In this document: in pieces, positions 1 to 64,000 of the stretch
Numbering within the stretch: position 1 is the first letter of the stretch
Layout of the letters: each line of letters opens with the position of its first letter
NCBI GenBank assembly: GCA_002269645.1
Contig: NIVC01001845.1
Location: forward strand, 118,257 to 182,256
DNA length: 64,000 nt
Reading direction: 5' to 3'
DNA from: Macrostomum lignano
Taxonomy: Eukaryota
Made by a program: the position numbers and the translations under genes
Notes under the pieces: generated by a model
Told to the model about the DNA's origin: nothing
Database searches by the model: none
Seen by the model: the letters and a program-made list of their open reading frames with translations, nothing else

Positions 1-281
1 AAAAAAGAAGCTTATATCCCAAGTCTTTATGAAAGTTTCAATAATTTTTTTCAGCGCGCGTTTAAATCGTCTCCCGAAGTCTCTGTAGTACTCCGGAGTT
101 GGCGGGGCCAGGCGGGGTCGGTATTGGTAGATGCCTGTCTGGAGGCGGGGTTGGAGTCGAAGGGAGGCGAGGAGGCAGCTGAGGCGGGTGAGGCGGTTCA
201 CCCAGCGGCGGCGGGGGCGGGGGGTCGCTGGACTTCGAAGCGGGGTGGATGACCAGGGGCGGCAGGCGGACCAATTGAGTC

Positions 282-1322
282 TCAGACGGTCTGGCCCGGA
301 TGGGTCCGCATGTGCCGGCGCAGGTGCGACGAGTCGGAGAAGGCCTTGCCGCACACTGGGCACATAAAATTCTTGGCCGCCGGCGGCCGATGCGTGGCCG
401 GCGCGCCGCCCGGCGTGTGGGCGTGCAGGATATGCCGGCGCAGGTGGTCGGACCTGGCGTAGGCCTTGTCGCAATAACTGCAGCGATGGTCCTTGGTGCC
501 GCTGTGGATCTTGATATGGGTGGTGAGGCTGTAGGACCGGCTGAAGGCCTTGTGGCAGGTCGGGCAGGTGTACGGCTTGGCGTCGCTGTGAATGACGGCG
601 TGCCGCCGCAGCCTGTAGCTGGAGCCGAAGGCTTTGCCGCAGTGTTCGCAGGGAAATGCGCCAGCTGAAGCGGCCGCCTCCGCCGTGTGCGTCGCCATGT
701 GCCGCTTGAGCTTAGCCGCGTCAGCCACAATCTTGCCGCAGGTGGTGCAGGGCAAGCCTCCGGCTGGCTGAGCCTGTTGCTGCTGCAGCTGCTGCTGGGG
801 CATCGGAACAGCCACGACAGCACCGCCGGGCTCAGTCTTGACCCACTGCTGCGGCTGCTGATGCTGCTGATGATGGGCCGCCTGCTGCTGCGGCACACCA
901 GGCTGCTGAGCTTCCACCTTCTGCTGGGGCAGTAGCTGAGCAGTCGGTATGATGAAGGAATGCGGCAAAGCTTGCAGCTTCACGTGCTGGCCAGCCTGGC
1001 CAAAAAAATCGCGCGACCCAGCTGTCAGAGGCATCTGGCCACTCAGCACTTGGCCAGGCAGGACTTGGCCAGATAGCATCTGGCTTGGAAGCATCTGGCC
1101 AGATAGAATTTGGCCAGATAGTACTTGGCCAGACAGGACTTGGCCAGGCTTGACCTCAATTGCCTGAGCATAGCCGCCAGAGGTTGTTGTCACTTGAATT
1201 GGTTGGCCATCTTTGCGGAGAAAGTCGGCAGGAGCACTAGTAATGATAGTATGAGCTGGCAGCAGTGACACGCCATCAGCTGTGATCAGCTGCATGGTGA
1301 ATGGCTGCTGGAATGACGCCAT
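282..1322 (-). CDS. C2H2 zinc-finger protein (5 fingers) with Gln-rich N-terminal half, 346 aa ORF
   Basis: Five C-x2-C...H-x3/4-H motifs (CTTCGK..HMATH, CEHCGK..HAVIH, CPTCHK..HIKIH, CSYCDK..HILHAH, CPVCGK..HMRTH) and an SDAKPY linker; poly-Q tracts upstream. Additional 5' exons cannot be excluded. Confidence 0.9.
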   Translation of the reverse strand: MASFQQPFTMQLITADGVSLLPAHTIITSAPADFLRKDGQPIQVTTTSGGYAQAIEVKPGQVLSGQVLSGQILSGQMLPSQMLSGQVLPGQVLSGQMPLTAGSRDFFGQAGQHVKLQALPHSFIIPTAQLLPQQKVEAQQPGVPQQQAAHHQQHQQPQQWVKTEPGGAVVAVPMPQQQLQQQQAQPAGGLPCTTCGKIVADAAKLKRHMATHTAEAAASAGAFPCEHCGKAFGSSYRLRRHAVIHSDAKPYTCPTCHKAFSRSYSLTTHIKIHSGTKDHRCSYCDKAYARSDHLRRHILHAHTPGGAPATHRPPAAKNFMCPVCGKAFSDSSHLRRHMRTHPGQTV

Positions 1323-2945
1323 AAGGCAATTGGGATATGATATTTGATAAAAGTATGTTGCATTCAGATTATTCTTATAGCCAAAACTAGTTATCTAAAA
1401 ATTAGAAATATATTTAAGTATAAAAAATTATTATAGTACAATGCCTGTTTATTCATATTTATTCATTTATAATAACAAAATGAATAACAAAAACAGATAT
1501 AATTGTAGAATATATATACAACCAATTGAACCAAATATGAACAAAATTGCTATAAAATTTATAAAGAAAATTTATAAATAGAATTTCAAGTATATTATAA
1601 AGAAAAAATATAAATAATATAAACCATAGCCCATAGGCTGGGTCTTAAGAAAAAGTATGAGTTATTATTAATTTTTAAATTATACAATAATATGAGCATA
1701 ATAAAATAATACTTTTTAGTTCATTATCATTGACAATTTTAACTAAGTTTTAAGGTAATAACTACCAAACTATAATTGATTATTGAGTTTATTGTTATAA
1801 ATTACTGCTAAATTTGATTTTGGGTTATAAGCTTACTTATTCAGTTGATTATACAGTATTTTAAAGTAGCTTTTTAATTTGCAAAATATAATTATTAGTT
1901 ATAATAGAGGCCTAAAAAAGTCAAAACAAAAAATGAATCAATAAAATAGGCCAAATTTGAATTTATCTTTAGCCATAGGTCCTCTAGCCTAAACCTAGTT
2001 ACCTTTACTAAATAGCTTCTAGCCTTCTACTGACATCTTTTAATTCTAGTAGCAATGCTATTAATAATCTAGGTATGGAACTACAAGTCTGATAATCCAT
2101 CTTAATGGCAATGCGTTAATTTCTTAAATAATACATAGCATAATCATAATAATAATACTATGAAATGAAAGCAGCAGCAAATTAAAACTGAGAGAATAAA
2201 AATATATTGTAGAAACTTCGAGTTTCACTACAGATAAATGGTTTTTGCTGCCAATGTATGTAGCTTCGTAACTTTTGACTGTTAAAGGACATACTTATAA
2301 CTCGCGAGTGGGGGTGAGCGCCTGAGCGGGGCCAATCAGGACCAATCCGAGGGCAAAAGCGTGGTTTTAAAAATCTTTAAAAAATATGGGCTTTCTTTTG
2401 AATGCAGATTAAAACAAAAAAATGTCCAAACATTGTCAGAAAATGACGCAAATCAATTAATAATAAAATATAGTGGCAGTTTTGTACAAGGCTACATAAC
2501 AGAAGAACTAAATTTATTCTTTAAAATATCATTTTCCGGACTAAAACTCATGGTTTTAGCCCGCAATTGTGTGGTGCCACAGGCATAAACCAATTTTTTG
2601 GACCATTTGCTATTTAACCGATACTAAATGTTCAAGATCTGCCTGTCTGTCGTCCATTTGTAAGACTTTTGACTTTAACTGCAGAAATATAAAAATCGAG
2701 AACGAATGATAAATCCTGTTTTATGTTACACGAAATAAGCCCCACTAAATATCGGGTGTCAAGGTGGAAAACATTACAATACATCGATTTCGAGAGGCCA
2801 TTAAAAACATTTCATGACAAAACACATGCATACGTTCAAAAGAAAGGTGTCGCTTTATTTTCTTACGTTTACACGTGTTAGCTATACCTGTACATGTACA
2901 TGTAGGTCTACATGTATACATGTAACATGCATGTATACTTGTACC

Positions 2946-3372
2946 CAGGCGCGTCGCCACCGGGGGAACAGGGGGACATGTCCCCCGTCCCCCCAGTAAA
3001 AGCTTTGGGGGGACATGCCAATGCTTTGTCCCCCCACCCCCACACCTTTGTGAGTCGTTGTGAATTAATGTGGTATTCAATAATTTTTCTTCAGGGCGAC
3101 AAAATATAGCGCCTTCTGCGCTAAAATGAGTGCCTGCGGCGCTAATCTAAAATGAGTGCCTGCGGCGCTAAAACGAGTGCCTGCGGCGCTAATCTAAAAT
3201 GAGTGCCTGCGGCGCTAAAATGAGTGCCTGCGGCGCTAAAAGGAATGCCTGCGGCGCCAAAATGAGTGCCTGCGGCGCTAAAAAGAGTGCCCAAATTCAG
3301 TCATGTATATGTACATGTTGAATTCTGGCATGGCTTTGTCCCCCCATCATAAAATCCATGGCGATGCCCCTG
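2946..3372. mobile_element. hAT-type MITE with perfect 8-bp target-site duplication and internal 21-26 bp tandem repeat
   Basis: Imperfect TIRs CAGGCGCGTCGCCA / TGGCGATGCCCCTG; CTTGTACC on both flanks (2938-2945 and 3373-3380); internal AAAATGAGTGCCTGCGGCGCT repeats at about 3112-3290. Confidence 0.8.
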
Positions 3373-3994
3373 CTTGTACCAATAGAAAAAAAATTGTTGT
3401 TCCGGTCTGGTTATTTAGGTCAATACTTCTTAAAGACTTTTCTAATTGCTTTTCTTGAATTGACTGCGTTTCGTTCTGGGTGCTGTTCTGTAGTCCTGAT
3501 CGACTTGTCTGCTGGGTGACGCGGCGCGTACGTTGTTCCATGCAGGCGTGATCGAGACTGTCCTGTTAAATTTTCACCGGACCAAGCGACCCTGCTGTAG
3601 ACTCCAGTTGTTAGAGTCATGCTGTCCCAGACGCGGTGCATGAGGCGCTGCATCCTGATGTGTCTGCAAGCACAGTGCTTGCGAGGACAGGACTATATTG
3701 GAATATAGTAATATTATTTTTTGTCATCAGCTATAGACCGCCCCGAATCCTAAAGTCCAGTAGAAAGGATAGGAGGGACAGGATTAAGCACTCAGCACAT
3801 GTGCATTGTACAGTACAGTGGCTCTTCATCACACAGCTTAACAATGAAGTTTTTTCAACTTTAACTCTTTCAAACTCTTTCAATATGCTTTAAATGTATT
3901 TGTATGTACTTTTAAATACTGTTAGCACGTATGCTTGTTATGTCTTCACGCACGGCGACGGATACCTCGACAGTTCGATCATTAAGTGTAATAT

Positions 3995-5000
3995 GTGATG
4001 ACGCCGGACGGCCTGTCGGACTCCTTCGAGACATCCTCCGGGGTGCTCCAGGGGGACACTCTAGCGCCGTTCCTGTTCATCCTGGTGCTTGACTGGGTGC
4101 TGCTCTTCCTACCGACGAAGACGGCTTCCTACTGCGGCGACGCGTGGGTCGACGTCAACCGGAGAAACGGCTCAGCGTGCTTGGCTACGCCGATGACCTC
4201 GCCCTGCTGTCCTCGACCGTAAAGGGGGCGCCCAGCGCCAGCTGGACAAGCTGGTTAGCACTGCAGCGAGCGCCGGCCTGCATGGTGGTCAACACGAAGA
4301 AGACAGTTATGCTCTGCGTGCCGGGCGACATCTATCGAGGCCGCAATTTTCCTCCGAGGCGCTGACGGGCAGGTAACGGAGCTTCCGCGCTGTCAGCAGT
4401 TAATTCGTCTACCTCGGCGGTCTGGTACCTGACGTCCGCAAAGATCTGCGGCGTCACCGCGGGCTCGCTTGGGCTGCCTTTCGTTTTGTGAGGGCGGTTC
4501 TGCAGTCCGCGGCCCTACCTGACCGCCAGAAGGCGGCGCTGTTCCAGGCGGTGGTCGAGATCGTTCTGTTGTACAACGCCGAGACCTGGACGCTGATGGA
4601 TTCGCTCGAACAGCAAGTCAACGCGGCGCACGCTGGCCTTCTGCGCGCCGCCTTTATGATCAGCGACGAGCGGATCACCAACGCGGCACTCTATCGCCGC
4701 ACCGGCCTGGCCCGTCCAAGTGAACTGCTGCGACTTCGGCGACTCCAGCTGGCAGGCCACATCATCCGCGTCGAGTCCTACTGTCCGCAGCCGGTGCAGG
4801 AGGTGCTGCTGCTAACGCTGCAGGCACCCTACCGGCGCGGCCAGGCCCGAACTCGGCGTTTCGTCGACTGCCTGATGGCCGACGCTGGCGCCCCGGACTC
4901 TGCCGGTGGTGCGGCCTTTGTTCGCGCCCAGGCTCTGAAGCGTGCGCTGTGACGCAGCTAGCATTTTTCCACCTGACAGCGTGTTTTGTTGTTGTTGTTG
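3995..5000 (+). mobile_element. 5'-truncated, frameshifted non-LTR retrotransposon (reverse transcriptase C-terminal part)
   Basis: RT motifs SGVLQGDTLAPFLFILVLDWVL and GYADDLALL lie in different frames; downstream LFQAVVEIVLLYNAETWTL and RRLQLAGH are typical of RTE-like RT tails; (TTG)n tail at about 4985-5000. Confidence 0.85.
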
Positions 5001-5869
5001 ATATGCAAGTGACATTTAAATAAAAAATCCGTTCTGTAGAGAGTCAACTCACCAGGAATTCACCTGTACAGAGTGGAGACCACCATAAACAGCTGTTGGT
5101 ATAGATGCTTGGTTTGGTAGTTGTTTGAAGACACGTCAACACAATTCAATATTCTGTTGCACTGTTGTACTGCTGTCCACAGAACTGTGCTGTCTGTGCT
5201 GTGGTCTGTTAACAAACATTTTGAATGCATAACCTACCATTCAGTAGTATATTTTATAATCCTTAGTACAAGGTTACCAGGAAGCGACCTTTCCAACTTC
5301 GCAGCTGCAGCTAGTCATAAAAACGCGGCTTTTACTTTTTGACCATAGATAGCTGCAGTCTGCTTGCTGACCACCGGCAGCACAAATTTAGTTCATGAAG
5401 CAGCTTCAGCTTTATAACAAGGCCTTCTTAATCAGCCTGAGTGTCTTAATCACCCAGGACGGGAAACTCGCAAATCATGGTGAAAAAAGCTTCATCTCAA
5501 GAATTACCCCAAGTTCACCTTAAGAATCGCCTCTAATCCACCTTAACAATTGACCCTTTACCATGCATGATTGTGAGTTTCCAGTCCTGCAGAGTGCTCA
5601 AGAAGTCCCTGCTTCATAATAGTTTTATTTTTAAACGGCAATTTATATTTGTATTGATGTATGGCTGTATGTATATAGTCTGCTATTTATTCCCCACTTG
5701 GACACTCGATCTAAATAAGTCTATGCTAACGTCCATTTATTTTATTTGGCCGGGTAAATAAACGGGCCAATAAAACGGAGACAAAAACAGATGTTAACAC
5801 ATAGAAAAATGTTTCTTTTCTATTGAAGAAAATGCTAATGCGAAGCCTCGGGGTTTCAAGAAACAAATC

Positions 5870-6900
5870 TTCAGCCATTGCCTACGAGCCATACGAATGT
5901 CCACCATGAGCTATGTCTGTCACGTGACAGGTTTCAGCTCATCATTCGACTGGTTTCGCTGCTACGATTGCACGGATGTGAACAAACCATTCCACTGTGC
6001 AAGATCAGACCTTTTTTAAACAAAGTCCAGTCCATCTGCCAAAATCTGCACGTGCCTCATCAAAATATTTTTGTTGAAGAGCCATTGCTAATTTACAAAG
6101 GTCGGCTCCATTTTCTGTAATAAATGCCTAACAAAAAGGCAAAGCTCGGCATCAAGCTGTACTGTCTAGCCGAATCGAACAGCGGCTATTTGTGCAACTT
6201 TCTGATCCACTCGACTGCGGCCCAAAACAACCTGTTCGGCCAGGATGCGCAGCTGACTGGTTGCTCCAAGAGACACTCTGTTGACAGGCACAGTGCAAGC
6301 ACAACGCGGTGTTCCCGCGGCTCTAAAGCAGCAGATGTTGCACCCACCATCCAACGCCTTTTCTAGGCGTGGGGATCTGCTTGCTGTAAAGATTGTGGAT
6401 CGGCGAGCCTCTGGCCTAAAGACCGTGTACATGCTATACACAGCCAAAGTGTGTGCAAGCTACGAGGCGATCAGGTGCAGCAACTGCTGAAGTCTCAAAC
6501 AGCTCTAGACTACAATCAAAGCATGGGAAAGAGTGGACAAATGGACGCTAGTTGTGAGCCCTAAAAGACAAGTAAAAGAAAACAGAAGTGGTTTTTCAAG
6601 CTGGCCTCCTATCTCTTGCTGCAACTTGTTTGCGATTCCTTTATCACCTATAAGCACATTGGCGTGTCCCGCACGTTCTTGCACTATTTAGTAGCATGCC
6701 AGCGAATTTTAGTCTGCGATACCGGCATTGGGCGCTTGCGAGGTGGAAGGCTCCCACCGAATGCATCTGCCAACGCGCTTGCCACCTGCTGCCACACAGC
6801 GACATCCGACAAAGCACTGTCGAGTTTGCAGCAATGCTGGCCTGCAGAAGCAAACTGTCTTTCTCTGCGCCGCTTGCAACGGGCAGCCAAGTTTGTACCT
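5870..6900 (+). mobile_element. Decayed piggyBac-like transposase
   Basis: LSRDRFQLI, KIRPFLNKVQ, IYKGRLHFL*MPNKKAKLGIKLYCLAESNSGYL core motifs and a C-terminal Cys-rich domain (KHCRVC..TVFLCAAC..SLYLEPCF); stops and frameshifts throughout. No TTAA-flanked ends recognised. Confidence 0.8.
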
Positions 6901-6997
6901 TGAGCCATGCTTCATAGCATGCTTCAGAGCCATGCTTCTCAATGAGCCATGCTTCAGAGCATGGCACGAGGCCCAAAACCAAAATCACATGCTGCTG

Positions 6998-7409
6998 GGG
7001 GGTGTTTTACGAACCAAAGTTCAAGCTTAAGATCAAACTTGTAAACTGCAATGCCATGTGTCAACTTTAGGAGCGATCCGCTGGCCCTTGACGATGGCGA
7101 ACTACTGAAGCGCTACAGGTTTCCCAATGAACAAGAAGTACTATAAGCTGTGACCGTGTCTCTGCTGGCTAAAATAAGGCATATATAAAACGGCTAAAGT
7201 TTGACGCCACGCGGAATTAGTCTATGGTCAACCCTATCTTAAACTTTCTCGTCCACAACCAAAGCTCGACCTCAGCAAAGATCGAGGTTAGAAGTTACTC
7301 CTACGAGCGTAAGTGTTTTAAAACGCATTTACGGCTCAGTCTTAAGTTTGAGCCTAAGTTGGAACTTAGGAGTCAGTCTTAAGACGTACGCAGTTTGTAA
7401 AACACCCCC
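6998..7409. mobile_element. PIF/Harbinger-type non-autonomous element (412 bp) with 3-bp CTG TSD
   Basis: TIRs GGGGGTGTTTTACGAAC / GTTTGTAAAACACCCCC (1 mismatch); CTG at 6995-6997 and 7410-7412; internal RSDPLALDDGELLKRYRFP resembles the Harbinger transposase N-terminus. Confidence 0.8.
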
Positions 7410-9106
7410 CTGGAATATGATGGAAGAGGCTACTTGACACTGGTTTTCACATGAATAGCAGCCTTGTCATTTATTTTCATGTTATTTTCTCTCTACTTTG
7501 TAACTATGCTGCTTTCTATCTTGCTATGTTGTTGTTTTCTGGGCTGGCTTTCTAATAGTATGCTACCCGTCTTGTTGCATCAAAGATTGTTACATCAAAT
7601 AAAAGTCGTGTAATTCTAAAATCAAATCTTAGTTCAATTCCATACGTTTTTTATCCAAGTTTAATTTCCAGCTGAATAATTTTTGCGGAAGCTCTAACTG
7701 CCGACTGCTGGAGATAAAAGGGGTGCTGGGGTAGGAAGTTTGTCTGCCATAGACGCAGAAACTCTGAATGGGAGGGAGTCGGGGTGAGTCTAGAAATCTC
7801 CAAAATACAGTACAAACAGACTACTAGAAGTAGTGAGATTAAATGCAAAAAAAACAAAATTATGTCCCGCGATCGTAACCTATTCTTATAAGTATCACGA
7901 AAGCAGCAAATGACAATTTCATTGTGCGAAAAACTGGTTCACAACATTTAATTTTAGAACTCCCAAATACAGCAAACTTTAACCTGAAATTTACCTAAGT
8001 TTCACTGTTTCTATTAAAAAACCCCACCTGTCAAATAATGAAAATTCCTTTCGTGAACTCATAAAAACCAGTTTGAGCTCGAGGTCGACTCAAATTGTGT
8101 ATAAATACAAGCAAAAAATCCGAGCTGAAATCCCAGAATTGGAGCAGCCTCACAAGATCTTGAGCTTTGCCAGAGCAGCGGAGCGAGGCTATATCTCTGT
8201 GGGAAACAAATACCGATTGGTAAGCCTTTGTTCGAGTCTTTGTTATTTTATTATTGAGAGTGATTTTTTTGCCGGCTGTTACTGATCAGTTGATTTTACT
8301 GAGTTCATTGAATTTGAGGCCTCCCTTTTCTTAAGGGATAGGATAGGATCTGCGGACCGATTCCGATACTCTTAGAGGATTATCGATTTGATTGATTTTG
8401 GTACCCTAGAGTAACCGTTAGGAGCACACGACTCCGATTCCGTTATTTCTATAGAAGAAGACGCCCTTTATGGAGGACCTCGTCATTGTTATAGAGTTGA
8501 TTTTGTTATTAGGGCGCATTTCTCATTTTTGCACTCGAGGAATACTTCCACGTCGATGGATTAAATTGTTACTATTTTCTGAATTCAAGAAGACAACTCC
8601 GCAAGAAGACTACGAGTTCTACAGACCTGCACGACAAAGAAGAGGAGCCCGCACCAGTAGGTGATCACTGAATTTTGTTCCCAGGCTTGAGGTCTGGAAG
8701 TGGGAGTTCGTGCGTTTAGACACTGGACTTAATTCTCTCTCTCTCTTTTCTTTCCCTCTCTCTCTTGTGTGCTAAAGCAAACTCTTCATGATCTTGCTTG
8801 CAGAGCTGCTACTGGGAAATGAATCGTTAACTAATTAACTCGACTAATTTTTAGAGGCACTTAAGCACTCATTAAATTTGTCATAGTCAAAAATCAGCCT
8901 TTAGGATAATGCAATCGTCTATGGTTAAACCATGAGCACATTTATTTTTTTTTTCACTTAAACTTCAGGATAATGATTTCAAACTCGGGATACTGGACAC
9001 CTATTTTTAGAACAAAACAGCAAACACCAAACAACAAAAGATTAGCGCTATGGAAAGTTAATTGTGCAGTATCAATATGGCGCAATTGTCATAGTGCCGA
9101 AGACCA

Positions 9107-9450
9107 TTACAGATTGCAATTGTTGAAAGTGCAGTTGTTCATAATAAAGATATTCCGACCGTTCATCTGACGACCATCAGACACGCTCACTGCTTCTTGC
9201 ACGATGGAACTTTGGATGCTGATGTCAGCAGGCATTGTTACTTGACCGTGGGTCGCGGCGCTTTGTCCCATGTTCAACGCACGCGACACTGCATCGCTGC
9301 ATTGTTGCAGGGACTTGTCCCGTTTAACTGCCAGGTAGCGCCGGACCGTGCTCTCGGACTTTTGACCCGTGATAGCCATGATCTCGCTCATCGAATGCCC
9401 AGCCGATTCCAGGTCTCAAGAAAGTGCAAGAAGTTCAAAAAGTCTTCGTT
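9107..9450 (-). mobile_element. Tyrosine-recombinase C-terminal remnant (Crypton-like)
   Basis: Reading upstream of the tracked ORF gives ALS*DLESAGHSMSEIMAITGQKSESTVRRY, matching the YR box II pattern IM-x-x-TGH-K/R-S-x-x-S-x-x-x-Y; His is replaced by Gln and there is an in-frame stop. Confidence 0.55.
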
Positions 9451-11019
9451 ATCCTTCATGTCCTTCTGAGATGTGGAAAGTCTTGAGATCCAATTGAGTT
9501 CGCTGCTAGATACGTTGGCTAAACTTTCGACAGGCAGATTGCCCCAGTTGATCGGATATGACGTCTGGTTCTCCATGGCCAAGCGAATGTAGCTATTTAC
9601 GTTTTATTCTCTCTTTCTCTCCACATCTCCTTCCTTTCCACCCTCTTAACCCCCAGCCTGTTTGCAACTTCGTTGTCCATGGCCCAAACTCCAGTAAACC
9701 ACCTCAGTCTTTATGCCTCTCTCTCCTCGGTAACCCCTCTCTCCTTTCGATGCCCTTTTTGTCTATGGCCCCACTGAAATTCGACAATGCGGTTATTCGT
9801 AAGTGAGACTTTTAGGATAATAGTCCGGCTCATGAGTGCGGGTTGAGTGCAGCTACGCTGTGAGCAGTTGCTGCCGGAGTGGGCACAAACGCATTGCACT
9901 AATTAATGTAATTCATTGAAACTTTTCATATTTTCTTTCATATTTTATAATGAAATTTAATCTTAACAATGGAGCTAAATAGGTAACCAAGACAGTTCTA
10001 AGCTATCAGCAGAACATGACATGCAATCCAAGTAAAACATGTGAGAAATCAGCCATCTCTAACGCAAAATTTTCTGTAGTGCTTTTCTGAAAGACTCGAA
10101 ATGTCAACGGATTCTAAGTCGAATGAAAAGCCTGGGGAAGGCTGGAAAGAGATGGGATTGGCGGATTAGCATATGGGTCAAGTAAGGTAATGCGCCCGAG
10201 GAGTGGCTGCTTGGTTGTTTCTAAAATTAGCCAGGCGGAGGCAGCGACAGGGACATGGCTTTGCGGCCGCTGAGAGAAGAAGGGATCATTGCTTGCCATG
10301 CGCTATTGAGTTAACAGAAAGAATGGGATGGCAAGGGAAGCGGCGGCTTGCAGGTTGCAAAAAACAAAAAACCGATGCACGAGCCAGCTCGTCTCTCTGT
10401 CCCTTTGCAGTACCACTAGGGGCGAGCAGGATCGCGGGTCGTGGAGGTCCTTGGATTAGAGATAGAAAAAGGGACGAGATAATTAGTGCTCATCAGAAAA
10501 TCCTCTCTCCACTATGTGTACTCTTCTGCCGTTTCTCTCCTCAAAGGGGAAGACGAAACTCTCCATTCCCTTTTTCTCTCACTCACAGGATCGCTCTCCA
10601 TCACTGTCCCTCTGCACCCGGCTGTACGCCTAGGGAGCATTGCCGCTTTCTAAACGATGGGCGAAGGACGAGTTTCCCAGGTAACGGCTATATCGATCGG
10701 GAGATTTTGCCCCTCCTAGCTCTCTCTCTTCTTACGCGTCTCTAAAAAAACAGAAACTCTCATCTTTTGCCTAATGCTTTGTTAGGCTTGATAGAAAAAT
10801 TTCTGGCATTTCAACTCGACATTCGCCGGACAGATTCTAACACAGGAAGTCAAAAGGACACGAAAACACATTCGATTTCCCAGGAAACCGACTTTTAGGC
10901 ATGTAAGTATACGTACGTTAAATTACATAGATAAAGATGCTTCTCCACTGACTCAAGCCCTCAAAATGTACTAAAAAAACATATTTCAGCAGCAACATAT
11001 CAAAAACAAGCCAAGAGTC

Positions 11020-12976
11020 ATGAGCTGCAGCACGTCTCTAGCGAAGATGATTCTCTTCATCTTTAATATTGTCTTCTTCCTGCTGGGAGCCGCCAGCGTC
11101 GGCGTGGGAATATGGGTTGCCGTCAACAAGAGCGACCTATTTCGAGTCATCAATCTAATCGATGCCCGAGTGGATCAGGGCGACAACAAGGGCCAGATAG
11201 ACTCGGTAGCCAATCAGAACGGCCTGGTCATGGTGGCCGGATTCATTCTCATCGGGATCGGCGCTTTCACGCTAGTCGTGGGCTTCTGCGGCTGCTGCGG
11301 CGCCGTCAAGGAGTCCAAGTGCCTGCTGGGAATGGTGAGGGTTTGTTTGCTGGTTTTGAACGGCTCAGAGCTCTTAAATTTTACGTTGGCTTAGCCGGTG
11401 GGATAAAGGCACATGGTTCGCTTTCGCGTCGCAGGACATTTAGCACTCACATGATTGACATCCCACTATTGACAACTCTGACAGTTTCTAACCAACACCT
11501 TTCGCGCTCACAGCTCTTAGTCGTGCTCTATACAGCTAGTATATTTTACGACTGTAAACATGTAGTAGGTGTCAATCCTTGAATGAATATACCATCAGTA
11601 CTTAAGTAGATTATTTCGATCTTATACGTTTTCTATTGTTGAAAGCTTACCTAGACTCAACTAACATAGCGACATATTATGGTACTTCGATGCGATTACG
11701 TTCCCGCCAACCGTCCGCAGTACGCCTTCCTGGTCGGCCTGGTGCTGGCTGTGGAGGTCGCCGCTGCCATTCTGGCTGCAGTGTACCAGGCTCGCATCCG
11801 CACCGCCGCCGAAGACGGCATGTACGGCCTGCAGGAGAAGATGTTCGTAGCTATGACCGACTACCTAAGCGACTCAACTAGCGATAATAATAAAACTGTT
11901 ACAACCCTGATCAACTATCTGCAGATGTCGGTGAGCTTTTCTGCGCATCTATTGCAGGGTGGGAACTTTATACGATAAATTATGCTGAAATGTTAAAATA
12001 CCACAAAGAGGGTGTCAACTTATGGCTCTAAAGAGGGCCCAAAGTAAAGCTTTGGACCAAACGGACTTCACTGGATACCAATTATCCCCTTTATCCCCTG
12101 GGAGACCAAGAGAGGGAGCTGGACGGTGTGTCTCAGCGTTTTAGCCATCGCTTTGTACGAATCGAGAGTTCCATTGTCAAGAATTAATTTGTTTGATTGT
12201 TTATTGGTGTCCTGTCAAAAGGTTTAGGCCTTCTGTCAGTATTCTATTAAACTGCTGGCTATGACATTCTCTGCAAAATTGCTTCAGTTCGACTGCTGCG
12301 GAGCCAAAAAGCCAGGCGACATTGCCAACAGCAGCAGCTGGCTCCTGTCCAACCGCAGCTGGGAGGGCCGCGAGCTTCAAACGCCCATCACCTGCTGCCA
12401 GATTCGCCAGGATCAAAAGACTGCAGCCGCTGCCCCAGGCTATAATTGGGTTTCCAAACTCAATGGTACTCTAGTGGATCCCAGCTGCCCCTTTACTGGC
12501 ACCACGCAGCACACTAAGGTAAGTTTGTTCTATATGAACCTACTGCTCTCCGTGTGTCAAGCGAGAGCGTCATTCTTTAGGAATGACAATACTGGAAAAT
12601 CCCCCCAACTGAATTACAGACTTGCTACAGTGGCATCATGGATTTCATCGGCAAGTTTGCCGGGCCACTAATTGGCGTCTGCGCTGGCATCGCCGTGTTT
12701 GAGGTGAGTCATTTGTTATTTAACTCTATACGTCACAGGCATGCGAATTTGTAGTCTTTTGCTTTCAATAAATAATTTCCGCAACGCATAAACATCATTA
12801 TTACATGCGTTCCTACTCTCGTAAAGCTCAGAAGGTTCGGAAGATCCTTGATTGAAATACTTCTACAAGACTTAATGAGAATTTATGATCAAAATGAGCC
12901 AATAAAAATCCCATTGCAGCTATTCTGCATCATCGTGGCCTGCTGCCTGGTGAGGGCCATCGAACCGAAGGACTGA
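11020..12976 (+). CDS. Tetraspanin 1 (298 aa); exons 11020-11334, 11721-11930, 12288-12518, 12620-12703, 12920-12976
   Basis: Four hydrophobic segments, GFCGCCGAVKESKCLL loop, EC2 with CCG, TPITCC and two further Cys; all introns GT-AG and phase 0; the joined frame is open to TGA. Confidence 0.93.
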
Positions 12977-14569
12977 GGCGACCAAAACCAGCTCACGAAC
13001 TCATTTGAGCAATCAGGATATTAAGATCGGGGACGAAGAGATGCGCTTGAGTCAATCGATTTTCTATCACAGCGAGTATATTTTAATTAAGTGTATTACA
13101 AAGGGCAATAATGTTGTTATTGCTTTTTTTTCTATTAATAAATTCCGATCCTTTCGTGAACTTAAGTGGATAAATGTAGAATTTTTTCTAGGCAATTATT
13201 TCTCTAAATAATGTGCGTCACATGAATACCCAGAACCTTTAAAACTTTTATGCCTTCAAAACGATTCAAAGTTTAAGACCCACCCTTTGGCAAGCCGAAT
13301 CAAGGATATGCCGTATTTTTACCTCTAAATAGCTACGGGATAAGCCAGGATTGTAAAAAGATAGTAATCAAAAGCTATTCTTTGAGTAGATGATCATGAA
13401 TCTTCTTTGTTTTAATTATGATGTAATGTTTTATTATTATTTCCGGAACAAAATCATTAAAACCTAGTTTTTCAATTTGTTGAAACAGTTAATTTGATCG
13501 CCGTCTTTGTGCAGTGACACAGATAAACCGATTCTGTTATAATCATAATCATAACCTTTTTGCAGGCGTGTATCTCTACGTCATTAATTAGGTTTTGTGC
13601 TTTTCTGGCCTCGCAATGATCGCATTCGATGCTTATTTTCTCCCATCAGAGTATTTATCGACACCAATATGCATGCATAGTTACTGTGTGGTACATTAAG
13701 CTCATTTTAAGTGAAGAGTATTTTTTAATTTATATTTTAATAAAATCTCGCTTCAATTTTTTCGGTTATTTTTTAAATTAACCGCCTGAAAGTTTTTTTC
13801 GAAATTATAAAACCGCAAACCGCAAAACTGTAAACAGGAAAGTTTATAAACTAATAACAATTGCATACATATATAACCATATATTTATATTTAATCTCCC
13901 TTATTGTACCGGCCAGCACAAGCTGTAAATAAGCATATAATACTTTATCACTTCAATGTGACAGAATTTCTATAGCGTTCAAGTTGTATTTATTCGCATC
14001 TTCGCAGTGTATTTTATTATATATAGCTAGTGGCAGCGATCAAGGCTGCAATTTTTTTACATTCCTGGTGTCTCCGGCGCACTGATTCAATCCAGTACTT
14101 ACAATTACGCTTTCTTGGATTTTTTGTCGAGCCCGTTTTTTTAAAATTGTTTTTTGGCCGCGTCAAGTTGTCATTTTGAAATTATTCGGAATCAGGCTAT
14201 TTTTGCCGTCAAGAAGTGAAAAATACACCCGATTATCTGCGTGTAAACAAAATAAGTTATCATGCACTCATAACAAAAACTGTCCAAATTAAGGTTTTTG
14301 CCTCTACTGACTTTGGTTATTATTTGTAAATATATTTTTGCAAAAAAATCTTAATAAGCATCAATGTTTGAGCATTTATTTGCTCTCAATGGGCGGAAAT
14401 TTTTAACGCAAATTATTGCCAACTGACGATGACCATTGGCAATGGCAAGTCAACAGGGTTTAATGTCGCGTCAATAATTCTTCGAAATGTGAGTAAATTG
14501 TCGCATTTCAATTAGAATTTAGCAGACTGTGTGTACTGACAGGGTGGGTGAATGTGTAGGCAATGCGTA

Positions 14570-14640
14570 CGACACCGAGGGAGCAAAGTCCATGCTGGAA
14601 GGTTATCACCACAAGCTGAATCGGATATTTCAACCGGTCA
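14570..14640 (+). mobile_element. Possible MULE/Mutator transposase remnant
   Basis: SMLEGYHHKLNRIF resembles the MULE motif NNxLEGWHxRLNR; single short motif only. Confidence 0.3.
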
Positions 14641-15050
14641 CACCTGAATGTCTTCACTTTTGTTCGTGCGATTCAGCGGCTGCAGTGCACATACAAGTGG
14701 CGCGTCGTGCAGGCATCAAATGTTGTGGCAGAGCAGTTTTCACGGCCGAACGCAAAGCCCCTGCGCACGTGAAAGCGCCTAAAGGCACTGAAGAAGCAGC
14801 AAAAATGATGAAAACAGTGTTGTAGAGCTGCTGATTGAGTTTTTTTACGAGGTGACAGGTTTGATACGTGATATTGAGCCAACCAGGCTGCAGAACTGTC
14901 AATTTAGTCCCTTGTTCATTCACTGCATCATCCGTTCTATTCAGCAAGCGAATCCGACTTTGCACAGAGCAGAGACGTCTGCCCCAGACAGACTTACGGA
15001 ACTCACTACATGATATACTTAAATGTGAACTGTGTTTGCATTAATACAAT

Positions 15051-15331
15051 ATAATAATAATAATGGATTACAGCCGCCCCAATGGGCAGATGTGCAAACG
15101 ACAGCTCAGGCGCATCTGAAGGCTGCGTACGGCTGTTCAGTCCAAGGACTGGGGGGGGGGCTGCCACACACACCCCCAATTACTCCAGCTAGGCACCCAT
15201 TTTACAGCTGGGTGAACTGAAGCAATGTAGAGTTAAGTGTCTTGCTTAAGGACCCGAATTGTTCCGAGTGGGTCGAGAATCGAACCCCCTGACCTTTCAG
15301 TCATGAGTCCGATGTTCTAACGACTAGACTA
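15051..15331 (-). mobile_element. tRNA-derived SINE, copy 1
   Basis: On the minus strand: B-box GGTTCGATTC, central GTCCTTAAGCAAGACACTTAAC and (TTA)n tail; alignable with 31545-31832 and 40444-40740. Confidence 0.8.
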
Positions 15332-15654
15332 CTTACAATTACCTATATTTAAGTCGCATTTGAGCGAAAGATGATGATAGATGATAAATTAATATCTACA
15401 AAACTTTCTCTAAACTGCTAAAGACAAAATGCTAGTGTGACCTGAAGTCGAAATCAGCTTAACAACTTTTATCGCGCTCAAATCATAGCCGTCAAACATC
15501 ATGAATTTTACCATAAACCTGGAAGACACTGCGAAATTCTGATTTTTTGAGGAACCATTATGTGTTTAAATTCAAACGCTTGGATTGAGAACGACAAACG
15601 CATAGCCACTTGGGTGTGCTTGCTAAACGAGGACCTCAGTCGGACACCTTCTCA

Positions 15655-17672
15655 ATGAAGCTGGTGCTGCGCATCGCTCTCATTATAATATGCAGCCTGT
15701 CCCTGCTGATCGGACTGGCTCTCGGAGGCATCGGCGTCGGCATTCTGGCCAATAAGACCAAACTGCGCTCCATGATCAACCTGATCGATGTCGGCGAAAT
15801 GGAAATGCTTGAAAAGTACAAGAAAGATGTGGGAGATTTAATCGACAAGTATGACGTAATCTCTAGAGTTGGCATGGCCTTCATCGCCCTGGGCTTTCTG
15901 GTGAGCCTCGTGTCCACCCTAGGATTGGCGGGAGCGTGCATGCTGCAGAAGTTCATTCTTTACGTGGTGAGTAGTTAAGGTATATAAGTTTTCTACTACA
16001 TGTAGGCGTGATGAAGAAGTGTTACTTCTAGAAAAAAGATATTCATAGCAAAAATCTTTGTCCATAACAGTTTTACTCGAATAAGGTGATCTATAAAACT
16101 GAAGAAGTAATTTGTTCTCAGGAAAATGTGCTTTTTTAATGGATTTGCATAGATAATTTTTGCTCCTTGCTTATTGGTCGCCCCGAAAGGAGGCATTTGA
16201 TTGCTAGTAAATTCTGAAAACAGGATTTGACTGTGACAGATTACTTAAACCATATCATCTAGCTACGTTGCGCAAACAAAAAGACTTTAAAGTATCACTA
16301 CAGCAGAAATAACAGCCTCGGAATGAAGAACGAAAATTTCATCATGTTTAATTTTGACCCCGCCAGTACACCGGTCTGATGAGCATCCTGCTCATGGCTG
16401 TCCTCGGTGTTGTCATTTACTGCGGTGTTTTCAAGCAAGAGATCGCCAATAAAATGAAGGATCGGATGCACCAACTGCAGGACAAATACTTCATCTCTAT
16501 CGTGGAACTCTTGAGTAACAAAGAAACTGAAAAGGCGATGCTGACTTTGGCTATCAACTTCATGCATTTTTCAGTGAGTGCTAACATTTTGCAATCAAGC
16601 TTAAATATCAAGGGTAATTTCAGTAGGGAACGAACTGACAATTTCTTATTTAATGCAAAGCTCTCTCCATCGAAATCAACAGCTCAGATGTTGTGGAATC
16701 CGCAAAGTAGGCGACGCTCGTAACAGCACCAGCTGGTTAAAGTCGGAGCGACGAATCATGCAGCTGATGGAGACTGGTGCAGACCTGTTCCAAGGCACTA
16801 AGACTAGTGACTACGATTATGCGGTCTCATCAGAGGTCAGGCACAGACGGTCCGCGATACAGAGCGACATGTACGACTACACCATATTTGATAATTCAGG
16901 CAGCGGAGGCGGGAAAGGCCAGCCGGACTGGATGCGCTACGACGTACCTGAGGAGCTCGAGATGCCGGATAACTATGCTGTGCCAACCATGCTGCCCGAC
17001 GGCTTCGAGATTGATGAAGATGTTTTCGAGGGCCTCACCGAAGTTGTTGAGGAAGTTGTTACTGAAACTGTCAAAGTGGTCACAGAGGTCCTGGACGAGG
17101 CACTGGTGATGCGCACTCCACTGACCTGCTGTCAGATGGAGAGCATCAAAAAGCTGCTTGAAAACGAGTTCGATGTCAGCCAAATGTACGACAGCATGGA
17201 AGAAATTTCCTGCATATTTGAAGAGGAAAACTTTGGCGTCAACAATCAGGTGAGTCTTCTGTGCCAATTTTGATTCCAATTTAACAGATCATTAAGATAT
17301 CAGAAGGAAGCGGTGGCAAGGTAGAATAAATGTAATTGAGTCCTTAGTACATAAAAGTATCCTTGTTGGGCTTTGTCTGGATCAGTTCCAGACCGCACTG
17401 GATGCTAGATTACCAGAACAGAGACATTGAAAATCTTCACACAACCTTCAGACATGCTACGTCGCTCTCTGGAACTACCTTGACCAATACGTCACTCCCG
17501 TCCTGGCCCTAGGCAGCCTTCTGATCATCCTAATGGTGAATTTTCATGTTAGTTTTTGTGCAGCAAAGAGGATGCAACATTTAAAAGGCTTTACTAAAAA
17601 AAAGCATTTCTATTTCAGGCAGTCAGCACGGCACTGGCGCTTGGAATTATTAACCTTGAGAACTCAACCTGA
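15655..17672 (+). CDS. Tetraspanin 2 with greatly enlarged EC2 loop; exons 15655-15966, 16367-16573, 16683-17249, 17452-17535, 17619-17672
   Basis: Same 5-exon, phase-0 layout as tetraspanin 1; CCG, TPLTCC, SC and TCY cysteines; four TM segments; frame open to TGA. The start codon is the first in-frame ATG and an upstream exon is possible. Confidence 0.88.
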
Positions 17673-18503
17673 GGGTCTTAAAATGTTTTGTTATTTTTAT
17701 TGAGTTCCAGCACCCTGTGTGCTGACAAATTTTCTCCAAAAATACACTGTAAGAAATTGTAAAAGGAAAATTATTTTGCAATTGATCGTTTTTGATTTCT
17801 TGTATCGTATTGTATTTTACTGTACTGCAAAAGCAGTGTAGTTAGTCCTGATCTCTAAGACTGATCTCTACTTCTTGCTAAGGAGTTGCTATTTAGTTAT
17901 TGTTTTTTAGACTGAGAAAAATTAACTCATAGTGAAATAATGCTTTTGCAGAAAAAATCAAATAATTTTACCTAATACATGCCTAAATGACAAGACTCAT
18001 GACGAATTTCTCAGGTTAATTGCTGAGATGCCAAAGCTCATGGAGTATCGCTTATCTACGGTAAAATGACCTGACGGGATCGTTTGAACTTGTTCCTTAG
18101 CTGATAAAGTAAAGTAGGCGTGGTATTTTCTGGGCAGTACCAAACGCTGCACAGACTTATCAAAAGCAAACTCTCAGATGAAATTGTAAAAAACGGGGAC
18201 CAAGTTTTCATAGCCACGTTGGCTTTACAAAACTGGCTCAATAATCGCTGCATAGAACTTCCGTGTTCCTCTATGAACTCTTCGAGTCAACAAGCTTTAA
18301 CCCGTAGACACTACTCGGCAAACGATTAGCATTAGCAACTCAATATGTCTGTCAGCAAAACATCTTTACTATAGCCGTGTCAATAAAAAATTCCGGAGCA
18401 TCATTGAAACTCGTACTGTTCAATATTTCATTCAAGTCTGAGCACCTGAGAAGCCAATAACTTAATTGACGCTGAAACAAGGCCAGCAGACAACTTGAGT
18501 CTT

Positions 18504-21043
18504 ATGCCTGCGCCAGCCGCGAACAGTAAATCCTCCTTGAGCTCAAAATTACAGAATCAATGCTGCAGCTCCTGCGCTCAACGCTGCAAGTCGTGTACTT
18601 GCTCAGTGAAGCTGGCGCTGCGCATCGCTCTCATTATAATATGCAGCCTGTCCCTGCTGATCGGACTGGCTCTCGGAGGCATCGGCGTCAGCATTCTGGC
18701 CAATAAGACCAAACTGCGCTCCATGATCAACCTGATCGATGTCGGCGAAATGGAAATGCTTGAAAAGTACAAGAAAGATGTGGGAGATTTAATCGACAAG
18801 TATGACGTAATCTCTAGAGTTGGCATGGCCTTCATCGCCCTGGGCTTTCTGGTGAGCCTCGTGTCCACCCTAGGATTGGCGGGAGCGTGCATGCTGCAGA
18901 AGTTCGTTCTTTACGTGGTGAGTCTTTAGGAAATAATAAAATGCTTTGTTTGCCTGAATTCAAAACTTTAGACATGAAGTGACTTAATTGAACCGCAGTA
19001 CACCGGTCTGATGAGCATCCTGCTGATGGCAATTCTTGGCGTTGTCGTCTACTGCGGTATTTTCAAGGAGCGGATCGCGGAAAAAATGAAGGACCGAATG
19101 CTTAAACTTCAAGACAAATACTTTGTTTCAGTAATTGAACTCGTACAAAACAACAGTACGGTCAAGGCAATGCTCACTTTAGCCGTCAACTTCATGCATT
19201 TTTCGGTGAGTAAGTTTGGCGAATAAAGTATGAAAATATATTAAGCCAGCCAATTACCATATCGCCCATGAGAATTTATGCACTCAGAACACTCAGCTAC
19301 ACACACTTTGAATTCTATGTACACATTGAAGTTTTGAAAAGACAACTCACGATTTCAGTATCTGTGCATGCTCTTGTGAAGAAAGTCTGTCACACAATAG
19401 CCGTAAAATGAATAGCTGTGTCAGTACCATTAGTTGGTTCAAATTTGCTCTATTTTAGCAGTTGGCCCCACAAAAGCATATATTTGACTTTCTTGAATGG
19501 ATTGTAGAAATTAAAGAAAACCTATTGGGAAATTTGTTTCTTGGGCTCTAGAGAAGTTGGGATCTAATTCGCACTAGAGAAGTTAAAATAAAATTGTACC
19601 TTTAAACCTCTGTACATTTTGTTCGTCACCAGCTCAGATGCTGCGGCATCCGCAATGTAGGCGACGCTCGTAACAGCACCAGCTGGAAAAATTCAGAGCG
19701 ACGCCTCATGCAGCTGATGGCGGCTGGGGCGGACCTGTACGCAAGCTCTATGAATGGCGAGAATAGCAACGATTACGATTACCTGTACGAGGGGTTGTTT
19801 GAGGCCAGGTACAGACGGTCTGCGATACAGAGCGACATGTACGACTACACAATATTTGATTACTCGGACTACGGCTCAGGTGCGTCTGGCGGAGCTGGAG
19901 GCGGGCAAGCCCAGCCGGACTGGATGCGCTACGACGTGCCTCCGGAGCTGACGATGCCGCCTGATTATGCTGTGCCGGACATGCTGCCTGGCGGCTTCGA
20001 AATTGATGAGGATCTTTTCGAGGGCCTCACCGAAGTTGTTGAGGAAGTTGTTACTGAAACTGTGAATGCGGTCACAGAGGCTCTGGACAGCGCTCTGGTG
20101 TTGCGCACGCCTCTGACCTGCTGTCAGATGGAGGGCATTAAAAAGCTGCTTGCCAACGAGTTCGATGTGAGCCAAATGTACGACAGCATGGAAGAAATTT
20201 CCTGCATATTTGAAGAGGAAAACTTTGGCGTCAACAATCAGGTGAGATGTTGATGGAGTTGTTTGCATCAGTAATATAGGCTTTGGTGTGTAGTTGGTTT
20301 TTTATAAATGTTAGTTAAAATTTTTGAAAATGATATGGAGCATTTGTTATTATGGAATATAGCAATAGCATTGTGTGGCAAAGTTGGACGCTAGAAATCC
20401 CATCTAAATCTAAGCCATACTCATTTGAGATTTGATGAGAAATAGAAATATGAGAGTAGTGAACTGTCTTGGAGAAAACTGATCCAAGAGCACTGGAGTA
20501 ATAAGACAGAGTGTGGTTTACTCCACTTTAAAATCTCTGCTAATTGGCTAAATACGCTCAAATTTAAAGTTAAAGTAATTGAAGTCTGGTCTATACTAAC
20601 TATTATGCATACGTTACTTACAATTAAATATCAAAGTAGTTGTTAGAAGGAATTGTTTCACACTACTGATTAAGATAAAATATTAGCTCTGTGACGCCTT
20701 TGAATCTGAAGAAAATTAGTGCCTAGAACTGTACGCTGCAAATCTTAGACAGTCAGTAAGTTAGACAAAACACATTTATGCGAACCCGCAGACCTGCTAT
20801 AACGCTTTGTGGCTCTACATTGACCAGTATGTAACCCCTGTGCTGGTTCTGGGAAGCCTTCTAATAGCGCTAATGGTAATTATCACTTTATTTTGACGTT
20901 TTTAAGGCCCATTCACACCATTTTTTCTCTAATCGATTACAAGCAAGCAAGATTTTCATTTTTAGTATATACGAGGCCAACTCCTCCGATGGAGGAGAAA
21001 GGGGAAGAACTCCCATCACCGGAATTCCACCGCCATCAAATGA
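18504..21043 (+). CDS. Tetraspanin 3, paralogue of tetraspanin 2; exons 18504-18917, 18999-19205, 19633-20241, 20792-20875, tentative last exon 20966-21043
   Basis: Exons 1-4 clearly homologous to tetraspanin 2 with matching GT-AG sites. The last exon (YIRGQLLRWRRKGKNSHHRNSTAIK*) is chosen from a strong acceptor and open frame but is not homologous, so it is uncertain. Confidence 0.82.
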
Positions 21044-21572
21044 GTCCAATTTTTGAGTGATCACACAAAATTTCAGTTGATGATTAACGAATCTTTGACA
21101 ATCACCTCAGTTTTTCACGCTATCAACTGACTTTTACAAGTGATCGCAAGCGTTTCACACTGCAATCAACGGACATATACTGAGGAGAATGACTGGGCTG
21201 GGGTTTAGAGGAGGGTCATGCAAGTATTCCAATTTGTTGCGCGAGCAATACTGTGCGCACATATCTCCAGCTGAGCCCAAAATCGTACATATTTTCAGCA
21301 CGTTTGAGAAAAAAATTTTGAGCTTTGAATTCAATACCAGTGTACAGTCTGTATCAGAGTACAAAGGCCAGAGCTCTTATTGATATAACTGTCGCGAGCT
21401 AACAAAAACCCTAGCACCCAAACTTTCCCGATCGTCCATTTTCCTGGTATTTCGATTGTCAGGGTGCCGAAGGTCGTATATAGAGCAGGATTTTCTTGCA
21501 CTTTGTTTACCAGGGGTTCCAGCGGCAACCAACAGGCGCTGTTTTTTTCACGCTTGCTCATTTCACTTATGT

Positions 21573-21958
21573 CAGGGGTCGGAAAACTTTTTTACCCCAA
21601 CGGCCAGATAACAACCTAGAGCATGACTGCGGTCCGGAGGAAGGAGGAGATTAGAGGGAATAAAAAAGAAAGAAGGGAGATAGGAGAAGGGAGAGGCGAG
21701 AGAATAAAGGAGCAATGAGGAAGGTGGAGAGGAGAGATGAATTTAACTAGGAGAGTAGAAAAGAGAAGAGAGAGGGAGAGTAGGAAAGAGAGAGGAGACG
21801 AGAGAGGAGAGAAGAGAGAAGAGAGAAGAGCGCTGAGAAGAGACAAACAACGAGCGGGCCGGATTGCTATTGTGCAGTTTCAAAGGACCGCGAGGGCCGG
21901 ATGAAGAAGCTTTGCGGGCCGCATTTGTGGCCCGCGGGCCGGAGTTTGCCGACCCCTG
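21573..21958. mobile_element. hAT-type MITE with GA-rich interior
   Basis: TIRs CAGGGGTCGGAAAACT / AGTTTGCCGACCCCTG; flanks ACTTATGT and GCTCATGT (6/8 match). Related sequences at about 29145-29500 and 41005-41300. Confidence 0.7.
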
Positions 21959-23320
21959 GCTCATGTGATGGAAAATAATAAAACAGTTAACAACCTGACT
22001 GGTGAGATGGCCAATCAATTTTAAAACGACAATCAGACTAGACGGAGAGTTGTTGAAATAGAGTGGCTTGAGTTGAATTTTGTGTGTTGCGCAACTTGGG
22101 GTGCTGTGTAGGAGGCAAGCGACCAATGTACAGCGTTTTAGTTGATCAACTGGCCCTCGCGTTATTGACTTTTGTCGCTGAATTTGAAAGTATTCTAAGT
22201 TAGCTGAGATTTCAAGTGATCACAGAAAAAGTTAGAAATTCTGCGTGGTCAAACGAGTCGTGTGATTTGGTCTTTCATTTGATTGCAGTGTGAAAGAGCC
22301 TTTAAAACTACTAATTGAAGCCAACACCCACGGCACAGAAAGTGTACAAGCCTGATGATTAGAAGCACAGTGTGAGCCTGCGTACAGTATTGGCGCTTGT
22401 ATGTGCTCAGGGGTCGGCGGAATTTGGCGGAATCGCCTCAACGCTGCTTGTGAGCCGAAGTCGTTGCGTCATCACACGCACGGCAGTCGGACAAATATTG
22501 CTATTGCTATTACTACCATTGTCATTATTACCGTGAATTAAAAGGAGAATTCCTCTGCTACAATTTCAGACAGTCAGCATAGCAACGGCAACAGCGATCT
22601 TGTTAATTGACAGTTAAAGAGACCCGGGCTGCATTTTTTTACTGAAATCTGCACGCTATTCTATTTTGTTTGAAGTGCTTGTTTCATTTTTATTTAAAAG
22701 TAAATTTATGAAAAAATAAGGGAACTTTGCTTTTGATATAACAAATCAGGTTATTGTTTATCATTATTTTTGCTATTACATGTGGCTGTAAGCTTCTATA
22801 AGATTAGCCGAATCTACTTATCTTGCTGATCACCGTGCTTAGAATAATCTTGGCTATAGTGTTAGGCAATAATAAGAGTGTTATATCGTGACTAACTATT
22901 ACCTACGCGTGCCATATTTAGTGCTATATAAGTAGGCGAGTGTCTTTACATTGAAGATCCTTCCCAATGTTTTGAGTCCAAATCCACCAGTCGTCCTAGC
23001 TAGACTACGATTAAGATTTTTTATAATCCAATGAAACTAAATGCTTTAAAATATGCGACTTCCAATTTAGTGAAAAGATTTTTCAATATAAAATGTACTT
23101 TTATTCGGTTACCTTACTTGCTCACTAAGGGTTCGGACGTCTAGACCATAGACTGACTCTTACAGTCCCAGGGAGTGCAGCTCGCAGCCTTGAGTCACCG
23201 CTTTAGAGAATAGACGAGTCCCAAATCAACTCCACTGCAGTAAGCGATAACAGCTTAAACAAGCAACAATCTAAGGAACCTGCTTTGAATCGACACGCAC
23301 TGACTCGTTGAGTTCTCATC

Positions 23321-24511
23321 ATGTCCAAATGCCCACTGGCTGTCACTGGAGTGGACCCCGCCGTGCTCAAGTATCTGGAAGATGGCTTCAAGAAGCTGCA
23401 GAGCAGCTCCACCTGTAAATCTAAGCTGAAGAAGTTCCTCACTAAAGAAGTCTTTGACAATCTAAAGAATCTGAAGACAAAAACCTTCGGGTCTACCCTG
23501 AAAGACGTCATCCAGTCGGGTAAGTTTCAATGAAAAATATAACTAAAGAGCAAATGAAGCGCCTGCTTGAAAGCTTGCCACCCTCAATCCGTCATAGGCA
23601 TCGAAAACCTCGACTCTGGCGTCGGTGTGTACGCCCCAGACGCCGAGGCCTACACCGTGTTTGCCGATCTGTTCGATCCAATCATCCAAGACTACCACGG
23701 CGGCTTCAAGAAGACCGACAAGCACCCCAAGTGCACCATGGGCGATCCGAACAAGTTTGGCGACGTCGATCCCCAGGGCAAATACGTCGTGTCGACGCGA
23801 ATCCGCTGCGGTCGCTCCGTTCAGCAGTTCCCGTTCAATCCCAACATGACCCAGGAGCATTATAAGCAACTGGAGGATCTGGTCTCCAGCACTCTAAAAG
23901 GACTCTCTGGCGAGCTGAAGGGTACCTACTATCCCCTGACAGGAATGACCAAAGATGTGCAGCAGAAACTCATCGACGATCACTTCTTGTTCAAAGAGGG
24001 CGACCGTTTCCTGCAAGCCGCCAATGCTTGCCGCTACTGGCCCACTGGTCGAGGAATCTTTCATAACGACAACAAGACCTTCTTGGTTTGGATCGGCGAG
24101 GAGGACCATATGCGCATCATCTCGATGCAGAAAGGCGGCAACATCAAAGAAGTGTACGCCAGACTAGTTAAGGGCGTCGAAGAGATTGCCAAACGGATGA
24201 AGTTTAGCCACGACGATCGGCTGGGATTCCTCACCTTCTGTCCGACCAACCTGGGCACCACGATTAGGGCGTCCGTGCACATCAAGCTGCCACTGCTGGC
24301 CAAGGGCGGACACGACGCGCTGCAGAAAGTGGCCGACAAATTCCAGTTGCAAGTACGCGGCTCGGCTGGTGAACACTCGGAGGCAGTGGGCGGAATGTAC
24401 GACATTTCCAACCGGGAAAGAATGGGACTCACTGAGTTTGACGCCGTCAGCAAGATGTTCAAGGGCATCACTGAACTCATCCGCATGGAACAGGAGCTGG
24501 AGAAGAAATAA
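23321..24511 (+). CDS. AK: Arginine kinase (phosphagen kinase), 370 aa; exons 23321-23519 and 23598-24511
   Basis: [22 protein letters not shown] guanidino-specificity region, [36 protein letters not shown] and [13 protein letters not shown]; one 78-bp phase-1 GT-AG intron. Confidence 0.96.
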
Positions 24512-25332
24512 TCAACTCCACTTTGCAATGCAACTAACTGTCTTTGACACGAATGACACAGAACAATTCCTTCTCGTCAAAACGCGACCTCATCTTAACA
24601 GTTCCCTTTCAAATTGCAGTCAAATAAGTGCGCAGCCTTCTGTTCTTAGCAACCCAGTTTCACCGCCATCGAAATATGAAATCTTCCATTCCAATATTTA
24701 ACTATGCGATCAAAATGCGCCCCATGATTGTCTTTTGAGAGCATTGTCACCGTTTGAATTTGCTTTCCAAGAGAATAGAAAATCTAACAAGTCGAGCAGT
24801 CCTAAACCATAACTTAAGGGAATTACTTTTTATTTCGTTGCATCAAGCACTCGTATCTAAGAGACAGAGAAGCAGGTTCTAGCGCAGTTTGATTCTCAAA
24901 ATAAAGAAACTCTAGAAAAAATGAAAATAAAGCGAATTCTGTGAAGGCGGACGCTAGGACACTCTGGAAAGAGTATAGCAGTGGCTATATAATCGATCGA
25001 AAGTGCAGACGAGAGCAGAAGCGAAAAAAAGAAGCGGACCAATATAATTTTTAGGGAAAACCAAGTGACGTAATAGAATAGAAGTTATTGTTAAGGCATA
25101 ACTGTGGTACTATATAGTTAGTTGTACATGTAACGCTTTAAAGTGCAAGAAAACCAATTTGTCAAAATGTGTCGTGATCTACATTACTTTTATAATAAGG
25201 CTACTCGACCAGCTTGAACTACTCAAAGAAAAACGTTAAAGTACTCGTAAAATAGATTTCTCAGCAAAAATGATAACTCGTTCGTTTTTTAGATAGCTCG
25301 TAGTTCAGACTGTCTTGGCTGCTGCTCGGCCG

Positions 25333-28300
25333 CTACACTGGGCTGGTCATGAACGTCTTTTGCACGTGCCGGGCTCGTTCCTGTAGTTCGAAATGTCACA
25401 AAGAACTTAAATTGTCCTTGGTATAACTTTGAAAGAAGTCCATTATTGTTAATACGTTGAAAACAGATCCGCTCTGAAGTATTAGCTGGGTTTGCCAGGA
25501 GTTAAATCCCTGGCTGGGATTGGATCGAAGGCCCTAACTTATTGCCTAAAAGGCTAGCGGGAGGCCAAGCATTCAACAATTGCACGGCTTGTTTACCGTT
25601 GACACAAAAATCAACCCTGTGGACCTTACGAGCCATGTGCCATCGAATGGAGGGTGATCGTGCAGGATCAATAGCTGGGCCCCTAAAACCTCCTTATCTT
25701 TCACCTCTTTACCAGGCTTTATGGTTTTTAGAGAAGTCCTTTCAGTAGGTCCTAAACTACCAAATCAACTTCTTTCACATAACTAAGAATCAGCGACTTG
25801 GTCCTTGCTCACCTGGCCGTCAGCATTATACAAAACGGTTCTGGAGTAGTTTCCAACCTCCCATCGTCGTACAGAAACCTCGGCATCAACTTCCGACGCA
25901 TCGGACGGCTTCTCGTCCTCCGCCCATAGACGGCAAACGTCGCCAGGGTCCAGCACCAGGTTTGGCAGCGGAAACTCCTTCGGCTGGCTGCGACTGTCTA
26001 TGGTCCGGGTCAGGCGCCAGCCAATCAGCGTCTCTTTCTAAACAGTGAGACGCACCAATCGGGATTTTCTTGTATTGTTGGATAGCCTGTGGTGTATTGT
26101 ACATTTACAATATACAGGCCAAAAGTGTGTGTGTCAATCTGGTCAATGGAGCCTCGGAGCTTGGTATACTCGCATGCCACCGTGTCGCTAGATTAGCGAT
26201 TCTACGAGCGTATTATGCTCGTAATTAATTGATTCGTTGTTGCCAATTTGCTACCGAAAATAGTGCTTCAGAAATGGGAGACAACATAACTCTGTGGCAA
26301 CTGGCTGTTATTAATCATGATTTTTTTAAATCGTTGCTTACCTTGCTGCCTACATTCCTCAACTGAATATAGGTGCCCTCCGGAGAGCATTCGTCAATGC
26401 AGATGCCGCCTTTGAATGTCTTCTCAAACTGAGTCTTGGCTGTGACTTCAGTAGTGATGGCCTTCACTGGAGGCTGCAGGGAGTCTGGACCAAGAGAAAA
26501 TAGCGAGTATTTTAATGAAGAAATCGAAAAGCTAGGCGACGATTAAAGAGTTCACTGAAACTAGCCAGCTCACTTCTATCCCCAGTAGGAGCCTCCAGAG
26601 CCTGCTGCTGCTGCACAGCATGGATCCGGTCCCGCTGCTGATTCGCCCGCATCTCTGGCGCAGCCAGCGCAGCGGCATCCAGGGCTTCGTCTTCAGCATC
26701 CAGCAGCTTTCGGTAGGCCGCGATCTCCAGCTCCAGGCTTACTTTGGCGTCGGTGAGGCCCTGCAGCTCCTGTCGTGAATAAGTCATCAAGAACTTGGTC
26801 GTATCTCTTGTGTAGCCATCTCCCTTACAACTTGATAAACTTGTGAACCCGTAGCATTACAAGCCAGAACACGCTAGCTTCACTTGCAAATGAACTTGAT
26901 TACTTGAATTGGTCCGTGAGTGAAAGTTTTAAAATTATATTTCGTAAACGAATTTGCAATTTATAGTTCACCATAGCAACCTTACTTACGAGTACCTGCG
27001 GCTCTTTTATTAGCTATAAAGTGAGTTCGTAGGGAGTCTTAGACTCTGCCACAAATCAAGGCTCCAGTTGATCCGCCGTCAACGAACACGGACTTCTAAA
27101 GGACTTCTAGACTATAATCATACGTATATTACTTGTGTGCAATGAATTGGGCTGCTAACGAAGGACTTTGGACCGACAGTTGGACGCGTCACCGCTCTCA
27201 GCAACTTGGCACTCACCTGCAGAACTCTGCGAAGGTCTTCCTCAGCAACGCGACGCTGCTGGTCCAGCCGGTCTCGCTCGGCATCGTTTCGACGCTGGGC
27301 AGCTTCGGCTTCGTTGCGGTATTCTTCAGCCTGCCGCTGCAACACCTCGCACTGTTTGGGGGTTCCATTGGCAAATAGGGCGCGATTGAGGGTTGAATTA
27401 GGCAAGTTAGAAACGATGAAGGGTACTGATGTTTGCTTTTTGCTCCCACTACTGTTCTATTGAAATCAAAATGGTCCAATGATTATGTTTGTCAGGCCAT
27501 GCATGCTTACCCTTGTTTGCAGATCTGATACCCGATCGCGCAGCTCGGAGTTTCCATCTTTCAGGCGTTGATTCTCTTCCTTCAGCTGGTTCAGCGCCCC
27601 AGTGCCGCCATTTTGAGCTTCCGTGTGAGCTTTGACGAAATCGCGAAGCTAAAATGACCAAACTGGATGTACTGTCATGGTATCTTAATGAGCAAATAGT
27701 TGCACATGACCACAGATACCAGAATAACTGGATGGGCCACTCAGCACATTTGCGTATAATCTACTTTTAGCTCAGTAGTAAGTTAAACAGAATAAATTTA
27801 TTGTATTTTTTAAGCCAAGGCTCATTTATTGGCTCTTACCCTCCAGCTAAAACCCTCCAACCGCGCCTTTCCTCACCACCCCCCGCCCTGCCCCAATTTT
27901 TATTTCCGTTCTCGGAATTCCAGCCTAAAGCTGCCATGTACATTTCAGTGGGCTGGTTAATGTACATTACAGTATTGCTAAACCAATTAGCATACGTCTG
28001 CAAGCTTGGGCTTCTAAACTTATCAAAGTCATTTCAGCTTCTTTTCTATAAAATAGCTTATGTATTCTTCTTTGCTACTGAACTGAAAGTAGAAAGCTGT
28101 TTTACTAAGTATATATGCCTGAGTGGCCAGTCTAGTTATTTTAGTATCTGTACATCTGTGCATATGACTCGAGCTTTGTTTAGATTTGCATGTACAGATG
28201 TAGAACGACCCAATCAAGCATTGAATCGTCCATTGAAATATGCACGCTTGATTAGAGGGTAATTTTGAATTCTTCCGTGTAAGCCTGTTTGACCTTTGAC

Positions 28301-30660
28301 AAGCTCAGACCTTAGACTTTTTGACAATTCTTTGTTGATAAGGCAAAGAACTGAAGATCTAGGTGCTTTCGAGCAATAAAGCTATAGAAAGCGTGTAGCC
28401 GCTCGTACCTTATCAACATAGACGCCTTCCAGCTCCTCGCGCACTCCGTCTAGTTTATCGTCATACTCTCGTTGGATCTCGTGAATAGCCTGGCTAAGCT
28501 CCGATTTCCAGAAAGCCCGACTGTCATCTCGATCCGTGCTGGTCTTCACGAGGCCGCGCAGCTCTTCCAGTTCCTGCAATAATGCTTTTCTTTTGGTAGA
28601 CTGCTCCACTACGTCCAAACGGAGACACTATCAGTTTGAAAGTTGAGGTCTGCAATGAGAAATGAAGAGCATTTTGCTTACCTGTTCGTGCACCAGCCTC
28701 ACCAGCTGCAGCTCCTCGCGCACAGATTGACCCGCCGTCTGTCCGGCTACTCTACCGGCCGTCTCGGCTTCCAAATCGGCCCTAAGCCGATCTCCATCGG
28801 CTCTCGATCGTTCGAGTCTCTGACGAACGCGGCTGACCTCGTCCTCCAGCTGGCCCTGTCGTCGACGCAGTAGAGAGATTTCGCCGTCCCGGTCTGCCAG
28901 CTCGTGGTTGGCCCTGTCCAGGCGGTCCGTCAGCTGACCGTGCGACTGGGTCACACTGCTTAAGCTGGATTGGCGCAGGCAGGTGAAAGAATTGTTAAAC
29001 CTATGAAAATTCTTACGAAAACAACAGAACAGCAGAACAGCAGGTCATGATAGAGACTCAGTGATAGCCTACTCAAGATTAGCCAGAAAAGACGTTGACC
29101 TTTTATAGTGCGTACAAAAGGTTGCCCACTTATAATTTAATGAGGGTTCGGCAAACATTTTTACCTCAAAGGTCAGATAAATAATCTAGATGGGGGGGAA
29201 AGAAAAAGAAGATGACAGATGACAGAAGAGAGGTGATGAGAGAGAAGATAAGAAGAGAGAAGAAAGGGGAAGAGATATGAGAGGAGAGAGATGAGAGAAA
29301 AGAGGAGAGGGCAGAGAGAAGACAGAGGAGAGGAGAGGAGAAATGAGAGGGGATAGAAGTGAAAAGAGAGAAGAGGGGAGAGAGATGAGAGAACTGAGAA
29401 GACAGCCGAGAAGAGACAAACCCTGGTCAAGCCGAATTGCCATAGTGAAGTTTCAACGGACCCGAGGGCCGAAGAAATGTTGAGCAAGTGCCCCCTAAGT
29501 TTCATGACTGATACACTTTAAGTCAATATTGAATATCGAATTAACAAAAGGAAAATAATTTTAAATTATTGAAGAACTGATTATTTAAAAAAGAAAAATT
29601 TCGGTTCATAACCTCTTGCTCGTTCAACAGGTAAAATCGAAGCTCAGTTATAACTCAAAAGCATAAAAGGAATGTTGAAATGAGTTAAACCCTAGAGTGG
29701 CATAGCAACCAAGCAACCCATGATCCTCTCACTGCTCTCGAATTTCTCGCAGCTGTCCCTCCAGCGTAGCCACTCTCGCCTCCCGCTCTCCCTTGGCAGC
29801 TTCCGCCGAGTCCAACAGACGTCTCATCTGGGCCAGCTCGGCCTCCAAGGAGCGCCGTACTTTCTCCGTCTCGCGGCCCCAGATGGAGCGCAGCTGGTCC
29901 AGCTCCTCCTTCAGGCGCTTGTTCTGAGCTTGGAGGTAGCGACTCTGAGTGCGGGAACGAGAGGGGCCGGTGAGGCAGTTGCAGAGAGTACCTGACGCGA
30001 CCCTGGTGCTGGCACCAAGTCAAATGAAATTTGGCGGTCCCAAATACACATCGCCTAAATTATAAAAGAATTAAGAGTCCAGGCTACGCCCTTGCATACG
30101 CCCTACATGAGGACGAGGTGTTAGATTTTGACCTAGGAAGTATATTGAACCAGAATGAGGATGTGTTTTAGATAGTAAGTGAAGAAGGGTCCACTCTTCT
30201 GACTTTAAATTAGGAATCTGGTTGTACACGGCGGGTATTTCTGTTTAAAAGACGACAATGGAATACTTGTATACCTTACTTGAATTAGTATAGAGAACTT
30301 GTTTTTAATGATATCAGATTGCGAAAAATGCAGCAGTACTTTTCTCAAACATTTCTCGGCCCGTACCTTTTCAATAAAGCCGGCCAAGCGTTCGTTCAGC
30401 TCCTGCATCTCTCGCTTGCTTCTGCTGCGCGTCTCCACAGTTGACCGGATGTCCGGTATGCCGGAAGTCGACGAAGAAGACGCCGCGCCAGCCGATTGGC
30501 GCCGGCGGGAGCGACGCGACGAACGGCGCCGCTGGTCGCCGGCGCTGACGCTGATGTCGGTGCGGCGCGGCTCCGCAATGGCGGAGTACCCGGCAGCCAG
30601 AGCTTCATCCAGCCGAGACTGGTGCTGCTGCTTTTTTCCCGAGTCGTTGCTGGCGTCCAT
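25333..30660 (-). CDS. Cytoplasmic intermediate filament protein with lamin-tail domain (612 aa); exons 30660-30367, 29944-29733, 28964-28682, 28573-28409, 27648-27511, 27351-27217, 26769-26574, 26484-26342, 26037-25813, 25380-25333
   Basis: Rod start EMQELNERLAGFIEK, rod end LELEIAAYRKLLDAE, tail FKGGICIDECSPEGTYIQLRN..LIGWRLTRTID..; all ten exons join in phase with GT-AG; ends TSPV with no CaaX. Confidence 0.92.
29145..29500. mobile_element. Degenerate copy of the GA-rich hAT-type MITE family
   Basis: Begins GGGTTCGGCAAACATTTTTACCTCAAAGGTCAGATA, similar to the left end of 21573-21958; GA-rich interior. Confidence 0.5.
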
Positions 30661-31544
30661 CTTTGATGCTCGAAACTTTCCTAGAAATAAGAAGCAGCTT
30701 CTTGGAAATATCAAAGTCAAGAAGCCAAGCTTATCAAACCTACGACACACTACACACTACTTGCGTTTTTAACAATAGGCCTCGAAATAGCGGTTCCAAA
30801 ATTCAGTAGAGTACTTTTACGAGTATAAGCTCGGTGTCTTAAAGAAAGGCTTCAGTGGCTTCGCAAATTTTTCTTTAAAATGAAACAATAAAGAAAGAGA
30901 ATCGATTTTTTACTTTTCGCCGGAAAGACAGGCAGCACGGGACTCGGTTACAGCTTGCTTCGCTGTCCCAGGTGTGTAAAAAAATACTCACAGCCCAGGG
31001 CTTGGACAACAACTTTTCTCTGCTTCCTTGATCAGAATCCCTTCGGCTGGGAAGAGGGGGGGGTAGAAAACGTACCCTTGCCATTCCCCATCAGGGAGGT
31101 TTCTCTTACCTGCGCGACAGGCCAATTGCAAAGCGGCGCCGGACCGGATCGGGTTGCGCCTGAGGATGGAAGGCTAAGGTGCCCCTCCCCCTCCCCAGGA
31201 AACTCAGAGCCCCTGCGCCTAACTCTCAATCGCCTGTAGGGAGGCCAACGGCCGGTTGTAAATTAGAGATATGTAGTGCAACTGTTAGAGGAAATGGAAA
31301 AGCCACGGAGAAGCGATGCACAGGACTATAAATCGTGCATTGCATGCTGGATTAGACTAAATTAGGGGCTAAAAAGGGAGAAATAAGAAGGGACTTATGG
31401 GTTGCCGATAGGGAGGGCGACAGACTGAGGGAGTAGAGAACGAGAGCTCGAGAACAATGAATACATACGAACGCTCATAAGCCTTTCTGTAGACATTATA
31501 ATCATAATCATAATCAAAATCATAACCGTAATCATAATTTTAAA

Positions 31545-31832
31545 AAATAATTGATTACACCTGCCCTAATGGCCAGATGTGCAATCGACAGCTCAGCCGC
31601 AGCTATTGCGCGGCGCATCTGAAGGCTGCGTACGGCTGTTCAGTCCAAGGACTGGGGGGTCGCCACACGCACCCTCAATTACCCCAGCTAATGCTGGCAC
31701 CCATTTTACAGCTGGGTGAACTGAAGCAATGCAGAGTTAGTGTCTTGCTCAAGGACACAAATTGTTCCAAGTGTGTCGAGAATCGAACCTCCGACCTTTC
31801 AATCGTGAGTCCGACTCTAACCACCAGGCTAC
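31545..31832 (-). mobile_element. tRNA-derived SINE, copy 2
   Basis: Shares GGCGCATCTGAAGGCTGCGTACGGCTGTTCAGTCCAAGGACTGGGGG and the B-box region with copy 1. Confidence 0.8.
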
Positions 31833-34800
31833 AACCCCTCCATCTAATGTAGAGACATGACAATAAGAGCAACAAGAATACGCGAGATGAATAAAGAAAG
31901 ATGAAGGCAGAGGCTTAAAGACTTAAAAACTAGTGAGACGGGACCCATCATGGCGTAATGAATGGATGGCGTCAAAGAATGCTCCCAAAAGAGCGCGTGG
32001 CCCGGCAAAAAATGGCCTTCTCACATCTGCTGCAGGACGTGGGAAGCCCGGAGCAGGGGAACTTGGGCTCAACTCTCTGCAATTAAGAGTTCAGTGGGCA
32101 ATAAAAAGTGCTAGTTGGAGAGAGTGTGTGAGCAGGAACCCATGGCTTTGGCAATAATTGCCTTTCAAGTGCGCAGTCGGCGTCAGCCCCCTCTCATGCT
32201 GCTCCTCAGCTCTTGGGCATTGGGAGAACTCTGTCCGAGCCCCCATCCATTCTCCCTTGCCTCTTCTCTCCCTCTCTCTCGCTCTCGCTGTCTCTCCGTC
32301 TAGGCTGTCATTATTTGAAGCCGTGTGGGTGCGAGCAGAGAGAAGGAAGAAAATGGATGCACTTTCCTCTGGGGATTCATGCGCGTGCAATTGTCTCCAG
32401 CATCTTCGGTTGTCCTTGTTAATTCTCGTGTATACGAAATAGCAAAGCGTGACTATAGCTAGGGCTGCGTCAGGCCCTGGCGCCCCTGCTGAATTAAACA
32501 ATGATCAGAATAAAATTGGCGGGGTCCAAATTTATTCAACACAATCGCAATACAGTGTGTAGCCTCCAGTGGAGGTCGGCGACACTTCACGCGATGGGAT
32601 GGAGACAAAGTCGAGAAACTGTAGGCGCGGAAATTCCAATTAATAATTAATTTGGCACTCAACCGACGATTGTCTCTGAAGAGGATCGGCTTTAAAAAAA
32701 GTCAGTATAGCGCTCTGGCCGCCAGGATGCGGGCTGGGAGAGTAGAGAGTTCTCATAGTTGGCCTGCAGCCTCCATGTTTTGTTGGGGTGGGCTCAAATC
32801 CGATGGATTTGTTGAAATCGATTCCCATAATTTTGATTGGCAGGCATGAAATTCAATATCTCTCGTACCCTCAATTTAACAACACTGCAATTACTTGGGA
32901 AGGGGGTCGTGCCAAGTTATCAAGAGGAGAGAAAAAGTTAAAGTAGATGTGAAAGTAAGGAGAGTCCCGCACGTGACCTGAACGCCCTGCACTCTGATGG
33001 ATTGCTGCTCCGTCGGTGCAAAGAGCTCTGGAGCAGCCTGCCCGCTCTCCGTATTGACTCAGCGCTTGTTTTCATGCTGGACAAAGGCCTGATTTTCTTC
33101 TCAACCTGCGCCAGCTCGGCAACAGTCGGGTCTAAAATAATGCGGCTCAGGGAGGTCAGCCTGGAAGCATCCCACCTATCGCTCAAAACCTCTTTGTCAA
33201 CCTCCCGTTCTCCGCATGACCTCCGAAGGATTTGACCACAGGTTCGGTTTCAGTTTTCTAGAACACCTGAAGTTGGTTGACTTTGCCTGCAATATGAGCA
33301 CGGAACTCAGGTGCGCCTCCGACTTCATGTGTACGAGCTGGGCAGTTCTCGCTGATCCGGTTTCTCCCCACTCTCAATTTCCCCATTTCCCTTCAGTTGA
33401 TTTGATTCCACCTGGCCAGGTAAAATGGACGCCCTCAGCCCCCAGAATACTGCGACGCGCTCAAGCATGAATAGCTCCCAGCAAACAAATGGAATGGAGA
33501 TCTCTCATTCCATTCTAGTTTGCTTTTACAAGCAAATTTTTTGCTGTCAAGTTGGACGCGAATTCTGAGCCGCGGCCGCTCTGACTTCTCTGCCGCCTTC
33601 CCCAAGTCAGTCAGTCGACAGAGCCCAGAGAATTGTGGTACTATTTGAGAATTTGAGAATTGAGTGACAGATTGTCAGATGTAGTCAGGCCATCAGGCTT
33701 TGCTGCGTCGTGGCCTCAAGTACGAGCTAGAAGGACGGGTTTTTTCATTTTTTTCAGCACAAAAATTGTTATTGCTTTGATAGGAGGCAGACCCAATGTT
33801 TCATCTTTTGATATGTTTTGCCTTACTTATAATTTTATTGATATTCATAGAGTTTTTAGTTTAGAACATTAAGGACTCTATGTTATTTTTAAAAATCATA
33901 AAAATGAATGGGACAACTCGACTGCTTTAGTTTTATGATTCTATGTTATCATTCTGTTTACATTTTTATTACACAGTTAACATTATCTCCGTAATGTATT
34001 TCTTAGAAAACCAGCCTCCTAAATTTTTCCCAGAAACGTACTTTCCCGTCCTACTTGAGTAGTCCTTGGTAAAATCCTGCAGCAGATTCCACTCTCACCG
34101 ATGTGCCAGACAACTTGAGGCAGGACTAGACAAACAGGTAAATAGCTCGCAAGTTTTAAAAGTGATTTTCTTCTATCTTGCTTGCTAGTAGAAAACATGT
34201 TATAACAATGTAGTAACGACTAAAAACAAAAACACACTTCATTATGCGACGGTTTGAGCTTTTGTAGATCGTTTTTGTGTGCCGCCGTCGTTGTGAAAGT
34301 CTTTACAAAGTAATTATTGGCATTTGATTATTCTATTTAATCGTACATCTGCGCGTATTGTTTGACACGTTAAGCAGATTAAGCGGAACTTAATCTGTAC
34401 TCTCTTTTTTTAAATCTTTATACTCCAATTTCAAATTGCTATAAAAACGTTTTGAATTTTGCTCCAAACTGGTTGTCTGGTTGGTCGCTCGGTCGTCGCT
34501 CTTGAGTCTTGGCTTTGTATTGGCTCTAATACTTAATAGATAAATATATTGAATACTCGTGTTCGACAGTATTTCGACAGCTCCCTGTAATTCGCCAAGT
34601 TTACTACTACTTCTTCATACATGTAAAATTGTAAATCCTGATAGACCGCTACACAACACATCAACATTATCAAAAGAAAAGTAGGCCTACAACTTCGTCA
34701 CAATCAAAGAATATTGTAAGTTTCAGAAAGCAGACCGAGAGGGTAAGAGTGCATGCACTTCAACTCAACCCTTCTTGCATGCGAGGTTGAGCACTAATAT

Positions 34801-35374
34801 TTTTTTTCGGTTTAATTTCGCCACAAACTCGTGGAGACCGAATAGTCGTGATAAAGCAAGCGAGACAAATGGAGCAACAAATTCAACTAAAAGTATTTTG
34901 AGAAAAAAAAGATTCTAAATATTATCGGCGAACAAATGGATTGAAGCTGATGATAATAAAACCAGATAATTTCCATGGAATACCGAAGGCAGAGCGCCAC
35001 AGAGGGAGGGGCAAAAGGGGAGGCTTTTCAGTGCTAGTGGAAACCTATTGTTCACACAGTAACAATGTGGAAGACAGTCAAGAAAAATGGCTTTAAATGG
35101 AAAACTAAATACTTGTTTAACAAAAAATTCTTTCTAAGACTTCTACTAATAAACTATGCAATCGTTGGTAAGTGCTTAAAATGTTTTCTTTGGCTAAAGA
35201 CGTTTCAAAAGGTGGTTGACACATTTTTGCTAGGTCGATGAAGGCTCCCTGGGTGCCATCTGCTTGGACTGAAATCTAAACAGAAAATGATGTGGCTTCT
35301 AAAACTCTGGCACAGGTTTTGGTCGGCCTTTGTCTTAAGCTGGCGCTCACCTGTTGGAGCAGGGCAGTCCCTCA

Positions 35375-36643
35375 TCAAGCTAACTGCAGGTTGCTCAGGT
35401 ACGACTCCAGCCTGTTAATCTCATTTTTCAAAATTTCCTCTCGCTCGCGAAATCCCATGTAGCGACTCAGGGCCTCCTCCTCGGCTGCCGCGGCGGCAGC
35501 GGCCCCGGTGAACCGGCGGTGCTGCGGGCCCTGGCTGACGGAGCGCCGGCGGCCGCCACCTCCGCCCAGGTCCCCTGCGCCGGGCCAGTCTTGCTGAAGA
35601 CTCCGGGCCAGGGACTCCACTATCGAGTTGCCTGCGGGGCGGGGGAGGTGCAGACTGCTAGCAGTGCTGGGGCGCCATGTCAGGTGGATCGGGAGGAATG
35701 TGCAGGCTGCATCTGGCGGTGCTGGGGCGCCATGTCAGGTGGATCGGGAGGAATCTGCAGGCTGCATCTGGCAGTGCTGTGTCAGGTGGATCGGGAGGAA
35801 TCTGCAGGCTGCATCTGGCAGTGCTGGGGCGCCATGTCAGGTGGATCGGGAGGAATCTGCAGGCTGCATCTGGCAGTGCTGGGGCGCCATGTCAGGTGGA
35901 TCGGGAGGAATCTGCAGGCTGCATCTGGCAGTGCTGGGGCACCATGTCAGGTGGATCGGGAGGAATCTGCAGGCTGCATCTGGCGGTGCTGGGGCGCCAT
36001 GTCAGGTGGATCGGGAGGAATCTGCAGGCTGCATCTGGCGGTGCTGGGGCGCCATGTCAGGTGGATCGGGAGGAATCTGCAGGCTGCATCTGGCAGTGCT
36101 GGGGCGCCATGTCAGGTGGATCAGGATCTGTTTACAGGACCAAAAAGACCAATATTGAACGAAAACACACGTCAGAACTCAGGCTCAGGTGTGAGTCATG
36201 ACGAGCTCCTCACCCTGCTTCATGGCTCCATCTCCATCCTCTGGCCCAGTTCTCTGCAGGTCTCCGGGCCGGCCCTTGCCCAGCCCGTAGCGCTGGTTCA
36301 GGAAGTACAGGCTGGTGTTGTCAGGCGTCCACTGCCCGACCTTCAGCCTGACGGCCACCTCCTTCTCGTTGTAGTCCTTGCGCAGCTTGTAGTCGGGAAA
36401 GTGCTGCTCAATAATGCGATTGCACTTGTCTACGCTGAGCTCGCTCGGCCCCTTGATCTCGAAGATGCAGAATCGCATGGCCTGCGTGCCTCCGAGCTTT
36501 CTGGTGAGGATTTTGTTTTTAACGGCAAACACGCAGCTGGTGCGGTTGCAGGCGGCCTTGACGCGCGTGTCGCTGAACATTTTCAAGCTGGCGTCTGTGA
36601 TCTGCAGCAGGTACTGCTTCTTGTAGCTTAGTCCGGCGTACAT
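35375..36643 (-). CDS. Uncharacterised protein (at least 228 aa); exons 36643-36214 and 35631-35375
   Basis: Phase-1 donor (CAG G|GTGAGG) matches a phase-1 acceptor (CCCGCAG|GC AAC) to give one open frame with GC-rich codon usage and a C-terminal coiled-coil-like REREEILKNEINRLESYLSNLQLA. Family not recognised; may have upstream exons. Confidence 0.6.
35660..36125. repeat. 55-bp GC-rich minisatellite, about 8 copies, intronic
   Basis: Unit CATGTCAGGTGGATCGGGAGGAATCTGCAGGCTGCATCTGGCAGTGCTGGGGCGC; one copy is truncated. Confidence 0.92.
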
Positions 36644-37321
36644 ATCTTGCAGATCGCTATATTTTAACTATTCTTCTTATTGAAACTTCTGCACTTAATG
36701 CCAATGGTAATAATGCATTTAAGCCTATCCAAGTTAAAGTGGCTTATGAATTACGAGTATAAGGATCGGGGCATAGACAAGACGCAAACTTCTCACGGAA
36801 AAGCCCCGGTTGGGTCATAAAGCAAAATAAAGCAAATTTTAGACAAAGACGTGGACATAGGCAAACTTTTAGATGAAATCAAAATTTATCCCTGTTTATC
36901 ATTTCAAGACAGCATCTTTGGTGTTTAGTAGCATTGAAGACTTTTTATGCCTTTTTAGGGTAATAAAATAGTGAAATTTTAGCATCGGTTCTGATCCTTG
37001 GTTTACGGCTTCCAAAGCGCACCTCAAGTATTCTGTTCTTTGCAAACGTGAATTCTACGCCACTACCTGCATTTTTGTACCTAAAAACAAGAGTCTTGTC
37101 AGACAAAAAGGAAGCGTCATGTAAAACATAAATGAAGCGTCACGTGAAACTTAGGGAGAATTTCTGAAATTTCAAGGCTTAATGTCAGAAGCTACATGTA
37201 GGTTACTCAAAAATTTGCATTGAAAATTGAAATTTAAAAAAGATTATTGCACTAGCTGAGATAAGGATTATTGCACTAGATAAGGAAATTGTTGCATAGC
37301 TTGCTGGGGGTGATTGCCATC

Positions 37322-37710
37322 AGTGGGGATGCTTGCTATCGGGGGGATGCTTGCTATCAGGGGGGATGCTTGCTATCAGGGGGGATGCTTGCTATCGGGG
37401 GGGATGCTTGCTATCGGGGGATGCTTGCTATATCAGGGGGATGCTTGCTATCGGGGGGATGCTTTCTATCAGGAGGGATGCTTGCTATCGAGGGGATGCT
37501 TGCTATCTGGGGTTGCTTGCTATCGAGGGGATGCTTGCTATCGAGGGGGATGCTTGCTATCGAGGGGATGCTTGCTATCGAGGGGATGCTTGCTATCGGG
37601 GGGATGCTTGCTATCAGGAGGGATGCTTGCTATCGAGGGGATGCTTGCTATCTGGGGTTGCTTGCTATATATGGGGGTTGCTTGCTCTCGGGGGATGCTT
37701 GCTCGGGGGA
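37322..37710. repeat. About 17-19 bp minisatellite
   Basis: Repeated GGGGATGCTTGCTATC with variable G-run and spacer. Confidence 0.9.
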
Positions 37711-38064
37711 ATTGCTGAGATGTCAAGGCTTCCGGGGGGAATCGTTGAGATGGCAAGACTTGGGGGAATTGCTAAGATATAAAGGCTGCGGTCAGAAGCA
37801 GCTACATGTCGTTTATTTAAATTTTTTATTGCATTTCTTGTTTGCTCACCAACGGGAGATGTAAACTGCTAGTTATCCACTAACAGTAGAAGGATGAGAG
37901 GTTAAATATTCTTGGTGCAAAAAGTGCAAACAAGCAGTTAGCCGCAAACAGTACAACTGCAATTAAAAGATTCATCAGGAACAGTACAATCGAAAATATA
38001 TACTCACGAAAGCTACCCCCTAAGGGGGTTGGCTCAACGCAACTCGCTAGTCAAACAGTCTCCA

Positions 38065-38260
38065 GACAAGTCCCAGACATGTCGAGAAAGTCTGCGACTT
38101 CATAAAGCAAAGAGTGGCAGACTGCTAACTGTTGCGTCTGGCGGTTCTGTATGCCTGGCAGCAGCTGCCCTAAGAGTTCATCAACAACACGGCTGCTGAT
38201 CAGGATGCCGCGACGGCCGACGAGTGATGGCACATTTGCATGCTCGAGGTTTCTGCACAC
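38065..38260 (+). mobile_element. Tc1/mariner transposase C-terminal remnant
   Basis: SPRHVEKVCDFIKQRV resembles SPDLNPIENxWxxLKRRV; it is followed by AWQQLP*EFINN and, after a frameshift, LLIRMPRR. Confidence 0.55.
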
Positions 38261-38652
38261 GATACTGAGACTAGCATCAAAGACATATGACTAAACTTTT
38301 GTGGGAGAGGGAGGGGGGTAGAGTTCAGCTGTCACGCGTCTCAATCTCGCGCCAATTTCGTCAAAGTCAACTTCGTCTTTGTCGTCTTTGTCAATTTCGT
38401 CAACTTTTCTCTTATCAGTGGGCTTGCTGTGCCCACGATCGCCAAATCCGCACGGCACAGAGTGTAAATGCTTGACGATAAGAGAAAAGTCAAAGCCGCT
38501 CTGTTCACCCTGTGTCCTTCAAAGGGCTGCAAAGCTCAATTCCATTCTCCAAGATGTACAGCCCCTCCCACGTTGTGCATATTGTTGCAATCGATTTAAT
38601 GGTTATGTCATATCGTGGCTTCCTGTAGCCGAACATAGCAATCGTGTAAAAA

Positions 38653-38951
38653 CATGGGTCCCCAACCTGCGGCCCGCGGCAAGTTCCAGTAGTTTGCATT
38701 ACACGCGGCCCGCCGAGTCATTTGGATTGCTATTTTAGCAACTCCTAGCGCACAAATTGTACATGCAGTCAAGAGTAGAAGTGAAAAGAAGGAAGGAATG
38801 CTAGCTAATATCGATAAGGTTCAAGGCAAAGGAGGTGGGGGTTGTGGGGGGGGTTAAAAGGGTTGAGGGGTAGGGGGGGGAGCATGCGGCCCGCACACCC
38901 CAAGCCAGTTGTCAATGCGGCCCGTCGCCCATAGAAGGTTAGGGACCCCTG
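38653..38951. mobile_element. hAT-type MITE
   Basis: TIRs CATGGGTCCCCAACCT / AGGTTAGGGACCCCTG with subterminal GCGGCCCGC motifs; TSD not clean. Confidence 0.65.
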
Positions 38952-39094
38952 GTTTAAAAGAATCAAAGACACTGGGGGTTGGGGCAAAGATGTACAGTCA
39001 TGTTAATGTCAAAATAAACTTAGTGGAGCAGCGACCCTAATCAGAGTCGCTCTGCTGCACCAAAACAAACAAAGCAACTTGCTCGCAACCAACT

Positions 39095-39398
39095 ATGCCA
39101 ATGGAGCCAATGGAGGCAGCCGTCAATGCGAAGCAGCAACAGACACAGATAGAATTCAGCTTGAATTATTGGAGTAAAACAGACTGTAATGCAGATAATT
39201 CCAGTCAGCAGTTGTTGCAAGACTGTCAATGTACACGCCAAGTGTTGAAGGAAGAGTTGATAAAGTTTCGTCAGCTGCTAGCGTCTCTTCCTCCGGTTAC
39301 GCCGCCGCAACCTTCGGTGTTGCAGCAGCAGCAGCAGCAGCAGTGGTTGACAGAACCATCGCAGCCCAATATTGATGAACCATCGGGCGCTCCAAATG
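39095..39398 (+). CDS. Possible isolated coding exon (Gln/Pro-rich)
   Basis: Open frame with poly-Q ending at a strong AATG|GTAAGT donor; no partner exons identified. Confidence 0.3.
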
Positions 39399-40443
39399 GT
39401 AAGTTGAGCTCGCATGTAGTTAATTCTTGATTCGCAATTTTACATCCTCCTTAAGTTCAGTAAGTTTCTAGTGGTCCATGTAGGTAGGTGGTACACTTTT
39501 GTCATGCGAAGATCAAGGATCAAGGCTAGTTGGAAACTGTACACACTGATGAGTAGATGTAGTTCTAAGTCCGAAGCAATTTTTCGAGCAGAACGAGATG
39601 CTATGCACATGTCTGGTGACTTTTGGAAGGACTCTATTCTGTATAAGGTAGGTATAACTCGTGTACCAAGTCTAGCAAACTACTACATTTAGCTAGCTAC
39701 CGAATCTTTAGCTACACTCGTAAAAATTAAACTGTTCAGTGCAATAGTAATTTCCTAAAAATCTCAAAAAAATCATTTACTGATTTAGACTGATATATGA
39801 CAAAAAGCCAATGGGGATCTATCAAATCATGTGTACTAAGCGTAATTGTCCAGATATTTGTCCATTTGGCCTATTCCTGTTATCATTGACCTTAACTTTC
39901 CGGCGGCTTTAATGCCTGTCTAATTTCTAAATGAGACCATTTTGACGTGAACGCTGGCTACTCCCTACTATTCCACCGTAATCTTGACCCGCAGGCCAAC
40001 TGCGAGCGGCCGCTCCAGTCCTGATCTTGTCTGGACTAATTCACAAAAATTCGTAGTTCGATCGAGGCATGACGTGACGTCACCTTTTGTATTAACAAGC
40101 TTTGCATTGACTTGATATGGTCTATTGTTACTTTTCGCAAGCTTGTTTCGACTCAGCTCAAAATAACGTATTTTTATTGCAATTGCATTTTAACTGTTGA
40201 CGTTCATTTTATCATCGATTTGAAATCTTATCTTATATTATTCTGCAATTTTAATATCTATATTGTTTCGCTTTTGCTGCACAATATTTAATTTTCAAAA
40301 TAACTTTGACGGCACCAATACAAAGTCACAAACAAAATTGTTGGCTGTTTATTCGCCTTTTGCCAAAACATTGCACTTCATAATTTTGGTCTACTTGTAT
40401 TGATTAAAAAGATTGGAGTTTGCAGGTTTCTAAGGGGTTATAG

Positions 40444-40740
40444 CCTGGTGGTTAGAGTGTCTGAATTACGACTTGAAGGTCAGAGGTTCGATTCCCGATC
40501 CCACTAGAAAAATTTGTGTCCTTGAGCAAGAAACAACTCTGCATTGCTTCAGCCCCCCCCCCCCAGCTGTAAAATTGGCACAGCAAATTGGGGTGATTGA
40601 GGGTGTGTATGAGGGTGTGACCCCGTCCTTGGACAGAACAGTCGTACGCAACCTTCAGACACCCAATAGTTGCGGCTGAGCTGTCTGTTGCCACATCTGG
40701 CCCAATTGGGGCAGGTGTAATCAATTAATTATTATTAATT
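40444..40740 (+). mobile_element. tRNA-derived SINE, copy 3
   Basis: A-box-like TGGTTAGAG, B-box GGTTCGATTCC, central GTGTCCTTGAGCAAG and AT-rich (ATT) tail; reverse complement of copies 1 and 2. Confidence 0.8.
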
Positions 40741-41004
40741 AGTTTTCTATGCAATTAAGAATAGGATCCACGTTTTCGTTTTGGATCAGGGACTACTCAA
40801 TAACTAAGGACGGGAAACTACAAAAGTTGGAGTACGATCTATTAAGGACTTAGTCTTCGAAAAACATTACTACATGTAGATAGGTTTTACCTTGTAGTCA
40901 GTGATTTTGCGTCTATGGTAGTTAATAAGCCAGTAGATAAATCAGATAGTTTGTAATAGTTAGTCCACCAAGATCCCATTTAGTTAATTAAACCAGTAGC
41001 CCTA

Positions 41005-41300
41005 GAACGGGGGTCGACAATTTTTTTACCTCAAAGGCCAGATGCAGAATCTAGTGCATGGCTGCAAGTCAGAGGAAGGGGAGCGAGGAGAGGGTCAGAG
41101 AAAATATAGAAGAGAGATAGAAGAAAGCAGATGTGCCGGAAGACAGCAGATAGAAGAACAGAGGGGACAGGAGGGAGGAGAGGAGAGAAGGAAGAGAAGA
41201 GGAAAGAAAAGTAGTATTAGCGAGAAGAGAGCTGAAAGGAGACACAAACAATGAGGCTCGAGGGCCGGATAGAGAGGCTTAGCGGAGTTTCAAGCAAAAC
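41005..41300. mobile_element. Degenerate copy of the GA-rich hAT-type MITE family
   Basis: GGGGTCGACAATTTTTTTACCTCAAAGGCCAGAT left end, GA-rich interior and GAGGGCCGGAT near the right end. Confidence 0.5.
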
Positions 41301-41690
41301 AAAAGTTTGTAGCGACTCCCCCCCCCCCCCCTAGGGATATGAAATGGGCCCCTATTGCGAGTGTAGTGCAGCCCTACCTGGACTTTCATTGGTTTCGAGC
41401 TACTGTCTATGGCGAAAGCCCATACGTCCAAAGCTTCAGCTCAAAATCCATATTGGTATCAATTTGCGCTCAATATGACTCAAAGGAAATAAGGATATGA
41501 AAAACACGATGGCGAGTTTTAAGATCAGCGTCAACTAAAATCAATTGGCACGAGATTTTTCTACAGTCATTGAATTTAATATTTTTACGTACAAAAGTTA
41601 CGTCTATTACTGTGCAACAGTAGGCTGCTAAGCACTTGTGTTAGCAGCAGTCAGACAATTTCAAGTCAGGATATCAACCGCGCCGCCTCC

Positions 41691-44046
41691 CTAATCCGAG
41701 TCCACCAGGGCCGAGGCGAACTCCTCGTAGTCGATCATCCCGTCGCCGTCAAGATCCGCTGCGGCGATCATCTCGTCGGCCTCCTCCTCGGTCATCCGGT
41801 CGCCGCGGGTTGTTAAAATGCGCCTAGCAAGGGGATGTGTTGCCGGGCGTTTTTTTGAGCTGTCTATTCATACAACATTAAGGCCAAACTTGGCGTAAAA
41901 AATTTATCGCGAGATGTACCAGTAGAAAACAATGTTTAGATATCGATTTAAATGAACGGTTCTTAATTTCTATATAAAATGTGTTTTGGTACCGAAGGAT
42001 TGACAACTGAATTCGAGTCGAAGAAGTTCGATTTGAAGGGGCCGGCTGGCTTGAATTCTGCTTGACTTTTGCTGCTAATATTTCTTATGAGTTTAGTTCT
42101 GGAACTCTTCTAAGTTAACACAATTTCCAGGACACGTGCAGTTTCAAGGACGCAAACGTTAGAGCGTATAATTTACCATTCTGTCCATCTTTCTAGTGGA
42201 CAACATACAAAGTAAAATGTATTTTTAGCGAAATCAGACTTTTATATACCATTGCATTGGACCTAAGAGTTACGTCCTATAATGTATGTTAGAACGGTGG
42301 CTTTTTTAATAGTACATTAATACCCATGCTTTAAGGGCGTTAATGGGAAAATCAGAGGGCGCCGTAATTCCTGCTGTTCCTATCTCTTTAGTGTGTTTTT
42401 GTCTCGAAAGAGTTTCTCTGGCTAAACCCCTTTAAAAGCTATGTAAAGAAGCGAAACTTAGGAAAATCCGTTTAGAAAACACAACTGTACTCGTATCTGG
42501 AGCAGTGCTGCTCTCCAATTAACAGTAGAACTACCAAGGGGGGGGGATTCCCAGGCACACGAAATTCGAGAACACGGGCTAACTTTTTGTCTTCTTAAAG
42601 GTTCCGACGGCGTCCGGGTGATAACGGAATGCTTGAGAAACCAGCTGAGGATGTCCAACAGTCGAGGCTTGATAGGCAAAACTAGAGAAATTCGCATCAG
42701 GGTGTTCATAGTCACCTGGTGCCACCTGTTGAAGGCCCAGAAGCTCCGCCTGGGTGAAGGCCAGTGACCAAAGAAGTCAGAGCTGATGTAGACACATGTG
42801 GTCGACGAGCTGATGAAATTTGGAGACTTGGCAAGGCTGCACTGAGGCGCAGTGCTGATTGACGCACAGGGGTGTACTTAATACACTAGCGCTTATGGGA
42901 TTAATCCGACCTTCTGGCAGAATCGTCGAATATCTCGACGGCCCGGAGGGCTGGCGACTTGATTCTTGTTTGAGAAGGTGCGCAACAAAAAGTTAGCCCG
43001 TGTTCTCGAATTTTGTGTGCCTGCATTGCAAAAAAAATGTCAAGGGGGGGGGGGCGGAGAATCCCCCCCCCTCGGTAGTTCGGCGGGCGAAAAATGGCTT
43101 GGTATTCCTACTGTTAAAAAAACATCCACGGTAACCAACCTGAGCTCCTCAGATGGTATGTAGCCTTTGTTGTCAATGTCGAATACCATAAAAGCACTTT
43201 TGATCTCTTCTTTTGTGACCGGCTTGTTGATGTGGTTGACCATTAGAGAGACGAACTCTGGGAAGTCTATCGTGCCGCTGCCTGCAATATAGAATTTTGA
43301 GTTCATTTTGCTTGATAGTGGAGCACGATATAATTAGGGACTAAGAGTAGAAATCCCATGCAGCATGGTCGGAATCCAGCTCAGGTGGAATCTAGCTCAG
43401 TTGGAATCTAGCTCAGTTGGAATCTAGCTCAGTTGGAATCCAGCTCAGTTGGAATCCAGCTCAGGTGGAATCTAGCTCAGTTGGAATCTAGCTAGTTGGA
43501 ATCTAGCTCAGTTGGGATCTAGCTCAGTTGGAATCCAGCTCAGGTGGAATCTAGCTCAGTTGGAATCTAGCTAGTTGGAATCTAGCTCAGTTGGAATCCA
43601 GCTCAGGTGGAATCTAGCTCAGTTGGAATCTAGCTAGTTGGAATCTAGCTCAGTTGGAATCCAGCTCAGTTGGAATCCAGCTCAGGTGGAATCTAGCTCA
43701 GTTGGAATCTAGCTCAGTTGGAATCTAGCTCAGTTGGGATCCAGCTCAGTTGGAATCCAGCTCAGTTGGAATCCAGCTCAGTTGGAATCTAGCTCAGTTG
43801 GAATCCAGCTCTCTTACCATCGGCGTCCACTTCGTGCACCAGCTTCTCGAGCTCATCTTCGGTGACGTTCTGTCCCATGGACGTCATGATGATGGCCAGC
43901 TCCGAAGTGTCGATGGTGCCGCTGCCATCGTGATCGTACATGCAGAAGGCCTCATAGTACTCGTGAATCTGCTCCTGAGTCAGCGAGCTCATCACATCGT
44001 CCGGATTTCTCGACTGCTCGCGCTTTGACGACTTCTTCTTGCTCAT
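41691..44046 (-). CDS. Calmodulin-like four-EF-hand protein (167 aa); exons 44046-43818, 43281-43140, 41823-41691
   Basis: EF loops DHDGSGTIDTSE, DADGSGTIDFPE, DIDNKGYIPSEE and DLDGDGMIDYEE; exons join in phases 1 and 2 with GT-AG. Too divergent to be canonical calmodulin. Confidence 0.92.
42528..43081. mobile_element. Inverted-repeat (MITE-like) element in intron 2 of the calmodulin-like gene
   Basis: Left GAACTACCAAGGGGGGGGGATTC..AGGCACACGAAATTCGAGAACACGGGCTAACTTTTTGT is mirrored at 42986-43081, with an insertion in the right arm. Confidence 0.7.
43371..43810. repeat. 15-16 bp minisatellite filling most of intron 1 of the calmodulin-like gene
   Basis: Unit GGAATC(C/T)AGCTCAG(T/G)T. Confidence 0.93.
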
Positions 44047-45180
44047 GATTGCTGGCAGCTGGTTTTTTTAGCCCAGTGCAATGCTTTCAAACTAGCTCTC
44101 TCTATTGCCAGCTGATGGGGGTGGCAATTTATATGCTATCTCTTTCTCAGTCTCTCCTTACCTCTCCACTGCCCGTTTTCTAAGTTGGCACTCACTGTCG
44201 GTTGCATTACTATTGCCATATTTCTCTCTCGCGAGTTGACAGCAGCGCCTCTGTCACTCTCCTGGGGCGGCGGGAGCTGCAGTGAAGGGCAGAGAAACTC
44301 TCAACAGCTCGATTGGACTCGAACCACTTGAGAGACTGAGGGAGATAGACATGGAAAAGCTCTGCTTTGGTTTTATGCCGTCTCAACTCAAGTTTCGCAG
44401 GTTTGAGTAGCAAAATTATGCACGTCAGCAGCTCAATCTGTCTCCAGTGGCTCGGCTCCTGTCACGGCCTTTGCTCGTATTATCGACTTGCTTTTTCCTG
44501 TTTTAAAAGCCTACACATATACTCGGCAACATTGAACAGTCGTCCTCCACTCATCCCGATCCCTCCTCGCCCAGCCCAACTCTGCGACACAAGTTGCGTC
44601 ACTCAAAAGTCAACACTGAGCTAGAATTTACTGCGCACTCTCATAGGTGCCGAATTTTTTTATGTTGTTGACTGAGTATAGCTAGGTTTTTGCACATGTG
44701 CTACTGACAGTAGTTAGAAGATCTTGCAGTTTTTTACACACTTTATCACGCCATAAAAGTATCAGCCTTTCAAAACTGGTCCGGTGCGAGTGTCCCTAAA
44801 ATGATCCATGCACAAAGATAGCGGATGCGTTGGCTTTGGCATAAAAGTACAAAGAGAACTTGGTGAACAATGATTTTGCAATCACGCCATAAAGCAGGCT
44901 TTTTAACCCATTTTATTACAGTTATCCTGCTTCCAAAGGGGGGGGGTCAAATATTTATTTACTCGCCCTGCCTACTTATAGTAGTGTGAAAAAATGCCAA
45001 AATAACAAAGCTGTAAAAAGGCTGAAATCGTAAAATCGCACCAGGTGGACGGCAATAAATTGGAGCTGAGAGAGAAGAAAGCTGATCCGGCCAGGTGCTT
45101 TATAATGAAACAAAATTGGATGGTCATTATTGACCTGTGCCTTGTGTCTCAATATGAAGTTCCTGTCTTGTTTGTCAGAT

Positions 45181-45849
<669 letters not shown>

Positions 45850-46521
45850 TTCCTCTCACAGCTCTCCCCTAGCAGCCCTCCCCGCTGTGAGGAGTTTATT
45901 GCATCGTAAATTCATTAGTCAGGATATGAATACTCGTGGGATCGAGGGGAATAGGGATATCCAAATTTTGATGGAGAGCGGGGACAGCCACATCGCAGCG
46001 ACAGTTTCCCATTTTTGGATCAGTTTATTTGAGAATTTTGTGCGCCAGACTGCTCAGCAAGTTGAGCCTCACCCCCGCACTGGCGGTTGACAACCCCAGC
46101 CTACACGGGTCCCGGCATCATGAGGGGATCTAGCTTGATCTTCCCAACAGGCGCTCTAGGGATGGATCTCAGAGTCTTCAAGATAAAAAATCCGTATGCG
46201 AGGTCAGGTGCGACCGCAGCTGTTTCCTAGAAGAAAATGCCCTCATTTTTTCCGGCTAGGCTCAGAAAATCCTCCCTGTTGCGGATTTATGCAAATCAAA
46301 GGGGCCTTTTTTCGTTTCTTTCCCGGACAAGATTTAAGGGTTAACGATGAGCTTAGAACGGCGACAGAGATGATTTAGAAATTGCTTCCGGCTTTGCAAG
46401 GTTCTGGCGGGGATTAATAACAATTGAAAGTTGCTTTTTCATTGCTAGCTGTTCTGTTTTGAATACTGACTAATTTGAAGTCAAGGTTGTGAAGTTTCTG
46501 CGACTACATTGTTTTTTGCCT

Positions 46522-46895
46522 TGACAGCAACCCCACTCCTTCACGAGCCGATTCTGATTGGCTTGAAGTTCTACAGCCAATAGGAGCGATCCTAACTTCC
46601 TGACCACTGACAGCAACCCCACTCCGTCACGAGCCGATTCTGATTGGCTTGAAGTTCTACAGCCAATCGGAGCGATCCTAACTTCCTGACCACTGACAGC
46701 AACCCCACTCCGTCACGAGCCGATTCTGATTGGCTTGAAGTTCTACAGCCAATCGGAGCGATCCTAACTTCCTGACCACTGACAGCAACCCCACTCCATC
46801 ACGAGCCGATTCTGATTGGCTTGAAGTTCTACAGCCAATAGGAGCGACCCTAACTTCCTGACCACTGACCGCTGACAGCAACCCCACTCCGTCAC
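46522..46895. repeat. 86-bp tandem repeat, about 4.3 copies
   Basis: TGACAGCAACCCCACTCC recurs at 46522, 46608, 46694 and 46780; each unit contains GATTGGCT..AGCCAAT. Confidence 0.92.
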
Positions 46896-48464
46896 TATAA
46901 AGCAGTTTTCTACTATCTGCCAGTCGACCCGATAAAAAAGAACGGAATTTGACTTCGAAACCAAGTAAAATCACTAAGCCTTGGGGACTGTTGAAATTGT
47001 AACGGTTTTTATTTTAGCTTTTGACTTTTCAGTTAACTTGTCACCTGTCACTCTTCATTGTTCTCGCGCGCCTTGCATGCTAAACTGCTGTTTGAATGAC
47101 GGGCCCGCCACAGTCAGTCTTTTGTGAAAAGTGTGAAAATTCAGCGCTTTCGTGAATTGGCCCAGAGAAAGGGGGCTAAACAGGGAGGCCTCAAAGCGGA
47201 TTTTCAGCACTGCTCTCCTCATCAATTGTCTCTCGGCATCCGCGCGTGCGTGTGGGGGGGGAGGGGTTCTGCGCAGTGAGGCAGCAGAGCGCGGTGCTGC
47301 TGGAGTCGAGGAAGCTGGCAATGCAGTTAATTTTTCTCGTCAACTAGCGCATTTGACTGGCCAGGCTGAGTGAAGAGCTGCAGCTGTTTGGAACTGGGGG
47401 GGGGGGTTGTGTAGTGCTTGGGATGCGGATTGGGGCCAGGCAGGCTGCTGAGGTCGTCGCAGAAGTGAGGAGCCCAGTTTCTCTCTCTCTCTCTCTCTCT
47501 CTCCATTCTGGGCGGGGCAGCTGCGGTACCCCAGCGCCTGCCAAAGTGGACACCTCCCGTATGAATTGTCAATCAGCTTCCCTGCTTGCTGTTCCAACAC
47601 GCGGAAGCCAACTATAACCCCCCCCCCAGACTTTAGCCAAGCGGCTAATCACGCTATTCACACCTGTGAATTACCTGCTGAATGTGCGCAGCTCAAACAA
47701 TGAACCCGTTAAGTTACAGCAGCGGCTTCTAACACAGCTCAATAGACTCTCAACCGACTCGCTTTGGAAAAGCTTTTGGAGAGGCCCTCAAAGCGGGCGG
47801 GATGCGACAAACAAAAATCGATCAAACGCATTTTCCCGATGCTCATCTGAACTCCTCGCCTAGAGAGCCGAGCTAATGCAAACAGGTAACAAATGTGAAA
47901 TACAGTTCAAAGGCTAGGTGGAAGTAAATCTGGTTACTATCTCGATATGGACTGATTGTAGACAGGACAAGCATGAATGCAGCGCATATGATGGGTGTTT
48001 TGGCAGTCATCAGATCCGTTCTCTTGCACTGCGATAGACCTATCGCCGAAGGAGTGGATCGCGATAGATAGCAATACATGTACATGTAAGGTGACCTGGA
48101 GTGGAATGCAATGGTTAAAAGATTTCTGTTGCTGAGAGCACTAGAAATCTATTTTATGCGAACTCAATTTTATAAAAGTACTCTTGAATGAGCTATATTT
48201 AGTGGTATTTTTCACCCAGGATGTTGCCGCAAATTATACATTCGGCTTTGATTTGTGTACAAATTGTACACTAAGGGGTCACAAAAATGATTTATTACGT
48301 AGAAAAGACAACTCATAGAATGATTGATCCATTTAGAATTTTGCAAGAAGATGATTTTACAGTTTTGTATCATGTTTCTGTAAATAGGTCTGAATTATGA
48401 GCTAAGAATTCGTCTAAAAACTGTCTTGGCAACTGAGAGCAATGCTTCCTTGGCCGACTCTGAG

Positions 48465-51400
48465 TCAGACAAAGCTCGACGTCATGTAGGGCGTCCTGCA
48501 CACTGCTGGATTGACCACCAGCTCTGCGCCCGTCAGCACGGCATATCCGGCTTTCGGATCGGGCAGCGCTCCTTCGCTCAGTCCGGCGTACCGATTTTCC
48601 TGAACTGCGGCGCCGTGCACTCCCGCGTCGTCCAGGACGTCGCTGCCTTCGCTTGCGCCGTAGACTTTACGCGGCAACCTGTCGGAGCCGAGGGCTCGGC
48701 CTCTGGGTGGGCGAGGCTGCTGCTGCTGGAACGACTCGTAGCCGTTGCAGCTGCGCAGGGTGAGCATCTGGAACTGGTGCCGGCGTTGATGCTTCTGCTG
48801 CTGCGCCTGCTGACTACCTGAGGCCTGTTCGCTTGACGGGTAGTCGGCGAGGTAGCCGAAGCTTGGGAACTTGTCGCGCAGCATGCGACCTGGGCTGCGC
48901 GCCCTGGCGTTGTCAATAACTAGAGTGGCCGAGCCACCGGAACGGCAGCTGTGAGATGGCAGCGCCGGCGGCGGCGACGGTGGTGGCAGCGGCGACACGT
49001 CGGATCCAACAGCTTTGACGATGTCTGGGAAGCGAAACTCGCTGCAGTCGGCAGCGTCGTCGGCCTAAAGATGTTTGGAGTTCGGTTTCACTTGGGGACG
49101 TCAATTAGGGTAGAGTTTTTACTGGCTGAGTAGCGGTTGCTGGAGTGAATTTTGGTGGTTGCGGGAGTGAATTCTGGTGGTTGCAGGAGTGAATTCTGGT
49201 GGTTGCAGGAGTGAATTCTGGTGGTTGCAGGAGTGAATTCTGGTGGTTGCAGGAGTGAATTCTGGTGGTTGCAGGAGTGAATTCTGGTGGTTGCAGGAGT
49301 GAATTCTGGTGGTTGCGGGAGTGAATTCTGGTGGTTGCAGGAGTAAATTCTGGTGGTTGCGGGAGTGAATTCTGGTGGTTGCAGGAGTGAATTCTGGTGG
49401 TTGCGGGAGTGAATTCTGGTGGTTGCAGGAGTGAATTCTGGTGGTTGCAGGAGTGAATTCTGGTGGTTGCAGGAGTGAATTCTGGTGGTTGCGGGAGTGG
49501 ATTTCGATGGTTACGAGGGCAGGTGTCGAATTTTTTACTATTAAAGAATTCATTTTCTAAACAAGATTTTTATATTTCACTGATGATGCTAATGACTCAT
49601 ATTTACTTATAGTTATCAGTTCAGAAAAGCACTCACAAATCTTGTACGAGCGTAGTATTGCTCTAACTTACCGCATCAGCATTTGCCTTGTCGTACCAGA
49701 CGCCATGACTTTCTCGGGTTGCTGATCCACTACCGCCTACATGAAAGGTTTGGAGAAAGTCGACGAGCAATAAGACAGAAAAAATCATCAATGGAGTAGG
49801 GATGATGGAAATTCATCTAAATAAACTGGACTTACCCTTCCGATGAACGTAAATGAGAACTGCTAACAACAGCAGGAAGATAACGAAGACCACAGCTGCC
49901 AGGCAAAGCAAGATAAAGAAGTGTTTGTCCGCGTCTCCAGCTGTTTTTCGCGAGCGATCGCTGCTCCCGGCGCGACCGCTATCCCCGTCGCTTCCCGTTC
50001 TGTCCCCGCCTTGGTTGAACAGCTTGCCAGAGAGAACGCTGACAAAGAGGCTCTCCTCAGGACTGCTCATTGAAGGCCGGCCTCGATCAGTAGCTCGAAC
50101 GACCAGCCGGAAGAACCTGTCTGAACCAGGTGGTTGATGCGGCTGGTTTGGATCCGTCTGCAGCGGTTGCGGTGGCAATTTGAGCAGACCGTTGGTCAGC
50201 GTTACAATGCCATGCGTAGAATCGACGCTGAAGTGGCCGTAGTCCGGACCCACTAATCTGTAAGTCACCGAGCCGTTCTCTCCCGCATCGCGGTCAACGC
50301 TGGCTAAGCGCAGTACCTGTTAAGGAGGATATGGCTGAACTTTTAACTAATGCTAAAAATTACTGTAATCATACTAATACGCATCCAGATTGAGAGCTGA
50401 ACGCAATAAAAATATTCTGCTTAGAAACCATCTACTATCATGTCCAACCTCCGTTCCAGCCGGGCTGCTATCAGACAGGTTGTAGGTGCGTCTGGTTCCA
50501 ACCAGTTGGGGCGCGTTGTCGTTCACATCTAGAAGCGTCACACTGGCGTGTGCCACGCCCTTGTGCTGCCTGGGACCTCTGTTCAGTGCTAGCAAATCCA
50601 GATTGACAACTTCGCGCCTCTCCCTGTCCAGGTTGCCCCGAGCGTAGAGCCGGTTTCCGCGGAAATGGAAGAAGACGCCGTCGCCTGGCTGTGACCGACG
50701 CTCAACTTCGTAGTGTATTTCGCCGTTGTACCCAACATCTGCGTCCGTGGCCTCCACGATCCCAATCATTCTGTCGCTGCTGTTTTGGTCATAGTCTTCT
50801 ACAACTCGGAATGCATACTCCTTCTGAGAGAAAACCGGTGCCGAATCATCCTCATCGTCGATAAGGACCTCCACGGACACCGTGGAAGTCAGTCGGACCT
50901 TGGCCCCGTTGTCCTCGACAGTCATCGCAAACGCGTAAGTGTGGCGTGTCTCACGGTCGAATGCCAGTCGAGTGTGCAACTCAGCTGCAAACGGCGGTCG
51001 CGGGTTGAGGCTGAAGAATTGTTCACCAATCGCGTCCAGTCGGAAGCTGAGCCGGCTGTTTTCGCCGGCATCTTGATCGTTTGCAGCTACTCGCCCAACG
51101 AAGGTGCCTTCTGGATGATTCTCTTGGACGTGAAAACGATAGCTCTTTAGCTCGAATTCGGGTCGGTTGTCATTCTCGTCTATTATACGCACCGTAACAG
51201 GGCGTCGAGTCTCTCGCGGCGTTGGCTTGCCTCGGTCCTGGCAAACGAGCTCTAAACGGACGGTGTCGCTGCCTTTCTCAATCCCTGAACCGGAGCCTTC
51301 CCTGTCCAGCTGAGTGCCATGCAACTTACGTAGCTGATAAAATGTTTGATGTGGCCCGTCGGAAATTCTTTGCGTCAGCTCGAAATATCGATTCATCGGC

Positions 51401-52569
51401 TCGGCCACCAAACAATCAACTGTTCCGTTCTCGCCTGCGTCCTCATCTCGAACCTTTACTCGGGCGATCAGCTTGTCTGTAGAGTCATTCTCGAGTACTG
51501 TTGCGTCAATTAATTTGATGCTCACGTTCGGATAGTTGTCGTTACAATCTGAGACGCGCACTTCGATGTCCGTTTCTGACTTGAGCCCTCCGAAATCCTT
51601 AACTACCAATGGAACGTAGAGAACCTTGGCTCCCAGGGTTTCGTAATCCAACGAGCGATTCTGCCTTAGCTGATTGCCAGAGATGTAGAATGAGCGACCA
51701 ACCTCCGGGCTGGCTGTGCTGGCAATGCTGAATCTGTGCCGCTTGTCCTCATCTGCATCCGTTGCATCAAGCTGCAGTAGCGGCCCATGCAATTCACTGC
51801 ATTCAGAAACTATCAGCGTTGTGCTGGAGAGCCGAAACTCTGGACGATTGTCATTGGCGTCGAGTACCTGAACCAGGATATCTGAACGGTCTTGTTCCTC
51901 GGGGAACTGTGCGTCGGCTGCTACCAGCGCCATTTTGTAAGAGTCTTTTGTCTCTCGGTCCAGAGATTGATGAAGCTCTAGCCTGGGAACAGTTCGGCCT
52001 CCACGAGGCACAGTTACCAGACGGAAGTATCGCCCGGCCTCGCCACTGAACTCCAGATTGTATGTGATAGTGTCGTGCCCAGTGGAGTCCAAGTCTTCTG
52101 CGGCTGGCAGTGAGTAGTGGCTCGGCGGGTTGTCCGACTCAGCGATGCTGATGCGGAACGGCTTGTCTTTCGGGTGGAAGGTCGGCCGTCGGTCATTCAC
52201 GTCGCGGATGTTGATGTGGACTGAATAGATCTCGTTCTCGTTGTTGTCGCTCCGGTGGACCTCGGCGTTAAATCTGCGCTCGCAAATATTCAGCTTGCTG
52301 CCCGAGCACAGGACTTCTCGGTCCAGACGATCGCGGGTTCGAATCTCTCCGGTACCTCCGTCTAGCTGAAACAAGCGACGGATTTCCTCCGTCGGAAAGC
52401 TGATCCCGAAACGACTGCCATCCGGTAGGCTGAACCGACTTTTCAGGTTTCCGATCACTTGGTTCACTGGAGTCTCCTCGTCCACCTCCAGCGTCACAGT
52501 CTGGGGTGGCTGGCCGGCCGAAACAGCAATGAAAAAAAATAAAACAGAAATTAAAGCCGCTTGATGCAT
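48465..52569 (-). CDS. Protocadherin with 7 cadherin repeats (1088 aa); exons 52569-50449, 50316-49836, 49736-49672, 49064-48465
   Basis: Signal peptide, repeated LDRE/LDYE, DxNDNxP and DxDxGxNG Ca-binding motifs, Cys pair in EC1 (VLCSGSKLNIC), TM segment FFILLCLAAVVFVIFLLLLAVLIYV and cytoplasmic tail ending SSFV; exon phases are consistent. Confidence 0.92.
49134..49500. repeat. 22-bp minisatellite in protocadherin intron 3
   Basis: Unit TGAATTCTGGTGGTTGC(A/G)GGAG. Confidence 0.93.
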
Positions 52570-54439
52570 TGTTTTCTCTTATTATGCTTGCTTCCCTTCC
52601 CGGCTTTGTCGCGGGAATCTTACTGTAGAGTAATCACTCCCTTGCTTCTCTGCAGTCTAGAAACTTGAATCTAAGTTTAAAACGGAAATTTGAAGTGTCA
52701 CGACGGGCAGGTTGGGTAGAGAAATTTCGGGGAGGTTGTGTGTGGCCTCTGGATAGCAGTGGTTGCTAAAGTCAGACTGGGGCCTTGCGATGCTGCCATT
52801 GGCTGCTGGGCCTTGGCTAGCTGATTGTCTACTCTCGGCTTGCTTTGGTTTTGCAAAATCCCTTGATGGGATTTAATTTTAGGACTAGCCAACCCTACAT
52901 GTTTGCATACATTTCGCGGCAAGCGCATAAAGCTGAGTCAACAGTGCGGCTGCTTGACCCACATGAACTGTCGCACTACAATCGATTTAATTGTGGACAT
53001 GGAAATTGCATCTCAAACATAATTGCTCTAACAGCTTCATTGATATTGCAGAGCAGAGTCTCCCACCATCAATTGAGGATGTGGAAAACTCAGTCTAAAG
53101 CTTAGCACGAAGCTCAAGCGATTTCAAGGCCTCATTTTCACTCCAAATTTGTTCGAGGGGTCGTACGGACGGTGCTTTCTTGCTCCAGTTTGACCCGAAG
53201 TCATGAACTTCCGGGGCATATCTCTTTTCGAATTGTTTTCCTTGTCGGGAACAGTTTGACCACTGGTTGGAGTCGAAAAGCTAGTTACCAAATTCCGGCA
53301 CCTTGGTGCTTTTTCCAAGCCCCGCGTCAGCTCCCGGATCCGCGGGAAGACAACTGCTGCTGCCTGTCCGAGAGGATGCCGCGAGTGCAAATGCTTGTGC
53401 GCTGTGCAGTGTCCTGCATCATCATTCCTCTGGTGGCCGTTAAAATGTCCCTCTTGAACCATATTCCGCCGACACTCTCGACCAATATTTATCATCCGTG
53501 ACCTCAACATCTTCCTATCTGCCTCCAGATTCATTATTTTCCCAATTTTTCTCTCTCCTTAAGACCAAAACGAAGGGTCATCTGGGCCAGCCACCACAAA
53601 GTCTGTCTCTTGGATTTAATATCTGTTATACTTTTATTTGCAGAAATATTGGACCTTGGGAGTCAGACATTCGTTTTCGTGGTTCTCTTGGTTTAATTCT
53701 GTGTGCAAGAGCAAGATTCAAAGAGCAAGATGTAACAGCAAAATATCATCTGTTTGCTTTTTAATTATAAAAGTACTTAAAACGCTGCATCGACCGCACA
53801 CCACAAGTCAAGTGCACTGCTACTCGTGGGAACAAGACACAAAATGGAAGAATGAATAGCTTCAAAAATTCTATTGACGATCACCATGCGAGTTTCCTCA
53901 TCTGCACTTGACAGCTACTGGTTTGAGTGACTGAGTTTGTTCAGCTCTGTGTCCGTGGAACACGTGATTTTGATAACCTCAGCAGGTCCCACCGAGGATT
54001 GAAAGCTTTTTCGGAATCACTCAGTTAGCCGAAATCAGCACTTCAGGCTGAAATCATCTGCTCCGCATGTCGAGGTTTGCCATCCACATTCGCGTCAGAG
54101 AGGCGCTTGAGAACAGCAGCAGCCGTCTCCGATGCATGCTCATGACGATGTGCTCACCGCTATGCGCTTTGGTTTAGGACTCTGGGCTGAGACAATTTTA
54201 TAATTTCCCGTGGGACAGCGCCCCGCCTGCCGCTGATTCTCCGGCTCAAGCACGGCCTTTCCTTCTCCTCCCTCTCTCTCTTTCCATTTTCTATTCATTA
54301 GAGCCTCTCTGAGTCCCGGCTTTCGCTGCTTTCGAAACTATTGGCTCTGATGAACAGAGAGAAACACGGGCGATAGCGAGCGAACCGAATGCTACTGTCT
54401 GTCTCAATGCAAGTCCTCCGCGCCATCTCTATCGACAAA

Positions 54440-54720
54440 GGATTTCTTTACCGCAGAAAGTACTTAAGTATGGGTAAGCACAGGACTGTATTCGCATTGA
54501 TAAGCTTGTATATGAGATCTACATACCGGTATAGTAGCTATGGGTCGTACAAAACGAATTGTGAGCTAAGAATGAAGGGGCGTAGGTGGTCAGGATACTG
54601 CTCCGACGGCCCACAGGAATACACTGTACGAGTAATGAGATTGCCAACGAGAACCTCGCCTGGGACTGCATGTATGGCTGGCTATACATCCCCAAAAAAT
54701 CCTGGTGTGTCTCAGCCCTG
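54440..54720 (-). mobile_element. Possible highly decayed CR1/L2-like RT 3' remnant
   Basis: The minus frame reads LYDP*LLYRYVDLIYKLINAN, resembling RRxxxDLxxxYKIING; weak. Confidence 0.3.
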
Positions 54721-55756
54721 CCCTATATCTTGTCAATCAGGAGAGCAGCAGGGTAGAGATCATTGTGCGAGACGCTGAGGGATGCGTGTTAGTGTGTCTG
54801 ACTCAGCGTGCCAACAAACGCAGCGCGAAATCTGTGAGGGAGAAAATCCCCTCTCGCTGCCCCGCGCCCGACCCGTCGCCTTCCCACTGCCGGCCTCGGC
54901 CCTTCGTAAAGGGACCGGTAATTAATGAACCAAATGGACTCTTCCCTTCTTGCACAGTTCCTTCATTGGAATTTGAGAGAAACAGGAGATGAGAATAGAT
55001 CGAAAGATGTGGTTCGAATGGGAAATCCTCACCGTTTTACGGCTCTAACAGCTCTAATGCAAAAAGCTCATTTTCAATCACTTCTGGCCAAAAAATCAAC
55101 TTTAACAGAAATCCAAGTCTAATTTACCTACTGGGATGAGCTGCGAAGCTTTAATGCGTCTGGCTCTCGCGCCAAAAGGTCCTGAGTTCGATTCCGCACT
55201 CATCCTGCAGAATAGGTAACATACACATGTACTAGCATGCAGCTTAAAAATGTGTGTAAATTTGGTAAATTTTTCTAAAAATACAATTTATTCGTGATTG
55301 TTTATTTGGATAGCTGTCGCCCTGAAAATTCACCAATAACAAAATGGCAAGACCATCTTTTTTCAAGAATTCGGGTACTTTGACTGGCACGAACTGACCC
55401 TCGGCCAGCCGTGAAACCGAGTTGATGTGAGTTTGCTCTGCAGGGTAGGTAAGTCTGGATTGACGTAACTGCTGTGTACAAAGCCTCATAATCATTCATC
55501 AAACCATTCGTTTTACCAACGCAAATTTTGGCAAATTTCTAGGGCTGGGCGAGTACTCGGTGCTCGATTATAATGGAGTTTCGACAAGCATTAGGCCAGT
55601 AATTATAACCAACAATGTCAAGTTTTGATGTCGACAGGATTATTGAGACTTTGAAAGCAATATATTCACGATTTTATTTCTAAAAAAGGCAGGAAATCAA
55701 CTTTCGAAAAGCGATTTTTTCCCTTGAAGTTGAAGATTAAAAAACAAGCTGCATAG

Positions 55757-55989
55757 CTCGGTACTCGGTACTCGGTACTCGGTCACCCCTGGGTTAGACT
55801 GCTCGGTGCTCGGTACTCGGTCACCCCTGGGTTAGACTGCTCGGTGCTCGGTACTCGGTCACCCCTGGGTTAGACTGCTCGGTGCTCGGTACTCGGTCAC
55901 CCCTGGGTTAGACTGCTCGGTACTCGGTCACCCCTGGGTTAGACTGCTCGGTACTCGGTCACCCCTGGGTTAGACTGCTCGGTACTCGG
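55757..55989. repeat. 31/38-bp minisatellite built on (T)ACTCGG
   Basis: Unit CTCGGTACTCGGTCACCCCTGGGTTAGACTG plus optional CTCGGTG; the same motif occurs in GGGCTGGGCGAGTACTCGG at about 55542, possibly a MITE end. Confidence 0.88.
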
Positions 55990-56960
55990 AAGTGACTGAA
56001 CCAACACTCATCCAACCCTGTCTGCTACCGTGGTGCAGCATCAGGGCGAGGATTGAAGCCTCAATTCTGCAATTTTCCAACAATCTGACACTAGAAAATC
56101 TGCCAGCTGGTTTGAAATAAAAGCTATTCAAAACTTTAGATTTACAGCATCTACCTTAAAAGGCTGAAAATTTACCACTCAAAATTTGCTCCAACTGACA
56201 GCTCTTGGACCTGCCAATCAACTGTTGTCCCTCCAAGCCGGCCCCGGAATCACCCTACCCCACCACCCAATTATCCCACTTGTCCACACCGATGCATGCA
56301 TCATCAGCAGCTGCGGTGGGACACTTCGCTGCGCCATCTCATCATCCGCTGGGCATTTTCGGGCCGCGCAGAGTTGGAGAGAAAAGAGAAAGCTGCACTG
56401 GGAATCCCAGCGGCCCACCTGAACGGAAGGATAAGCACCCCAGCCCCCCATGGTGTTTGTGTTCCGCATGTGGCTCTGCTGGCATCTGGCGGGCCCATTT
56501 CTTTCTCCATCGCTGATTCGCCTCCTCTATCCATCTATCTGTCCGCCTGTCTGTCTGGCTGAATGTTTCTGTGCCGGGTGCCGTTTCATTTCCGGCAATC
56601 GTTTGTCCGCCAGCCAGAACCCCCCCCCCACCACCGGCCTCCTGCCAGTCAGGCAGATCTGCGGCTTTTAATTAGCGTTCAATGGCCCGGCCGGGTTGAA
56701 CACGGGCGCCGCGACATGGCGGAAAAGTCGCTTTGCCTGTTCCTGGCCGGGGACCAATCGAGCTCGGATGGAACGGCTAAGTAACCGATGGTCTGCTGTG
56801 ATCTTTGCTTCTGGCCGTCTGAACATTATGGATCCAATTAGCCGTGGCTGCGGCCCGGTTGTTGATGACAATGGACTGGCATCGACCGGATAGCTGGGTC
56901 GGTTGTAGAAACCGTCTGGCGACGTCATTGTCAAAGTCAGAACTGGTGCTTCGTTTCATT

Positions 56961-58020
56961 AGGTCTTAGTGCCTGTGTCTTAGTGTATAATTGTCATAGT
57001 GTCTTAGTGTATTATTGTCTGTGTCTTAGTGTCTTATTGTCTGTGTCTTAGTGTCTTATTGTCATAGTGTCTTAGTGTATTATTGTCTGTGTCTTAGTGT
57101 ATTATTGTCTGTGTCTTAGTGTATTATTGTCTGTGTCTTAGTGTATTATTGTCTGTGTCTTAGTGTATTATTGTCTGTGTCTTAGTGTATTATTGTCTAT
57201 GTCTTAGTGTATTATTGTCTGTGTCTTAGTGTCTTATTGTCTGTGTCTTAGTGTCTTATTGTCTGTGTCTTAGTGTATTATTGTCTGTGTCTTAGTGTCT
57301 TATTGTCTGTGTCTTAGTGTCTTATTGTCTGTGTCTTAGTGTATTATTGTCTGTGTCTTAGTGTTTTATTGTCTGTGTCTTAGTGTCTTATTGTCTGTGT
57401 CTTAGTGTATTATTGTCTGTGTCTTAGTGTCTTATTGTCTGTGTCTTAGTGTATTATTGTCTGTGTCTTAGTGTATTATTGTCATAGTGTCTTAGTGTCT
57501 TATTGTCTGTGTCTTAGTGTCTTATTGTCTGTGTCTTAGTGTCTTATTGTCTGTGTCTTTGTGTCTTATTGTCTGTGTCTTTGTGTCTTATTGTCTGTGT
57601 CTTTGTGTCTTATTGTCTGTGTCTTAGTGTATTATTGTCATAGTGTCTTAGTGTCTTATTGTCTGTGTCTTAGTGTCTTATTGTCTGTGTCTTAGTGTCT
57701 TATTGTCTGTGTCTTTGTGTCTTATTGTCTGTGTCTTAGTGTCTTATTGTCTGTGTCTTAGTGTATTATTGTCATAGTGTCTTAGTGTCTTATTGTCATA
57801 GTGTCTTAGTGTTTTATTGTCTGTGTCTTAGTGTCTTATTGTCTTAGTGTCTTAGTGTCTTGTTGTCTTAGTGTCTTGTTGTCTTAGTGTCTTGTTGTCT
57901 TATTGTCTTATTGTCTTATTGTCTGTGTCTTAGTGTCTTATTGTCTTAGTGCCTGTGTCTTTGAGTCTTAGTGTCTTATTGTCTTAGTGCCTGTGTCTTT
58001 GAGTCTTAGTGTCTTATGTC
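56961..58020. repeat. About 22-bp satellite array, about 1.06 kb
   Basis: Unit GTGTCTTAGTGT(A/C)TTATTGTCT with CATA variants, decaying toward the right end. Confidence 0.95.
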
Positions 58021-58934
58021 CATGTGACTTGTGTCCGTCTGCCTGTCTATTTTAATGTATGCCTGTCTATTTTAGTGTCTGTCTGTCATTTTTCTGGACA
58101 ATCATATTGCTCTCAGAATATTTCAGAAAAGCACTGAAATAAAGCATGAAAGCCGATTCCCAACAATAAATTTATCCCCCTCAATTTCATATCCATTTAT
58201 AGACCAGAAGTCCAAACGACTATTAAGTGTGATGGAGCACATTGAGACTGAAGCTATTGAGCAGCTTCATCATGGGGAAAATGGTTCCCCAAACAGTTCA
58301 ACCGTCCCAATGCATTTCCAAGGCTCTGTTGCCGAACCCACCCTCCCCCCTCTTCACTCACCGGGCGCTCCTCAAAGCTCCTCAAAAATCCATTTGTCAT
58401 GAAGCCGGGCGGAGGGGCAGCTGCGGGGCTGAGGATGGGCTGGGATGGAAGGGGTTTGAAAGCTCGGGGGATGCTGAGCACAGATAAAAATTGGGGCAGC
58501 AATTATGTGAAACAAGCGGCTTACCCGGGTTCGGGATCTCTAGTTCTACTCAAATTGTCCATTAAACTCTGCCCACCCAGTGCCTGTATAACTGCCGCAA
58601 TTTCCCAAAGCTCTCCGCCGCCACACACCGGAAGCTCTCATTAGTTTTAATTGTTTGCTCAGCCCCAGCATTTCGAATTTCTCAGTGAGCAAATACTGTA
58701 CTCACTCCTGTTTGAGTCTGGACACAATGGCGGCAAAGATGAGGGAATTTTTGATGGACTGGTCGTGAGATGGCAAGCTCGAGTTTATAACTGCTTACTT
58801 CCGTTCGATATGAATTTAACTGTGGGAGCACTCTAGCAGGTTCTATCCAGTATAGAAGCGTCTGACCTGCAATTGGGATCTTTTTAATCGTAAGCCTAAC
58901 GGTTTTACAACATCAGTCATTTAGCGGGGGTCGC

Positions 58935-59560
58935 CTAAAGACCTGGAGTTGAAGTTGACCCGTTTTTTAGTACAGCTTCATCACAAGAGACCTTCATAGG
59001 TAATACATTCGAACCTTTTAAAATTTGAAACCAGTCTAGGATCAGTTTCCGGTCTCTAAGAGGTCCACCGACAGAACCTATTAGAGCCATGGTGTCCTCT
59101 GCAGTTCTTATAGTGACGCGGGCATCTAAAAACACATGGCCTGCTCCCAATGAGGAAAAGCTTGTAATTAATTAAAGTTAGAAGGGTTCTCCCGTAGAAA
59201 GAGCTCATCATAACGGATTGATTAAGTTTTTGAATTGAAAATTCTCTTTGCCTTAAGGTTTCCTAGAAAGCTTCATCATGCAGTTCGCCGTCAACAGAAT
59301 TTGGTTGAGTCAACGTCCAGCCACGTTTGCACAGCTCGGAGACACAGCAAGCAATGAGTTGGGGAGAATCTAATTATGAGCCAAACTGCATGTCAGTCGC
59401 TCGCTCCATCTTTGCCGGAGTTCTTGGCCAGGAGAGCAGATGGGGAATTGAGGTCGATTGGGAAACAAGATGGGGGTCTGTCAATGCCTGACCTACGGGC
59501 AAAGTTGATTCCCACAGACCCCGCACTCGGTCAGACAGAAATTGAATTGCCACCTCCAAT
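58935..59560 (-). mobile_element. Decayed CR1-like LINE 3' remnant
   Basis: ALTDPHL..WPRTPAKMERAT and LRDRKLILDWFQILKG resemble the CR1 motifs LVRPHLEY..WSP..LERVQRRAT and RRLRGDLIxxFKILKG. Confidence 0.45.
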
Positions 59561-60082
59561 CCATTAGCGATTGTTTTGGCAGGATCAATCGAGAGGAATC
59601 TAACTGTAAATACAATATGCTAGACATCCTACTGACTGAATCTACTGAGTAGCATGTAGCGCGTGAGCTCTGAATTATTTTTCAACTATTTTCAAGAAAA
59701 AAGAATGTAATTTAATAAAGTGTTGCTATTTTTGGCAACAGGCTGCGCTCCTCAAGCCGAAATTTTAGGAAGGATTAAGCACGCTATCGCGGACTGTTCC
59801 AAGCTAAAAAGAACACAATGCCCACTTTTGTTAGGTTTAGCTTTCGAGAGCTTTTTTATGAGCACTCGCAGTTACTGTCTCTGTCTCTCTCAATCTCTCT
59901 CTCTTAAGTTCTCTGGTTGCCATGGAAACGATCGTATATTTAAGGCTCAAGTTTCTTTTCCGTGTTCCTTTTTAATCTGTCTGCACCCATGCCTTTCGCA
60001 CTTATTTTGCATGGCTGTGTCTTGGAGCAAATACTAATGTGGACTCAATCTGCATTGGTTTTTGACTGCCTCTTCCGGAAGA

Positions 60083-60800
60083 GACAGGTGGGGTCAGGAA
60101 GGAGTTAGATAGACACAAGTGGGTCAGAAACAAGTCAGATAGACAGGTGGGTCAGGAAGGAGTCAGATAGAGATAAGTGGGGTCAGAAAGGAGTCAGATA
60201 GACACAAGTGGGGTCAGGAAGGAGTCAGATAGACGCAGGTGGGGTTAGGAAAGAGGTCAGATAGACAGATGGGGTCAGGAAGGAGTCAGATAGACACAAG
60301 TGGGTCAGAAACAAGTCAGATAGACAGGTGGGTCAGGAAGGAGTCAGATAGACACAAGTGGGGTCAGAAAGGAGTCAGATAGACACAAGTGGGGTCAGGA
60401 AGGAGTCAGATAGACACAAGTGGGGTCAGAAAGGAGTCAGATAGACACAAGTGGGGTCAGGAAGGAGTCAGATAGACGCAGGTGGGGTTAGGAAAGAGGT
60501 CAGATAGACAGATGGGGTCAGGAAGGAGTCAGATAGACGCAGGTGGGGTTAGGAAAGAGGTCAGATAGACAGATGGGGTCAGGAAGGAGTCAGATAGACA
60601 CAGGTGGGGTTTAGAAGGTGTCAGATAGACAGTTGGGTCAGGAAGAAGTCAGATAGACAGGTGGGGTCAGGAAGAAGTCAGATAGACAGGTGGGGTCAGG
60701 AAGAAGTCAGATAGACAGGTGGGGTCAGGAAGAAGTCAGATAGACAGGTGGGGTCAGGAAGAAGACAGGTGGGGTCAGGAAGAAGATAGGTGGCTCAAGA
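60083..60800. repeat. About 28-32 bp purine-rich minisatellite
   Basis: Unit GTGGGGTCAGGAAGGAGTCAGATAGAC(ACAA) with higher-order variants. Confidence 0.92.
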
Positions 60801-61629
60801 AGGAGTCAGACTGCTTTCCAGATTTCGCAGATTTCCATCTATTTCGCAGATTTCTTACTTCAAATAGCATATCGTGTGGGAAACTACCAGGTATCTAGCG
60901 GGGCAGAAATAATGACAGAATAAATTATGCAGCTTAATTCTGACTAATCCAACCCAGTAATAGTGTCTAGCGTCCCTGAGCAGTTATCTTATTATTTCAC
61001 AACAATATTAATATTTCTTTCATTTATGTCCGGTCATGCACTCTGTAATTCAATTCAGATAGCGGGGTGTTGAGCTACAGCAGAACTTCTTCCTCTCTCT
61101 CTAACTTTTTTATACTGTGTTTAAGTTTAAGTTTAAGCGTGTCGTCGACGTTTGCGCGCTTGCCCTGTCATGCCATTAGCTGGACTCTCCCGCTGTGGTC
61201 AGCAGGGGAGGTTGGGGTGGGGGGTTGCCAAAATCGATCAAATTTTGCCAACTGTTGCATTTGATATCGATCAAGGGGGCTTGAGTAGATGCCCGGGGTG
61301 GGGAACTGGCACTAAAAATAGCAATCAGTGCAGCGTGGAACCACCCACTGAGCTGTGAGCCTCTGCACTCTTTCTGCTTCCTAATTTTTCATAAGTTCGC
61401 CCCAGTCAGAGTTATATCGTATTTCCCAATTCAGAACTGTTTTCCCGTCGCAGCAAAAATAGCTGAGCAACAGCTGCTCACGGGGACAATATTTAGTAGG
61501 AAAATCTGTGCAATAAAGCTCTGAAAAAAACAGAAGAAAGAATTCGGAAACACGAAGCACGTTTGAGAAGAAGAAGTAGCGAAAATCAAAAACTAACTAT
61601 TGGCAGTAACTACCGTTACATTGCTAGAT

Positions 61630-62304
<675 letters not shown>

Positions 62305-62713
62305 AGGTAAAGAAACAGCCAGGTACGAGCTGAATATCCTGGTATAAAGTTTGTCCTCATCAGCCGACGGAGCTGTTTGCACAGGGCTTAAGAAAGCATG
62401 TGCCCATATGCGCGCATAGTGTGCTCTGTGAGAGAAATTCTGCTTTCGATTTGGAAATACGAGCGCACACTTTCGCTTCCGTTCCCAGGAAGGTAGCTGG
62501 GATGGGATTTGCAAGGCCGTGGGGACAAACAGGGATGTTTGGATGGCCGGCACACAGACCAGGGTGTACAAACAGAATGACTGCTCAATGCTAATGAAAT
62601 TGCTGCTGGGACAGTGTTCACGGAAGTGGATTGACGGGATATGGGGTTGAATGAGTTATTTTATATTGTCCAGCCAATATCAATCAGAAAATACATTGGA
62701 ATTTTTAGTATAT

Positions 62714-63078
62714 TGGATTGCTAATCTAGCCTACCCAAATGAAGGAATATAATGGATTGCTAATCTAGCCTACCCAAATGAAGGAATATAATGGATTGCT
62801 AATCTAGCCTACATCAATGAAGGAATAGAATGGATTGCTAATCTAGCCTACATCAATGAAGCAATAGAATGGATTGCTAATCTAGCCTACATCAGTAAAG
62901 GAATAGAATGGATTGCTAATCTAGCCTACATCAATGAAGGAATAGAATGGATTGCTAATCTAGCCTACATCAATGAAGGAATAGAATGGATTGCTAATCT
63001 AGCCAATCACAAATCAATTGGAATAGAATGGATTGCTAATCTAGCCAACACTAATCAATGAATATAATGGGTTGCTAA
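62714..63078. repeat. 39-bp tandem repeat, about 9 copies
   Basis: Unit TGGATTGCTAATCTAGCCTACATCAATGAAGGAATAGAA. Confidence 0.93.
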
Positions 63079-63545
63079 CTATGTTGTTTAGTGGGTGGCG
63101 AGTTTAAGATTTGCACAATGCAATTTTTCCTAGGCGGCCAATTTGAGTTCCCAACTTAATTGGAGCAGCTGTGCGGCGGCACTAACAAACGCTTTTTTAA
63201 ATTCACGCATTCTCGCAGCTGGTGGCTTTTAGTGGGCCAGAAATCAGTATGAAGCCGGGCTGTGTCTTGGCTGAGACCTCCTAGCCATTCCTCCTGGCCA
63301 TTAGCATATTGTAATCAACCGTAAATTATTGTTAATGAAAAATAGGTGGGTCGGAAAGTGTGGGGTTTTGCAACGAAGGTAAGAACTTAATCTGAGGCGT
63401 CAACGGAGCACATTTTTGCTATTTTTTGCTCGAAGTTATGCGAAATGAAATAAAATATGAAAAGCAGTGAAAGACGACTAGTAATACTAAATTCTCTCCC
63501 ACTGCTCACTCTGGGCGGGGTTCTCAATTTGCAAATCCTAAAACT

Positions 63546-63810
63546 GCAGTCGACAAGCTTGTCCGTCGTTTAGTGCAGCCTGCCGACGCGCAGTCGACAA
63601 GCTTGTCCGTCGTTTAGTGCAGCCTGCCGACGCGCAGTCGACAAGCTTGTCCGTCGTTTAGTGCAGCCTGCCGACGCGCAGTCGACAAAGCTTGTCCGTC
63701 GTTTAGTGCAGCCTGCCGACGCGCAGTCGACAAGCTTGTCCGTCGTTTAGTGCAGCCTGCCGACGCGCAGTCGACAAGCTTGTCCGTCGTTTAGTGCAGC
63801 CTGTCGACGC
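63546..63810. repeat. 44-bp tandem repeat, about 6 copies, with palindromic core
   Basis: Unit GCAGTCGACAAGCTTGTCCGTCGTTTAGTGCAGCCTGCCGACGC. Confidence 0.93.
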
Positions 63811-63919
63811 GCTCTCTCCCATTGGGCATTGAAGGGAGCGGAACTGCTGCTAAATTTAGCATCAGCGCGGACTCAGGCTGCTCTGGGAAGGCAGCCGAGC
63901 ACTTTGGGGCGGCTGTTTG

Positions 63920-63952
<33 letters not shown>

Positions 63953-64000
63953 TGGCGGATCTCCTCACCTGGGGGGTAGGGCGGAGAGGTTGGAGAGAGA

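Follow-up and report, generated by a model that had tools for sequence, protein, structure and literature searches.

The specificity of tetraspanins sits in a short variable part of their large extracellular loop, EC2. In peripherin-2/ROM1, uroplakins Ia/Ib and Tspan15 (TspanC8) an enlarged EC2 carries a specialised function, and these enlargements are folded, stabilised by extra cysteines and not known to exceed about 150 aa. The hallmarks of the family are a CCG motif and two to four pairs of EC2 cysteines, with PxxCC in more than half of the members (PMC8761850); EC2 usually measures 76-131 aa, which is a typical and not a strictly defining range, and human tetraspanins measure 204-355 aa (PMC8761850). 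The window analysed here, a stretch of 64,000 nucleotides from the flatworm Macrostomum lignano, holds three tandem tetraspanin genes of five exons each, T1, T2 and T3 (Table 1), besides an arginine-kinase-like neighbour gene and microsatellites. T2 and T3 resemble the six-cysteine, CD63-like animal tetraspanins (PF00335), Schistosoma mansoni '1610' among them (PMC3499410), in having four transmembrane segments, CCG, PxxCC and two further EC2 cysteines, a likeness of class, which need not mean orthology to CD63 itself. They differ from these in the length of EC2, which, taken between the modelled TM3 and TM4 boundaries, comes to about 238 aa (T2) and 252 aa (T3) and so exceeds the typical range, and in that of the whole protein, 407 and 453 aa against the 204-355 aa of human members. 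They are divergent six-cysteine tetraspanins of canonical fold in which the variable region of EC2, from CCG to PxxCC, is lengthened, and their insert makes them an uncharacterised variant, specific to this lineage, within a well-known family of membrane proteins.

Table 1. Tetraspanin genes of the window and parts of the EC2 insert (positions are those of the window).
Feature	Position	Strand	Basis
T1, tetraspanin gene with ordinary EC2, 298 aa, comparison gene	11020..12976	+	spliced translation; PF00335
T1 exons	11020-11334, 11721-11930, 12288-12518, 12620-12703, 12920-12976	+	spliced translation
T2, long-EC2 tetraspanin gene, 407 aa	15655..17672	+	spliced translation; PF00335
T2 exons	15655-15966, 16367-16573, 16683-17249, 17452-17535, 17619-17672	+	GT-AG, phase 0 at every junction
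T3, long-EC2 tetraspanin gene, 453 aa	18504..22617	+	spliced translation
T3 exons	18504-18917, 18999-19205, 19633-20241, 20792-20875, 22570-22617	+	spliced translation
T2 CCG-to-TPLTCC segment, aa 179-317, 139 aa, 113 aa more than T1	16698..17114	+	spliced translation
T3 CCG-to-TPLTCC segment, aa 213-365, 153 aa, 127 aa more than T1	19648..20106	+	spliced translation
T2 acidic, Tyr-rich loop, predicted disordered, aa 211-253, GTKTSDYDYAVSSEVRHRRSAIQSDMYDYTIFDNSGSGGGKGQ, including RHRR at 16839-16850	16794..16922	+	pLDDT <50 at 212-214, 217-253, 257-259
T3 acidic, Tyr-rich loop, predicted disordered, aa 249-301, including RYRR at 19807-19818	19756..19914	+	pLDDT <50 at 254-302
T2 proline-spaced stretch PDWMRYDVPEELEMPDNYAVPTMLPDGFEID	16923..17015	+	invariant P, W, D in four long-EC2 paralogues; pLDDT 61-74
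T3 proline-spaced stretch PDWMRYDVPPELTMPPDYAVPDMLPGGFEID	19915..20007	+	alignment
T2 amphipathic Glu/Val helix, 29 residues, aa 285-313, returns to TPLTCC	17016..17102	+	AF2, pLDDT 81-86
T3 Glu/Val helix, 29 residues, aa 333-361	20008..20094	+	AF2, pLDDT 78-88

T1, annotated as a tetraspanin of 298 aa directly upstream of T2, is the ordinary neighbour with which the two long genes share their five-exon, phase-0 structure. The proteins modelled for T2 and T3 are identical to P0094 (PAA63420.1) and P0093 (PAA63421.1), respectively, and the gene spans of 2018 and 4114 bp agree with the annotated ones. An exact look-up of both proteins returned the M. lignano genome contig only and no transcript-like assembly contigs, and the identifiers Mlig008214, Mlig034462, Mlig031131, Mlig017728, Mlig023202 and Mlig024572 have no mention in the full texts or in the M. 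lignano supplements searched. Against PF00335 (Pfam cut-off 32.1) T1 scores 148.3 bits (E = 3.4e-43), T2 69.6 bits and T3 54.6 bits, the best-matching stretch of the latter two being the part before the insert only. AF2 places helices at residues 2-32, 68-96, 99-125 and 364-406 of T2 and at 30-66, 102-130, 133-159 and 412-452 of T3, with pLDDT >90, giving each protein four transmembrane segments, a small EC1 and a large EC2. All six EC2 cysteines (CC, CC, C, C, found in CCG, TPLTCC/TPITCC, SCIF and QTCY) are retained in T1, T2 and T3, as was first described, and C176, C177, C322, C323 and C364 are invariant in an alignment of 40 tetraspanins. In a Foldseek search of the PDB, ranks 1-9 are all tetraspanins (CD53, Tspan15, PRPH2/ROM1, CD81, CD9 and uroplakins, with probabilities of 0.80-1.00), so that the proteins with specialised EC2s rank high in similarity of fold (7zw1, 8jj5, 8esv); the E-values are weak, at about 6e-3, because the insert is present. 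Of the consensus of the 40 tetraspanins (N in TM1, FxGCCGAC in TM2, E in TM3), T1 has all three elements, whereas T2 and T3 are without the TM1 Asn, the TM3 Glu and the GCxGA-type motif of TM2 and have IIICSLSLL, TLGLAGAC and LLMAVLGVV in their place; polar transmembrane residues and the GCxGA-type motif are, in any case, typical of tetraspanins and not defining.

The spacing from CCG to TPxTCC is 26 aa in T1, which reads CCG-AKKPGDIANSSSWLLSNRSWEGRELQ-TPITCC, as opposed to 139 aa in T2 and 153 aa in T3. These values, the alignable flanks (GDIANSSSWL/GDARNSTSWL and TPITCC/TPLTCC) and the limits given in the preliminary description, T2 exon 3 starting at 16683 and T3 exon 3 ending at 20241, all hold in the sequence. 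So does its placing of the insert within a single exon in both genes, the frame staying open across that exon for 189 codons in T2 and 203 in T3; 139 open codons would arise by chance with a probability of about 0.0013. Residue counts and the sequence likewise bear out an insert rich in Asp, Glu and Tyr, with a Gly/Ser linker and a Glu/Val end: the segment holds 29 Asp and Glu, 14 Lys and Arg and 6 Tyr in T2 (net charge -15) and 28, 10 and 11 in T3 (net charge -18), and a Gly/Ser stretch and EGLTEVVEEVVTETV are both found in it. That part of the insert is an intron, whose removal would leave an ordinary EC2, is very improbable. The homologous insert of another M. lignano paralogue, P0002, does contain an intron; in T2 and T3, however, not only are the frames open, but the three indels between them (4, 2 and 8 residues, in the loop) are all multiples of 3, pN is below pS, and the purine-rich sequence before TPLTCC offers no plausible acceptor on direct reading. 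In addition, the gene models, which keep the entire exon and so agree with an insert that is not spliced out, belong to the deposited M. lignano annotation, in whose building RNA-seq was used (PMC5730564).

The AF2 layout of the insert is the same in T2 and T3: helix, disordered loop, coil, helix. A short helix (SERRxMQLM...) is followed by a predicted disordered loop of 45-70 residues, then by a proline-spaced extended stretch (PDW-x5-P-x5-P-x5-P-x3-P...D), and lastly by a 29-residue amphipathic helix leading to the TPxTCC disulfide knot, a stalk geometry modelled on an insert that is covered by four sequences only. Of the 'acidic domain' proposed at the outset, the acidity stands, for T2 and T3 only, and the folded domain does not, with pLDDT <50 over 45-70 residues and no match in Pfam, where the insert alone falls in no family, or in the PDB. 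The insert's one match among PDB sequences, to nucleolar protein 9 (E ~0.15), concerns an acidic stretch of that protein and was taken as spurious. Sequence similarity of the insert to peripherin-2/ROM1, uroplakins and Tspan15 was not found in the PDB sequence search either, and, in contrast to the enlarged loops of those proteins, T2 and T3 add no cysteines and half of their extra sequence is predicted to be disordered.

When 1.84 billion representative proteins were scanned with HMMER, the only long-EC2 relatives found were those of M. lignano (P0001, P0002 and P0003), the 88 other matches listed being short, with about 12-45 aa between the motifs wherever these were located correctly. In metagenomes the four-sequence EC2 alignment had 110 pattern matches, of which tblastn confirmed none, and a literature search found no described tetraspanin subfamily with such an insert. 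When only core columns are used and the insert is removed, the four long-EC2 proteins cluster in 215 of 300 neighbour-joining bootstraps, and T2, T3 and P0002 in 294 of 300. This grouping and the restriction of long EC2s to M. lignano support the lineage-specific subfamily that had been suggested, and the searches did not find the insert widespread in any described one. In the alignment of the four long-EC2 paralogues (A3), P81, W83, P89, P95, P101, P105 and D113 are invariant, P0002 and P0003 having a core identity to T2 of 38% and 26%, respectively. The insert of P0002 and P0003 is homologous, has net charges of +2 and -1, respectively, and contains not a single Tyr; what the two divergent, older paralogue groups of M. 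lignano have in common with T2 and T3 is the proline-spaced stretch and the helices, and neither the acidity nor the tyrosines. Since these elements occur in the older groups too, the insertion arose once, before the duplications, and predates T2 and T3. The acidic, Tyr-rich loop, with its DYDY, DMYDY and DYSDY, is a later specialisation of these two genes. We put the probability that this anatomy and history of the insert are right at about 0.85.

The similarity between the T2 and T3 inserts has, in part, another source. That the introns of the two genes do not align is confirmed by an identity of 45-55%, as compared with 46-48% for a shuffled intron, and by blastn, which limits homology to the exons and about 6 nt on either side. 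Divergence of the exons is a mosaic, with dS of 0 in exon 1, 1.15 in exon 2, 0.36 in exon 3 and 1.9 in exon 4, and the final 55 nt of exon 3 are identical; part of the similarity of the inserts is therefore due to recent gene conversion and not to selection. Thus, of the conservation between paralogues described previously, the similarity remains, whilst conservation by selection gives way in part to exon-bounded gene conversion. Much of what T2 and T3 have in common within the insert could stem from such conversion, 15 codons of the Glu/Val helix being identical. Strong selection on R.RRSAIQSDMYDYTIFD was considered and dropped, since only 3 of its 54 nt differ between T2 and T3 and conversion and selection are inseparable there.

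The ligand, adhesion or cation-binding role first proposed for the insert is a putative one, read from its composition. Our tentative reading is that the loop may be a negatively charged tag for the binding of a partner, its tyrosines possibly sulfated, and that it is held clear of the EC2 head. The two helices would, if the models are right, act as a stalk raising the loop several nanometres over the usual head; the loop, with tyrosines in classic sulfation contexts, would serve as a flexible anionic tag capturing a basic partner or ligand, and the tetraspanin would in this way recruit that partner to its membrane microdomain. A rule-based scan places 3 tyrosines of the T2 insert and 5 of the T3 insert in an acidic, sulfation-type context, and none in P0002 or P0003; these tyrosines lie in a region predicted to be disordered in both proteins, in a context that is acidic, turn-rich, Cys-free and extracellular or luminal. 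Sulfotyrosine segments such as DLYDYYPEE of GPIb-alpha and the N-terminus of PSGL-1 are disordered and extracellular, with clustered Tyr flanked by Asp and Glu. The Tyr clusters of T2 and T3 resemble them in composition only and not by homology, and their host is a tetraspanin loop, as opposed to the mucin-like stalk or receptor N-terminus of the GPIb-alpha/PSGL-1 type.

Against such a tag, the loop is not only predicted to be disordered but is also the least constrained part of the protein, and, as the older paralogues are without acidity or Tyr, its acidity could have drifted to this state because the loop tolerates change. It is possible, though short of probable, that the hypervariable EC2 subloop simply expanded and that the loop is a tolerated spacer without a specific function of its own. 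Structural importance would then be limited to the helices and the proline stretch, and the composition of T2 and T3 would be drift kept similar by conversion. The pLDDT of the loop (<50), an omega of 0.46 in the insert versus 0.09-0.14 in exons 2 and 4, the falling of all length differences within the loop, the neutral, Tyr-free loops of P0002 and P0003 and the conversion tracts inside exon 3 are what a spacer would lead one to expect. Drift fits less well, however, with a pN that is clearly below pS across the insert (48.3 differences in 324 sites versus 26.7 in 93 sites), with the retention of DYDY and of acidity where the loop has diverged most and dS is saturated (1.3-1.7), or with a composition so extreme that 6-11 Tyr, nearly all adjoining Asp or Glu, go with net charges of -15 to -18.

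The same loop contains, in each of the two proteins, one match to R-X-[KR]-R at a homologous position predicted to be disordered (T2 226-229, T3 266-269; pLDDT <50), which has been kept despite strong divergence of the residues just upstream. A furin-type proprotein convertase might cut the loop, which would be exposed on the luminal side, after RHRR in T2 and RYRR in T3; the two resulting chains would stay joined through EC2 disulfides spanning the insert, with altered conformation or partner binding. We regard such processing as unlikely: a four-residue motif is weak evidence, it is missing from T1, P0002 and P0003, and it lies within a stretch of 94% nucleotide identity that may be a conversion tract. 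To our knowledge, there is no precedent for a convertase-processed tetraspanin.

No more credit can be given to a loop that binds Ca2+ or cationic extracellular material, or in which DOPA/quinone made from its tyrosines by tyrosinase would cross-link the membrane to eggshell or adhesive material. The high content of Asp, Glu and Tyr and the Gly-rich stretch adjoining DYSDYG would suit this role, but flatworm eggshell precursors are far richer in Tyr and Gly than the loop is, and a Pfam search returned neither an EF-hand nor any other motif known to bind Ca. A CD63-like tetraspanin of S. mansoni is expressed in vitellocytes, in the same pattern as tyrosinase 1 (PMC3499410), which is a lead from another flatworm and not a test. 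A more far-reaching and equally doubtful version would have the EC2 variable subloop of a Macrostomum-specific clade working as a stalk-mounted display arm, the modified (sulfated or DOPA) tyrosines of T2 and T3 acting in trans as an adhesion or cross-linking handle to a basic material outside the cell, for instance secretions of egg, sperm or adhesive type. Such an arm would contrast with the lateral binding of partners within the membrane that is typical of tetraspanins.

In conclusion, the extent to which the tetraspanin scaffold can be stretched is seen in an EC2 about doubled by a predicted helical stalk and a highly charged loop without predicted order, and in T2 and T3 nature has provided a tetraspanin that displays a peptide module. 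Their exon-bounded identity may, in addition, offer a clear case of gene conversion confined to exons. If the loop were merely a tolerated expansion, it would be a curiosity of one genus; if it is sulfated or binds a specific partner, it would be well within experimental reach, transgenesis and RNAi being available in this flatworm.

Three tetraspanin genes lie in tandem on the + strand between 11.0 and 22.6 kb of the window, in eukaryotic DNA: T1, with an ordinary large extracellular loop (EC2), and its neighbours T2 and T3, whose EC2 is extended between the CCG and TPxTCC motifs by an extra segment (the insert) of 113 and 127 aa in excess of T1. All three share a structure of five exons, with GT-AG, phase 0 introns at homologous positions, and all are above the Pfam Tetraspanin threshold. 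The preliminary description of an acidic domain inserted into EC2 was exact in its coordinates, which run from the first base of T2 exon 3 to the last base of T3 exon 3; the CCG-to-TPxTCC spacing is indeed 26, 139 and 153 residues in T1, T2 and T3, the quoted flanks are present, the six EC2 cysteines are retained, and the extra sequence is coding, with a frame open throughout exon 3 of T2 and T3 (189 and 203 codons, respectively). The probability of 139 open codons by chance is ~1e-3, T2 and T3 differ in length at three places in the insert, by 4, 2 and 8 codons, and non-synonymous change between them is rarer there than synonymous change (omega 0.46). The T2 and T3 translations equal PAA63420.1 and PAA63421.1 of Macrostomum lignano at every residue, and the gene spans equal those annotated on scaffold NIVC01001845.1. 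The source of this annotation is a genome-guided RNA-seq assembly (PMC5730564), and the exon carrying the insert therefore has indirect transcript support; that the insert is an annotation artefact is highly improbable.

Coordinates of genes in the window (nucleotides) and of insert features in the T2 and T3 AlphaFold2 models (residues)
Feature	Position	Strand	Remarks
T1	exons 11020-11334, 11721-11930, 12288-12518, 12620-12703, 12920-12976	+	298 aa
T2	exons 15655-15966, 16367-16573, 16683-17249, 17452-17535, 17619-17672	+	407 aa
T3	exons 18504-18917, 18999-19205, 19633-20241, 20792-20875, 22570-22617	+	453 aa
Helix directly after conserved GDARNSTSW..SERR	T2 198-210, T3 232-248
Region of pLDDT < 50	T2 ~211-259, T3 ~254-322
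Proline-spaced stretch, from PDW onward	after the pLDDT < 50 region		T2 and T3 models
29-residue Glu/Val amphipathic helix	T2 285-313, T3 333-361		runs into TPLTCC; pLDDT ~80-88
C2H2 zinc-finger protein gene	285-1394	-
Coiled-coil gene	26.5-30.8 kb	-	weak intermediate-filament match
EF-hand gene	43.0-44.1 kb	-	calmodulin-like
Cadherin or protocadherin-like gene	49.8-52.6 kb	-	several cadherin repeats

Intron 4 of T3 (20876-22569) measures 1694 bp, as opposed to 83 bp in T2, and holds an AG-rich low-complexity block (~21640-21830) and GC-rich sequence resembling an inserted repeat element. The first 34 codons of T3 exon 1 (18504-18605) encode a putative Cys-rich N-terminal extension (QCCSSCAQRCKSCTCS), which T2 lacks, and the start ATG of T2 is GTG at the corresponding T3 position; a homeologous T3-like copy, PAA70722.1, likewise begins MKLAL, and the Cys cluster of the extension looks like a juxtamembrane palmitoylation patch. 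Older UniProt models (A0A1I8JCT8, A0A1I8GD49 and A0A1I8GFX2) fuse T2 and T3 into 778-798 aa, the T2 exon 4 donor (17535) being spliced to an AG within T3 exon 1 (18555; ttacag/AATCAA), and in one of them a frameshifted stretch replaces the T3 CCG motif. M. lignano is a trans-splicing species, and the fusions could represent read-through or polycistronic transcription, or a trans-splice acceptor.

The insert had also been described as conserved between paralogues whose introns do not visibly align. The introns indeed do not align, but the divergence of the exons is a mosaic. Between T2 and T3, dS is 0 over the 104 codons of exon 1, 1.15 in exon 2 and 1.9 in exon 4, with a mean of 0.36 in exon 3, whose final 55 nt are the same (17195-17249 vs 20187-20241, 100% identity); inside the insert, the stretch R.RRSAIQSDMYDYTIFD differs at 3/54 nt, and the Glu/Val helix contains 15 identical codons. 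T2 and T3 are therefore old duplicates with recent sequence exchange, and part of the insert's similarity is no evidence of selection. Identity in exon 1 (15638-15972 vs 18589-18923) is 97-99% with zero synonymous differences, and identity between the two genes is sharply exon-bounded, falling to the random level 5 nt into every intron, right after GTGAG. Such a pattern suggests recent gene conversion in tracts that stop at exon borders, for which cDNA or RNA may have served as template.

AlphaFold2 models built from a 40-sequence alignment (mean pLDDT 80 for T2 and 76 for T3) give a normal four-helix tetraspanin in both cases, the best nine PDB fold matches all being tetraspanins (9/9), and the layout of the extra segment is the same in the two models. 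The region of pLDDT < 50 contains DYDY, R(H/Y)RR (RHRR in T2, RYRR in T3), DMYDYTIFD and a Gly/Ser run, and half of the insert is predicted to be disordered. Pfam and PDB searches found no relative of the insert. Of the ‘acidic domain’, then, the composition is borne out (T2 has a net charge of -15 and 6 tyrosines, T3 one of -18 and 11 tyrosines), whereas the layout and the low-pLDDT region make the insert no folded ‘domain’.

A single exhaustive HMMER scan, covering 1.84 billion cluster representatives with UniRef and NCBI proteins included, returned 91 matches, only three of them below 1e-30 and all three from M. lignano: the fused T2+T3 model (P0001), PAA79579.1 (P0002) and PAA88730.1 (P0003). 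In the other 88 the CCG-to-PxxCC spacing is ~12-45 residues where the motif scan placed it correctly, and none of the 91 had its best alignment to the insert region alone. The homologous insert is 118 aa in P0003 and ~102 aa in P0002 as annotated, or ~128 aa if splicing uses an upstream acceptor that the annotation lacks. Common to T2, T3, P0002 and P0003 are SERR/SNRG-L..L following the NSxSW site, an invariant P-x-W-x5-P-x5-P-x5-P-x3-P...D pattern, and the helix preceding TP(L/I)(T/S)CC. In a neighbour-joining tree with all insert columns excluded, these four long-EC2 proteins group together (bootstrap 215/300), as do T2, T3 and P0002 (294/300). Homologous inserts and this insert-free grouping place the insertion before T2/T3; it defines a small clade so far known only from M. 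lignano, in keeping with the lineage-specific subfamily first proposed. The P0002 and P0003 loops are neutral (net +2 and -1) with zero tyrosines, and the acidic character is limited to T2/T3, one paralogue pair exchanging sequence by gene conversion; the acidic, Tyr-rich loop is a later specialisation of this pair. An intron interrupts the insert ahead of the PxW motif in P0002 and past PDWLK in P0003, and the insert of T2/T3 is intron-free.

The P0002 intron (L001 8749-9860, from NIVC01000627.1) is ~1.1 kb long and nearly all GATA and GATT microsatellite. Splicing at an upstream acceptor in the same frame (ttcttag/GGCACT) would add 26 residues, including the conserved IPNWLKKQLP, counterpart of QPDWMRYDVP, which the annotated model omits; that model may use the wrong acceptor. 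In the P0003 gene (L002 12394-12755 and 13471-13832, from NIVC01000176.1) two exons form an exact tandem duplicate, and the deposited protein includes the duplicated 61 residues; the cause is an error of assembly or else a duplication of very recent date.

It is established for tetraspanins that the subloop from CCG to PxxCC specifies the partner. On this analogy, the most likely reading is that the two insert helices would form a stalk lifting a flexible anionic loop over the EC2 head, where the loop would capture a basic partner or ligand (probability about 0.3); that the insert is a tolerated expansion without function is equally probable. Three insert tyrosines in T2 and five in T3 stand in classic acidic sulfation contexts. 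Convertase processing at the lone R-X-R-R site, which is conserved in T2 and T3 but missing from the other paralogues, is unlikely. Binding of cations or a matrix, or cross-linking by tyrosinase, is a rather improbable function, suggested only by the composition and by a CD63-like tetraspanin of Schistosoma vitellocytes that is co-expressed with tyrosinase (PMC3499410).

Directly downstream of T3 lies an arginine-kinase-type phosphagen kinase gene (23322-24511, +; annotated 370 aa; Pfam ATP-gua_Ptrans, E = 4e-76). Microsatellites of (GTCT)n/(AGAC)n that are very long, together with several tandem repeat blocks of longer period, yield spurious long ORFs in all frames (44979-46087 and 61596-62344; also 35384-36628, 37280-37861 and 49091-49569). 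Open frames at 4093-4949 (+) resemble, by eye, a retroelement reverse transcriptase fragment; a Pfam search of 4404-4949 gave no match.

By every defining test of the family T2 and T3 are tetraspanins, from which they differ in their longer EC2 (~238 residues in T2 and ~252 in T3, the usual length being 76-131; PMC8761850) and in the lack of the usual polar TM residues and of the TM2 motif. Their proteins are already in public databases, named ‘hypothetical protein’ or ‘Tetraspanin’, and a literature search found no paper on them, nor on any tetraspanin carrying an insert of this kind. The long-EC2 insertion is a real and lineage-restricted feature.

Follow-up and report, generated by a model that had tools for sequence, protein, structure and literature searches.

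A candidate furin-type site beside acidic tyrosine clusters in the large extracellular loop of two tandem tetraspanins of Macrostomum lignano

We identified, in a 64-kb window (the whole stretch of DNA analysed, taken from contig NIVC01001845.1 of the Macrostomum lignano assembly GCA_002269645.1), two tandem tetraspanin genes whose large extracellular loop carries a candidate proprotein-convertase site, RxRR, followed by a block of 14 residues, SAIQSDMYDYTIFD, and accompanied by tyrosines in acidic surroundings. The mechanism that we tentatively prefer is that this island acts as a functional linear motif, in which tyrosines would be sulfated and a furin-type cleavage after RxRR would give two joined chains. 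All positions below are those of the window, and all features lie on its forward strand.

Copy 1 spans positions 15655-17672, with exons defined by splice sites at 15655-15966, 16367-16573, 16683-17249, 17452-17535 and 17619-17672, and the gene model encodes a protein of 407 amino acids identical to PAA63420.1 (BOX15_Mlig034462g1; P0094), whose position on the contig was confirmed. Copy 2 spans 18504-22617 (modelled exons at 18504-18917, 18999-19205, 19633-20241, 20792-20875 and 22570-22617) and encodes 453 amino acids, identical to PAA63421.1 (BOX15_Mlig008214g1), again with the locus confirmed. The two genes are tandem tetraspanin paralogues of an old duplication that have been kept partly alike by gene conversion, and they do not count as independent samples. 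Fused UniProt models suggest a single gene in which the copies would be mutually exclusive clusters of exons; this was rejected because each copy has its own four helices, terminal exon and stop codon, and NCBI annotates two genes. A second locus on contig NIVC01001210.1 (L002), about 98% identical, encodes the same loop proteins and does not test the motif independently.

The tetraspanin identity of the products is well marked. The Pfam family Tetraspanin (PF00335) was matched with a score of 69.6 bits (curated cut-off 32.1; E = 4e-19), no other Pfam family was found at E <= 1, and the closest solved chains by profile were CD53, TSPAN7, CD81, CD9 and UPK1B. Hydropathy places four hydrophobic segments in copy 1 at about residues 1-33, 67-98, 99-131 and 372-405, in agreement with the AlphaFold2 helices, and four equivalent segments are present in copy 2. 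Both copies share with CD63 and TSPAN7, besides the four helices, the six-cysteine loop pattern CCG ... CC ... C ... C, and C176, C177, G178, C322, C323, C350 and C364 are invariant among eight aligned sequences. The candidate site falls between TM3 and TM4, downstream of CCG, so that its placement inside a tetraspanin loop by the preliminary description appears correct: the proteins are genuine tetraspanins with four helices, and the site would be in their extracellular loop. Judging from the topology of the family, the site should face the lumenal or extracellular side, and copy 2 has a basic, cysteine-rich tail at its N-terminus, in keeping with the usual topology in which this end is inside. 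In solved tetraspanin loops such as that of CD81, the CCG cysteines pair with downstream cysteines. Since invariant cysteines are found on either side of the site (C176 and C177 before it; C322, C323, C350 and C364 after it), a cut protein could remain disulfide-linked.

In ordinary relatives, among them the third tetraspanin of the window and P0004-P0008, the distance from NSxSW to TCC is about 20 residues, whereas copies 1 and 2 carry here an acidic insert of 125 and 139 residues (net charge -18 and -20), which brings their large extracellular loop to about 250 residues. The insert occupies the variable part of this loop, with the CCG cysteines before it and the second cysteine pair after it, and is encoded by exon 3 (copy 1, 16683-17249, with CCG at 16689-16697, the second cysteine pair at 17127-17132 and the fifth LEL cysteine; copy 2, 19633-20241, with CCG at 19639-19647). 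We discarded an unspliced intron and a captured domain as origins of the insert because its reading frame is open with a dN/dS below 1, five synonymous and no non-synonymous changes separate the two loci, and no other Pfam family matches. AlphaFold2 predicted a helix at residues 189-208 and modelled residues 209-284 as coil with a pLDDT of about 25; with only eight sequences and a mean pLDDT of 53 the model is poor overall, so this low confidence is no proof of disorder and may reflect scarce information. The insert appears to be lineage-restricted and is predicted to be unstructured.

Within the insert, the candidate site reads RHRR in copy 1 (R226-R229; AGG CAC AGA CGG, 16839-16850, with the predicted cut after 16850) and RYRR in copy 2 (R266-R269; AGG TAC AGA CGG, 19807-19818). 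Direct reading and translation agreed with the preliminary description that both tetrads are followed by the same 14 residues and preceded by DYDY, and that the sequence just upstream is unlike in length and content; these flanks differ by indels of four and two residues, and another indel of eight residues follows the block. The block SAIQSDMYDYTIFD lies at 16851-16892 in copy 1, where it includes Y237 and Y239, and at 19819-19860 in copy 2, where a copy-specific extension, YSDY (Y284 and Y287), continues to 19872; it would form the new N-terminus if the site were cut. Both sites fit the R-x-K/R-R consensus of proprotein convertases in full, with the non-hydrophobic serine at P1', and the only difference between them (H/Y) is at P3, where the consensus allows any residue. 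With Glu at P6 and acidic flanks, the context is suboptimal for furin. The pattern R-x-[KR]-R occurs once per protein, and it arises by chance in 1.0-1.5% of insert shuffles and in about 4% of whole-protein shuffles; among about 100 related tetraspanins fetched, just one other has it after CCG.

Half of the insert's arginines (3/6) belong to the RxRR tetrad, and together with those of an upstream SERR cluster (residues 194-197 of copy 1) they amount to 5/6. This distribution, and the retention of SERR in copies 1 and 2 and in the paralogue PAA79579.1, could point to a double cut at SERR and RxRR that would excise some 30-40 residues containing DYDY, by analogy with the release of the ENaC inhibitory tract or of prohormone peptides. 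We consider such an excision highly improbable. SERR is not a furin site because it has no arginine at P4, which leaves one consensus match per protein where two are needed; it lies inside the predicted helix 189-208; and the segment between the two clusters is the least conserved of the exon (dN 0.23), unlike a bioactive peptide. Its conservation in PAA79579.1, which has no second site, makes a structural role for SERR more likely.

The tyrosine clusters lie on both sides of the tetrad. On the P side, DYDY is found at 16809-16820 in copy 1 (Y217 and Y219) and at 19771-19782 in copy 2 (Y255 and Y257), where it is followed by LYE with Y259. Tyrosines adjoin Asp or Glu in 5/6 cases (P = 0.04) and in 9/11 cases (P = 0.002), more often than composition predicts by comparison with shuffles. 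As features of a sulfation site we took an acidic residue at -1, at least three acidic residues within +/-5 with few basic ones, and the absence of a nearby cysteine or N-glycan; all of them are combined in Y219 and Y239 of copy 1 and in Y255, Y257 and Y279 of copy 2. Y259 of copy 2, which has four acidic residues within +/-5, is flanked by Leu at -1 and Glu at +1; Y284 and Y287 are each preceded by Asp and have just two acidic residues nearby. Several tyrosines therefore satisfy the classical rules, and the acidic, sulfotransferase-type context that had been suggested for them seems well founded as far as such rules predict.

Under the mechanism that we prefer, the RxRR-SAIQSDMYDYTIFD island would be a linear motif that has a function. 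While the protein moves through the trans-Golgi, the flanking tyrosines in DYDY, in DMYDY and, in copy 2, in DYSDY would be sulfated, and a furin-type convertase would then cut behind RxRR. Both products would be retained in the membrane, with no shedding, one made up of TM1-3 and the proximal loop, the other of TM4 and the distal loop, and they would be joined by loop disulfides bridging the site. A closed loop would in this way be converted into two free, highly anionic tails able to bind a partner protein. Cleavage and sulfation of the candidate sites are plausible, if still short of probable. A signalling or tethered-ligand role, in contrast, is pure speculation: the tethered-ligand or activation-switch idea of the preliminary description found no support, since tetraspanin is the only Pfam domain, and the proteins have four helices with neither the seven-helix core nor, at Pfam E <= 1, the GAIN domain by which tethered-agonist receptors (PAR, adhesion GPCRs) read the new terminus.

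To judge whether the island is constrained, the history of the pair has to be considered. Exon 1 of copy 1 lies in a recent gene-conversion tract (15638-15972) that is 97.3% identical to its partner in copy 2 (18589-18923) and has zero synonymous differences, and synonymous variants are common to both copies inside each locus, indicating locus-specific conversion. In exon 3, dS is 0.36, three to four times lower than the 1.15-1.3 of exons 2, 4 and 5 (P = 1e-5), which points to an earlier homogenisation of the pair. Gene conversion is thus active here, and part of the identity of the block represents shared history. A recent conversion tract alone does not explain the identity, because the 18 codons of tetrad and block contain two synonymous changes and one non-synonymous change (at P3).

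It could accordingly be argued that the island has no specific function, being a leftover of concerted evolution in which RxRR arose by chance in a lineage-specific, fast-evolving, low-complexity loop. The conversion data are compatible with this, the nearest long-loop paralogues have no site, and the frequency of the motif in whole-protein shuffles must be seen against a 64-kb scan that offers many chances. Neutrality, however, predicts about nine non-synonymous changes in the block at the local dS of 0.2-0.3, and one is seen; dN is 0.023 in the block against 0.234 in the 52 upstream codons, a tenfold difference (P = 0.005); and the five synonymous and zero non-synonymous differences in exon 3 between the two loci indicate that the loop exon is under purifying selection. 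We therefore regard a chance leftover as unlikely. RxRR-SAIQSDMYDYTIFD is, by these comparisons of coding sequence, an island of protein-level constraint beside a fast-evolving flank.

This constraint does not by itself speak for cleavage, and a tetrad that is conserved but never cut is a real possibility, if a somewhat doubtful one. The tetrad and the Tyr/Asp-rich segment would then serve as a binding or folding element, for example as a basic patch that docks against the acidic helix at residues 285-313, or as a peptide that binds a partner, and the match to the consensus would be incidental. The constraint data fit this explanation equally well and do not separate it from cleavage. Other parts of the insert, namely FEGLTEVVEEVVTETV, QPDWMRYDVP and NEFDVSQ...NNQ, are equally or more conserved and have no cleavage motif. 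The acidic P6 and flanks are suboptimal for furin, and a literature search found no tetraspanin loop that is cut by a convertase or tyrosine-sulfated. Further points weigh against the preferred mechanism: constraint in the block is not significantly higher than in the downstream remainder of the insert (P = 0.23); two other identical runs in exon 3, of 16 and 29 residues, bring the number of such runs of at least 16 residues to three; and the three arginine codons show no nucleotide difference between the copies, which makes selection on them inseparable from shared ancestry. The conservation evidence is weak. Against a tetrad that is never cut, an exposed R-x-R-R followed by serine would be hard to shield from the ubiquitous convertases of the secretory pathway, such motifs are nearly absent from the loops of related tetraspanins, and the sole change within the tetrad is at a position that the protease does not read.

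The distribution of the motif is narrow. The evidence comes from one species, and retention of RxRR is limited to the tandem pair and the second, 98%-identical locus. Homologue searches with the whole protein and with the loop by itself gave no matches, the proteins of the window included. A loop-profile search matched solely M. lignano paralogues, an exhaustive representative search gave M. lignano proteins alone among its top matches with a readable source, and no relative of the loop outside M. lignano was found in the databases searched. The nearest long-loop paralogues, PAA79579.1 (P0002) and PAA88730.1 (P0003), have neither the site nor the tyrosine block. They do have the distal half of the insert, as in copies 1 and 2, with PDW..., the proline-spaced LP..P.GF.I..DF, the next helix and TP(L/I)(T/S)CC, and they differ from them in the proximal half (DYDY, RxRR and SAIQSDMYDYTIFD), which is deleted in PAA79579.1 and replaced by unrelated sequence in PAA88730.1. 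The gene identifiers of the pair were absent from the text and supplements of M. lignano papers and from the wider literature searched for expression data, and the literature searched held no usable information on Macrostomum convertases or a sulfotransferase.

Tetraspanins are regarded as uncleaved scaffolds in which the variable loop region selects partners. The pair could be the first tetraspanins matured by proteolysis, present as two chains linked by disulfides and the membrane, with freed ends whose sulfotyrosine clusters capture a partner; we consider this full reading rather improbable. If it is true, tetraspanins would have a novel route to their binding surface, in which a loop is enlarged by an acidic, disordered insert, cut open by a convertase and sulfated. 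The case now consists of a motif of four residues, found in a single pair of genes from a single species, and amounts to a reasonable hypothesis, not a discovery. The idea can be tested in M. lignano, for which stable transgenesis exists (PMC5730564).

The individual elements of the preferred mechanism have counterparts in known systems. Sulfotyrosine clusters occur in acidic, disordered segments of receptors such as PSGL-1, GPIb-alpha and the chemokine receptors with their N-termini. As in these segments, several Asp/Glu-flanked tyrosines are predicted here to lie in an unstructured extracellular stretch, the candidates having Asp at -1, at least three acidic residues within +/-5 and at most one basic residue; in copies 1 and 2, sulfation is a candidate modification. 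Procholecystokinin undergoes both tyrosine sulfation and cleavage by prohormone convertases (PMC8052576). Procholecystokinin and progastrin resemble the present proteins in having basic processing sites beside acidic tyrosine clusters in a protein of the secretory pathway, but they are soluble prohormones that release peptides, while copies 1 and 2 would keep both halves tethered and have no amidation signal.

The alpha and gamma subunits of ENaC are two-pass channel subunits cleaved by furin in the extracellular loop, with the fragments staying in the complex. Their convertase sites lie between membrane helices, like the candidate site described here; ENaC, however, needs two cuts that free an inhibitory tract, and copies 1 and 2 have one consensus site each and no channel. 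Integrin alpha subunits, the insulin receptor and Notch (at S1) are furin substrates that persist as two associated chains, and the products would be expected to stay together here likewise, given the cysteines on either side. The tetrad of copy 1, RHRR, is the same as the convertase site of pro-TGF-beta1 (PMC5798290). Sites of this group lie in a flexible linker. In copies 1 and 2, which are multi-pass proteins, the site falls in a loop that connects two transmembrane helices, and so, unlike in the group of pro-TGF-beta1, both products would be anchored in the membrane.

The DNA is eukaryotic and spliced, and two genes, their introns of the canonical GT-AG type, were modelled on the forward strand: copy 1, with exons at 15655-15966, 16367-16573, 16683-17249, 17452-17535 and 17619-17672, encodes 407 aa, and copy 2, with exons at 18504-18917, 18999-19205, 19633-20241, 20792-20875 and 22570-22617, encodes 453 aa. 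The encoded proteins match PAA63420.1 and PAA63421.1 residue for residue, and an exact-protein look-up placed both on assembly GCA_002269645.1, contig NIVC01001845.1. Copy 1 scored 69.6 bits against Pfam Tetraspanin (cut-off 32.1), four membrane helices were found by hydropathy and AlphaFold2, and the loop positions C176, C177 and G178 (the CCG motif), C322, C323, C350 and C364 are invariant among eight aligned M. lignano tetraspanins. With every defining feature that was tested present, copies 1 and 2 are members of this family, which is known as such; what is new here is a long acidic loop insert carrying a convertase consensus. Copy 2 begins with a Cys-rich N-terminal extension of 34 residues, QCCSSCAQRCKSCTCS (18504-18605), whose cysteines are probably a juxtamembrane palmitoylation cluster, and the start ATG of copy 1 (15655) aligns with a GTG (18606) in copy 2.

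Fused double tetraspanins of 778-798 residues in UniProt (A0A1I8JCT8, A0A1I8GFX2, A0A1I8GD49) were rejected as errors of annotation, since both copies possess the full four helices and each ends in a last exon and a stop codon of its own. PAA70722.1, from a second locus on NIVC01001210.1 (8001-14417, numbered within that locus), is a wrong model in which exon 1 comes from one copy and exons 2-5 from the other. Upstream of the pair lies a third, divergent tetraspanin gene of 298 aa in the public annotation (about 11038-12680, forward strand); it resembles the related tetraspanin P0008 and has an ordinary short loop, with CCG...NSSSW, about 20 residues and TCC. Downstream, an arginine kinase gene has a large exon at 23567-24511 (forward strand; Pfam ATP-gua_Ptrans), which among solved structures is matched best by the two-domain arginine kinase 4rf6 and next by the two-domain taurocyamine kinase 4wo8. 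The reverse strand carries a C2H2 zinc-finger exon (282-1322) with at least four fingers and a Gln-rich, repetitive N-terminal part, and a cadherin-type open frame of 731 residues (50374-52569) encoding a FAT4-like N-terminal domain as well as several cadherin domains; the frame following it downstream (49813-50268) resembles its membrane-spanning and cytoplasmic part. Tandem repeats, abundant in the second half of the window, generate long spurious open frames; they lie at 45181-45849, 61649-62304, 56959-57984, 35661-36126, 37306-37703, 43371-43811, 49135-49503 and 60080-60768, and include (TGTC)x167, (TCTG)x165, a 22-mer x46, a 55-mer x8.6, an 18-mer x22, a 16-mer x28, a 22-mer x17 and a 31-mer x23.

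The large extracellular loop of copy 1 extends from about residue 126 to 375. Between NS(T/S)SW after CCG and the second Cys pair there are about 20 residues in ordinary relatives (the third gene of the window and P0004-P0008), and 125 in copy 1 and 139 in copy 2. The insert holds 27-28 Asp and Glu and 7-10 Lys and Arg, giving net charges of -18 (copy 1) and -20 (copy 2). In each copy the acidic part of exon 3 is overlain by an antisense open frame, 127 codons long at 16896-17279 and 130 codons long at 19876-20268 (reverse strand), most likely a by-product of its GAN-rich codon composition. In the AlphaFold2 model, which is weak as a whole (mean pLDDT 53), residues 209-284 form coil (pLDDT about 25) and residues 285-313 a long acidic helix. 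The nearest other proteins, P0002 (35% identity) and P0003 (29%), are paralogues from M. lignano. The distal half of the insert is present in both, with PDW..., a proline-spaced segment, the helix and TP(L/I)(T/S)CC; its other half, with DYDY and RxRR-SAIQSDMYDYTIFD, is absent from both. Protein database searches found no relatives of the loop outside M. lignano, and in the present data the long acidic insert with a convertase consensus is confined to one flatworm lineage.

The preliminary description had reported a furin-type site followed by shared residues in both copies, preceded by DYDY and set in differing flanks, and re-reading of the sequence bore this out. By direct reading and translation, RHRR-SAIQSDMYDYTIFD lies at 16839-16892 in copy 1 and RYRR-SAIQSDMYDYTIFD at 19807-19860 in copy 2, with DYDY six residues before the site in copy 1 (16809-16820) and eight in copy 2 (19771-19782), all on the forward strand. 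The sequences on either side diverge in what they contain and in length, with indels of 4 and 2 residues before RxRR and of 8 residues after the block. Each protein contains R-x-[KR]-R exactly once; shuffled inserts yielded it in 1.0-1.5% of trials and shuffled whole proteins in about 4%, and among roughly 100 related tetraspanins fetched only one other, P0022 (RSKR), has it after CCG. Tyr residues adjoin Asp or Glu in 5/6 (P = 0.04) and 9/11 (P = 0.002) cases, above the composition-based expectation, and classical sulfation rules are satisfied by Y219 and Y239 in copy 1 and by Y255, Y257 and Y279 in copy 2. Given the shuffles, the rarity among relatives and the Tyr-acidic enrichment, the observation is real and departs modestly from chance, the two copies being non-independent samples of it. 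Ser occupies P1' at both sites, P1, P2 and P4 are basic, and the tetrad of copy 1 is identical to the convertase site of human pro-TGF-beta1, RHRR (PMC5798290).

A dibasic SERR closely follows the NSTSW sequon (residues 194-197 of copy 1; 16743-16754), recurs at the equivalent position of copy 2 and in P0002, and, counted with RxRR, supplies five of the insert's six arginines. Cleavage at both SERR and RxRR, releasing a peptide, is very improbable, since SERR lacks a P4 Arg, lies within a predicted helix and is kept in a paralogue that has no second site.

Similarity between the copies is limited to exons, and their introns and flanks cannot be aligned; together with the high dS of exon 2 (dS 1.15, dN 0.16) and exons 4-5 (dS 1.3, dN 0.31), this shows that the duplication is old. 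Exon 1, by contrast, has dS 0 and dN 0.017 (no synonymous and four non-synonymous changes), within a tract that is 97.3% identical (15638-15972 vs 18589-18923). The second locus bears the same gene pair at about 98% identity, and at two synonymous positions of exon 1 the copies within a locus agree with each other and differ from those of the other locus: GAT/CTT in the window (15789/15810 and 18740/18761), GAC/CTC in both copies of the second locus (8001-8318 and 10941-11258, numbered within that locus). Because these variants are locus-specific yet common to both tandem copies, exon 1 is being homogenised separately in each locus, by conversion between the copies that is recent and ongoing.

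Exon 3, which contains the insert and RxRR (dS 0.36, dN 0.12), is significantly poorer in synonymous differences than exons 2, 4 and 5 (P = 1e-5), so part of its similarity is attributable to earlier homogenisation. To that extent the objection that gene conversion explains the identity of the block holds; against it, the 18 codons of the block carry two synonymous changes and one non-synonymous change (pS 0.20, as in the remaining exon), and dN is 0.023 vs 0.234 for the 52 codons upstream (P = 0.005). The sole replacement, H/Y, falls at P3, the free position of the convertase consensus. Comparison of copy 1 at the two loci gives five synonymous and no non-synonymous differences in exon 3, against a divergence of about 3% in non-coding DNA, so the loop exon is under purifying selection. 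That the block is leftover similarity with no function is unlikely in view of its low dN; other identical runs of 16 and 29 residues in exon 3 count against a special status for it, as does a constraint not significantly greater than that of the downstream part (P = 0.23). Selection on the arginines of RxRR is likewise not separable, because all three codons are nucleotide-identical between the copies. The site is not conserved among the relatives compared, conservation being one mark of convertase substrates. The block may also be a conserved binding or structural motif that stays uncleaved, a possibility that we would place below even.

The geometry suits a cut loop: RxRR (residues 226-229 of copy 1) is extracellular, probably exposed in the modelled coil, and flanked on either side by conserved cysteines. 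In solved tetraspanin loops the cysteines pair, and by analogy pairing here would span RxRR. Cleavage and sulfation are a plausible but unproven interpretation of the motif. We tentatively favour, as a joint proposal of somewhat less than even probability, that the block is a functional linear motif within an exposed loop, that in the trans-Golgi the flanking tyrosines would be sulfated and a furin-type convertase would cleave after RxRR, and that both products would stay membrane-anchored and disulfide-linked, with no shedding. A closed loop would thereby become two free anionic tails, potentially able to bind a partner. The earlier suggestion of a tethered ligand found no support, Pfam giving tetraspanin as the only domain. 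In the literature searched, no tetraspanin loop was described as cut by a convertase or sulfated on Tyr, and the M. lignano literature searched gave no expression data on copies 1 and 2.

If cut, copies 1 and 2 would operate in the manner of two-chain membrane proteins that are matured by furin. The ENaC subunits, in which an extracellular loop is cut by furin and two sites are required, would then offer a likeness in topology; they differ from copies 1 and 2 in this need for two sites, which neither copy provides. The pairing of a basic processing site with Tyr sulfation, present in copies 1 and 2 as candidate sites only, resembles procholecystokinin, in which basic processing sites are paired with sulfated tyrosines (PMC8052576).
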